Positions 1-64,000 of a stretch of 64,000 nucleotides of DNA are shown in pieces. The DNA lies in contig CP154954.1 in the NCBI GenBank assembly GCA_039621445.1, positions 49,827,847-49,891,846 on the forward strand. The letters are read 5' to 3'. Position 1 is the first letter of the stretch. Each line of letters starts with the position of its first letter. Source of the DNA: Euglena gracilis. Taxonomy: Eukaryota. Position numbers and translations under genes: made by a program. A model generated the notes under the pieces. The model was not told the DNA's origin, did not search any database, and saw nothing but the letters and a program-made list of their open reading frames with translations.

Positions 1-34
1 TGGTGAACATTCAGCAATGACAGGACCGGAGGGG

Positions 35-899
35 TGGCCCTGGTCGGGGTGCAGCTTGTTGCACTTGGCGCCGAACTTGCACTGGCCGGTCATGGCCCAC
101 ACCTCGCAGATCTCCCGCCCGGCCTGCGCCTCCACCGCCTCCGACAGCTGCTGGTACGCTGTGAGGTCCGGGTGGACGAAGCGGCACTGGGACCTCTGCG
201 GCCGGCATATCACACATTCTAGTTTAACTCTGTGAAGAATGAAATGTGATGACTGCCGCATCAAATTCCAAAAAAAATCTTCAATAAAAAGTCTTCAATT
301 ACCGACTAAACCCGCCCCCCCCCCTAATAGAAGTGCAGGGCTGCCACAAGCGCAGGGTCAAAATAAAAGCGCACCCCCCGCCGTCGAAGGCGGCGGTCCA
401 CTACAAGTGAACACCCCATTTCGATGGAATTCTTAAAGGAAATCAACCGGGCAGGAAGGGTCCAAATAGAAGCGCATCCCCGGCTGCCAGCAATCCGCTA
501 TGAGCGCACCCGCGCTTCTATTAGGGGGGGGTTAATCTGTCGGTCAAAATCCATCGATCCTGGCTCAATTTGACCAATCCCAGGAGGGAGGGGGGTCTCA
601 GCACCCAAGAGTGCCTGAGCAAGCAACCCCCCCCCCGGAGGGGGGGCGGTGAATGCCTGGGAGTGGAGGGGGTGGTACCAATGATTGCTACTGATAACAA
701 TATGTTCAGACCACACACACGACCCCGTTCCCAGGAAAAGTGTCACCCGGCAGTCCGTCATCGGAAACGTCACGCCGAGCTCAGGCCGCTCCCGCGTGCA
801 CTTCCCCTTCAGGTAGTCGAGGCACACGCCGTGCCCGGCCTCCACCTTGGCCTTGCGGCCCCTCCGCACCGCCGTCGAGACATGGGTTGTGGGCGCCAT
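35..899 (-). CDS. Tandem CCCH zinc-finger protein, paralog 1 (5' part only; 3' exons lie beyond the window start)
   Basis: Exon 1 899-~776 ([42 protein letters not shown]). Exon 2 ~206-~35 ([56 protein letters not shown]). Homologous to the four other copies. Intron ~207-775 has no usable GT-AG pair. Confidence 0.85.
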
Positions 900-1088
900 G
901 GCAAGTTAACAGAAAGGAATGACAGAGACTGCGGTGGAAGGAACCCGGCGTCGCCTTAACCTTGCTTTCCACGCCTCCCTCTGGCAGAACATCAAGAAGA
1001 AGCCAGACAGTGATTTACTGTTGATGGAGAAGGGTCGCCACTCCCTCGTATCGCACATGCAGAGCCCCATCACATGTGCGACACCCAT

Positions 1089-1373
1089 CAGGCTTCTTTT
1101 TAAGACCCCCGGGGGGGGGGGGAGGGGGGGTCCCCCCCACCCACCCAGGGTGGCGCGGGCCACCGCCGGGGGGGGGGGGTCTGGGGACCACCCCAACATC
1201 GGGCCCGTTAAAGGCAATTTTCAAAAAATTTCGGCGCTTCGCGCCGAAAAGGTATACCCAGCGCCTCCGGCGCGGGACCCCCCCCCCCCCCCGGGGGGGG
1301 GGGGACCGGCCCCCACCCCCCCACCCACCCCCCCCGGGGGGGGGGGGGGTCAGGTGACTTAAAAAGAAGCCTG
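1089..1373. mobile_element. Non-autonomous TIR element (hAT-like MITE), 8-bp TSD
   Basis: TIR CAGGCTTCTTTTTAAG/CTTAAAAAGAAGCCTG. Perfect TSD ACACCCAT. Empty homologous site near 56797-56810. Confidence 0.9.
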
Positions 1374-1499
1374 ACACCCATACACCAGAGTAAATTGAGA
1401 GGTTCGCACGGGTTATAAATATACACCACTACTTTTTCGAGAACTGTGTCCCAGGCACCGGCTTCACGCCCGAACCGGCGTGGGATACATACATACATA

Positions 1500-1836
1500 C
1501 CTCCCCCCCTTGTCTAAGCACCGGAAAAGATGGGTAAGAACTGGGGGGGGGGGGGTGCTTAGACAAGGGGGGGGAATTTGACTGCAAAAAAAAAATCCGG
1601 CGCTTCGCGCCGAAAAGGAAAAATTCTCCTTATTTTGGAGGTCCAGTGTTGAACTTACACACATTTGGATGCAGAAATCAACAATACCTCACCAAATCAG
1701 GTCTCAAAAGTGAAATTTCGAGATTTTTGAGAAATTTCCCTTAAAAAATGGACACAAAATAAACCTCCCCGTGACGATGACCTTTAAAAAGATGGGTAAG
1801 AACCGGGGGGGGGGCTTAGACAAGGGGGGGAGGAGG
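1500..1836. mobile_element. TA-TSD MITE with poly-C/poly-G termini (Tc1/mariner-like); relative at 30104-30493
   Basis: ta|CCTCCCCCCCTTGTCTAAGC..GCTTAGACAAGGGGGGGAGGAGG|ta, inserted in (TACA)n. Confidence 0.8.
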
Positions 1837-1936
1837 TACATACACAGATACACGCATACATACATTCATGCATGCATACATACGTACATACACATACATA
1901 CATACATACATACACGCATGTATACGTACATACATA

Positions 1937-2328
1937 ACCCCCCCCCAATAATAAACCCCCCGGTTTTTTTTTGGACACCTGAAGTTGGGGTCCAGGGGGG
2001 TTTATTATTTTGGGGGGTTTATTATTTGGGCAAAAATTTCAAAGTCAAAAATTGACCCGAAAACCCTCCACAGGCTCCAATGGTCACTTTTTTGGCATTT
2101 TTGGGCTTTTTTTGAAAATTGGGTGCTTTTTTTGGCATATTTTCTGCACCAATTTGATCCATTTTTGTGTTTTTTTTTGCAGCATTTCTGCTAATTTTTG
2201 ATTCTTTTTCCTTGGCCCTCACACCTGCCAGAGGGGGGGTTATTATTTGGGCGGCCGAAGTCGGTCCTCAGGGGGGGTTTATTATTTGGGGGGGTTTATT
2301 ATTTGGGGGGGTTATTATTTTGGGGGGT
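1937..2328. mobile_element. TA-TSD MITE (CCCCCCAAATAATAAAC type); relatives at 27456-27678, ~12616-12970, ~57364-57775, ~7128-7551
   Basis: ta|ACCCCCCCCAATAATAA..TTATTATTTTGGGGGGT|ta, inserted in (TACA)n. Confidence 0.75.
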
Positions 2329-2760
2329 TACATACATATATACATGCATACATACAAACATACATGCACACATACATACATACATACATACATACATACA
2401 TACATACATACATACATACATACATACATACATACATACATACATACATACATACATACATACATACATACATACATACATACATACATACATACATACA
2501 TACATACATACATACATACATACATACATACATACATACATACATACATACATGCACACATACATACATACATACATACATACATACATACATACATACA
2601 TACATACATACATACATACATACATACATACATACATACATACATACATACATACATACATACATACATACACATAAACATACATATACATATACATACA
2701 TACGTGCATACATACATACATACATACATACATGCATACATACATACATACATACATACA

Positions 2761-2794
<34 letters not shown>

Positions 2795-2925
2795 CATACA
2801 TACATACATACACACATACATGCATACATACATACATACATACATACATACATACACACGTACATGCATACATATACACATGCAAACGTAAATACATACA
2901 CACGTACACACACACGCATATACGT
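2329..2925. repeat. (TACA)n microsatellite (also 1486-1499 and 1837-1936, split by MITEs)
   Basis: Direct reading. Confidence 0.95.
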
Positions 2926-3031
2926 GCAATGAAGATTTGCATTTGGAAAAATTTTGCAAAAAAATGCACGGACTTTCTGCAGATTACAACAGGCACCTCT
3001 TGTTTTAATCAACAAGGAGTATTCCATTCCA

Positions 3032-3437
3032 CAGGGGGAAATGCGCTCGCCCGGCCTCGGAAAAAATGCGCAAAAATGCGCAAAAAAATGCGCAAAAAAA
3101 TGCGCATTTTTGGAAAAAATGCGCAAAAATGTGCAAAATCCGAGAAAAAATGTGCAAAAATCACGAAAATGCAAAAATTACCCAAAAACATGCAAAAAAT
3201 GGCACCAAATTTGAAGAAATTATGTAGAATAATGAGGAAAATGTACGTTTCAAAAAAAAAGTCAAAAATTTCAAATTTTTTGCAAAAAATTGCAAAAATG
3301 GTCAAAAAATGTGAAAATTTTGGAAAATCACGGAAAAATGTGCCAAAAAGCAAAAAAATGTGCTGAAAAAAACGAAAAAATGCGCAAAAAATGCGCAAAA
3401 ATGCGAAAAAATTCGAAACGCATTTCCCCCCCCCCTG
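3032..3437. mobile_element. CAGGG-terminal MITE with 7-bp TSD (second copy at 59016-59445)
   Basis: Ends CAGGGGGAAATGCG..CGCATTTCCCCCCCCCCTG. TSD CATTCCA. AAAATGCGC repeats. Confidence 0.85.
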
Positions 3438-5487
3438 CATTCCAGGACAAAATCTCTGGCATCTCTGGCACCTAATAATCAATGAAAAATAATACAAGAC
3501 GAATAATAACCTTTCCAAAATCCTGACTGCAAAAAAATAACCTGCCTGTCCAGAAGTCCCCATTTGGCACAACGTTCCCATTAAGGTTGGAACCCACCAA
3601 TTGGGTTGAGTAATTTGCCACCGACGCTTGAAAACCAGTCATCAACCCTCCATCCACTCACTGGCTCAAAACCCATCGATCTCGGCCAAAATACATTTTC
3701 CATGCCATAGTTGCAGAAGGACCACTTTTGAAAAGCTTGGCCGACCACTGGAGTAGCAGAGGAAAAAATCAGCCGGCCCCTGAAAAAACAACAACCAAAC
3801 ATCAACCATGCTATCGGAACCACCCCAAATTGCTCCAAGTTGCCCATTTGTAATCCTTCGATCCTTGGTCTTCTGTGGGCAGAGGCTTTATTCCTTTGGG
3901 TAGGTGGACAGAGTCATTCTGCGAATGGGAAGCACATAGAACACTTGTGGTACTGACACACGTACTGCTGGTGGAACAAAACACTCAGCTGTTTAAGCGC
4001 TAACAACATGCACCCTCGCCATAATCTCACACATAAAAACTCACTGATCGGCTGGCTTGGTGAAACCTATTGCCCTGAATGCAACATATATTTGCAAACC
4101 CCAACCCAAACCCATCATCATCATATCATTTCAGCAAAAACCTCTTTTGTGGCTCTTGATAGATGCCATGGAATTGTGTGCACGCCCCCCGACCCCTATT
4201 GAAACAACTGCATAGAGACAAATAAACTTCCAGGGGCGTCTTAGCAACGCAGGCTGCCGCCTGGGATTCCAGTTGCCAAACGAGATGGCGGGGACGTGAG
4301 GTGTGAGAGGGTGCTAAGAGGTAACAAACCGATCAGAGATCAGGCCTTTTTTCAGACCCTCCAGGGGGTTCCCCCCACCCTTTCCAGTGTGGCATCCGGG
4401 GGGGGGGTCATGATGGAACACAACCATTAAAGCACCCCTCGAACTCCCTATTTTTCATTCTTCCTCTTCTGAACTTTTTGCCCAACATATTTTTTGGGTT
4501 GGCCTCAGAAAAATCCTTCAAAACCACATCACTGAATGATATTTTTTCTGGTGCTTTTCTGCCGGAAATCTTTGGCACTTCGTCCCCAAAATGGAGAAAA
4601 CCCAAACCTCCGGGGAGGGGAGTACCCACTGGACCTGACACCAAGGGGGGGGGGTTCGGCCGGGACCCATCCAGGTGAAAGAGCAAAAAGAAGCCTGAAT
4701 GGAGCGTATGGGGGATAGGGGCCATGCAAAGGGAGGTGGTCCGACTCGGAAATCCACCGTGTGCTGAATGAGAGATGGGAGATGTGCAATGGAATGCTGG
4801 AAATGCATAGATAGACGACCTTGCACTGGCAGGGGTGGAAAACAACAACAAATATGGGCCCCCAACCTTGATGGGGGGGGGGGGCTGCCACCATTCCATC
4901 GCAGCCCCAGCACACAGCGGGGCAGATATATCCCGATACCCAGCTCGGGGGATCCACGGCGGCGGCCTGGACTTCCGGTGCTGGCTATGCCAGTCACGTC
5001 GCCCAGGCTGGTCCGCCTTGGGATGCGACCCTGGGGGTGGGGGTGGGGGGTGGACCATCGGCAACGGTCGCAGGGGGTTGGGCGTCGGTGAGCTGCTGCG
5101 CCCCCATGAGTGAGGTGGGGGGGGGGGGGTTGAGGGGAGGGTTGGGGGGCGAGGAACCCGCTGGTAGGTCACGGAAGGTAGGGCAGCCGTTGGTTGGTTT
5201 GCGGCAGGCCGCGGCCCAACCAAAATCATGGTTTGGTTGGGCCGCGGCCAGCCGCGGCCACCCAACCAACAACATATGGGTACTCAGCGAACCCAAAGAG
5301 CCGCCCAGCTAGGGTTAAAAACATGGGGGACCCGAGCGCGGCACTGAAGGCGCCGAGAGAGGGTCCCCCCCATGTGTATTGACCCCAGTTGGGCCTCCTT
5401 GGGTTCGCTGGTACCTTGTAAGGGCCAATTTATCCCGCTATTGTGCGATGCAGTTCTATTTCGGTCACTGGAGATGGATTGTAGAGG

Positions 5488-5992
5488 CAGGGGGGGGGAA
5501 TAATTGATATCGGAGGCCTTCGGAAAAATTGCGGAAAAATTGCGGAAATTGCGGAAAAATTGCGGAAAAATTGATATCGGGTATACACATTTCTGCTTGG
5601 GGGGACTTAGAAAATTTTCAATTGTGAGGTTCAGAACACCGCAACACCCACGTCGATGCAGGCGAGCACAAATCAAAACGCTTGATGATCTTTGCACAGG
5701 TGGGACGCACCCAATCCTGTGACCAGTGGTGCACCTGTGAGAAAAATTGGTAAACTGGGGGGGGGACAACAAAGCACAATAGCACACCTGTTGATCCATT
5801 TGAAGAATGGCTTGAACTCATTGCATCTTCCATCTTTGGTGGTGGAGAAAAAATTCTTCAAAAAAATGGTGGAAAATTGCGGAAAAATTGCGGAAATTGC
5901 GGAAAAATTGCGGAAAATTGCGGAAAATTGCGGAAATTGCGGAAAATTGTGGAAATTGCGGAAAAATTGCGGATATCAATCCCCCCCCCCTG
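5488..5992. mobile_element. CAGGG-terminal MITE with 7-bp TSD
   Basis: Ends CAGGGGGGGGG..ATTGATATC / GATATCAATCCCCCCCCCCTG. TSD GTAGAGG. (GCGGAAAATT)n subterminal repeats. Confidence 0.8.
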
Positions 5993-8010
5993 GTAGAGGC
6001 CAATATAACAACGTTGAGCGGGAAGGTTCAACTATTTGCACGAGAATCTTAACCCTAACCCTGCTACTTCAAATAATGTCATAAAATCCTTTTTGCGATC
6101 AACTTTTGCAAGTTGGTTGGGGCCGCTGCCTGCCGCGGCCTGCTGTGGCCCCAACCAAAATAAAGATTTGATTGGGCCGCGGCCCAACCAAATTAAAATT
6201 TTGACAGCCAAAATTTTGCCATGGTTGGGTCGCAGCCATGCAGCCGGCCGCGGCCCAACCAAAATCCTATTTTTGTTTGTTGGCGACCGGCCGCGGCACC
6301 TACCTCCCACGAACCTGCCTCCTGTGACACCCCACCCCAGGGACACCCGAAACCGACGGCTGGTTCCCAAGACAATTTATGAAGGAAGGAAAGAATGTCT
6401 TCACAAACGAGAGAGGTTGATGGGGAAAGTGTGGAGAATCCAACCTGAGGTCATCCACTGATCCAGAACCGTTCAATGTTGCATAAAGGTGACTAGAAAT
6501 TTACTCCTCCCCTCCCTATCCAACCTTCTCCCTATGTCCAACGTTGTGTAATCTTTAAGACGAGGATAATTTTTCAACCCAAACCATGGAGAAATCTTCG
6601 AAAACGTGTCCTCCGACCAGGGAGGTGTTAATCATAGGGGGTCGGTGGGCAAAGGGGGGGGTTGGAAAGAAAGGGGATGCCCATCCAGGGTTGCGCGTGC
6701 GGTGTGTACGAGGGCAAAGGGGGGCTCAGAATGTGGGAGAGAGCGCCTTGCGCTCCCTCTTATAAATGGGTGGGTGGAGGTCTACTAACCAATCTGGGTA
6801 AACTGCGCCCAAATGCCAATTCCAAAGGAATGTGACATTGGGTCCGGGGCCAATGGGTAGTTAGAGGGGCACTTGCTTCTCTGTTGCTTGGCATGCTACC
6901 ACGTGGAAAGGTGCTGACATCACCCCAACCATTTTTTAAAAACAAAAACCGGGGGAGGGGAGGTCTAACAGGGGGTACCCAACCCCACCAGGGGACTTTT
7001 TGGGGGTCAAACTGGCTTTCCAAAAAAAAATGGGTGTTTCGTGCCCATAACAGAGGAAACACCTGGGGGCACCCACTCAGTCCGACCAAACCCAATAGGG
7101 TCCAGCAGACCCGACCACTGGACCCTAACCCCCCCCCAAATAACGGGACAGTGCCCTTTGAGTCTTTGAGTGGGCAGTGCCCAAATAACGAGGCAGGGGG
7201 CAGGCCGAAAAAGATGGTTCCAATAACGGGGCACCCTCTTTTTGGTCCAAGGGGTCAGCGACAACAAAAATATTCCACAACACTTGCCTGCCTCGAGTGC
7301 TTCGCAGCAGGTTTTGGGAGAAAAAGAAGAGACGGATGGTGCAAGAAGTGGAATGAGGTATGGGTCAAAATCATTCTCAAGGTCTCGGAACACTCATCAT
7401 TTTCATAATATGGCCTTTCCTTTTGATTTTTTCTGAAGGAGAAGGCTTTGTCAGGGTTTGATGGGTGGTGCCCAAATAACGGGGCAGAGGGGAAGGTCAA
7501 AAAGATAGTGCCAGTAATGGGGCACCCCGCCCCGTTATTTGGGGGGGTGTTTACTCACTCCTTTCCCCACTTCCTAGGGTCAACCTATAAAAATCCCTGA
7601 GCCCAACCAATCACCAAACTTAAATTCAAACTTGCTTGACTTTGACTCAGATCCCCCCCAACTTCGGCCCGTTGCTGAGATTAGGATTTCAGTCAAATTG
7701 ATCAAGAGATTGCTAAAATTCAGGTTCCACTGGAACGTGATTGATGGGGAAAAAAGAAACAAAGATGCCTCTTCATCCAGCAGGAAATGAAAATGCCTGC
7801 CATGTATATGATTCGAAAAATTGACGGTTAAAATTTGCCCCCCCCCATTGATGTGGGAAAAAACAACAAGCGGAGTCGGAAAAACAGGCTGTGGTTCAAC
7901 ACGTAAAGAGCCGGAAGGTCCCCCGCTGAAAGGCAGCTTGCACTTCACTCCCAAACAACGCAAACAGAGCGGTGCGGTTAAAGGCTGTCGGAGTGGTGGC
8001 TCACCGCCAC

Positions 8011-10617
8011 TCAGCACGCCACGAGGTTGAGGTCGCGGAAGATGTCGATCAGCACGCTGTCCAGGCGGCCCCGGGGGATTTCTCACCGGCGGGAGGGGGG
8101 CGGGGGGTCCGGGGGATTAATTTGGCTGTTAATCTGTTGTTTGTTCATCTGTCTCGTCTGTCTTCTTTCAATTTCCCTTAGATTTGTATGAGTTTGGCTT
8201 TTGAACCTGGATTGTTGTTCTGACAAATGCTGTCTCACCTGGGCACATACAATTTTTAAGCCCCCCAGTCACTAACAGTCACTAACAGGGCACAAAATGA
8301 GGGTAGTGGAGCGGAGGTCCTGACCACCCTCCTCTCTGGGGGGGGGGGGTCGGACCGCCGCCTCCTCCCTGTCAGGAAAAATACATAAAAACCCACTTCA
8401 GGTGTAAAAGAAACCCCACACAACGGGGTTTACATATTTCTTCCACACAATCCGTGGAAAAAAGAACATATAAGTTCACAAGAAGACAAATTCTTCGGGG
8501 AATCCTGGAATCTTTGGCCTGGAGGGGGTGATGGTCGGAAAAAAGAACATATAAGTTCACAAGAAGACAAATTCTTCGGGGAATCCTGGAATCTTTGGCC
8601 TGGAGGGGGTGATGGTCGCACCCCCCCTTCTCCAGGGCGTGGGAGCGGCGTTCCAACCTCACCTAAACAAAACCAACGTGCACGTTTATAGATTCGCGCA
8701 CTCCCCCTTGCGAGGCATAAAATGCTGGCTTGAAGAGCGCCCACCTCCGTGGGCCATTTGGTTTGGTCTGGCCTTGGTATGGGCCTTCAGGAATGCCCCG
8801 AGCCCAACGCCGACAAGAACCGCCGGGCCGAGGCGTACGGCTGCGCCTCCGCCGCCTCCTCCGCCACCGCCTTCCCGGCCGCCGCCTTGCCGGAGGGCTG
8901 CCGCCAGTGCGGCTCTGCAGGCGAGGAGGCATCCTGGGCCCCGAGGGCAGGCACGGTCGGGCCAGGGGTTTTTAAAGACTGGGCGGGGGGGGGAGGGGGG
9001 GTCCCGGGGGACCCAACCCACTTTCCCCCCGAAAATGGCCAGAAATCACAAAAAATGCTAAAAATAGCACCATTTTCAAAAATTTTCGGTGCCTTTGGCA
9101 CCGAAAAATATAAAAAATATATCCCTCCCTCCCATCCCTTCGGGGGGGCCAAGACTAAAATAAACCCCTGGGTCGGGCGCACGTTTCTCGTGTTGACCCG
9201 CTGCCTCGGGAGGGAGCCCCAGAGAATTCAGCCGGCGTGCAGAGGGATACCTCGTGTTTTCAAACATGGGTTCCCGCTTTTCTTAGAACACCGGAATGTT
9301 CGGAGTCGTCTGTCAGGAAATTTGGCGGTCATTCACACGGTCGATAAAAATCCGTGGGAGGTGCTAATTTGAGGGGGGGGGGTTCCCTTGAGGAAATAAT
9401 GAATTGCTTAACGGATGTCCCTTTGCTCGCCCCCCCCCCATGTCAATGCCTGTCCCCCGACTGGTGGTTGTTCGATATAAGGTTCTCACCAAAAAGAGGT
9501 TGCTAGTTTTCAGACTGGCCAAATTTCTGAAAAGCTCAAGCTCAACCGGGGGGGGTCTTGGATATTGGGGGTTGTTGGAGTTGGGGGGGGGGAGCATTTT
9601 TCAACGACAGGGGGGGGGGTTCCCCACCCACCCAGAGGATACACCCCAGGGAGGGGAGGGCAGTCTGGGGGGCCCACTTTGCTTCGCGCCGAAAATAGGC
9701 CGAAAACAGGGGGAAAACCCCGCCTCTGGCGGGGTGCCCACTCAGTCCGACCCCTTCCCCCTCCCGGGGGTGGGGGGGGAGGGGATCTGGGGACCCATCC
9801 ACCAATCTAATTAAAAACCGATTAAAAAAACTCCCTGGGGGCATGTGAACCCCCATAAGAGATAACCCTGTACAGGAACCTGTTTGGTTATCGACTCTGA
9901 GGGGGAGGTTGTAAGTGGGGGGGTCAGGGCAGGTGGATGGGCTTGTGGGGGTCAGGAACAGGGCGGTTGTGTCGTGTCAAGCGGTCATGACAAGCGAAAA
10001 GAACTCCCTTACCTGTATGAAAATTTGAAGAAAGGTGTTGCTTTTTGTGGCGGAGAAGCTTGTTTCACATTTTTGGCCTTTGGCCAAGGAAATAATCTCG
10101 GGGAGGTTCTGGGATTCCCATTCACCCCGCCCACCCAAGGTCAAATCCGTCTCGGCCATGGCTCAGCTCCCAGGGAACCGATGGAGCAGCACTGCCTGCC
10201 AGCACTCCTCCTCCTCCTCCTCCTCCGCCAGCGTCTTCTGCATGCACTCCGCGAACTTTTCAAACTCCGCCGTGAGGTCTGCGGCCGCCGCCGGGGCGGT
10301 GGGTTGGGGGCCGGGCGTGGACTCCGCCGGCACCGCTGTGGGGTGCGCCGGGGGGACGGGCAGCGCGTGGGAGGGGGCCGGAGTGGAGGGGATGGCGATG
10401 ACCTGCCCAGTCGGGTGGGCTACCACGATGGGGCCCATGGGCCCTCCTGTGGCCCATTTCGCACAAGATGGCCCTCGCACTTCACACCGTTCCCTGTGCC
10501 AAAATGGAAATGACGGAAACAATCCTCCCCAACCCGGTCAACAAATGCCCAACCAACCGACACACACATCGCTGGAATTTCATGGCACACCAACAACCAT
10601 TCACAATTGTCCTCTCG

Positions 10618-10661
<44 letters not shown>

Positions 10662-11492
10662 TCCTTGACTATTTGCACGGAAGGTACAAAGGGTTGACAC
10701 CGGGGGACCTCAAGGCCCATTATGCAACAGAAAGAAAGCTTCGGAGAAAACAAGTGAGCGGAGCAGGGCCTGAACAACCCGTCAAAGGAAAGGGGGAAAC
10801 ACCTGAGGCGCCTGGCCAGATTTGAAAATCTTTCAGCTTCGTTCTCCCATTGGCAGGGATCGTTCGGCCAACTTGGTTCACTCGTTCCGTCATTCGGTTC
10901 ACTCAATCTGTCCAGAGGCCCCAGTGGTTGTCGAAGGGAGGAGGGAAGGAGGGGCCCTGGGCGGGGTGCAGCTTGTTGCACTTGGCGCCGAACTTGCACT
11001 GGCCGGTCATGGCCCACACCTCGCAGATCTCCCGCCCGGCCTGCGCCTCCACCGCCTCCGACAGCTGCTGGTACGCCGTGAGGTCCGGGTGGACAAAGCG
11101 GCACTGGGACCACTGCGGCCGGTGGATATTTCTGTAGCAAAAAATGTTCAGCAACACCTGACATTGCACCTGTGCATTGGCTTTCCCACACAGCCTACTA
11201 CAGAGTACGGGTATGAGTAGAGTTTTGTCGCCTATGCTACAACATCCACATTGCATGACTCTGGAAAAGTCCGAGCCAATACCACAAGCAGTCCACGACC
11301 CATCACGACATGGACAGAGCGGGTCAGAAGAAGGCCAAAGAAGAAAGCCAATCCAACCGCCCCGCCAGGCGCAGGGCGCTCCCTCGTGCACTTCCCCTTC
11401 AGGAAGTCAAGGCAGACGCTAAGGCCGGCCTCCACCTTGGGTTTGCGGCCCCTCCGGTGCATGGTGGATGAGGCGTTGGTCGTGGGGGCCAT
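8011..11492 (-). CDS. Tandem CCCH zinc-finger protein, paralog 2 (5 coding exons)
   Basis: Exons ~11492-11366, ~11123-10951, ~10440-10187 (..DLTAEFEKFAECMQKTL..), ~8945-8803 (..HWRQPSGK..RRFLSALG) and ~8068-8011 ([18 protein letters not shown]). All blocks are collinear with paralogs 3-5. Junctions are uncertain by a few nt. Confidence 0.85.
8457..8618. repeat. ~79-bp exact tandem duplication within intron 4 of paralog 2
   Basis: gaaaaaagaacatataagttcac..gggggtgatggtcg occurs twice. Confidence 0.9.
8963..9170. mobile_element. hAT-like MITE nested in intron 3 of paralog 2
   Basis: Ends CAGGGGTTT..AAACCCCTG. Perfect TSD GGTCGGGC. Interior similar to 56868-57105. Confidence 0.85.
10621..10658. 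repeat. (CT)n microsatellite
   Basis: Direct reading. Confidence 0.9.
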
Positions 11493-11968
11493 GGGGCGTG
11501 AGGGGAGTCGGGCTGGGGGAAGGGGGTGCGAGGGCTGTGCCGGGGACGCCCCCCCCCACCGAATCCATGGGAGACCCGTAGTACAGAGCAGACGGACAAT
11601 TGTGGGCCAAATCCAAAAGCTCACCTTCAGCCCGAACCAGGGGCATTTTTTAAAAATACCACCCACCCACCCAGGGGGGGGGGTAGACACCCAGGGGGGT
11701 GGTCCCTACCCCCAGTGGTGGGAGGTGGGTTCAGGAGAGCCACTTTGGGGGGGAAATTTGGTGTCAAAATTTCGACACTTTATGCAGAAAGCAAAAGAAC
11801 CCCTTCTTCCAGGGGACCCAATTGGTCTGACCTCCCCTGTGGGGGGAAGGGGAATGGTGGATCTGCCCACCCTATCCCCGGGGCCATTACAAGTCCACCA
11901 CATGCCTTCTGGGGGGGAAGGAAACTGAAATGTCAAGCCGCTTTTGGAAATTTGCGTCAACTTTGGAC

Positions 11969-13402
11969 CAGACCGCCATTTAGTGCGTATCACAACGTAT
12001 CTGTGATACATTAATTTTATTTTGGTGATACATAGGTGATACATTAAAAATTTTTGGTGATACATATGTGATACATTAAAAAAAAATTGGTGATACATTC
12101 GTGATACACAAATTTTCCTTGGTGAAACATATAATAAAAGTTGTGAAGCACAAATTTGTAAGATGAAAATTTTTCAGAAAAACGTAAGATGGCGCTCACC
12201 CGAGCTTGAGGAACTCAGGTTCCCATGGTGCTCCCGCCTCACTTCCGTGGCGCTGACCTGTCTGCCAAGACAGGTCCCTGCCATCTTTTTTTTTCATTTT
12301 TTGAGGCATGCACGGGGGGTCCCCGGCTGCCATATTTTTTTGTCTTTTTTGTCAACAACTTCTCAGCCGCTATTTTTCAATTTATTGGACGGGATAAGAG
12401 AAGAATGGAACGAAATCTTACACTGTGCTGGATGACGCTGCCAACTGACCCTTCACAGACGCCTCACCCCCGTGGAATTGCCATGCGTGCCATGTCTGCA
12501 ATTGTGATGAATCCAAAAGTTTTCTTGCTGTCAAATCCCTCCTTCCAGAGGGAACCTTCAAAACGTGCAAGACAGGATTCCGAGACAACAATTCCTCTAA
12601 CCATTGACAAGAATAACCCCCCCCCAAATAATACCCCCCGGGGTATATTTTTTTCGCCCGAAGTCCCGAGGAGGGGGTATTATTTGGGGAGGGGTATTGT
12701 TTCCCAAAAATTTTCGAAATTTTTCGAAGTCCTGTAAGACCCAAAATAGCACCCAAAAACCCCCTTTGGGGTCATTTTTTGTACTTTTGTACTTTTTCAT
12801 ATAATTCAGCATTTTTTTGGAGGCCAGATGATCGAATTTTTTCGTAATTTGTTGTCAGGATTGTTATTTTTACCCAACTTTTCAGGTCAAAATCCGGGTC
12901 GTCTGCCCGAGATTTGGGGGGGGGGGTATTAATTCGGTGGCCGAAGTCGGACCCCAAGGGAGGGGGTATTACATAGGGGGGAGGGTAGGGGGGCCAAGTT
13001 TGCATGTAAGGACGAGGGGGGCCAAGCGCTCGGGGGGGGGGAAGTAATCACTATAACCCCGACTACAGATTGGAAAAAGTTTTGCTGGGAGAATTAGCGA
13101 GTCGTAACTGAAACACATTGCCGAAAGCATTAGCACAAGAAAAATGTTCCATTTGTCTGCAGAGAGGCAAAGAAACAAGGATGAAAAGTGGAACAGAAAG
13201 GGGAAAAATTTTTGATGTGAAAATGGAAATTTTTATGCAAAAAATTGGTGATACATATGTGATACATTAAAATTTTATTGGTGATATATATGTGATACAT
13301 TAAAAAATTTTTGGTGATACATATGTGATACATTAATTTTTTGGCTGTGATACACGTGATACGTAAAAAAATTTTTGGTGATTCATACTAAATGGAGGTC
13401 TG
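11969..13402. mobile_element. hAT-like non-autonomous element with subterminal GTGATACA repeats and nested inserts
   Basis: TIR CAGACCGCCATTTAGT/ACTAAATGGAGGTCTG. Perfect TSD CTTTGGAC. GTGATACAT repeats at 12003-12110 and 13247-13365. Confidence 0.85.
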
Positions 13403-13619
13403 CTTTGGACATTTTGGTTACTTGGTAACCTTTTATCAGGGCAATAAACCTTTTCTCGCCAGGGTTTTGTTGCCATTATCAGCCATTTTGATGGATATTT
13501 TTTGACAAAACAAATTCACACAATTATTCGCAGAACTGATGGAACCAACAACGTATTTAAAAAGATCTTATCTGACGAGAACTGGTCCAAACACTGGACG
13601 AGGGGGGGAGGGAGGTATG

Positions 13620-14470
13620 CAGGGATCCTCACACGTCCGTGCTGGCCGAGGCCAAAATGTATCCGTGATTTTCCGTGAATTTCCGTGAATTTCCGTGAAT
13701 TTCCGTGAATTTCCTGTATCCGGAAAAGGTCAAAGGCCAGATTCCATTCTGCACTGGAGCCATATGGGCGGTTGTGGCAGCAGATTGTTTCTCCATAATA
13801 TAGTCCTGGAGATCCCCCAGTTCCTATTCACACCTGTATATGAAAATAAAAAACGTACAGGAGGGAAAAAACAACCTTTTGTCCTTGAATTTATTTCTTG
13901 ATTGCCCCTAAATGGGTTGCCAAAACCCTGTCAGCAGACCGATATAGCGATTGACCCTTCCGCATGCAGCCTAGGCGCGAAGGTGGAAAATCATAAAACC
14001 CAGATGCTCTCAACTTGTGTGTATTTTTGGAGAACACCTCTGATGCTCTCGAGGTCCAATTTTGTGACCGGGAGACCAGAATGGAGGAAAACGGCCACAA
14101 AATCATCTGTAATTGTCTGGGTGAGGTTTTGCTTAATTCAACGACTCCCGAAAATCCAACTGCTTCAGTGGGGTGTCCTGGCTAGGAAGAAAAATTATTA
14201 AAAAATTAATTAAAATTACAAAAAAATGAATTGGACGACATTGTCTGTTTGGAAAGGCAGAGAATAAGCAAAAAAAAGCATCCCATCAAAATGTGTCTGC
14301 GCAAACAAAACACATTCAAAAAAAGACCAAAATTTTTTTTCCGAACCCTCCTCCTCATCCGTGAATTTCCGTGATTTTCCGTGATTTCCGTGAAAATGGC
14401 CTTCCGCCCATTTCCGTGATCCTCCGTGAATTTCCGTGAATTTCCTTTTCAGGACGTGTGAGGATCCCTG
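13620..14470. mobile_element. CAGGGATCCTCACA-family element (second copy at 35429-36379)
   Basis: Perfect TIR CAGGGATCCTCACACGTCC/GGACGTGTGAGGATCCCTG. GGTATG duplicated. (TTCCGTGAAT)n subterminal repeats. Confidence 0.85.
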
Positions 14471-16294
14471 GGTATGACACCCTCTCCCACCCTCTCCACC
14501 AATCCCCGGAAGTAGATTAGGGTCCCTTCCGACTTGAAAAAACAATCCCTGCCTCCAACCTCTGACCAGGGGGTGGTCATACGCACCCTCTAACCTGCAA
14601 CATTTGACCAGGGGTACGGGGGTGGCCGGCGAGTCAGGGGGGGGGGGCTGCAAGCTTCTCCGGGGGGGGGGGGGGGGCGTTGACCACACATTCACTTTTT
14701 GTGAATGGCAAAAACCTTGAGCAGTCCCGAAGGATATGGGAACACTTTGGGGGGGGGGTCGCCCCCCCCCCCTCGAGTGCAAGGCCCCCGCAGAAAAATT
14801 TCGGTTTTGTGGATGGGCAAAGGGCCCGATGCCAAGATGAAATTGTTGGGAAATCCCTGAGTTTTCTTTGAAAACAAAACAAAATGCTTTGGATTTTTTT
14901 GGATTTTTTTTATTTTTTTTTAAAATAGAAAACACCAAAACATCAAAAAAAATGCGCAATATGCTGAAAACTGAGGGGAAACGACGTATTTTGTTCATTT
15001 TCTGGTGCGCAGTGCCGGAAGAAATTTTGTCACTATTTTGGCACCTGCCAAGGGGGTGGGGGTCCGGACACCCCCTTCCACCTTACCCCCAAGGGGTAAG
15101 GTGGAAGGGGAGGGGTCGGGACCCAACTACCTCAATAGTGATGGGGCTTCCCGTTTATCCCTGACAGTCCCCCTTATCTTACACACAGGAAAATGTGTAC
15201 AAAAATCACCTGGGCAGGCAGGGGTGTAAAGGGGAATGACCAAAAAAGCAACAACAACGACAAAGGGATCTCCTTCCATTTTTGGGGGGGTTCACTGGTA
15301 AACGTGAAAGGCATTCGGATGAACAAATCAACCATCATCAAATCCACATTCGGGTTTGCTGAAATATCCCAAATTTCAAAAAAAAATACGAATAATATCT
15401 CAAAAATTCATCATAAAAAATGCCATCTGTGCAGATCGTTTCTGGTGCTTTCCACGCAGCATTGGCTGCATCCCATGGAACCCGAAAATGATGCAGTTGA
15501 TGGATCAAAAGTGCACCACGCTGAAACAAATAAACCACGTTGTCAATGACTGTTTCTGTGAGACTTCACTGAAAAACTGGAAACTTTTACACAATGAAAC
15601 CACCCGTTTCTCCCAGCCAACCCTGAGGGTGGGGGGGGACGGGAAATGGTACGCTGTTCTCTAATGCCAAAGAGATGAGAGCCCCAGGAAGTTGGCTTCA
15701 CATAGAGGGGAGGCTAACCCCGAGTAAGGCCAATTTGGAGTACAGACGGGGTGCCAACTTCTTGGGTGAGTAAGGCTCCCTGAGGCTTTATACCCCCCCC
15801 CATCGACGGTCACCAACCTCCTGTCACTCTGACCGGGGGAGGGTCATTATTAGACAACGTTTTTTAAAACCCAATTGGAAAATGATCATTGGACAACAAG
15901 AAAATTGTCCAACCAAATCATGGAGAGACCTCTGAAAAAATGTCCAGGGATCACTCGAAATCAGGGAAGGAAAAGAGGGGTTCCCGTACGTTGGGGGAGT
16001 GGTCGGACCAGAAAGAAATGAATAAGCAATGACGCAGCGGAATCACTGCACAGTTCGCGAGAATCAGTCTTCTTTGGCCAAACAGAAATGTCAATTACGG
16101 GAAGCCAGGAGCTCCAGGCAGACAGCAGGAATACTTGGAGTGACATCGGGGCTGATATAGCTCCCAAGGAGACACGAGTCAGGCAGGAGACCACCAGTCA
16201 GCAAGGGCGATTCGCTGCCATTGCAGATGCCCTCAGCGACGTGCTCACTGACATCAAACAGAAGAGGATCGGAGAGGAGTTGTGCAGGCACAAC

Positions 16295-16710
16295 CAGGCT
16301 GGGGGGGGGGGGGTACTGGCTAGCAAATCGGCTAGACACTGGAAAAAGTGGACTAGCTAGACCCCCCTCCCCCCCCCCGGTGGGGGGGGGGTCCGGGGGT
16401 CCCCCGGACTGGAAAAAATTTTTCCTCCGGCGCGCAAAATGAGGTTTTTAACAGGTTTTTGGCTGGTTTTGTTCCAAAAATTGCCAAAAATGGCCAAAAA
16501 CGGGCATTTTGGGCCATTTTGGGGGTCCCCAAAAAAATTTCCGGCGCTTTGCGCCGGTCACTGGAAAAAAATTTCCACTAGCTAGCCCTGCTAGCAGACC
16601 CCCCCTGGGGGGGGAGGTCTGATGGAAAACCCACTAGCCAAATTTGGACTAGCTGCAGTCCAGCCCCCCCCCCCGGGGGGGGGCACTGCAATCCCTGAAG
16701 CAAAAGCCTG
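16295..16710. mobile_element. CAGGCTTTT-family MITE (same family as intron 48355-48776)
   Basis: Right end AAGCAAAAGCCTG. TSD GGCACAAC/GGCACATC. Shared interior motif gctagacactggaaaa. Confidence 0.8.
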
Positions 16711-16785
16711 GGCACATCCCCTCCCCGGAAACTGTCACGTTCCAGGTCCTCTGGTATCTGACCTGACCTGAAGATGGCACACACG

Positions 16786-18883
<2,098 letters not shown>

Positions 18884-21800
18884 GCAGACACACACACATA
18901 ATGCGCTTGCCAACATGACAAAAGTCACACATTCTCTGTGTCGGTTCTGGGGATTACAATTCTAAAAATGTGACCTGCGGTGGTCTTCTCTCCGTCCATC
19001 TCCATTTTTTTTCGTTTTTTGTGGAAAGATATTTTGCCATGGGGGGTGGGCCCCCCAAAAATGTGGTGGCCCGGTTGCACCCTGAACTTCCATTGTCTGA
19101 TTTGGAACAAAAACACAGGACCAGCAATCAATGTTCTGCTGCTCAAAACTGACCGGGGTGCGGAATAAGATGGGGCACCGAAGAGCGATGCCAGCCCGCC
19201 GCTGGCCCGGATAGCTCGACACCGATCGACGGCTGGGGGTCACAAGGCAGGCGCAGGGGGTCTGGCGTTGGCTGTCCCAATCGCCTCGCCTGCCGCCTGC
19301 CTGCCTCGGATCGCCCCGGCGGTGAGGGCGGCATTGCCGTGTGAGGAGGGGGTGGGGGTTGGAGGTTGGAGGGTTTTTGGGGAAGGGCGGGTCCATTACT
19401 GGGGACATCGTCGTTTGGCAGCGCCTGGCGACTCGGCCCATCCTGCCTGGCAAAGAAAGTAATATGACCATCCCTCCCCCAACCGAAGCATGGGTGCACT
19501 CATAGCAGATAGCCGCCTCTCCACTTGGACCCTGCAAATGCTATTTTGATGATTTTCTTTTGAATAACCATCAAAGAGTTGCGCTTGCAGGGACAGCCAC
19601 TATTGGCGGGGGGGGGGTCCTTTTATTTTAGCCCGCGCTTGTAGCGGGCCCCATGCCCAGTGCATATCATGCCCCCACCCCTGTGGTGAGGGACTGGCAA
19701 TCATTTGGAGACAATTGGTTATGACATTCACGGGAATACAGTTGGTGACACCCGAGACGAAGGCAAATCGCGGGCCAAGCGGGTCAAGAGTTTCCCCTGA
19801 ATTTTGGTTGCCTCCCCCGAAGGTTGAACAACCCTTCGGGAGATACCGCGACCTGGGGCTGGGGCTGCTGACTGACTGACTGACTGGCGCTGGCAAACCA
19901 AAGCCCAGGGTTATGCAGAGTGATTCTTGGAAGGGAGGGAAACTTGGTAAACAAAACGGAAATGATTGGTTTTTTTTTCTACAATTGATGCAGCCAGTGC
20001 CATTGTCGGGGCGTCATTTAACAACACCCCAGGGGGTCCAGGTCAGAGGCTGGAAAATTTGGGCTGGCTGGCTAACCCCGCCCCCACAGAGGCCAGGCTG
20101 GAACTGGGCCCGACCCCGGGGTTGGGCAAAAATGTCCCAAAATTATTTGATTCTTGGGGTATTCTAGGGGTGGGTTTTTGTTCTGTAACTCCCCCCTGTC
20201 TAAGATCCCCCCTAGACTTACCCATCTCACTATTCTTTTATTAGATTTTCTTTGAAAATCTTGGTATTACAGGAACTTCTTTCCACCTTTTCCAATTCTT
20301 AGGCGAAATAGGTATCCATAACCTTTCGACACTCCCCCCCTATGTTCGTTATTTTTGTGGTTGATATTAGTAATCCCATCCTGATAATTGGTGTTGGGCC
20401 CAATTTGACCTACTTGACCAGGGGATAACTTATGTTAATAAGGTCTTGTTGCAAAATTTCACAAAAGGGTTTCGAAGCACAATTTTGGCATTTCTGTTTC
20501 AGCCAAAGCACCAAGAACCAAACAAGGCTTAGCCATTGGATGTTTCTGGATACACAATTGAACAGAGGCCAGGGCGTATTTTTAGAAAATTTGACCCTCC
20601 AGGGGGTCCAGCCAGTTTGCAGGCTTTTTCCAGCCCCGGACCCCCCACCCCTCAGCGACTTTTTCATTATTTATTTCCAGCCGCCCTTCGCAGCTGGATG
20701 GTGACGGATTTTTTGCTTTCGGGGGTGCTGAATGAAAACAAAATGCGGCGGCCTGACACACGATGTGTGTGACCCGAGAATCTGGCCCGGAGTGTTTGGG
20801 GGAATCCTTTTTTCAGGGTCGCGAGCTCCCTCAAATTGCAGCACGCCATTCCTGTGCAACCCAAAAGTGCAAGGTTGGCAAGATGTGCTTTCACACCGGT
20901 CCCAGGATGGCGCTGAGGACATTGATGCACTGGCCGGAATGTATATACGCCCAGCTGTGGACATACACGGATATTGAAATAGGGGCACAATAACACACCT
21001 GGGGGGCAATCAATTTGAGGGGAATTATTCATAAAACAAACACCAACACACATTTATATGTGCCAGAGAAGAGTTCCGAAAGTTCCTTCGTTGCTTGGAC
21101 GTCGGGGGAAACGGCCTGGGTGTGGCCCTGCTTCAATATTGGGCTGGGGTCGGGGTCGGGTTTGGGGTGGGGGTTGGCCATGGGACGCTGTGTCCCTTTG
21201 GGTTTGGAAACGCGCAACCGAGAGCCAACCAAAGACAATTTTTTTCTTTGGTTGGAATTTGGCGGCTGCGGCAGCCAACTATAAACCCCCCCACTTATAA
21301 ACCCCGCGGGGTTTTTAGGATCCGGTTTGGTCAGCCGAAGGGGGGGCGGGGTTTATAGGTCCCGGAATTGTTGGTGAAAATCTGACCCCCCTAAAATGAC
21401 CCCAAAAAACCCCCGAAATTGGGCCTTTTGGTTGGCACCCACCTCCCACAGACCAACCTCCCGTGACATCCACCCATATAAAGACAGGTGGGGGGGGGGT
21501 CCGGACCCCCCCTGCGGGCCAGACCTAAACCATGTACGCCCTCCTTATATCAAACCCTGCCCCCCCCCCAAGCACCACCCCAAAACAGGAAAAAAAACTT
21601 CCCATCAAAGTGATTTCAATGAAAAAAAATATAATGAAAATTGACAGGAAATCGGCCATATTTTGACAAAAATGTGTTGACTCTGGCGTCCTTGGACCAC
21701 TTCCATCCACCTAAAACGTCAAAAATGTGTTTTCCGACATTTTTTTTTGTTTAGCTCAAATTCAAGCCCCAGTTTGGCCATTGGCCGTCCCAGAAGGCCC

Positions 21801-23617
21801 TTGAGGGGCGGCCCAGAAGGGGGGGGGACTTCCTGTCCCTTATGGACCGCCCTGCCCCAAAGGGCCTTACAAAGAAAAAGGCGAAGAAGAAGAGAGCCAA
21901 ACGGGGGGTTCGTCCTGCACAATTTGTCCCTTTTGCTGGCTGAATCAATTGTGACTGGTGGGAAGTTGGGGCCCTTTCTGCATCGTTTTGGAATGAGGCA
22001 CTCCCCCAGTCACACAGGCTTATATCTAAGGCAGGGGAGGGACCAGCAGACAGGTAAGAGGTCCCGGCCACCCGCAGCAGCCTGCGGCGCTGCATTCCGT
22101 GCCAGACGGAACGTCGGGTGAGCCGGGGCCTTCTGAGGAGCAGACCTTTTGTCCCACCCACTCCCGGGGGCAGAGGCCACTTCCACCTTCCTGAAAATCA
22201 GTCAGCCTCTTTTTTTTTTGGAAAACCAATCACTCCAAGACTGGGGTCGACTCTGGGATCCAGGACAATTGAATGTGAAGGGAATGGCCCAAAACCATCC
22301 GGCCATCAGAGCTGGCCCTCCCCCCAGGGGGAGCGGGAACTTTGGGCCAAAAACAATCTGTGAAAAAAAAAAGAAACCCAGGACTGCCACCCGTTGGGAA
22401 ACTGGTTCCTTTCAAATCTCGCCACCGGATCCCAGTAGTGGCACAACCATCCGGTTGGAAGTTGGGAGTTCTTGACCTGGATCATCACCCTGGGCCAGTC
22501 ATCGTTGCAGTGTGATCCCCAGGCGTCGCTTGACAATCCCGCCTTCTTCCGGTGCCTTCGGTGCCGGAGTGGCCAGGCACTGTTGGCCATTAGCCCTCCC
22601 GCCCCACCTCTAGGGCGTCAAATGAGTGGGGGGAGGGGGAGATCTGGACCCCCCCCTTCCCCTGGGGAAAACCCGGGCACAAAGCGCTGGAAACCTTTTT
22701 GAGGGCAAGAGGCCCAAAACTTGCGGCTTCAGTTGATTTCTTGGGGGAAACAAACTGACGATGAAACAGAATTTTCTGGTGCAAAAGCGCCAGGAAAACA
22801 AGATTTTTTTAAATTTGGTTCCAGGGGGTCCCCAGGGATGGATGGGAAGCCTTGAGGGCGGGGGGGTCGGACCCTCCCAACACGGGTGGGGGGGGGTCAG
22901 ACTGCTCCCCTACCTCGAAACTGAAGGGGGCTGGGAAAATTTTCGGTTTTACCCAAATAAAAGGCCAAAAATGGTGAAAAATCTCTGATTTTTCTTTGAA
23001 AATAACCAAACAGGACAATGTTTTGAATTTTTTGAATTTTTTTTTCTGTGAAAAAAAACCAAAACCAAATCAAAAAAAAATGCAGTGTGTTAAAAAGGGA
23101 CAAAAAAAAACGGAGGAAACAAGGGATTTTCGCTGAACCTGCTGAGGAGGGGGGGGATCCGGACCCCCCTTTCCTGCGACCGAACCCCCCTAGGGAAGGG
23201 CCGGACTCTGCCACCACCTGCATCAAAACCGAAGTGCTTCCCTTTTCTATCCATGGGGTCCGATCCATGGCGTCGCAATAAAATTCAGCCTGTTGAGCGC
23301 AACGTGCATCACTTCTGGCATCCATGCCAGACCACAGAGTTGGACGGGGGAGCAGAAGCGCCGAATCCAGCCAGTCACGGGGGGGGGGGGGACCACTTCA
23401 CCCTAAAGGTGGAGAAATACCAGCAATATGGTACGGTGCAGAATACTGTTGGTGACTGGATAATTCCACACATCCTTTAAGTGGAGGGGACCCGAACTGT
23501 ATTGTGAAGAAAAGCCTCAAGCAACACCAAGGCCCAGCCTCAAGCAACAGCACGGGCAATGCAAAAAGGCAGAGTGTTCCGGCCCGTCGGCGTGCATCAA
23601 TTTAGAGTGTGTGCCAC

Positions 23618-26600
23618 TCAGCAGGCGACCAGGTTCAGGTCCCAGAAGATGTCCACCAAAGCACTGTCCAGCCCCAGCACCGAGTGCAGGAACTGCTGGG
23701 CCACGCTGACCGTCGGCGCCTCGCGCGACTGCTCCTCCGCCGTGTCCTCCCCGGCCGCAGCCACCTCACTGGGGGGCTGCCACCAGCACTGCTGTCCCGG
23801 GAGGGCAGAGGGGCGGACCCTGGTTGTCTTGCCCTTGCGGAGTGGTGTCTATATTACCCAAAAAATCACTCACCTGGTTGCCCCCCCACTTGTCCTTGAC
23901 ACACCACAGTACGATAAAAATGTGGTTGAAACGGAGAAGAGGCTAGGTAAAGCTCAGGTAACCAGCCTCCAGGGAGGCTCCCCTCCAGGGAGCCTCCAGG
24001 GAGGCTCAGGTAACCAGCATCCGGAGCCTCCCCGGAGGGAGGCTCAGGGAGGCTCCAGGGAGGTTCAGGTAACCAGTTTTGTACACACGCCGACAGTGGG
24101 ACAGGATGCAATGCCTGGTGCGTACTTCCCACATTTGTTTGTTCTGCTGCTCACTGATGGGATGACCCTTTCGCGTGGTAAGGCAACGGTGAACAGCGGC
24201 ATCCCCCCCTACCTATCGTGTATCTGCTCGTACCTGTACAGGTACACGCAGGTCCTGGGGGGGGGTAGTACCTGTTTAGACAGACGGGAGTCAGGGCGCA
24301 GAGGGCGCACACGAGGGAAATCGAGCGCAGCGCTGCCCGCCAGCCGCGGGGCTCCTCGGCCCGCTGGCCCAGCGTCCTCCGCATACACTCCGCGAACCGC
24401 TCGAACTCCGCCGCCAGGTCCGCCTCCGCCGCCGCGGGGCCCATGGGGGTCGGCGGCGCCGCGACGGCCGGGGCGGGGGCGACGGCCGGCCCTGCCTGGT
24501 CGGCCGCGGGGGACACCGTGGCGGGGCACGGCCCCGACCGCCGTGCCCAGACCACGGAGGCTGCTGCCATACTGCATGGTCACCCGCGGCACCCAACAGC
24601 AGAGGGGAGGAGGGGAGGAGAAGGGCCCTGGGCGGGGTGCAGCTTGTTGCACTTGGCGCCGAACTTGCACTGGCCGGACATGGCCCGACCATTGCTTCAC
24701 GGCCCCGGGGAGACCACACTTTCTCTTTAAAAATTAAATTAATGTTTCTGATCACCCTGATAACCTGGGAGGAGTCCCAGTTTTTCTTTGGCGACTTTGG
24801 CAGGGGTCATTTTCAGGGGAGCCTCCAAGAGGGAACAGAACCGAAAAATTCAAGTAGTCACCCCTCAAAATAAGCAATGGTATGGTCATGGCCCACACCT
24901 CGCACATCTCCCGCCCGGCCTGCGCCTCCACCGCCTCCGACAGCTGCTGGTACGCCGTGAGGTCCGGGTGGACGAAGCGGCACTGGGTCCACTGCGGCCG
25001 GCGGAGAAGACTCTGGAAGAAATCAATTGAAATTACGGCACCACTTGGGCAGGAAGCAGAGTGGAACACAACCCCGAAAAACGGAAGCACAAAAGACCAG
25101 AATTCAATTTATGGGTTTCAAGGTATGCAATTCTCTGAATATAGATATTGGAATTGTTCACCTCTTCCAGATTAAAATTGTTGTTAAACATCATTTGCCG
25201 TGCATTTTTGTACAATCATTCGCATTTCTGAACTTTTTTTTATATTTCTGAGCAAAATTTTTAAAAAAAAAACGCAGCACAAAAAAGGGCAGTCAAATCG
25301 TGCACAACGGCACGAATGTCTTTGTACTTCATTTTCGAACCCTCAAGGGAGTGACAATTATTTGTGAAGTGTGCACCCTTTGGGCACTGCGCATTTAAAT
25401 GGAGGTGTGCTACCCCCCCCCTGGTTGTCGTTGACGCAGCGTGTCGGTGACACACACACACACATACACACACACACACACGCACGCACGCACGCACACG
25501 CACGCACGCACGCACGCACACACACCGTGGACGGCACAATTGGCCTCCACAACTGTACCTTTGAACCACTCACATTGCACCAAATCACCAAATTCATAGG
25601 GGAAAACATTCAAATGAAGATCCGACACAATTTTGAAATGTCTTGGTTGAATTTCCTTAGAAACCGAGGCCAACGCAAAGAAAAAACTTATGTTCCAGAA
25701 AAGTGCTGTTGACACGCGGGGGTCAACAACATGCTGTGTCAAGCACAACGGGGGGGGGGTACAACAAACCATGTGGTTTTTTTTGACTTTCATTGCACAA
25801 AACAGCAAATGAATTCAATAAAAATTCAATAAATACAATAGAATTTTGAGGTACTTTGCGGAATTTTGTAAGATGCTGTGTGAGATTTGCAGAATTATGT
25901 AGAATCTTGCCTGATCCAAAAGAAAAATCATTTTATGAACAACGGGGCAAATTGCATGGGACAAAATCGACTTTATTTGACATTGTTGTCCACTGCAAGC
26001 CTTTTTTTTTTGGCTCATTGTCAGCAACTTTGGGCTGTTTCTGCGCATTTTTGTCCATTTTGGTCAAATGTCAATCATTTTCCACCATCATTGGGTAATT
26101 ATCGGCCATTTCGGCAATTTTGGGGGAATCGGGGGATTTTGGGGGAAAATTCATTCAATCGTTCATTCAACAGGTGGGCCCTTGGGGCCCACCTTGTTGC
26201 AGACATTTCAGGAACTCACCAGTTTGCACTTCGCCCTAATCATCCTTTGCCAGCACCTATCATCCTCATTTGACTGCAGCATGCCAGCCTTGTTGCCCAA
26301 CACCAGCCACCTGTTCTCCAAATACACGGACTTTTTCATCAGGAATAAAACAGGTGAGATGAATCTGCTAATGACAGATGGGAGGGTGGTGATAGAGATG
26401 AAAGGGCAAGGAAGAGATTTGGTGTCACCCTGTCGCCTCTTGTCCATGCTTTGATGCTTTCCTCCCCCTTTGTGGGAATTAATCTTTGATGGACAAGCCA
26501 AACACGGTACATGGGAGAAAATTTCATTCATAATTGCTGGTGGGTTTTTCGTGCCCATTTGCCCCCCCCACACCAACCACACATGCCGGGACGGCGGCCG

Positions 26601-26737
26601 CTGCCGGGCGCAGGGCGGTCCCGTGCACACTTGCCCTTCAGGAAGTCGAGGCAGACGTTCAGCCTCGCGTCCGCCTTGGCCTTGCGGCCCCGCTTGCGCG
26701 GGGGCAGCGCTGCCGGGGGGCCAGGGGCCGGGACCAT
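23618..26737 (-). CDS. Tandem CCCH zinc-finger protein, paralog 3
   Basis: Exons ~26737-26605, ~25002-24888, 24679-~24620, ~24570-24329 (..DLAAEFERFAECMRRTL..) and ~23800-23618 (..QQFLHSVLGLDSALVDIFWDLNLVAC*). Has an extra intron inside the second zinc finger. Confidence 0.8.
24680..24887 (-). other. Nonconventional intron unique to paralog 3, inside zinc finger 2
   Basis: Element 24685-24884 has the 10-bp perfect inverted repeat ACCATTGCTT/AAGCAATGGT. Flanking sense duplication GCCATGAC/GCCATGTC (7/8). The other four copies are uninterrupted here. Confidence 0.85.
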
Positions 26738-26745
26738 TGGTCGGG

Positions 26746-26765
26746 CTGGAAGCCAAAGGCAGGGC
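26746..26765 (-). promoter_or_regulatory. Candidate spliced-leader trans-splice acceptor (pyrimidine tract + CAG) upstream of the ATG
   Basis: ctgcctttggcttcCAG|cccgaccaATG. Equivalent Py-CAG sites at 929-931, 11513-11515, 40550-40552 and 51867-51869. Confidence 0.45.
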
Positions 26766-27775
26766 GACGCCGGAGGAGGCTCCGGGGCGCTCGAGGAGGA
26801 TCTCTCGAGCCTCCTCGGCCGCGTTCGAGGCACGTCTGAGGCGGCTCGAGGGCATCCCTGAGCATACTTGGTGGGGGGAATGTGCAACAATGCACCTCAA
26901 AACGGGGCAAGAAGGCAAAGATGCAAACACATGCAAAATGCATGCAAGTTCCTTTCAGAGCTTTCTGCACGTTTCTACTGCAGAGGACTTGGAAAAATTT
27001 CATTGTCTGCTGGTGGAGTAATTTGCCTGTGCAAATGCCCGAGGAAAAAAAACCAGGAAGGCAAAATGTGCAAAAAAACAACGAAAATGCGACTTACAAT
27101 ACTCATTTTGCAAAAAAAATGAAAATTCTGAGATTTTGAACTATTCAAAAAATTTGAATTATTCACTGCAACTTCCCCCCTGTACCTATGCTGCAGAAAA
27201 AAAATTTCTTAAACCAATTTCCCATGTCTGCAACTCCTTTTGTTGCCCATGTCCTCTTGTGCCCAACTGTTCGGGGGGCGGGGAGGAGGGGCCAGACACC
27301 CTCAACCTCTACCTCGTACCCTTCTCATACCGAACTTGGAGGTGCAGCAATGGTGTAACACAGACCCTTTGCCAAAAAGTTGCAGAACAAGCTTCCGGAT
27401 GCACCACGGCACCACTGGGGATGTGAGGGAGGCAGAAATGGCACACCAGTGTGTAAACCCCCCCCCAAATAACACACCCCCCCAAATAACACCCCCCCCA
27501 AATAACACACCCCCCCTCGGGGGCCGATATCGAGCGCCCAAATAACACACCCCCCCTGTTTTCCTTTGGTTTTCCATGTAAAAATAACACCCCCCCCAAA
27601 TAACACACCCCCCCCTGGGGCCCCAGTTCGGGTGCCCAAATAACACACCGGGGGGGTGTGTTATTTGGGGGGGGGGTTTACCTTCTCATCTGTTGCTGAT
27701 TGGGGTTTCTTTTTTTATATATACATATCAACCTCCTGAAACCGTTGGTGAACTCGTGTAGAAATCACTTGGAAA

Positions 27776-28560
27776 GAGGCCTTTGCTTAAGGACCCAGGG
27801 GGGGGGGTACTGGCTAGCCAATCGGCTAGACACTGGAAAAAATGGACTCGCTAGACCCCCCGGGGGGGGGGGTCTGGGGTCCCACCCATTGGAAATTTTT
27901 TTTCCTCCGGCGCTGTGCGCCAAGGTGGAAATGAGGTTTTTAATAGGGTTTTTTGGCTGATTTTGTTCCAAAAATTCCCCAAAATGGCCAAAAACGGGCT
28001 TTTTTGGCCATTTTTGGGGGTCCGCAAAAATTTTTTTCCACTAGCTAGCCCTGCTAGAAATCCCACTAGCCAAATTTGGACTAGCTGCAGTCCAGCCCCC
28101 CTCGGGGGGGGGGGGGGGTACTGCAATCCCTTACCCCCCCCCCCCCCTATGTCCAATGACCGGTAACCTCTGACCGGGGGGGGGGTGGTCGTTGGACATA
28201 GGGTAATGACCAAAAAGGTGTCCTCTGACCGGGGGGGTGGTCGTTGGACATGGGGTCAAAAGAAAGTTGGTGGGTACCCGGGTCCCTACCCACCCAAAAA
28301 TGCCCAAATTTTCCCTTCCGGCGCTTTGCGCCGAAAATTTTGGGCAATTTTGAGAAATTTTTGTGCAAAAAGTGTCAAAAATGGCATTTTGGCCAAATTT
28401 TTAGCCAATTTTTGGGCAAAATTTTTCGTCCCGGCGCTTCACGCCGGGGCCAAAAATTTGGCCAAACCTCCGAAAAGGTGTCCTCCGACCGGGGGGGGGG
28501 GGGGGTCATTCGACATAGGGGGGTCGTTGGACATAGGGGGGGGGGGTAAACAAAAGCCTG
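27776..28560. mobile_element. CAGGCTTTT-family MITE containing a nested TA-TSD element (28134-28546)
   Basis: Ends GAGGCCTTTGCTTAAGG..CAAAAGCCTG. TSD CTTGGAAA/GTTGGAAC (6/8). Confidence 0.75.
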
Positions 28561-31368
28561 GTTGGAACCCAGCGTTTTCCTTTTTGGCGTGAAATGCAAG
28601 GGTTCCGTGGTCTCCTTGTCCAAATACAGTCGGACAGTCCGACCATTTTTGGAAATCAAAATCATCTTTTGAATGCGACAAAACGAAACAACAGTTTCGG
28701 AGAACGCAGGACCTTAGACCGGGTGGGTGATGGTAAACGTAGGTGGGGTCTCCCAATCTCTGGCCGAAACAACAGTGTCTGGTAGGACTACACCTCGGGC
28801 ACTTTCATTGGAGGATATAAAAAAAAATCAAGCACTTTGAAACCGTTTCTGCGTACTGAATAGAAATGCTGCCATCGTTTTGGCAAGAACAAAATGGATC
28901 CAGTTGAGCTCCAGCATGGTTGTTCAATTTGACTCGCGTGCAACTGATTCCAAGGCGCAGCAATGCATTGTTTTGTTGAAGCAGAATCAATATTGATGGA
29001 GGACAACAAACAGCGGAGCAGAGGGCGTCGCTGCCGGGAGAATAGAACGATGGCCGAAGGAGGTGGCAGCCAATGGAGGCTGCGGCCATTCCACTGCCAG
29101 AGATCAGGCGCCTGCGGCGTGGGGACACAGCCAGAGGGAAATACTGCCATCTGTCTGTCTGTCGGCTTCAAGATTCTACTGTCAAATTCACCATCCAAAC
29201 GTACAATTATTATCAACTCGCTTGGGTGAGAGGTTCGGGCCAAAGACCAGTCAGTCATTCTGGAAAACCAATCAATCCACCCCCTCCCACCCCTCAGAGG
29301 GGGGGGGGCAGGGAAAAAAAGCACCAACAGCGACCATGTGTCAACTGACAAAATTTCAACCCACACACACACATATTATATATATAGATATAGATATAAA
29401 CAAAATCCCCTAGAAAAATGACATACCAAACACACCAGACAACTTGACGGCCAAGCCTCCCACAACACTCGTACAATTTGCTGGCTTGCAAACACATTCC
29501 AGGCAAAAAGGGAATGAATACAACTGTGAGCAAAACGACTTAAAAACTGGCTCCTGGCAACTTAAAAACTGTTGAGAGTATACTATTCCTTATGATTTTC
29601 ACATGAATGTTTTCCGCAACAACTTTCTTCAGCTCCGATTCACTTCGTTATTGTTTTCACTGAAACTTACCAAAACCTTTGATTCAAATGCTGATACACA
29701 GCTGACCACTCCTGTGTTTAAGCACTAAAATTTTTTTTCACACTGAATGCCGATCATTGGTGCAGGCTCCTGGAAAAAAAAGCATGGGTCGGTGTAAAGC
29801 TGCAAAAGCAGGGGAAAGGAGGTAATGGCCAAAATAGAGGTTGCCCAAACTGGGCCAGTAGTCTGACCCGGGGTCCATCTGACATGTGACATCTGACAGG
29901 CTGGGTGGGGGCCATACCATTGCAATGAAAATTTGCTAAAAAGCGTCAAAATCAAAAAAAAAATCCGGCACCTTCGGGGCCAGGACAGCCACTTTTTTCA
30001 TTTTCGGCCTACCCCACCCCAGCGGGGGGGCTCTTGGACAGAAAAACGGTCAATCACTCAGCCAGTCAGTCACCCCCTGGGGGGTGGGGTGGGACAGGTG
30101 TTACCCCCCCCCCTTGTCTAAGCACCAGAAAAGATGGGTAAGAACCGGGGGGGGGGGGGGGTGCTTACTTTGCCAAAATATGGGTAAGAACCAGGGGGGT
30201 GGTGCTTAGACAAGGGGGAAAATTTTGACTGCAAAAAAAAAATCCGGCGCTTCGCGCCAAAAAGGGAAAATTGCCCTTATTTTGGAGGTCCACTGCCGAA
30301 CTTACACACATTTGGATGCAGAAATCAACAATACCAAATCAGGTCTCAGAAATTGCAGAAATTTGGAAGTTTTTGAGAAATTTCCGTTAAAATGCAAACA
30401 AAATAAAACTCCCCGTACGATGACTTTTAAAAAGATGGGTAAGAACCGGGGGGGTGCTTAGACAAGGGTGGTGCTTAGACAAGGGGGGGGGGGTAAGCAA
30501 TGGTACAACTGAGAGCTTTGTTCATGCCTCCCCTCGCCGCTGTGGGACGTGGACCCGGGGCGTGGAGTGGGTGGTGGGTGGGAGGGTGGTGGGGCGACCC
30601 ACCCACCCAGCCACGGTGGTCCAGTACAAAGAAAATCCTTCAAAGCCAAAGGGGAAATTGTCACTTACCCTCCCCCCCCTATGTCCGACGACCAGTAACC
30701 TCTGTCCTCTGACCGGGGGGGGGGGCGGTTGTTGGACATAGGGTAGTGACCAAAAAAGGTGTCCTCTGACCGGGGGGGGGGGGTCGTTAGACACAGGGTC
30801 GGGGAAAAAAAGTTTGCCGAAACCCCCCCCAAAAAACAGGTCAAAATTTTCCTTCCGGCGCTTTGCACCCCCATTTCCAGCCCTGTCAACAGATATTTAC
30901 ATAAATAGCACCCAAAACTGACATCCTTGGACGATTTTGTGGTGGAGGTCATGTCAAGAGAACATGCAAAGAAAAAAAAATGCAAACACAGGTTGGTGAC
31001 CAATGTAAAGAGGCTCTGTGATGGAAAACACCGGTCACAGAAACGAAACGGAATCACAGCGACGCAACCATAACGCAACTTCCTTCAACAACCGCAGGCA
31101 CTATATCCCCGGTGGAGCGCTCGTAATACACAAAACTCCCCGGAGGGAACATTTTAATGGACGATGGGCTGCGGGGTAGAGAAGGGCGGAAGAAAAGCCT
31201 TTCGGGGCTGGCAAACCTCCGGTTTTCACACACGTGCAAAAAAAAAACATCAAACCTCCGAAAAGGTGTCCTCTGACCGGGGGGGGGGGGTCGTTGGACA
31301 TAGGGGGGTCATTGGACATGGCGGGGGTAAGAATCGGTGCCACCGGAATTAAGGGAAGGGGTGGCTGA

Positions 31369-32359
31369 CTGGGGATTTCTTAAGGACCCCGGAGGGGGGT
31401 CCAGCCTCTGGCTGGGAAAAAGGCTGCTGGCAGGAAACGAGCTGCTGGCTGCCCCCCCCCCCCCACCCCGTGGGGACAGGGAGGGGGGAGGGGGTGGTCC
31501 GGGGCTGGAGGGGTCAATGAAAAGCAAAATTGTATTCAAAAATTTTGCCTTCTCGACATTTCGATGGATGGAGCTTGATCAAGGCTGGATTGGGACTAAA
31601 AGAACAGCCAGCTGGGCAGCCCGGTTGCCCAAGCCTCTGGCCGGGCTGGACCCAACTCTATTTCACTCGACCCCCTGGGGGGGGGGGCTCCCAGCCAGGC
31701 TTTTGCTTAAAGACCCCTGGGGGGGTACTGGCTACCTACCCCCCCCCCCGGGAAACTGTCACCTGACAGGTTGGCCGGTACCGGGGACCCTGACAACTTC
31801 CTATACTGACAGGTTGGCCGGTACCGGGGACCCTGACAGTTTCCCGGGCGGGACCCTGACAGGTTCTCGGGCATGACAGTTTCCTGGGGGGGGGGGGTAG
31901 CCAATCGGCTAGACACTGGAAAAAGTGTACTAGCCAGACCCTCCCCCCCCCGGGGGGGGGGGGGGGGTCCGCGGGTCCCCCCAACTGGAAAAAAATTTTC
32001 CTCCGGCGCTGCGCGCCGTTTTTGGTTTTTTGGTTTTTGCCATTTTTGAGGGTCCCAAAAAAAATTTCCGGCGGCCACTGGAAAAAAATTTCCACTAGCT
32101 AGCCCTGCTAACAGACCCCCCCCCTGGGGGGGGTCTGCTAGAAATCCCACTAGCCAAATTTGGACCAGCCCCAGCCCCCCCCCCCCCCCCCCGGGGGGAC
32201 TGCAATTCCTTGAGCAAAAGCCTGCTCCCAGCCCCCCCTCCCCCCCTGGGGAGGCTCCCAGCCCCGATTTGGGCTGCTGGCTGGATTTGAGCTGCTGGCT
32301 TGCTGGACCCCTCCCCCCCCCCCCGAGATGGGGTCCCCTCCGGCTTAAGAAATCCCCTG
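31369..32359. mobile_element. Outer TIR element enclosing 31696-32224
   Basis: Inverted repeat GGGGATTTCTTAAG/CTTAAGAAATCCCC. TSD not clear. Confidence 0.65.
31696..32224. mobile_element. CAGGCTTTT-family MITE with perfect 8-bp TSD
   Basis: TIR CAGGCTTTTGCTTAA/TTGAGCAAAAGCCTG. TSD CTCCCAGC on both sides. Contains TA-TSD element 31735-31897. Confidence 0.9.
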
Positions 32360-35300
32360 GTCACTGGCTGATCGGATCACACTGGAGGGGGGAGAAGGGG
32401 GAGGGGGGTTGAGGTCCCGTGCAGCTCCTCCCCCATCCGAATTTCCCTCGATTGCGAAAGAGAGGCTCCACTGCACATGTCACGATGTCAGGAGCACATT
32501 GCAGGTCAAGATAAGTCCCCCAAGCCCTCTCCACCGGGGGTCTTGAGCACAGATTCACTTAATGAACCATGGGCATGACTCGTGGGTAAACTGGGGGTAC
32601 TTTTCCTGGGGAAGAAAGAAACAATGCCTTCGTTATCGAAGCTTGAATTTGTCAAACCTCCACCAAAAAATGACACCCGGGTCTTATTCTTTGGTCTGTT
32701 GCTGGAAACCTCCAGGGTGTCTTCCTGGATTTTTTCTTGACCGACCCAGGCCCGAAAAAAAAAATCCTTTATCAGTTTCCCAAAACAATAAAAACTTTCC
32801 TTCGGCGCCTCACGCGATGTAAAAGTTGGTGTTGGTTGACATTTACCATGTATTTTTGGAGTTGAAATTGCGGTTTTCAATGATATCTCAAGGAAATTTT
32901 TTTACCCTGAGAAGGAGGAGTGTTATTTTTTGATTTTTGCTTGATCACCCCAGACCCCAGGGGGGAGGGTCATATTTTGGGGGGGTCTTGTTTTGGGGGG
33001 GGGGTCAGTTGTGTTTCTTTCTTTTTCATTCTCTGCAATTGTTCAGCCGTGTTTGGAGAATAAGACTGACTTGGAAACTTTCCACAGTCTGCGGCAAGGC
33101 ACATCTTCCACCAATGAAAAAATTCCTGCCTATCTGGTGGGTGCAGTTCTCTTCGGCTGGCCAGGACCAAACCCACCCAATTGTTCGCGTGAAAGGCCGG
33201 TGAAGGGAATCCATGGCCTCAAGGCGGGCACAGGGGCCTTACTGTACGGCGCTGGCTGCCCCAGCCACCTCGCCCCGTTGCGGGCCGCGCCTCGGATCGC
33301 CCCGGCGGGGAGGGGGCGCTGGGCGGGGGGAGGACGGCGGGGCGGGTGGCCCGGCCCCTGCCGTCGCGTTACAGCGGTTGGGTGGCGAGTCGTGCGGGTG
33401 TGTGGCTGCGGTGGCACAGCCCACTGGGCACTGGGGAGGAAGGAGGGCGTTGAGGGGGTTTCTTACTCACCCCCCTGTGTCCAACGAACCATTGGGTAAC
33501 AAAAGTGACACGCCGAAGAGCGAGTGTTCATGAGAAGCAGTTGTTCAGTAACAGCAAAACTTCAATTATGGTGGCAAAGAAATGTGGTCCGAACAGACAG
33601 GGGATATATGTTGGACGTGGGGGGGGGGTGCTCCAGCATGAAATGGTTTTAATGGCGTTCCAGGGCTGTGTTGAAGATCTCCCAACTTTTCTTCTAATTA
33701 CTCTCAAAATTTTTTGGAATTGTCCACGCATGTGACAGCAAAAATTTTGCCATAATTTTAAACCGGCCGAACTCAGGCTATGCACAGAGCGAGATAAAAA
33801 AAAACAAATTGGTGGAAAAGACGTTCCAATGGCTTCATTTTGCGTCTTGGATACTTCCTTGCATTGTTTGTCATATTTGAGGAAAATGAAAAAAAATTCT
33901 TTCTTTTCAAGAAATTCTTTCCCTCAAAATTGATCGAAATTTTGATCAATGACAAATGGATTTCTGTCAGAGCAATACAACAGGGCACACACATTTGGTT
34001 TGTGGAGGCCTTCTTATCATAAATTTTTTTCAAAATGCAGATTGTGCTCAACCTGAGAAATGTGTGGGCGACGCTACAATGGGGGTACCCATCCCGCAGT
34101 GTTGGCCCTACAGATATCCTCAGTGTGCATTCCTGTTCGGCCAAGATAAACCCAAGGCTATTTCTCTCCGGTTTGCGAAAGGAATTAAGCCACAACAAAT
34201 TTGTACAAAGAATGGACATTGGTGGGGTCTCTTTGGAAGTGGCCCATTCAAAAAAAAGAGTTCCATTGAAGAACTTTCACCCCACTTCGGTGGATTTATT
34301 ACCCTCTGGGGGACTGTCACCAGACAGCTTTGTCCAACAACGAGGATCATCACAACACCCCATAATGACAAACGGGACAATATGGCAGGCTTGACAGTTT
34401 CCTTGGCGGGGCCCTGAGAAATTTCGGGTATCCACTTCTGCCCTACCTAGGGGGAGGGGGGTTGGGACTGGTCACTTTGGCCACTTTGGGACTAAATGGC
34501 TCAAACTCAATGCATTTCGGCACAACTCCAAAAAAAAATTCCGTCGCCTTCGGCATCAGGGGGCCAACTTTCGGTCGTTCCTGGTTTTCTGGAACGGATG
34601 CATGACTGTGGATCAAATGCCACGTTCCCCCCTTTCGCATATTTATGCCCTGTAACACGTTCTTTCTGCCAGCCAGCATTCGTTTGCGCAATTGTGCAAA
34701 GAAAGGCTAAAAAACATATTTGGGAAGTTGACCACCTAAGACTTGGGACAGACAAGTTGACTGCAGTCCGCGAAGCCACCAAGCCAGGGGTCCAATGAGC
34801 TGGGGGGCATACATATGAGTTAAAGGACGTTGGAGGATGCTCGCAAACATCTTCAAACATGTTCCAGGAAGTTTTTTGAGCATGGGAAACCCCCACCCAC
34901 CACGGCGTGACGATTTGGCCTTCCACACTTCCTCAGGAACAATCGACCCCAGTATGTTCCAGCCCTTGCTGAAACCCTGCAGCCGGGGGGGGGGGGGCAA
35001 GTGGGTTGTGGGTTTCGTTCTGACCAACGTCTTGTCGGCCCAAAATGGTGTGCAGCTGCAGGTATATAGATGACTGGAAAATTTCGTCGTGAGAGCCGGG
35101 GGGGTGAATGTGTACAGACGTGTGTGTCTGTGAGTGTGTGGGCATGAATGCAATTGCTCTGTGACGTTGTGACGGTGTGAGACGGAGGTGCTTGGGGGCA
35201 GGAGGAGTATTGGATGGGGAATTTGTATTTTTTCGACAGTTTATGGAAAAATGGGGCTCCACCCCTTCTTGGGTATCTTTCCCCCCCTTGTCCAAGGCAC

Positions 35301-35428
35301 CACAACGTTCAAAGAAAATGCTGTTGGCACTGATAAACAGACTGGGTTGTGTCCCAGAAAAGTGTGGTTGACACAGGGGGGATTGTCACGGTGAGTCCTG
35401 GGGAGAGGTTGGGGGGGGGTACACATTG

Positions 35429-36379
35429 CAGGGATCCTCACACGTCCGTGCTGGCCGAGGCCAAAATGTATCCGTGATTTTCCGTGATTTTCCCTTCCGG
35501 CGCTTTGCGCCGAAAATTTTGGGCAATTTTGACAAATTTTTGTCCAAAAAAGTGTCAAAAATGGCACTTTGGCCAAATTTTTGGCAAAATTTTGGGCAAA
35601 ATTTTTCGTCCCGGCGCTTCATGCCGGGACCAAAAAATTGGTCAAACCTCCGAAAAGGTGTCCTCTTACCCGGGGGGTGGTCATTGGACATAGGGGGGTC
35701 GTTGGACATAGGGGGGGGGGGTAATATATATAATATAGTCCTGGAGATCCCCCAGTTCCTATTCACACCTGCATATGAAAATAAAAAACATACAGGAGGG
35801 GAAAAAACAACCTTTTGTCCTTGAATTTTTTTCTTGATTGCCCCCTAAATGTGTTGCCAAAACCCTGTCAGCAGACCGATGTAGCGATTGCCCTTCCACA
35901 TGCAGCCTGGGCAGGAAGGTGGAAGGTCATAAAACCCAGACACCCTCAACTTGTGTGTATTTTTGGAGAACGCCTCTGATGCTTTCGAGGTTTAATTTTG
36001 TGACTGGGAGACCGGAATGGAGGAAAACGGCCACAAAATCATCTGTGATTGTCTGGGTGAGGTTTTGCTTCTTCACCGACTCCCAAAAATCCAACTGCTT
36101 CAGTGGGGTGTCCTGGCTAGGAAGAAAAATTACAAAAAAAAATGAATTGGACGACATTGTCTGTTTGGAAAGGCAGAGAATAAGCAAAGCATCCCATCAA
36201 AATGTGTCTGCGCCAACAAAACACATTCAAAAAAAAGACCAAAATTTTTTTCCGAACCCCCTCCTCATCCGTGAATTTCCGTGAATTTCCGTGATTTCCG
36301 TGAAAATGGCCTTCTGCCCATTCCGTGATCCTCCGTGAATTTCCGTGAATTTCCTTTTCAGGACATGTGAGGATCCCTG
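35429..36379. mobile_element. CAGGGATCCTCACA-family element with 7-bp TSD
   Basis: TSD CACATTG. ~600 bp of interior nearly matches 13797-14470. Carries a partial poly-G-ended MITE at ~35490-35721. Confidence 0.85.
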
Positions 36380-37135
36380 CACATTGGGCCGATTGGCACC
36401 TTTGGGAAACGGCTTGAAGGGCGTTTGAGAGAGGGGCAATCGATTCCTTGGCCTCGGGGCAGTCATCAATTTCCCCTCCAAAGAATGCCGGTCCCTTCAG
36501 CACCGGAGAGGCCAATTTTTTGAGGCCCCGGGGGACGGTTCCCCAACACCGGCCCCCGAAAATTTTCTTTTGTGGAGGTCAACTTCCTGGGGGTGGAGGG
36601 GGGGTAGGTTATCTCGCCAAACTGCAACAAAAAGAACCTCTTTGGAAAAATGGACCTCTCCAGGCAAAGCCAGTGCCTACATAAAGGGGGAAACAGGAAG
36701 GCAAACACCCCCCCTGGTGGCAAACTTTATGTGGGGTGAGGGTGCATTTACCAAACAGGTTAACACTTCGGAAAGGAAAAAAGCAATCACCTTGGAAAGC
36801 GGTGCCTCAGCAATTGCATGCCAGGGATAGACGCCAATGGGTCTCTGAAACAGAGCAGCACGGCAAAACTTGGTGGCTGGTGTGCAGTGCAGGGGCTCAT
36901 CGCCTGGATGGAAGCGTTGGTCGGGGTGCAGGTCATCCCGGCAAGCAATGTGCCTGCCAGTTGCAATGTCAGCTGTTGGATGGAAAAAAAAAACGGCCAA
37001 CCGGTGGGGTGGAGAGAAATGGAGATTGACGGCGATGGGAGCGAAGCATGATGGATGTCGCCCCTGCCTGCGACACCCCCGCTGCGACGACGCTTAATTG
37101 CCAGCAGCAGGTGGCAACCAACAGGCCCCGCCCAC

Positions 37136-40100
37136 TCAGCAGGACACGAGGTTCAGGTCCCGGAAGATGTCGAGCAGCACGCTGTCCCTGCGATGCCGTT
37201 GCTCTGGGGGGGAAATGGCGGTTTTTGCATCAAACAAAACCAGCACTCCCCCTCCACCCCCCGACGGGGGTGAGGAGTTAGCAATGGTATGGCCCAGCCC
37301 CAAGACGGACTGTACGAAGCGCCGCGCCACAGAGTATGCGGGGGCGGAGTCCTCCGCCAACTCCTTCGCATCCTTGCCAGAAGGCTGTCGCCAGCGCCCC
37401 CAGCAGGTTTCTTTTATCTTGTTATATCGAACCCACGACCCATTTTTTTTTGGGTTTGAATCTACGCTCCAAATAGGCTCCTGCACCAAAAATAAAGCGG
37501 GTGCCTACTGGGTCTGACCCCACCCCCCAGGCAAGGCCTACCCCACACCCAGGTCACCAATTTTTTTAAAAAAATATTCTCGGGCCCTGTGTGGCCATCA
37601 GGGGCATTGCATATTTCTGGCAGATGCAAAAAGCGATTTGACAGGCAGCGCTGCACGCCAGCAGAACTCCTCCTCCTCCTCTGGTAGGATCTTCCGCATG
37701 CTCTCGGCGAACTTCTCAAACTCTGCTACTTGCAGGCACCCGAGGTGAGGCAGCTGCAATTCCTGGTTGTCGGCAGGACGCATTTATTTTTCCAGCAGCC
37801 TCAGCAGAAACTTCCAGGTTGTAAACTTGCTCCAAGCCACACGTTTTCGGCAGTTTTTTGTTGAAAAAAAAACGTTGTTTTTTTTTTGGTGGTTCCCAGC
37901 CGGACCAAGATGAAGAAATTCATTCCAGTCGTCTTCTGGCTGGAACCCCTCAGGGCAAGCGGAAAAACCCAATTGAGTCCCAGCAACCCCTGCCCTTGGG
38001 GTTTTCCTTGCCTTGGGCGTCTGGCCGTCAGGTCTGGGGCCGCCGACACAACGGCCGGCCCAGCGAGGGGCGGGTTCCCCGGCACATCCTCCTCCCCGGC
38101 GCCCTCGGAGTCCTCGGCGGCGGCCGGGGCCTCCGCCGCGGCGGTGCCGGCGTCGGTGGCGGGGGCCGCCGCCGCCGGAAGGGCGATGATCTGCCCGGGG
38201 CCGGCGGGGTTGGTCACCATGACGGGGCTGCAGGGCCCCGGCCATGCACCGGCCGCGGAGCGGGCAGGCTGGGGGGATGGGGGGGGGGGGCAATTTTCTT
38301 TGTGCGTTCATACGCCGTGTGCCTGTCTGTTTGGGGATTGTTGGACTTTCTGGAATGTCTTTGGCGAGATGGGTGGTGGTCAAGAGAGGCGGGGAATCGG
38401 ACCTTTTTCCCCGCCATCGACCTGTTCTCGCCGAAAGATGCCAAATTATTTCCCCTCTTCTTGTGCTTTTTGAATTGAATTTGCTGGACAGCGGAGTTTT
38501 TATTTGTATCTGCTTGGAGACCGCACCCAGACTCTCCCGTGTTCGAGCCAATCTGACCCAGTTCAAACCTCGTGACCGCCGGGCCTTTTTTAGGAAACCT
38601 GAAACACTCTCGTCAGAAAGAAGCGGGGAGAAAAGCGATTCAATAAATGAGGAAAAACGGTGGCTCTGGGCGGGGTGCAGCTTGTTGCACTTGGCGCCGA
38701 ACTTGCACTGGCCGGTCATGGCCCACACCTCGCACATCTCCCGCCCGGCCTGCGCCTCCACCGCCTCCGACAGCTGCTGGTACGCCGTGAGGTCTGGGTG
38801 GACAAAGCGGCACTGGGACCACTGCGGCCGGCCGACCAACCCACTACCTGAAAATTCCAAGCAATTTGGAGTAAACCGGCAGGGATACTTTGGTAAAACG
38901 CTGCATCCAGCGGGGTATTGATCATCTAATTACGTGACAAATTACAGAGGGAATTTTCTCCAGAGGCTGTGATGAGGTGGGGGAAATCACGATGTTGCAA
39001 ACACAATCATGATGTTGCAAACACAGACACACGCACGCCCGCAGCCCCCCCCCCAACACAACCCACACCCACTCACCCACCCGCCCGCCCACCAGGCACC
39101 TATGGTCACTTCCCATTTTGGTGCTCTGGTCGGCCCTGGTCGGCCCTGGTCGGCCCTGGTCGGCCCTGGTCGGCCCTGGTCGGCCCTGGTCGGCAAATAG
39201 TCGGCCATAGGTGGGGGTATCGTCACAGAAAAAAAGATTGTGAAAAATGACCCAAAATTACCAAAAGGGCGTAAAATGGCCAAAATGCCATAAAATATGC
39301 TCACAATGACCCAAATTAGCCCAATATTTGCCAAATCAGTGACAAATGGCCCCCAAGTTAGCAAAAACTGATCCGTAATGGCCAAAATGGGTGTAAAACT
39401 GGAGATTTGTAGGGAAATTATCCAAAAATGGGTTGAGTTCTTCAAAATATACAATATACTGGCACAAAATGCTCAAAAATGGTCAAATTGGACCAAAAAG
39501 AGACCAAAAAAAATGGGCAAAATAACAAAAAACGTCGAAAATGGCTTTAAATGGTCAAAAATGGCCCCAGAGCAGGACAAAATGGCCCAAAATTACAAGA
39601 AGTGCGCAAAAAGTGGCAAAAAATGGTCAAAATAGGTCGAAATTGGTGAATTATGGTGACAAATGGGCCAAAAGGGGACAAAAGCGACCTAAAATGGCCA
39701 AAAGCGGCCAAAAGTAGCCAAAAGTGACAACATGAGCCAGACGAGCCAGAAAAATCTCAAAATCTGGGATAAAATTCCTCATTCTCACTGAAAAAATGAC
39801 ATCAATCAGAAAAAAAGTTGCACGGTCGGCTGCGGTCGGCTGCGGTCGGCTGCGGTCGGCTGCGGTCGGCAACCCACCTATGACAGTCCTGAAACCCGCG
39901 GTAACCCGCGGTCGATGCTGCCGGGCCAGCATCGTCCTGCATCGCCCAGCACCGCCCAGCATCATCAAAGGAGCTTGGTTCAGAGGGAAAGCTGCCTAAG
40001 TCCTTCATCCATTCCCCTTCGGTCGGCCAATCACATGCAAGTCGGCCCTGGTCGGCCCTGGTCGGCCCTGGTCGGCCCTGGTCGGCCCTGGTCGGAACCC

Positions 40101-40530
40101 CCACCTACGGGGGTCCTGAAACTCATAGTCGGCCCTGGTCGGCCCTGGTCGGCCCTGGTCGGCCCTGGTCGGCCCTGGTCGGCCATAGGTGCCTGCCGCC
40201 CACCCACCCACACCCACACACACACGCGTACACGTACACATGCACGAAGACACGCATGCAAGCATGACAAAGCACAGAAAGACGCAGAAATTCTCACCAC
40301 TTTGTGCAAAGATGAAAATTGTCTTGGACCCGATGAAAAGGGTTCTATGCCAGGGAGCGGGGCATGGAACTGGCTGTTGTCGTGTGTCGAAGAACTGGAT
40401 GGCCGACCACAGGGCGCTCTCGCGTACACTTCCCCTTCAGGTAGTCGAGACAGACGTTCAGCCCCGCGTCTGCCTTGGCCTTGCGGCCCCTCTTGTGTGC
40501 GGCAGGCAACGTGTTGTTTGCGGAGGCCAT
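37136..40530 (-). CDS. Tandem CCCH zinc-finger protein, paralog 4 (6 coding exons)
   Basis: Exons ~40530-40404, ~38832-38665, ~38240-38027, 37727-~37642, ~37405-37295 and 37186-37136 ([16 protein letters not shown]). Collinear homology with the other copies. Confidence 0.85.
37187..37294 (-). other. 108-nt nonconventional intron (or in-frame insertion) in paralog 4
   Basis: Separates VLGL from DSVL, which are contiguous in paralogs 3 and 5. Sense starts GGC-CATACCATTGCT and pairs imperfectly with AGCAACGGCATC near the 3' end in the +n/-(n+2) register. Confidence 0.7.
37728..38026 (-). other. Nonconventional intron of paralog 4 at the same codon position as 48355-48776
   Basis: Sense CTGAC|GGC-CAGACGCCCAAGG ... 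CCTCGGGTGCCTG-CAAGT|AGCA, with CAG at +4, CTG at -8 and an imperfect stem. Removal gives DLTAEF as in paralog 2. Confidence 0.8.
39093..40195. mobile_element. CAGGCACCTA-family TIR element nested in intron 1 of paralog 4
   Basis: TIR CAGGCACCTATGG/CCATAGGTGCCTG. Perfect TSD CCGCCCAC. Subterminal 10-mer arrays (GGTCGGCCCT)n and (GGTCGGCTGC)n. Confidence 0.9.
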
Positions 40531-41782
40531 TGTGTTGCGCTGGGTGGACCTGAAGCAGTGGGATGGCACACACAGGCACCCACAAACAAACGCACAGGCA
40601 CACAGACACACAGTCACACAAACATGACATTTAGCCAGATTGTCCAGATTTTCAACAAAAATTTGGCAAACGAGGTGGTGCCCAATTGACAGGATGCAGT
40701 GCTGTCTCATCCACGGCCCCGCATATGTCTCTGAGTGTGGGTGTCTGTCCGTGTGTGTGTGCGCGCGCGCGCGCGTGAGTGTGTGTGTGTGTGTGTGTGT
40801 GCGCGTGCGTGCGTGCGTGCGTGTGTGTGTGTGTGTGTGTGTGTGCCAATGTGTGTTTGTGTGTCTATGGTCAGAATCAATGCCCCCCCAGCCTCATTGA
40901 CAGGGTAGCAATCTTGCATCCTCCAAAACTGGCATCCGAGGCACCCCTTCCAATTACCTCGCCCTTTTGCCCGAGGCTGGATTTGGGTTACTTCACTCAC
41001 AAATTTCTCTCGCACAATGCTGACCTCAATTTTTGCACGGTGCGCTGCAGCGGAGCTGGCTTGGGCACTGTTTCTTGTGCACACCATCACCACAGCCCAG
41101 GGCTGGCAGGCACTGGGGCTGGGGTTTGAATGCCGCTGGCAAAATTGCAAGGTGCATGCTCCATCTGCAACCTCCAAGAGTCAAAACAAATATCCACAGG
41201 GGATGCCAGCACAGAGAACTGCACACTATTCACACCATGCCACACCGTGCATCGCTCAGCACCTATTTTGGGGGGGGAATGGAGAAATCAATGCAAGGTG
41301 GGTGCAAACTGCACAGGGTGGGGGGGGGCAACACAACCCACCTTGAAAATTGCAAAACCAAATGAACACAACAATTCAAAATTGCTGGGTTCCCTCAGCA
41401 CATTTCCTGACCTGTCTCGGTGGGTTTGAATTGGGCCTGAATACCGTCACAAGACTCTCTCCCGAACAACCCCTCAGCCCCCTCGGCGGACAATTTCAGC
41501 AGGCTGCAGCCCAGGTGAGCAAGGAGCGGCAACGGCAATTGGGGACTCATGGCGAGGGGTTCAATTTTGGGCGACGCGGCGAGGCAAGAGCAGGGCAGAA
41601 CGGGAAGGCCTGCTGGGGGGGGGGTCGACCCCCCCACCCACCACAGCATTTTCACCGACTTTGGGAAAACGGAGATTTTTGGCTGGGGAAAATTTTTGAT
41701 TTTTTTTTTGAAAAATGAACCCAGAACACATGATTTTTTGATGGAAAACCACATTTTTTTCACAAAAAATCTCAAAAAATTA

Positions 41783-42045
41783 CCCCCCCTCCCCTAGTCG
41801 TATGACCGGGTTCCTGCAACCTGTGACCGGGGGGGGGGGGTGGTCGTAACACCCCGATAACCTGCAACCTGTGACCGGGGGGTGGTCGTAACTGAGGGGG
41901 CGGTCATAGGTAAGGTGGTGTTAAATTTTTCGCAACCTGCAACCTGTGACCGGGGGGGTGGTCATAACACCCCCATGACCTGCAACCTGTGACCGGGGGG
42001 TGGTCGTAAATGAGGGGTGGTCGTACGACTAGGGGAGGGGGGGGG
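41783..42045. mobile_element. TA-TSD MITE (CCCCTAGTCGTA type); second copy at 50484-50695
   Basis: TIR CCCCCCCTCCCCTAGTCGTA/TACGACTAGGGGAGGGGGGG. Internal CCTGCAACCTGTGACCGGGG repeats. Confidence 0.8.
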
Positions 42046-45000
42046 TAAGGGTTAAAAATTGGTAGTTTTTAGGAGGGGGTGAAAAAAACGAAGGTCAAGA
42101 AAAATGGACCGAATTTTGGCAGAGTCAAATTTTACTGACATTTTTTCTCTTTGAAATTTTTTGGACTTTCAATGGCATTTTTTTGCCTGAAAAGCCTCTC
42201 AAAATCAAAATTTTGAGACAACATTGGTTTTTTGGAAGGTGTGAAAAAATGGGGTTTTGGGTGGTTTTTGGGGGGGACTCCTATATGGGCCCAAAATGGG
42301 TCCCGTATAGGCCCGCTGAAGGAGCCGGAAACATTTTTCGGGTCCAAAAATTGGTGCCACCAGTACACGGGAAGAGGTGGTGGGGGGGGTCGACCCCCCC
42401 CACCCACCACCCTGGCTGTTCGGCCGTTTCCCGTTCTGCCCTGGCAAGGGGGCCTCGCCGGGGGAGGGGAGACCGGAACAGAACCAGGGGCGTCATACCA
42501 ACGCAGGCGGCCGCTGGGGGTCCGCTCCGCAATGCCAGGCGCCTGCAGCCAGCTGGTGGTCCCCCCTTTGGGGAACCGTTCGAGGGCACAGGGACGAGGG
42601 CCACATTTTCTCGGGCAGACGCTGACACAGTGACAGGGTCTCCGGCCTGACAAGGAACAGAGGGGGTCGGTGCTGTGAGCCGAGGTTGGGAGTGGATGGG
42701 AAGTTGCGGTTCCGTCCTGCGGCTGGTCGAGCAAACATAGAAGCGACCCCAGCCTTCTTCGCAGAAAATCAGGAGGAAGCCTGCTTTGCACTGCGGTGGA
42801 CCAGGCTTCAAAAAAAAGCAGAGATTTCGATGCGCACCGAACGAATCACCCCTAACAGAGGGAGAACTGTTTGGCCCATGCTGGTCATCGGTCATCAGCA
42901 GGGTCCTACAAGGAGAGCAAAGGTTGGGAAAAAGATGGGGCTGGGCCAGCGGTGTGTGCCGTGTTCCCCATTACGGAGGTTTTTTTCCCAGTGTTAAGCA
43001 GTGATTAAGGCAGTGCAGCATACAGCCACGCTGCCATGCAGCTGTGCCAGGACCACACACTTTCTTTTACTTCTTTTTACTGCGGTCGAAAGAAGCCAAA
43101 ACCCACCCACCAACGACCCCCCCCCCCGGGTTAAACACAACCCACCCACCCCACCCACCCAAAATCCAGCCAGTATCGGTCAAAAACGCTGGAAACGGCC
43201 TTTGGCCGGGACAAAATCTGACCCATGGATCACCCCACCTCTCTGGGGGGGGGGGGGGGGTCCAGTGGCCACCCACTCTCGAACCCCCTGAGAGGTCACA
43301 CAATTGTTAAATGTATCTATGATCCACATCCACCCCCCCGGGAAACTGTCACCTGACAAATCAGCAAGTACAGGTACATGACAGGTCCCAATGGTGACAG
43401 GTCAGCAAATACGGGGCTAAGGTTGGTGACAATTTCCTGGGCGGGTCTGGGTCAGAGTGGAAAATGTGTTTCGACCGCCGAGGCCTGAGAGTCGTGACAG
43501 TCTGAAAATAGTCTGTGTCTCCGTGCACCCCAAACGACTTGACGAAAGCAACAACTTGGAACTCTATGGTCTACGGGCACAGTGCTCCCCGGTCTCAATT
43601 CAACATGTGGGTGACCATTGCCACACTTGGGCAATGATAACAACATATGTGTCAACATGTGTTTCCATTGCGTCAAAGCGCAATGGAAACTTATGAAGAA
43701 TAGGTATTTAAGAGTTACATTGTGCCAAAGCGCAATATAAAAAACAATTTTTATAATATATCACACAATGGAGGGAGAGAACGGCCCTGGTAGAGTATGA
43801 ACACCAGAGGGGATAGAGCACAAAATGTAGGACAGGGGGACAGAAGCCTACTCTCAGTCACGTTCTGTCAGAATTGGTCAACATTGCGCTTCGGCGCAAC
43901 ACCCACACTGCTTTGACAATTTTAAAATTGCATTTCTATTGCGCTTTGGTGCAATGTAACTCTCTAATTTTCGTTTTGCACAAGCCTGCCCATTGCGCTT
44001 TTGCGCAATGGGCACCAATTTTCAATATCTTATTTTTATCACCGTGGGTGGAGAGAGCAGTCCTGGAAGCATCTCATCACGAACAGACCTAAGGTGGAGG
44101 GAAGCCTTGCCTTGCAACCACCAATTGCTTCATATCCAGACGTCTCTTGTCCTGTGCGTTGGGAGCCCAACTGCCAGGGCCGGAGGTTCGTCCCACTTGT
44201 TTCGCAGTTCAAAATGGTGCACAGGCTGAAAAACACCAAAATTGCGCCTGTTCCTTGGGTCCCAACATCGCCAAACGATCCGCGAAACCAGAGGGTCAAA
44301 AAGGTGGGTTTCACCGCCAAGGCGCAAGCTAAAAATCAAAACCTTAAGTGCGAGTTTGGCCGCCTAAGAACATCCAAATTTCTGAGAAAAACTTGTTAGG
44401 TGAGAGGTCAGCGAGTACAGATGTAAACTGACAGGGCGCTGTGGTGACAGGTCACTGAGTACGGGGCCTGAGTGACATTTTAGGTATCACAACTGACCTG
44501 AGTGAAATTCATACCTTCCATTTTACTGTGTACCTGTGGAAATGAGCCAACATTCACTCATTTTTTGCAACGCAGGACAGAAGATAAAAATATCTTCTTT
44601 CACAAAATTTACAAAAAATGCAGTTTGCCAACTCCCTGCAGCATTAACTCCCAATGCTTGAGGGACTCAATTGGTGACCAAGAGATGAGGGGAGGGGGCG
44701 TTGTTGGTTGGGGTGGGGTCACATATCCATGCAAAGAGGGCAGTTGGAGTTTAGGGAAATCCTGTTTTGGAGGTTTTTCTTCAACGTTGACACTCCTTGA
44801 CATACACAGTAAATATGCTGAATGATGAGCTCAACTCAACTCAACCGAACAAAAAAAAAACTGGAATTGTGCGAATCCTCATTAGATTATTAAACCGGAA
44901 CCGCTGGCCCTCTGCTTTGCGGGGGCACGCTGAAGGCCAAAATAAACCCAACGCCCTTCCGCACGGGGGTCTCAAGGCGGGTGCAGGGGCTGTCCGGCGG

Positions 45001-45048
45001 TGGCGATGCCAGCCACCGTGCCCGCTGCCGGCGGTGCCTCGGATCACC

Positions 45049-45290
45049 CCAGCCAGGGCATCGCTTAGTGACCCCCCCCCCCCGGGGACGGGTTCCACTG
45101 GGGGAGTAGGTTTCACAGCTGACCTGAGTGGAATTCATACCTTCCATTTCACTGTGCAGCTGTGTGGAAATGAGCCAACATTCACTCATTTTTTTTTTGC
45201 TACGGAAGACATAAAATAAAAACATTCACAAAAATTCACAAAAAATGCAGTTCGCCAACCGCCTGTTTCAGCTGAAGCGACGCCCTGGCT
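45049..45290 (-). other. Probable nonconventional intron in the conserved 3' region of paralog 5
   Basis: 15/16 inverted repeat AGCCAGGGCGTCGCTT/AAGCGATGCCCTGGCT, where the mismatch is G-U on the minus strand. CAG at +4, CTG at -8. Removal gives cggatcaccccggc, matching cggatcgccccggc at ~19307 and ~33294. Confidence 0.7.
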
Positions 45291-45371
45291 CCGGCACTTG
45301 GGGCACGGGAGGGTGGCGGGGTGGGTGGGCCGGCCCCCGCCGGTAGTGTACAGCAGTGTAAATGGCGTTGT

Positions 45372-45497
<126 letters not shown>

Positions 45498-46680
45498 GGG
45501 TGGGTGGGTGGGTGGCCACCGCGGCACTGCCCGTGCGGGGGTGGAAAAAAGCAACACGGTCTGCCCCGTAAATGGAAGCCTTGGCCATTGCACGCCGGCG
45601 GGTCCCCAAAACCAGGCAGAAATTTCACCCCCAGCTGGGATGCATGTTTCAGCCAAGATTTCGAGGCGAAAATTCAAACAAATTTTCCGTCCATCCAGGC
45701 TTTTGCCGGGCTTTGAAAAAAAAGGTTACTGCTCGACCTCCTGGGGTGGGGGGTGCGCAGCCCAGCTGGGAGCTGCTCACTGGGGGGGAAAAAAAGCTGC
45801 TGGCTGACTGGACCCCTGGCTCAGGAAATTCCCTTCAGCCGTTGCTTTCGTCTCTCATGCTCAGCAGAAAGCCGGGGCCAGGAAACACATTCCCTTGTCA
45901 TTCTTCTTCCAAAAAAAGGAGAAATCACGAGACCATAGACTTACACAAGAAGCCACATCACGCTGGGGCTGGGGAGTGCCCGAAAGGGGGAGTGGACCAT
46001 CCGCTCCCGGCATGGGAGACCATGGGGGAGCGAAGGCGATGGCGCAGCAGTGGCAGGGGGGCGACCCCCGCACTGCAGACAACTGTCGTCGCAGGGACAC
46101 GGGCGGAATATTGGCGCGGCGCCCCGGGGTGGGACGCGGCGCGGCGCGGCACTGGGCCAGGGAGGACCGGCGGCCACGCTGCCCATGCGTCCAGGTGTGC
46201 CGCGAAAAGGAAAGGGAAAGCCGACGAGGTTGAGAGTGGCGGAGGAGCCCGGAGTGAGAGGTCGATTGTGCCAATGACTTTTGACCAGACTGCTTTTTAA
46301 GAACCCCCTGACCAAACAAGCTTGGCCCAGGACCCTCCAGGGTGGAGACCCCCACCCGAAGTCGAGCCACCCAAGGACATTTTCCTGCCCGAAATGTGGC
46401 CCGAAACTAGAATCCTCCCGTGCACCTAGACAGACTCAGCTGCCATAAAAAACCCCTGACCCCAGAAAAGGGCAACCCAACAACCAAGCCACACCAATCA
46501 CCCCCCCCCAAAAAAACAGACAACTGCCCTCAAGAATGCCCAAGCAACCCTGCATCGACAAAAACCGGGCACGGGTCCTCCCAGCCGGCTGGCAGCCCAC
46601 ACTGGGCGGAGTGAGGTAACAAACGCGCGCGAAGCAGCCCCCCCCCTCAAAGCGAGGCCCTTCGCAATGACACGAGGCAC

Positions 46681-47110
46681 TCAGCAGGCGACCAGGTTCA
46701 GGTCCCGGAAGATGTCGATCAGCGCGCTGTCCACCCCCAGCACCGATTGCAGGAACCGCCGCGCCGCGGAGTACTGGGGCGCCGCTGTCTCCTCTGAAAG
46801 CTCCTTCCCGGCCAACGCCTTGCCAGAGGGCTGGCCCCAGCGTGGCCCCCTCGGCATCATTTCGTGCCATTTTTCAGGAACCTTTGAAAACCACTGAAAA
46901 TTTTAAATAAAAAAATTGGCCAAGACGCCTTGCAATATCGGAAAATGCCTTCAACAAACATTGGGAAATTGTTCTGGTTGAATTTTTCAATTGAGCAAAC
47001 TAAAACCGCAAAATCTCGGCAAAAGCGAGCCAACTCAAAGGAGAAGAACAATTTCTGGCATCCCTGGAATATACACCCAAACTCAGAAAAAATTCGGTTT
47101 CGGCTGTTTA

Positions 47111-47142
<32 letters not shown>

Positions 47143-47256
47143 CATATATATATACATATACATATATATACATATATATATATTATATCTATACATATAT
47201 ATATATATATATATAGATATAGATATATATATATAGATATATCTATAGATATATAC

Positions 47257-47293
<37 letters not shown>

Positions 47294-50200
47294 TTCGATC
47301 CCTTTGATTCCCAGAACAACATTGAACCTCTTGTAAAAAAAAATCAATTCATTAAAATTAAAAAACCAACTTTGATTGCCGATTAACATTTTTAAAGAGC
47401 GAAACGCAAACTGTGGGAACGTATATTATTATCTGTGAGCTTGTTGACACTGCTGCCCCTCTTTTGACCATTTTTGGCCTCCTTAACCCACTTTTGACCA
47501 CTTTTCTCTGCTTTTGGCCATTTTTACCCACTTCTGGCCACTTTCAGGCCACTTTAAACGTCCTTTTGTTACTTTTGATATCAAGTAAAAAGTGGCCTAA
47601 AAATGGCCTAAAAGTGGCAAAACATGGTTAAAATGGCCAGAAGTTCCAAAAGCATGCAAAAATAACAAAAATAATGCCCCAAAATGGCCCAAAATGACCC
47701 TGCTTTTGGCCGATTTGGGTCACTTTAGCAGCTTTTGTTCACTTTTGGCAACAAACTGGCGCAAAATGCTCAAAATGGTCAAATTGACCAAAAAAAAATG
47801 GGCAAAGATAACAAAAGCAAAGGTCGAAAATGGCTTTAAATGGTTAAAAATGGCCCTAAATGGCCCAAGAGCAGGACAAAATGGCCCAAAATTACAAGAA
47901 GTGGGCAAAAAGTGACCAAAAATGGTCAAAATGGGTCAAAATGGGTGAATTATGGAGCAAATGGGCCAAAAGGGGACAAAAGCGACCAAAAATGGCCAAA
48001 AATGGCCAAAAGTGGCCAAAAGTGGCAACATGAGCCAGATGAGCCAGAAAAATCTCAACATCTGGTATAAAAATGAGCCTAATTCCTCATTCTCACTGAA
48101 AAATTGGCATCAATTAGAAAAAAAAGTTGCGTGGTCGGCTGCGGTCGGCTGCGGTCGGCTGCGGTCGGCTGCGGTCGGCACCCCGCCTATGACAGTCCTG
48201 AAACCCGCGGTCGGCCGCGGTCGGCTGCGGTCGGCTGCGGTCGGCTGCGGTCGGCATAGGTGCCTGCTGCTGGGGCAGCGCTGCATGCCAGCAGTACTCC
48301 TCCTCCTCCAAGAGCGTCTTCTGCATGCACTTTGCGAACTGCTCAAACTCCGCTGCAAGCAGGCTTTTGCTTAAGGACCCTGGAGGGTCCACAAGGGGGC
48401 CACTTTGCTAGACACTGGGAAACAGCTGCCAGCTATTTGACCCCCCCACCCCACGGGGGATTTGGGGGTCTGGAACTGGGAGAAAAAATTCCTCTGGCGC
48501 TGTGTGCTGAGGTGGAAATGAGGTATTCAATTTTTTTGGCTGATTTTGCTCCAAAAAAAAATGCCAAAAAATGGCCAAAAATGAACATTTTGGCAAGTTA
48601 TGGGGTCCAAAACTTTTCGGCGCTTTGCTGGTCACTGGAAAATATTTCCACTGGATAGACCTGCAAACGAAACACACCCTTCCATTCGATTTCCACCAGC
48701 CAAATTTGGGCTTGCTTCAGTCCAACCCCCCCCCCCCACCGGGAGGAACGGCAAAACCTGAAGGAAAAGCCTGGCTGCGAGGTCCGGGGCCGCCGTGACA
48801 ACGGTCATCGGGACGATGGCGAGCTCACTGGGCGGACCGTCTGCCGGGCTTTCCGCCTCTGCCGGTTGGGGGGTGGAGGGGACAGCGATGGTTTGCCCCG
48901 CGGGGTGGTCGACCATGACGGGCCCCACGGCCCCTCCGACATTGCAGTGTGAGCCCAGCATCCCTAAGCAGAACGGCGGAGAGACACCGCGACCACACAC
49001 AGAAACTGTGCATCGATTGTGGCAGAGAAACCCGCCCTGCTTCGCGTTGCGACGGCGGAGGAGGGGCCCTGGGCGGGGTGCAGCTTGTTGCACTTGGCGC
49101 CGAACTTGCACTGGCCAGTCATGGCCCACACCTCGCAGATCTCCCGCCCGGCCTGCGCCTCCACCGCCTCCGACAGCTGCTGGTACGCCGTGAGGTCCGG
49201 GTGGACGAAGCGGCACTGGGACCACTGCGGCCGGCAAATCCATTCTGCAATGTCAGGTCAAACTGAGGACCAGTGTCACGTTTCAAAACCAGTGATTAAG
49301 AAATGTCATGGACACCCTGATGGGATACCCGTGGGTTGGGGAAGAATGCTGAAAGAAATGGAAATCAAAAGAAACCTGAAAACATATGATGGAAATCTCT
49401 TAAACCTAGGGAGAAAAATTAGAAATCCTCGAGCCACATTGATGAAGGTTTTCTGAAGTGGGAAGGATCAAATGCAAAAAAATTGTTGGGAAAAATTTTG
49501 GACAAAATCTTCAAAAGACTCAAATTGAGCAATTCATAAGAAATTTGGAAATTTCCATCTTAGAATTTCGAAAAAATCGAAAACAATTTTTATGAAAGAG
49601 GTGAGAAAAAGGAAACGTGGAAATTTTTGAAAAAGGCAAATCAGAAGTAAGCAGCTGCATATGAAGAATTTGTACAGCATTCTTCAAAATATCAAACAAA
49701 TCTGTTCCTGAAACATAAAATGTAAAAAAAGAGGTCCTAGAAAAATTGTGACACATCAACGAAAAATGCAAATTGCATGTCAATTTATTCAAGAGTTCCC
49801 CGCATGTGCATTTTTCTTCTGGAGAGGAATTAATTTGAATATTCTCCCCTCCTGCACAGAATTTTTTTCATTCTGCAACATCACATAATACACAACGTAC
49901 AAGTTTTACATTGTCCAAATGCATAATTTGGACAATCATGAGCATTTTCCCAACCAGGACCCCCTCTCCCCGGCCCCCCGGGACCCCCCTGGTTGGGAAA
50001 AAAGTGTGGGCTGGAAAAAGGAGCTGGCTGGAAAAAAAATGCTGGCAGGAAAAAAAGTGCTGGCTGGACCCCGGGGGGGGGGTCAGGGGTTCGAATCCGG
50101 CTGGGAGCTGGACCCGGCAGGCACTCAAAAAATGTCCCAAAAAGCCCAAATCCAAATGGGGTTGGCATTTTTCAGCTGAAAATTGGAGGAGAAGAACCAG

Positions 50201-51834
50201 AAACCACCCCAAAATGCCATTTTTTTACCATTTTTGACCCATTTTTGAAAAGCAAACTTCGTACCGAAAGTTTCTTAATCTAACCTGACTTTGCCAAGCT
50301 GGACCCAACTTCATTTCAGCAGACCCCCCCCCCCGGGGGGTCCACAACCTCGTGAGAGGTGCTGGCTGGAAGAAAGGTGCTGGGTGGGGTCCCCTCCAGC
50401 TGTAGAAAACCCCTGTTTCCCACCCCCCAAAAACATCAAAGCAACACAAGTCAACAATTTTTTTTGCAAAAAAATGAAAATTACCCGCCCCCCCCTTGTC
50501 GTACGACCGGGTTCCAGCAACCTGTGACCGGGGGGTGGTCGTAAATGCGGGGGCAGTCGTAGGTAAGGTGGTGTTAAAATTTTCGCAACCTGCAACCTGT
50601 GACCGGGGGGGGGGGGTCATAACACCCCCATGACCTGCAACCTGTGACCAGGGGGTGTTCGTATATGAGGGGTGGTCGTACGACTAGGGGGGGGGTAAGC
50701 AAAAAAAAGCAAATTTACAAGAATTTGGTTTTAGGTCCCACCAGCATTTGCACAGGGGGAGATATGCGCTGAAAAAGCTTCCCAAATATGCGCTGAACTA
50801 TACCAGAACATACGCTTTTTCCAAAATCCAGCCATATTTGAAAACATTCGGGTGACATGGCATGTTTTGACCATAACCGGTCATAATCAGCTGTTTTCGG
50901 ACCATTTACAACCATTTGGAAATCATTTGGGGCCATTTTGACCAATTTTAACTTTTTTTGGCCATTTTTTTAGCCATTTTCGGATGACTTGCTATGGAAA
51001 ATGGCACAAATGAAGAATACAACAGCTGGTTTGCCTAAAAAAAAAAAGGTCAACAACAGTGGCAAAATGACCAACAGTGGGCCAAAATATCTCAAAAATG
51101 GCCAGTTTGCCTCAGAATGGCCAAAAATAGGCCAAAATTGACAAAAAGGCGGCCAAAAATGGCCCCAAAATAAAAAGAAATGGTTGGAAGAAGTTCAAAA
51201 CAGCTCCAATAAGATGCTGAAAACATGCGAAACGTCGGTAGGAACAGAAATGTGCAGCGGGAAAATCCTGAAAAACCTCGGAATATGCGCTAAATATGCA
51301 CAGAATATGCAAAATATACAATTTTTTTTGGCCTAAAAATGAAGAATATGCGCAAAATATGCTGAATTTGCGTAAAATATGCGCAAGGCATACCCCCCTG
51401 AGTTGTCCCCCCCCCCCGTTTACCAATGTTTACAACAAAAAATTGAGCAGCCAAACGTTATCAACTTTCCAACCTGTTGAACTGATAAAGTTGTTAAAAG
51501 TCTATGTTTAAAGACACCTTTCACCTTTAGGAGGTCGAAGAATTTTAGGAATTTGAACCTCAAAACACGACATTCACAAAACATCGACAATAAAAAAAAT
51601 TATGGGCAAATCTTTGACACTTTAGGCCATTTTAGCTCCAGGTGCTTGGCAATTGGTGCTGGCAGCAAAAGCTGCTCACCTCCAACCCCAAACCCTCTTT
51701 GTGCAGCTGACCACAGGGCGCTCTCTCGTGCACTTTCCCTTCAGGTAGTCGAGGCAGACGTTCAGCCCTGCGTCCGCCTTGGCCTTGCGGCCCCTCCGGT
51801 GCGGGGCAGCGGGGGCGTGGGTCGGGGCTGCCAT
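46681..51834 (-). CDS. Tandem CCCH zinc-finger protein, paralog 5 (5 coding exons)
   Basis: Exons ~51834-51708, ~49235-49062, ~48935-48777, 48354-~48270 and ~46850-46681 (..[26 protein letters not shown]). Confidence 0.85.
47108..47292. repeat. (AT)n-rich microsatellite within the last intron of paralog 5
   Basis: Direct reading. Confidence 0.9.
47640..48265. mobile_element. Partial relative of 39093-40195, ending next to exon 4 of paralog 5
   Basis: 47760-48210 aligns by eye with 39460-39900. Right end CATAGGTGCCTG. Confidence 0.65.
48355..48776 (-). other. Nonconventional (non GT-AG) intron of paralog 5 = TIR element 48360-48773 plus one 8-bp TSD
   Basis: Sense ends CTCGC|AGC-CAGGCTTTTCCTTCAGG ... 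CCTTAAGCAAAAGCCTG-CTTGC|AGCG, with CAG at +4 and CTG at -8. TSD CTCGCAGC/CTTGCAGC. Removal gives DLAAEF, contiguous as in paralog 3. Confidence 0.85.
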
Positions 51835-54201
51835 CGGATGGGGAAGGGGACGGGAAAGGGTCGATGCTGTGGATGGAGGGGCAGCCCCGGCTGGGGACCC
51901 ACGCCCCACGGTGCCGACTCTCGGGGGTAACCAGAGGGAGGCGGTCCCTACCAGTTCCTGCCGTCGCGTGAACAGCACAGCAAATGAATAAAATGATTCT
52001 GAGGCACGTGCTCCCCCCCCCCCGAGGGAATGGCCACGGCTGAGGGAAAATTGGGCTTCAAGGACCTCAAAGAAGCGCCAGGATCTCAAATGGAGCTTTC
52101 CAAGGAGGGAAAGGGTGAAATGAAACAAAACACAAAAAAAGCAAAAGGCCGACCATCAAATGCGGAATGTGTTATGTCCTCCGCAATTCATACCGAGACC
52201 ACACAACTTGGCTCGCCATGAAACCACACGAAAAAAGAATTATGTGTGTATTATAATTTCATCTCAAGGAACACATGAAATGGATCTGGGGGGGGATATT
52301 CCAGTACACTTTTAAGGCGAAAGATCCCTCTCCTTGACCCAGACAGCAAACCCCAGGGAACAATGCACACCTTCATTCATAAACCATAAATTTTGTGACC
52401 CCCACCCAAATTTAAACAACCTCCTGATTGGCTGCTATGCAGGAATTTGGATCAAAATGATATCGGAACATCAAAGAAGCGATATTCCAAATATATGTAA
52501 CTCCGGAATAAAAGCAACTCCTGGGGATTAATTTCGGAGAAACAAATGTGAGCAACAGGTTGCACATATTTGTCGGGGAATTTTGTGCAATTTCAAATTG
52601 GAAACTGCAAACAGACACAGGCTGTGGTGCCCATGCAAACAAACGGTCAGAGGCGGGCACCGAGACGACCAGGGCGCTGATCGATGGAAGAACGGCCATC
52701 CAGTCTGACAATGAACACCTGCACTACGATCGGAGGACGAGCCAGCCAAATGTACAAGCGGGCTGTGGGCGCTGCGCGTTTCCGCACCGCCCACACTCCA
52801 CTGGGACGGCGCCCGCTGTGGTGGTCGCCCTGCCGCGGGGGGAAAGCAGGCAGGGCGAGGGGGGTCCCCCAAGGTGTTGGTACAGTTGGCTGACCCGCTC
52901 TGGACGGCGTGGGGGAAAAGACAAATGGTGGGAAAGAAAAAAGGCACCACCTGGGGGGCGTACAGAAAACCAAAAAGTTGGTGGTATCGCAGTCAGCCGA
53001 CTCGCTCCTACAGAGGGTTGGGGCTGAAACAGGTGGCCAGACCGCTGGCTATGGCGGGTGGGGGAAAGAGCGCCCAATGGTGGCCCCGCCACCGCCGGAG
53101 AGCTCCGCGCCACTCGGCAAAGCCAAGGGTGGGAGGGCGGTCGGGCCGGCAGGGAGGTCCTTAACGGGAAAAAATCCCCCGTCACATTCAATGAAAATTT
53201 TATAAGAAAAATGGACAAAAAAGGCCATGTTTTGGCAAAAGTGGGTCGACATTGGGGGGGGGGGGAAGTGATTTCTGGCATGTTTGGACCATCGCCCATC
53301 AACCCAAAACGTCAAAAAAATGTGTTTCTGGACATTTTGATTTTTGACCCCATTTGATCCCCGAATCGGCCGTTCGGTCCTTATATAGAAGGTACACAAC
53401 AACATTCCGTCCCTTATGGACTGCCCTCTGGTCGGGGAAGGCAACGCAGCCCAGGCAAGGGACGGAGAGGGCTGCGAAGAGAAAGGGGGCCGGGTCCTGG
53501 CTCCAAAGGCAGGGACCAGCGGTCAACGTAAGCGGCCGAACTTGCACTTAAAATGACTGGTGCAGGTTCGACTGTGATCTAAAGCCTTAATGAGAGTTCG
53601 GCTCGGTCGGTCAAACCTCCAACGGCACCCCACCACCCCGCTATGTTCGGTGTTGTAGAAATAATTATCTTAGGGGGGAGGGAGAAAATGTCAAGGCTGA
53701 AGAGAAATGTTTTCTTTTTGCACCTAAAATTCTGCAGAAGGGTGACCATTTCTCATTGGATATAAAATGAAAAACGATCGAAGAATTAGACAAATTTTAG
53801 CAAGCTTTCTCAAATCACCCAGTGGATAGCAAGACAATTTTGTAGTCCAGAAATCGGCAGGAAAATTCTTGAACACCCGTTGAGAATTTCCATTCCGATT
53901 GAACAACAAATTTTTATCATTGCTGCCGGCATCTGGACGGTGTGGACGGTGCCCCCCCCCCCTTGGGTGCTTGGTTCAGGCAACAATTGAAGGTCAGGCC
54001 AGGGGGCCAATGTATATCGGCTTGTAACCTTTTTTTAAAAAAATGGCTTTCGTTGTCCAGTTCAACCATGCACTTCTTGGGACTTTGAAATTTGGGCCAA
54101 AAGACGCTGCCAGAGCACTGTGCTTAAAGAAATGGAAAAAAAATCAAATAAACAGGCTTCAGGGAAAAAAATTCGGCCCTTCGCAAAGAGGCATTTGGGT
54201 A

Positions 54202-54321
54202 CCTACCCCCGGGAAACTGTCACCTGACAGGTTGGCCGGGACCGGGGACCCTGACAGTTTCCCGGGCAGGACCCTGACAGGTTCTCGGGCATGACAGTTT
54301 CCCGGGGGGTGGGGGGGTAGG
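54202..54321. mobile_element. Short TA-TSD MITE (CCCGGGAAACTGTCA type); relative at 31735-31897
   Basis: ta|CCTACCCCCGGGAAACTGTCA..TGACAGTTTCCCGGGGGGTGGGGGGGTAGG|ta. Confidence 0.75.
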
Positions 54322-55455
54322 TACAAGATTCACAATATCTGATCAAACAAAGGTTCAGAAACACACGGAATGTCGTAAATCTTTGCCCGGCAGATAAGCG
54401 TGATTTAGACCTGGATCTATTTTCATTCTATCTATTTTCATCAAGGACCCTTGCGGACCAGGCATCTCTTGACCCCCCTGTCACAGTCTCAACCCCCCCA
54501 AGTTGTTGGCCATCCTGTTAAAAGTCATTTTCCCAGAGGCAATCTTTCTTGTGAATCGGTGACACCACGTCAGCCTCTGGCCAGCCTTTGGGAAGGATAT
54601 ACACGGGGAGGCTCCCGCAGGGGTGGGGCGAGGGCGGCTGCGGCATGGCAGCCGGGGCAATTGTTGGGGGTTGCGAACGCAGAGGGAGGGCGGGCGGAGT
54701 GGCATGTGGCGGGCTGCGTTGGGCGGCCTTCTGGGGGTGGACGGGGACGAAGCAGGGATGTTGGGAAGCCATGGGGTCCGGACCCCCTCCCACCATGGAC
54801 AGGGGGGGGGGTCAGACACCGCTCCTGCAGCAAAACTGAAATGGGCCCCGCAAATTTTCGGCTTTGTGGACCGGCAAAGGGGCCAGATGCCGGGCCAAAA
54901 TTTCAGGAAAACAAATGTTTTTTTTTGAAAATGTAAAATGCTGATTTTTTGAAAGTTTTTGAACTCCTTTTATGGGAAAAACACCAAAACATCCAAAAAT
55001 GTGCAATACAAAGTGAGGAAAACAGGCATTTTTTGTTCATTTTCTGGCAATCAGGACTGAAAGGCTTTTTTTTTGCTATTTTTGGAACCTGCCAAGGAGG
55101 GGGGCGGGGGTCCAGACACCCCCTCCCCCCTGGGGTCACCCCCCAGGAGCCCAGGAAGGGGGGGAGGTCGGGACCCCCCTGCCATCTACTTCCCTCCTTC
55201 CTTGTCCACGACAGGCTGTTTTTTTACCAACCCCGGGGGGGGGGGGGGGCGGGGGGTCCGGAGTGCCTGTGAGTGCCTGCCTGGCTACACCCCCCACTGG
55301 GGGGTCGGATTTCGGCCTGTGCCCAGGCACATTCCTTTGAAAACAGGCCTTCGGCGCCGGGGTTGTGCTAGGGCACTTTTGGCCGTGTGCCCTACCCCCC
55401 CCCCCCCGGGGTCGGATTTGCAGTGCCTTGGAGTGCCTGCCCAGGCAGGCACCCC

Positions 55456-55592
55456 CCCCCCCTTAGTTGCACTAAGGCTTCTTGTCTGTTTATGGCCGGC
55501 GCTAACTTCGCTTCTGGCCCAGTTTGCTGCGTGGTGAGTGGCCAGGGACCCCGTACACCAGTCCTCTTTTGTTGCTCCCCCTGGCCGGGTGA
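55456..55592. repeat. ~135-bp dispersed repeat, second copy at 57945-58080
   Basis: ccttagttgcactaaggcttcttgtctgtttatggccggcgctaacttcgc.. is nearly identical in both. Confidence 0.85.
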
Positions 55593-56867
55593 GTAACTCT
55601 CCGCACCCCCCCCCCCGGAGGTGAGGTCGGCACCCGACTAAAATACGAACTGGTCCACGACACGCCAATGTTCAGGGTGCCGTTGACAGGGGGGGTGTCC
55701 CGGAAAGAGTGCCGTTGAACACAGGGGGGGGGGGAGGTGTCAGCAACACAGTCGGTCTTGGACAAAGGGGGGATATACCTCAAAAACCGAAGCTTCCCAT
55801 CTATCCCTGGGGACGACAACACCTCGCACAACACCTCTGGCAACCGGAGATATGCGGTCCGAACGACTCTTTTCGCAGAAGGGGGCACATGGAGATGATT
55901 GGCGGGTCTCGAAAAAAATTCGGCTCTGGAGGGCTCTCGGTGTATGGCAAGCCAAACCCAGGGACAAGAGCACGGAGCAGAATAGTGGCGGATCACACCG
56001 GCGAATTCTGCAAAATCCTGGGAGCACGTACGGCCTCCTGTGTCGCAAGATTTTCCAAGGGCGACAAGATGAGCAAATCAGTCAGTCAAGTCAAGCTGCG
56101 TGTATTGCACCGAACCCCGGCGTACCAAGGCAGACCAAAAGTGTGCTGGAAAAAAAACGATAATCACACAATAATAAATAAACTAACTAAATATAGTTTA
56201 TAATAGATAAACATAATATATAATATATAGTATATAAATATATATAATAGAGTACATAGTAAACGGGGGGGGGGGGGGGTGAGGTAATGGGGTAGGTTTG
56301 GGTTTGTATATATAATTAAACTAATGATGCTTGCAACATGCATTTGAAAAAAATTTCCTGCAGTTGGTAACCAACGAAAATTCATCAAAAGGAAGACTGA
56401 AAGAGGAAAAATGCGAAATGCAAAACTCTCATGAAACTTTCTGACAAAGTTCATGACAAAAAAATGTTAAACAATAAGAAATTGCCAATCATCGAAAAAA
56501 AGGGGGAACAGACATTCATTTAGTGTGGTTCACAAAAGACGTGTGAACCACACACAAAAAAAAATTGGTGTCCACAGATGAACTATACACACAAATAAAT
56601 TTGCTGTCCACAGATGAACCACAAAAAAATATTTGGTGTGCACAATTTTTTTTTATTGATCTGTAGACACCTCAGCCACATTTTGGACCTTGGCCCCGGC
56701 TCAATCCATAAAGCGTGGCAGGGACTCACACCCCACCGCTGTGGTTGGGGGAGGGTCACCACTCCCTCGTACACACAGAGCCCCATTACGTGTGCGGCAC
56801 CCACACCCCAGGATTAATTGAGAGGGTTCACACAGGTTAGACATATCCACCACTACTATATCGAGAA

Positions 56868-57105
56868 CAGGGGTTTCCCCCCCACCCCCCCACCCCTTGG
56901 GGCCCCCCCGGGGGGGGGGGGGTCCGGGGGACCCACAAAAAAATGGCCGAAAAATCACGAAAAGTGCTAAAAATAGCACTTTTTCGGCGCCTTCAGTGCC
57001 GAAAAGTACATCCCACCCCCCCTCCGGGGGGGGGGGGGGGGATCGGCCGGACCCACCCACCCTACCACCCCCTCCCCCCCCGGTCCACGACTAAAAAAAC
57101 CCCTG
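56868..57105. mobile_element. hAT-like MITE, 8-bp TSD
   Basis: Ends CAGGGGTTT..AAACCCCTG. Perfect TSD ATCGAGAA. Empty homologous site at ~1436-1450 (ttcgagaactgtgtc). Confidence 0.9.
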
Positions 57106-59015
57106 ATCGAGAACTGTGTCCCAGGCACCGGCTTCACGCCCGAACCGGCGTAGGACACAGTTTTTGATACCGTTTCTAGGGGGGCTCCAACCTTAGGGGC
57201 CAAGTTTGCATGTTAAGAGCGAGAATGGGCCAACGACACCAACATTGGAGGGGGTGTTTTGGGGTCCAGTTTCCACTCCAGTTTTTCAGGGTCCTGTTTC
57301 CCCCGACTGGAAAAAAAAATTCTCCGGTGCTGCACACTAAGGTGGAAATGAGGTTTTAATGTAAACCCCCCCCCAAATACAAACCCCCCCCCCCAAATAC
57401 AAAACCCTCCCCAAATATAAAACCCCCCTGAGGACCTTGAAATCCCGCCGGAATATAAACCCCCCCTCCGGCGCGAAGCGCTGGGAGAGAAAAACTTCGA
57501 CAAAATCTCCTGAAATTGTGATTTTTGGCAGATTTGGGAGCAATTTTTACCAAAAACGTGTGAAAATTGCTCCTTCGCCCGAAAAATAAAAATTTTGGAC
57601 CCCCATGGGTGGGCGTATTTGTGATTTTGGACCAAAAAAGTGACTACTGGATCCCGCCAGGAAGTTGATTTTTCCGACCGAATATAAAAACCCCCCAAAT
57701 ATAAAACCCCCCATGGGGTCTTGAAATTTCCGCCCAAATATAAAACCGGGGGGGTTTTGCATTTGGGGTGGGGGTTATTTTTAGGCTGATCGGCCCAAAA
57801 CAGCCCAAAATGGGCATTTTGGGCCATTTGGGGGGGTCCAAAAAATTCGGCGCTTTGCTCTGGTCACTAGAAAAAAAAATTCCACTAACAAGCCCTGCCA
57901 GCAGACCACTACCAAAATTTGGACCAGCTGCAGTCCAGCCCCACCCCCCTTAGTTGCACTAAGGCTTCTTGTCTGTTTATGGCCGGCGCTAACTTCGCTT
58001 CTGGCCCAGCTTGCTGTGTGGTGAGTGGCCAGGTACCCCTTACACCAGTCCTCTTTTGTTGCTCCGCCTGGCCGGGTGAGCAACTCTGGTGTAATTCCAG
58101 CGCTGTAGGGACATAGACTCACCTTGTGTGGTTGGTGTGGTTCCCGTGGGTGGGTCTACACCCTTGCGCCCCAGTGCTGCTCTTGCATCCTGCCCTCTTC
58201 CCGCTTTCTGTGTGGGGGATGCATGGTGCAGGCACAACACCCCCCCGGGGGGATTTTTTTTGCAAAAATCTCTGTGTATGTAACCACTAACTTGGGGGAA
58301 AAAATGGGTCCAGGTGGCAATTCCTCCTGCCTGGGAAAGCTATCTAGCGCGAAGAGGACGGCTAGGACAAAACCGACCATTATAACCGAGGTACCGAGGG
58401 CATCTGCAAGATCTGCAGACAGAAATTTTACTAAAGGCCAAGATTGCAAGTTTACAGAAAAGGCCAACTTTAGGGGGCCAAGTTTGAATGTTAAGAAGTG
58501 GGGGGGGGCAAGCGCCAGGGGGGGGGGGGGAGGTAGATTTCACACTGCTGCTGCCATGTTGTCCATCAATTGAAAGCTCTTCTCAAGGGATTTCAGCAGA
58601 TGTCCACAGAATTCAACCATAATGCACATGGCTCTGATTTTCAGCGATTGTGTTTCCAAAATTCGACATGTTAATTTGTCAAATCCCACAGCTCAGGAAC
58701 CGAACCATACAGCATATCAATTGAAAGCTCTCCCCAAGACGTTTCGCTTGGTACCCTCAGAACTCAGCCACAGTTCACAGCGCAATGAAAATCGGCGATC
58801 GCGCTTTCCGACCCTGTTTTCTTCGAAATTCCAATGTTTCACCTGCCACGTTGCCCCTTGATCGAAAGGTCCTCTCAAGGGCTGTCAGCAGATGGCCTTA
58901 GATTTCAGCCATGATGCGTGGTATTCTATTTCAGAAATTCCCCAAAATTGGCCAAAAGGAAATTATTGCACAAAAACCCCAACTGTCTGGCCGAAGAACC
59001 CCCAAAAACTGCTCA

Positions 59016-59445
59016 CAGGGGGGGGGAAATGCGCTCGCCCGGCCTCGGAAAAAATGCGCAAAAAAATGCGCAAAAAATACGCAAAATCCGAGAAAAAATG
59101 CGCAAAAATCGCGAAAATGCAAAAATTACCCAAAAACATGCAAAAATGGCACCAAATTTGAAGAAATTATGTAGAATAATGAGGAAAATATAAGTTTCAA
59201 AAAAAGTCGAAAATTTCAAATTTTTGCAAAAAAAATTGCAAAAATGGTCAAAAAATGCGAAAATTTTGGAAAATCACGAAAAAATGTGCCAAAAAGCAAA
59301 AAAAAATGCACTGAAAAAAATGAAAAAAATGCGCAAAAAATGCGAAAAAATGCGCAAAAATGCGCATTTTTGGAAAATTTGAAAAAATGCGCAAAAAAAT
59401 GCGCAAAAATGCAAAAAAAATGCGAAACGCATTTCCCCCCCCCTG
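59016..59445. mobile_element. CAGGG-terminal MITE with 7-bp TSD
   Basis: Close copy of 3032-3437. TSD CTGCTCA on both sides. Confidence 0.85.
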
Positions 59446-59462
59446 CTGCTCAGATATGCTTA

Positions 59463-59823
59463 CCCCCCCCCTATGTCCAATGACCGGTAACCTCTGTCCT
59501 CTGACCGGGGGGGGGGGGGTGGTCGTTGGACATGGGGTCAAAAGAAAGTTGGTGGGTACCCAGGTCCCTACCCACCCAAAAATGCCCAAATTTTCCCTTC
59601 CGGCGCTTCGCGGCGAAAATTTTGGGCAATTTTGACAAATTTTTGTCCAAAAAGTGTCAAAAATGGCACTTTGGCCAAATTTTTGTCCAATTTTTGGGCA
59701 AAATTTTTTGTCCCGGCGCTTCACGCTGGGACCAAAAATTTGGTCAAACCTCTGAAAAGGTGTCCTCTGACCGGGGGGGGGGGGTGGTCATTGGACATAG
59801 GGGGGTCGTTGGACATGGGGGGG
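59463..59823. mobile_element. TA-TSD MITE (CCCCCTATGTCC type); relatives at 28134-28546 and 30668-31327
   Basis: ta|CCCCCCCCCCTATGTCCAA..TTGGACATGGGGGGG|ta. Interiors are shared among copies. Confidence 0.8.
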
Positions 59824-60771
59824 TACCACATGTGTACAAACCATTTTGGACACTTTTTGGCACTTTTTATTTTGGGTCCCCCTGACGACAGCTTCATGCC
59901 CGAACCGGCGTCCCAGACGTCGGGTCCGGCGTGAAGCCGGAGCCCCCAGACACGATAACACCATGGTGGAGGATGGGGATCCAATCAATTTTTTTTGGCC
60001 TCCTCAATCACATGTGAGCCACAAATTTTTTTATGGTGTCTACAAATGAACCACAACAAACTTTTTGCTGTCCACACGTGAAATTTTTGTTGCCCACAGT
60101 GAACCACAAAATGACCACCCCCCCCCCCTGGGCGGCCCCGGCCAGGATTGAAGGTAAAGCCGGAGGGCCAACCTTAGGGGGGTCAAGTTTGCATGTTAAA
60201 AATTTCAGCGGCCATGCACAAAAGGCCAACGGCCAATTTTAGGGGGGCCAAGTTTGCATGTAAGAAGGAGGGGGCCAAGCGCCCGGGGGGCGGGGTACCT
60301 TGGTGTTTCACTCTAAATGAATGTCTGGGGGGTACTCATGCGCTGTTACCCCTGGCTGTTGCAGGGGGTTGGACAAAAGCACCCAAAAATATACAGAAAA
60401 AATGAACATGCATCAAAAAATGCATGGAAGTTCCTTGGACCGCCACTCCAGCGAACTTCTTCCTACAAGGAAAATTTGTTTCCATCATGCTGTGCATTTT
60501 TGGGAAATATTTTTCCGCCACCAAAATATAATCAGCAAAAGCGTGCCTTGCCTTGTCTTGTCTTCCAAACTTTTTCAAAAAATTCCAAAAAAAGCAAAGA
60601 AAAGAAAATGGCATACCAAACCAAAAGAACTACCAACCCCCCCACCCTGGCAAACTGTCACCTGACAGGTCAGCTGGTACCGGGGACCTTGACAATTTCC
60701 ACACCAACAGGTTGGATGGTAATTGGGACCAGGGTTCGATATGGGGGGGGGGGTCGCTGAGCTCTTATCCC

Positions 60772-61695
60772 TTTAGAGTAAGAGCGAAGCGTACCACCGG
60801 GGAAAAGGGGGGGTCGGACCCCCCCCCTCCCCCTCCGCCCCCCCCCTGGGTCGGGGCCACCTCGGGAACTGGCGGATTATCACCATGATCCCGGCCCGGT
60901 TCCCGGAATTTTTTTTTTCAGTCGCAAGCGAGTGGATTCCTAGTTTCCGAATCACCCTGGGTTGATCCTCAACTCCCCGCCAGGCCCGAGTTATTCACGC
61001 GCAAAGGGGTCCAAACTGGGTAGGATTGGCCCGCCCCCCGGATGAGCCCCCACCCTTTGGACTCATTTCTCACCCATTTGCACCCATTTCGGGCCCAAAA
61101 ATCGATATTTTCAAAATATCTTGAAAATGATGCAAAATCAAAGGAAATGTTCGGAGACCTACTTTGAAGCCCTTGGAACGCCCCATCTGCCGGTATTTTG
61201 ATTTCCCCGCATCTCTCCGCCTAGTCCGAGATACGACCGTTTCGGCCAATTTGGGACATTTTGTACACTTTTTCCACTGTCAGACTCGGTGTTTTTTGAG
61301 CCGAAAATGAGCGTTTTTCGACACCCGGCGCCCCCGCCCCGTTTTTGGCCTGAAACCCATGGAATTTGGGTCAAGAAACAGGTCAAAAAATTCGAAAATA
61401 ATTCAATAAAACGGGTGAGGGGTGTAGGGGGGGGGGGTCGTTTAGAGTAAGAGCGAAGCTTACCCCTGGGGAAAGGGGCCCCCGCCCTCCCCAGCCCCCC
61501 GGGTCGGGGCCACCAGGAGAACCGGCGGATCATTACCATGATCCCAGGCCCGTTGCCGGAATTTTTTTTCAGTTGCCTGCGACTGGATTTCTAGTTTCAT
61601 AGAATCACCTCCGTTTGACCCCCAACTCGCCCGAGTTCAGCCGCGAAGGAGTCCAAACTGTGTAGGATTGGCCCGCCCCCCTGGAGGAGCCCCCC
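60772..61695. repeat. ~270-bp imperfect direct repeats (60772-61050 and 61441-61695)
   Basis: Both run from tttagagtaagagcgaagc to taggattggcccgcccccc. Confidence 0.8.
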
Positions 61696-64000
61696 CCCAG
61701 ACCCTGACAGGGACCCTGACAGTTTCCCGGGCAGCACTCTGACAGAATCTCGAGCATGATGGTTTCCCGGGGGGGGGGGTAAACAAAAGGTGCCAAAGGC
61801 ACTGGGCAAATTTGCATAGTTGCAGGGTTGTTTGTCACATTGCACCACCTTGAATGCTCAAAAAAATGGAGCATGAATCTTCAGAATAGCAATTTAGAGA
61901 GCAAAATGTGCAAAAAAAATGTTGAATTTCCCAAGATTCTCTTCAACAAATACCTTTTCTACAATTTGGATTCTGCAAAACTGCAAATGATGCTTCTTCC
62001 ACATGCTCCCTGGCTACTGCAACGGTTGACAAGGGTGTTAAAGATGACGGAATGCAACACAGGGACCCCAAGCAGGCACCCTCTCAGCAACACGAGGATT
62101 GGTGTTGGCAAGAGGCCGATAGGGATAAGAGTCCGACCACTGAACCACAGTGGCACGGCTGACACGGCCAGCCCAAAGAGTTGACCGTCTCCAAAAGAGA
62201 CAAACAAACATCCAGCAACAGGATGAGCAGAACATTTCGTTGTTGTGCCAAGGGATCAAGAAATGCTGGAGGCTCAACGACGTGTCCCATTCATCCCAAT
62301 GCAATGATGGATTGCCTGATCTTTCATGGATAACGGCATCCACCTCCAATAACTGGAAGATTTGGGCCGGCTGGCAATTTTATTTTGAAACATTCGGACG
62401 CTTTTGCTGCCTTGACTGCTTTTGGTCACAATCGTTTGACCAAGATTTCCGCCATTTCATAATTTTGGCCATGGTTAGTCATTTTCGGTCACTATTAATA
62501 TCACTCCCGGCCACTCTTGCGTGCTTTATGCTGTTTTTGAGTGTTGTTGGTCTCTTCACCAACTTTTGGCCGCTTTTGCTGCTTTCGACTGCTTTTTGGC
62601 CTTTTTGCTGACGGTGTGGCCACTTTTGCTGCTTCCAGCTTGTTGCACACAGGGTTGTTGCAGACGACATGGATCTGTAGCATCACAACTGCTGGCGATG
62701 TTGTCAACACATGAATCTCTGGTACATAAATATTAACTCTGAGAATAGAAAAAAAAACATCTGGGAAATAATACATTGGCGTTGGAAATGGTTGAATGTC
62801 ATGAAAACTGCCCACATGCACCATTCCTTTAATACAATACCATCCAGAAAATAATTTCAACGAGATGTTGCCAATGCCAAGCTTCTTTTGATCTCTAATT
62901 AATTCTGCATGAAAAAAAAACAGGAAAACTTGACAACGTTTTGATTTTTTGGACTATCTCACGGTGATATTGATGGTGATCTCAATGGTGATATTACATC
63001 CTTCCATCCAGAGTGGTGGGGTATCTGGCAAGAAGATAACAACGACAAACAACAAATAAACAAATCCCAAATGCGTATAGCACATTGCCCCCCACCCAGG
63101 TTCTGAGCACTAGTATGGCTGGAATAATGCCAGCTCAATGCAGACCCTATGAAGGGGGGGGGTTGAAAAATTTGGGATACCAGCTGGCCAGGGTATTATT
63201 TAAGCCTGAAAACCCTTAAAAACCCTTAAAAACCATTGTAAAAGTTTTGGCCAAAATGCCCAAAAAACCTTTAAAAAAGTAAAGGGGGTAGGTTCAAAAA
63301 CCACTCGATGCTGCCAGCAGATGTCCCTGTCACATCCTGAACGGCAGAAGGCACCGTTGGATACTGAACACCAAGCAAATTGGACAGAGGCGCAGCGACT
63401 TGGAAAGCGAATGGGGCAGAAATGCTCGCATGGGTGCCTGTGGGCGTCACATTTTCAACACTCAGGGTCTGAGGGTGCTTGTACAGCTACCGCCAGCGGG
63501 GGTTCTTTTTATTTGATTCAAAAACAACACTTTTCCATCGCACAGGCCCGTCTAATTAATAATAATAAAAAACGAAACCAAGCCGGAAAAACCTACCCGC
63601 CCCCCCGGGCAATTGTCGTGCGACAAATCGGGCAGCACGGAGGGGGGTGACAATTTCCAGGGGGGTGACAATTGCCTGGGGGTGTCAATTATCAGGGGGG
63701 GGGGGGGCGGGTAAAAAGAAATCCGAGGAAGGATGCAGGCAGGAGCGCAATAAAAAATGCCTTGGTTGGAAATTGGTCATCCGAGACCAGCCGCAGCCGC
63801 CCCAATTGCAACCACGCAAGGCCAAACCGTGGCTGCCAGTGAGGCCGGCCACGGTCGGCTTCAGCCAGACGGGAAAGCAGGAGGGCGAGCTCACCGCTTG
63901 CAATCGATGGGAAATTGGGGAATGCAGGGTGACGGCATCGAACGCGCCTGGGGAGTTTCCAAGCCGCTGCAGTGGTTGAAGAAGAGGAAGAAGAAGAAAA

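Follow-up and report, generated by a model that had tools for sequence, protein, structure and literature searches.

The closest described counterparts of the intron reported here are the nonconventional introns of euglenids. As described by Milanowski et al. (2014, 2016) and Nomura et al. (2025, PMC12501133), these introns lack GT-AG borders, carry CAG at positions +4 to +6 and CTG at positions -8 to -6, are followed by a purine, have ends that pair, and are slidable through junction repeats, and the intron at our locus is like them in each respect. The code has been genetically defined as 5'-N3CDG-/-CH'GN5-6|R, which permits N6, and in E. agilis, direct repeats at the junctions make 69.1% of the nonconventional introns "slidable" (PMC12501133). 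In the euglenid intron papers, the spacers are called random and the origin of the introns unclear, and the 2016 paper ascribes an 8-nt repeat to double-strand-break repair. The junctions of a strain-specific, recently gained nonconventional intron in gapC of E. agilis carry "eight nucleotide direct repeats" (PMC4770533). Four elements had been published earlier: a MITE origin as a hypothesis in 2014, a direct repeat of 8 nt at a single young intron in 2016, repeats called "TSD-like" in 2024, and the N3/N5 code in 2025; the preliminary description of this DNA was right that a MITE-like origin had been suggested before. In the literature, we found no paper linking these four elements.

Outside the euglenids, a comparable route is known from the introners of Micromonas, Aureococcus, and dinoflagellates (PMC11282704), where insertion turns a non-autonomous DNA transposon bearing inverted repeats and a target duplication into an intron, that duplication supplies part of the border, and removal is scarless. 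Those introners are spliceosomal, with GT/GC-AG sites located in the element or in the duplication, and their duplications are ~3 nt long. In contrast, the borders at our locus are noncanonical and set by distance from paired ends, and one intronic family copy was seen. The noncanonical introner elements of Amoebophrya (Farhat et al. 2021, PMC7789003) are also similar in having inverted repeats (8 to 20 nt), direct repeats that overlap the borders, and a MITE-like character. However, their direct repeats span 3 to 5 nt, they belong to another lineage, and a fixed N3/N5 rule is not described for them.

Here, we analyzed a 64-kb stretch of Euglena gracilis DNA (the window). It is very likely that a MITE in an exon of a CCCH zinc-finger paralog is removed as a Euglena-type nonconventional intron together with one duplication. 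The direct evidence comprises transposon anatomy, empty paralogous sites, a 422-nt skip confined to RNA, the reading frame, and the fit to the splicing code (Table 1). Beyond what the euglenid intron papers describe, the intron at this locus is a copy of a transposon family that has copies with 8-bp duplications elsewhere, and paralogous sites are empty.

The element sits in a coding exon of a CCCH zinc-finger gene on the minus strand, and this gene is a member of a tandem family of paralogs. The junctions of the element read ...ccGCTGCAAG / CAGGCTTTTGCTTAAGG...CCTGAAGGAAAAGCCTG / GCTGCGAGgtcc (left flank / element / right flank). The ends are CAG...CTG, and the reverse complement of the right end differs from the left 17-mer by two mismatches (15/17), while the flanking copies of the target duplication are identical at 7 of 8 positions. 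Allowing up to 3 mismatches, the inverted-repeat 17-mer occurred 6 times in the window, compared with 0.28 expected, and 6 occurrences were reached in none of 100 shuffles. With its 414 bp, these flanks, and its family copies, the insert is a transposon, as the preliminary description had proposed. The three further copies named there, at 16295, 27776, and 31696, are also real, the last with a perfect 8-bp duplication; they are "free" in the sense of having no known exon around them. All four copies could be aligned over their full length (mean column identity, 62%), and the three that keep both ends have duplications matching at 8/8, 7/8, and 7/8 positions. Contigs from the DNA run X1 cover both ends of the focal element, demonstrating its presence in DNA. 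Among DNA contigs of at least 95% identity, depth reached 9626 over 48482-48622, compared with ~25-50 in unique bins; this depth is not a copy number, and the pile-up hints at many close copies elsewhere. An Rfam search of the whole 64-kb window returned no matches. Metagenome stretches matching the inverted-repeat 17-mer with two positions degenerate (at least 114) were set aside as chance matches, with BLAST against three family copies finding no further similarity.

Table 1. Positions of the element, its host gene, the paralogous sites, and related elements in the window
Feature	Position	Strand	Description	Support
MITE	48360..48773	.	414 bp, non-autonomous, in coding exon	Full-length homology to copies at 16295, 27776, 31696
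Left terminal inverted repeat	48360..48376	+	CAGGCTTTTGCTTAAGG	
Right terminal inverted repeat	48757..48773	-	15/17 vs left	
Target duplication, left copy	48352..48359	.	8 bp, GCTGCAAG	
Target duplication, right copy	48774..48781	.	8 bp, GCTGCGAG	
Nonconventional intron	48355..48776	-	422 nt, slide 3 of permitted 0-5	Code placement and RNA skip
Exon 1	51720..51834	-	Likely start codon 51834-51832	
Intron 1	49218..51719	-	2502 nt, non-GT-AG, slide 0-1, code not fitted	RNA
Exon 2	49074..49217	-	CCCH zinc finger	PF00642, 31.8 bits (cut-off 20.5)
Intron 2	48919..49073	-	155 nt, non-GT-AG, slide 0-4, GCC-CAG...GTG-N6/G, inverted ends CAGGGCCCC/CACGGCCCC	
Coding exon 3	48777..48918	-	Sense-upstream of 422-nt intron	
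Coding exon 4	48287..48354	-	Sense-downstream of 422-nt intron, lower end uncertain	
Paralog A, empty site	10269..10276	-	One 8-mer, uninterrupted exon, sense gac-CTCACGGC-ggagtt	
Paralog B, empty site	24410..24417	-	One 8-mer, sense gac-CTGGCGGC-ggagtt	
Paralog C, insert	37733..38023	-	Unlike 291-bp CAG...CTG insert, homologous site, sense flanks CTGACGGC/CAAGTAGC (3/8)	
Family copy	16295..16710	.	Left inverted repeat with internal deletion, flanks GGCACAAC/GGCACATC (7/8)	
Family copy	27776..~28125	.	Left end with 2 mismatches, right end lost	
Family copy	31696..32224	.	Perfect 8-bp duplication CTCCCAGC, nested foreign element inside	
Other CAG...CTG family	1089..1373	.	Inverted repeat 14/14, perfect 8-bp duplication ACACCCAT	
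Other CAG...CTG family	11969..13402	.	Perfect 8-bp duplication CTTTGGAC	
Other CAG...CTG family	39093..40195	.	CAGGCACCTATGG, perfect 8-bp duplication CCGCCCAC	

We scanned the window for CAG...CTG pairs with an inverted repeat of at least 11/14. Among the 145 pairs, the flanking 8-mers matched at 8/8 positions in 4 and at 7/8 in 1; control offsets of 9 to 20 gave means of 0.08 and 0.5, respectively. Every CAGGC/CAGAC-type family with intact ends in the window (4/4) combined CAG/CTG ends with an 8-bp duplication. An 8-bp duplication is not universal among CAG-ended elements, as two CAGGG-ended families in the window have duplications of 6 to 7 bp. A 3 + 5 cut could not remove their members scarlessly.

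The superfamily to which these elements belong is less clear. hAT elements produce 8-bp target duplications and have short inverted repeats that start with CAG; their inverted repeats begin YARNG, and their target pattern is nTnnnnAn. Several superfamilies make 8-bp duplications. Like hAT-type MITEs, the family is noncoding and has an 8-bp duplication, a CAG start, and short inverted repeats. Unlike them, it has no transposase partner found in the window, and its CAGGC start agrees with YARNG at 4 of 5 positions, departing at the fifth base. We judge it an even call whether the family lies outside hAT, in another or an undescribed superfamily that makes 8-bp duplications. This reading is favored by the range of superfamilies with such duplications, by the sibling CAG-ended families with 6- to 7-bp duplications, and by a Pfam search in which 10 of the 149 long open reading frames in the 64-kb window (at least 130 amino acids), some of them within larger CAG elements, gave no hits to any Pfam family. 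Pointing toward hAT are the 8-bp duplication and the CAG start, together with a weak agreement of the six duplications with nTnnnnAn (6-7 of 12 cases at positions 2 and 7). The original hAT assignment is tentative.

The removal of the element is documented at the RNA level. Position 48351 is joined to 48774 in X15, X21, and X24, a skip of 422 nt (414 + 8). X15 contains one joined contig at a depth of 1091.7, with depth falling to ~3 in the intron interior compared with 1092 in the exon. X21 has 5 joined reads with 5 start points, and X24 has 10 joined reads with 8 start points, in which the first mate is always on the plus strand, as fits minus-strand RNA. These 15 junction reads combined come from data recorded as RNA, whereas the RNA status of X15 is a guess. 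At the sole position separating the two duplication copies, the mRNA has the letter of the right copy, GCTGCGAG. Splicing restores the reading frame: the spliced open reading frame aligns over a 21-residue stretch with paralog A (...DLTAEFEKFAECMQK), while retention of the element would lead to a stop 47 codons into it. Mapping of RNA had been suggested as a check on the junction, and exactly 414 + 8 nt are missing in RNA and kept in DNA; the gene is transcribed and not a pseudogene. Separately, a possible fourth intron (~46831-48286) is suggested by a loose end that X15 shows at position 48286.

Conventional splicing can be ruled out for this intron, because a canonical border is impossible at any permitted placement. 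GT-AG, GC-AG, or AT-AC borders occur at none of the 13 permitted placements over three introns of the gene, including none of the 6 for the 422-nt intron, which bears out the non-GT-AG assignment made earlier. Slide 3 alone yields AGC-CAG...CTG-CTTGC/A, with CAG at +4 to +6 and CTG at -8 to -6, and the exon that follows begins with a purine. All six placements (slide 0-5) give the same mRNA, so that the position of the 3/5 cut rests on the published code and not on the reads. In the minimum-free-energy fold, both intron ends pair (z = -2.17 over all 456 nt). The proposal that 3 + 5 nt equal one 8-bp duplication, with scarless removal as the result, is supported at the 48360 locus, since this placement lies within the range permitted by the reads and fits the code.

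We propose that a MITE from a multicopy family, with CAG...CTG ends and an 8-bp duplication, inserted into the coding exon of one CCCH paralog. In the transcript, the paired transposon ends would form a stem that guides the cut, and cleavage of the RNA would probably fall 3 nt before CAG and 5 nt after CTG, within the 0-5 ambiguity. As 3 + 5 adds up to the duplication length, the element would leave together with one duplication's worth of bases, and for that reason the mRNA would return to the preinsertion sequence. The gene would still work because its transcript goes through the Euglena-type nonconventional intron pathway.

By extension, we infer that the CAG/CTG and the N3/N5 spacers of the code exist because of such transposons. 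In its broadest form, which we rate at slightly under an even chance, the Euglena nonconventional code would be the footprint of one DNA-transposon group, with CAG/CTG representing the ends and N3 + N5 the halves of the 8-bp duplication. Most such introns (~70% of E. agilis introns) would have begun as insertions, and an excision machinery would have evolved or been recruited to erase them from RNA. Under this footprint reading, scarless erasure would operate in either orientation because each strand has CAG...CTG as its ends.

It is also possible, though rather unlikely in our view, that the code predates these transposons and does not depend on them. CAG...CTG elements with 8-bp duplications would then satisfy the code by chance or be selected mimics, most nonconventional introns would not be transposon born, and 3 + 5 = 8 would reflect the tolerance of one group and not the origin of the class. 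Consistent with this, transposon ends plus a duplication were found in only one of the three RNA-supported introns of the gene. Introns 1 and 2 yielded neither family copies nor a transposon signature and are without a duplication (none is recognizable at the borders of intron 2), and intron 1 does not follow the code. The earlier equation of the intron consensus with transposon geometry applies to this locus but, as a general claim, is not established. The CAGGG-ended families coexist in the same window, and the code tolerates N6 (PMC12501133), a spacing that does not give scarless removal when the duplication is 8 bp long. Against an older code, CAG/CTG ends and 8-bp duplications go together in all four intact CAGGC/CAGAC-type families, and loss of the duplication is expected in old insertions. 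Further points against it are the slidability of E. agilis introns through junction repeats (PMC12501133) and the 8-nt repeat at the sole documented recent gain (PMC4770533).

Comparison with the tandem paralogs bears on the history of the site. In the sense orientation, the focal copy reads gac-CTCGCAGC-[414]-CTTGCAGC-ggagtt, whereas paralogs A and B each have a single 8-mer; these empty sites belong to paralogs and are not alleles of the focal site. Paralog C carries an unlike element at the very same site, an observation that runs against a simple one-insertion story. By homology, the paralog C insert would fit the splicing code. No homology to the MITE was detected: BLAST gave no similarity between the two inserts, and only CAG(G/A)C is common to both. 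We consider it improbable that an older nonconventional intron, common to the focal copy and paralog C, occupied the site and was replaced or colonized by the MITE. The code-fitting insert in C does sit at the identical codon position, and the focal copy resembles a sister copy of C (89% identity in exon 1, compared with 81-85% between the focal copy and the others; motif VV[ST]AAPDL in both). However, the MITE ends adjoin the exon directly with no residue of an earlier intron, the 7/8-identical flanks share homology with the 8-mer that occurs once in A and once in B, and the two inserts are dissimilar.

That the joined RNA came from an insert-free allele, a near-identical paralog, or DNA excision in some cells is highly improbable: a second haplotype or paralog is present in the DNA run over 48815-48911 (15.8 of 43.8 depth) and the gene family is large, with numerous reads from paralogs over the zinc-finger exon, but X1 contained no joined contigs at ~40x local depth with both element-flank junctions covered, the RNA contig has 0 letters differing from the focal exon, and precisely one 8-mer remains in the mRNA, without an excision footprint.

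Where euglenid nonconventional introns come from, and why they follow the N3/N5 rule, have been questions since the 1990s. Relative to the literature examined, what is new here is a real transposon family with copies elsewhere, paralogous sites that are empty, RNA proof of the removal of a family member as a nonconventional intron, and the arithmetic of scarless removal. The locus turns the MITE hypothesis into a form that can be tested genome-wide, with the prediction that families making 8-bp duplications can live in exons and families making 6- to 7-bp duplications cannot. In addition, slidable introns could be annotated by anchoring them on transposon ends. Taken as a whole, the locus suggests why Euglena-type introns have their border rule.

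We mapped junctions across positions 48200-52400 in a DNA run (X1), a set of probable RNA contigs (X15), and raw RNA-seq reads from two separate studies (X21 and X24). The RNA joint (48351->48774) omits 422 nt, which is the 414 bp of the focal element, a nonautonomous transposon (MITE), plus 8 nt. This skip was found in one X15 contig (depth, 1091.7), in five X21 reads with five start points, and in 10 X24 reads with eight start points. For all of the X24 reads, the first mate was on the plus strand, as expected of minus-strand RNA in a stranded library. None of the X1 contigs carried the skip, and X1 contigs spanned both element ends. Thus, the preliminary description, which had the insertion spliced out scarlessly, held at the level of RNA junctions: the element and exactly 8 nt are missing from joined RNA in all three RNA data sets, and X1 contains no joined form. 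Depth in X15 was about 3 in the element interior versus 1092 on the adjacent exon. When the exons are joined at these coordinates, a single open frame begins at the start codon and extends across both zinc fingers and beyond; a transcript that retained the element would reach a stop 47 codons into it. The other two introns of the host gene (skips of 155 and 2502 nt) were likewise seen only in RNA. Conventional borders (GT-AG, GC-AG, or AT-AC) occurred in 0 of the 13 permitted placements of the three introns.

The 422-nt joint can slide over 0 to 5 places because the two flanking 8-mers differ at the sixth base (plus strand) only, where the mRNA has the right-hand version. Using knock-in mutagenesis, Nomura et al. 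(2025; PMC12501133) defined the nonconventional signature 5'-N3CDG-/-CH'GN5-6|R. In that work, the donor spacer is three bases, with neither the tested 1-bp insertion nor the 1-bp deletion tolerated; the acceptor side has a five-base spacer and tolerates six. Among the six permitted placements, a shift of three, and no other, gives a fit, AGC-CAG...CTG-CTTGC|A, which is the proposed geometry in which the 3 nt before CAG and the 5 nt after CTG make up one 8-bp target duplication. Since both strands read CAG...CTG at the element ends, an insertion in either orientation would presumably show the same splicing signal. Intron 2 has paired ends (GCC-CAG...GTG-N6|G) and no recognizable duplication, and intron 1 does not match the published code, so that the transposon signature is present in one of three RNA-supported introns of this gene. 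Just inside both ends of intron 1, an 8-nt direct repeat (CTGTGGTC / CAGTGGTC) replaces the paired CAG/CTG. At 48286, RNA has a loose end similar in sequence to 46808-46830, a hint that the gene may contain one more intron, its fourth, about 1.45 kb long.

The host gene is a minus-strand member of five tandem CCCH zinc-finger gene copies spaced 10-14 kb apart, and its product matches PF00642 (31.8 bits; cut-off, 20.5). In the sense orientation, the sequence at the insertion site is gac-CTCACGGC-ggagtt in paralog A, gac-CTGGCGGC-ggagtt in paralog B, and gac-CTCGCAGC-[414 bp]-CTTGCAGC-ggagtt in the focal copy. The paralog A exon continues uninterrupted across the site (...AAADLTAEFEKFAECMQK). 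With a single 8-mer within an uninterrupted exon, paralogs A and B are therefore both empty sites. The zinc-finger exon is 95-99% identical across the five copies versus about 80-89% for other exons, pointing to either gene conversion or strong constraint. Paralogs outside the window account for most of the RNA reads that fall on this exon (e.g., X21 has 795 loose-end reads at 49075).

In paralog C, the same site is occupied by a different insert. By homology, it fits the splicing code and would preserve the frame, and its flanking 8-mers (CTGACGGC/CAAGTAGC) have decayed to 3/8 identity. No similarity to the focal MITE was detectable by BLAST. The focal copy and paralog C look like sister copies, with 89% identity in exon 1 (versus 81-85% with the remaining copies) and a common protein motif. 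The two inserts could represent independent hits on a hot spot; it is also possible that an older element was replaced.

The focal element has the anatomy first described for 48352-48781: CAG...CTG ends with 15/17 identity between inverted repeats and flanking 8-mers GCTGCAAG (left) and GCTGCGAG (right) with 7/8 identity. The inverted-repeat 17-mer (≤3 mismatches) occurs six times in the window versus 0.28 expected, a count reached in 0 of 100 shuffles. BLAST and a four-way alignment established full-length homology with the three further copies that had been claimed. Upstream of one of these, the plus strand at 16200-16294 resembles coding sequence (...QGRFAAIADALSDVLTDIKQKRIGEELCRHN), and the 16295 copy might therefore also be in a gene.

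We scanned the window for CAG...CTG pairs that have a spacing of 60-3000 bp and inverted repeats of at least 11/14. Of 145 pairs, four had flanking 8-mers matching at 8/8 and one at 7/8; means at control offsets of 9-20 were 0.08 and 0.5, respectively. The perfect cases and the focal family make up four distinct families. In a scan unrestricted to CAG, to which families with 2-3-bp duplications are invisible, most nonmicrosatellite candidates with flanking repeats of at least 4 bp begin with CAG. In two CAGGG-ended families, whose terminal inverted repeats read CAGGGGGGGGG... and CAGGGATCCTCACACG, the duplications are not 8 bp long. Such 6-7-bp duplications could not be removed scarlessly by a 3+5 cut, which, like introns 1 and 2 of the host gene, counts against a simple rule.

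Coordinates of features in the window
Feature	Position	Description
Zinc-finger exon, five tandem paralogs	27-211; 10944-11128; 24620-25007; 38653-38837; 49056-49240	
Focal element	48360-48773	414 bp; starts CAGGCTTTTGCTTAAGG, ends with reverse complement of CAGGCTTTTCCTTCAGG
Family copy	16295-16710	Flanks GGCACAAC/GGCACATC; internal deletion in left inverted repeat
Family copy	27776 to about 28125	Right end missing
Family copy	31696-32224	Perfect duplication CTCCCAGC; foreign element nested within
Nested element	31737-31900	GGGAAACTGTCA-type inverted ends, poly-C/poly-G arms; target duplication apparently very short (TA-like)
Pieces related to nested element	43329; 54200; 60638; 63596	
Paralog C insert	37733-38023	291 bp, CAG...CTG; codon position exactly homologous to that of focal MITE
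Intron 1 of host gene	49218-51719	
CAGGCACCTATG-family copy	47749-48266	10-mer arrays; end at 48266 is about 20 nt below last coding exon seen
CAG...CTG pairs, perfect 8-bp flanking duplication	1089-1373; 11969-13402; 31696-32224; 39093-40195	
CAGGG-ended, exact 7-bp duplication	5488-5992; 59016-59445; 35429-36379	
CAGGG-ended, 6-bp duplication	13620-14470	
1.9-kb element	16916-18810	Ends CAAGCACCTA...TAGGTGCTTG; related to CAGGCACCTATGG family, yet CAA start; target duplication unreadable because inside (CA)n microsatellite

A MITE-like origin was proposed in 2014, when "no transposable elements identified in euglenid genomes" was the state of knowledge (PMC3935182). The junctions of a strain-specific, recently gained E. 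agilis gapC intron carry "eight nucleotide direct repeats," which the authors attributed to double-strand-break repair (PMC4770533). A 2024 review depicts inverted repeats at +4..6/-8..-6 plus "TSD-like" repeats without giving length or superfamily, and the terms "hAT," "8 bp," and "8 nt" are absent from the accessible text (PMC11282704). In 2025, the spacers were described as random and intron origin was still termed unclear; direct repeats made 69.1% of nonconventional introns and 84.4% of introns overall "slidable," and these were set aside (PMC12501133). The openly accessible article text of the literature searched nowhere states that N3 plus N5 is an 8-bp target duplication (PMC6221363, PMC12621601, PMC11170887, and PMC7789003 included) and nowhere shows a transposon family with a member that is a nonconventional intron.

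The original observation is confirmed, and the mechanism is well supported at this locus, where it very probably applies. Its extension to the whole class of nonconventional introns is plausible, if tentative, and the transposon family may belong to the hAT superfamily. Our analysis links published pieces that no paper in the literature searched had linked, and the finding joins two known kinds, transposon-derived introns and euglenid nonconventional introns.
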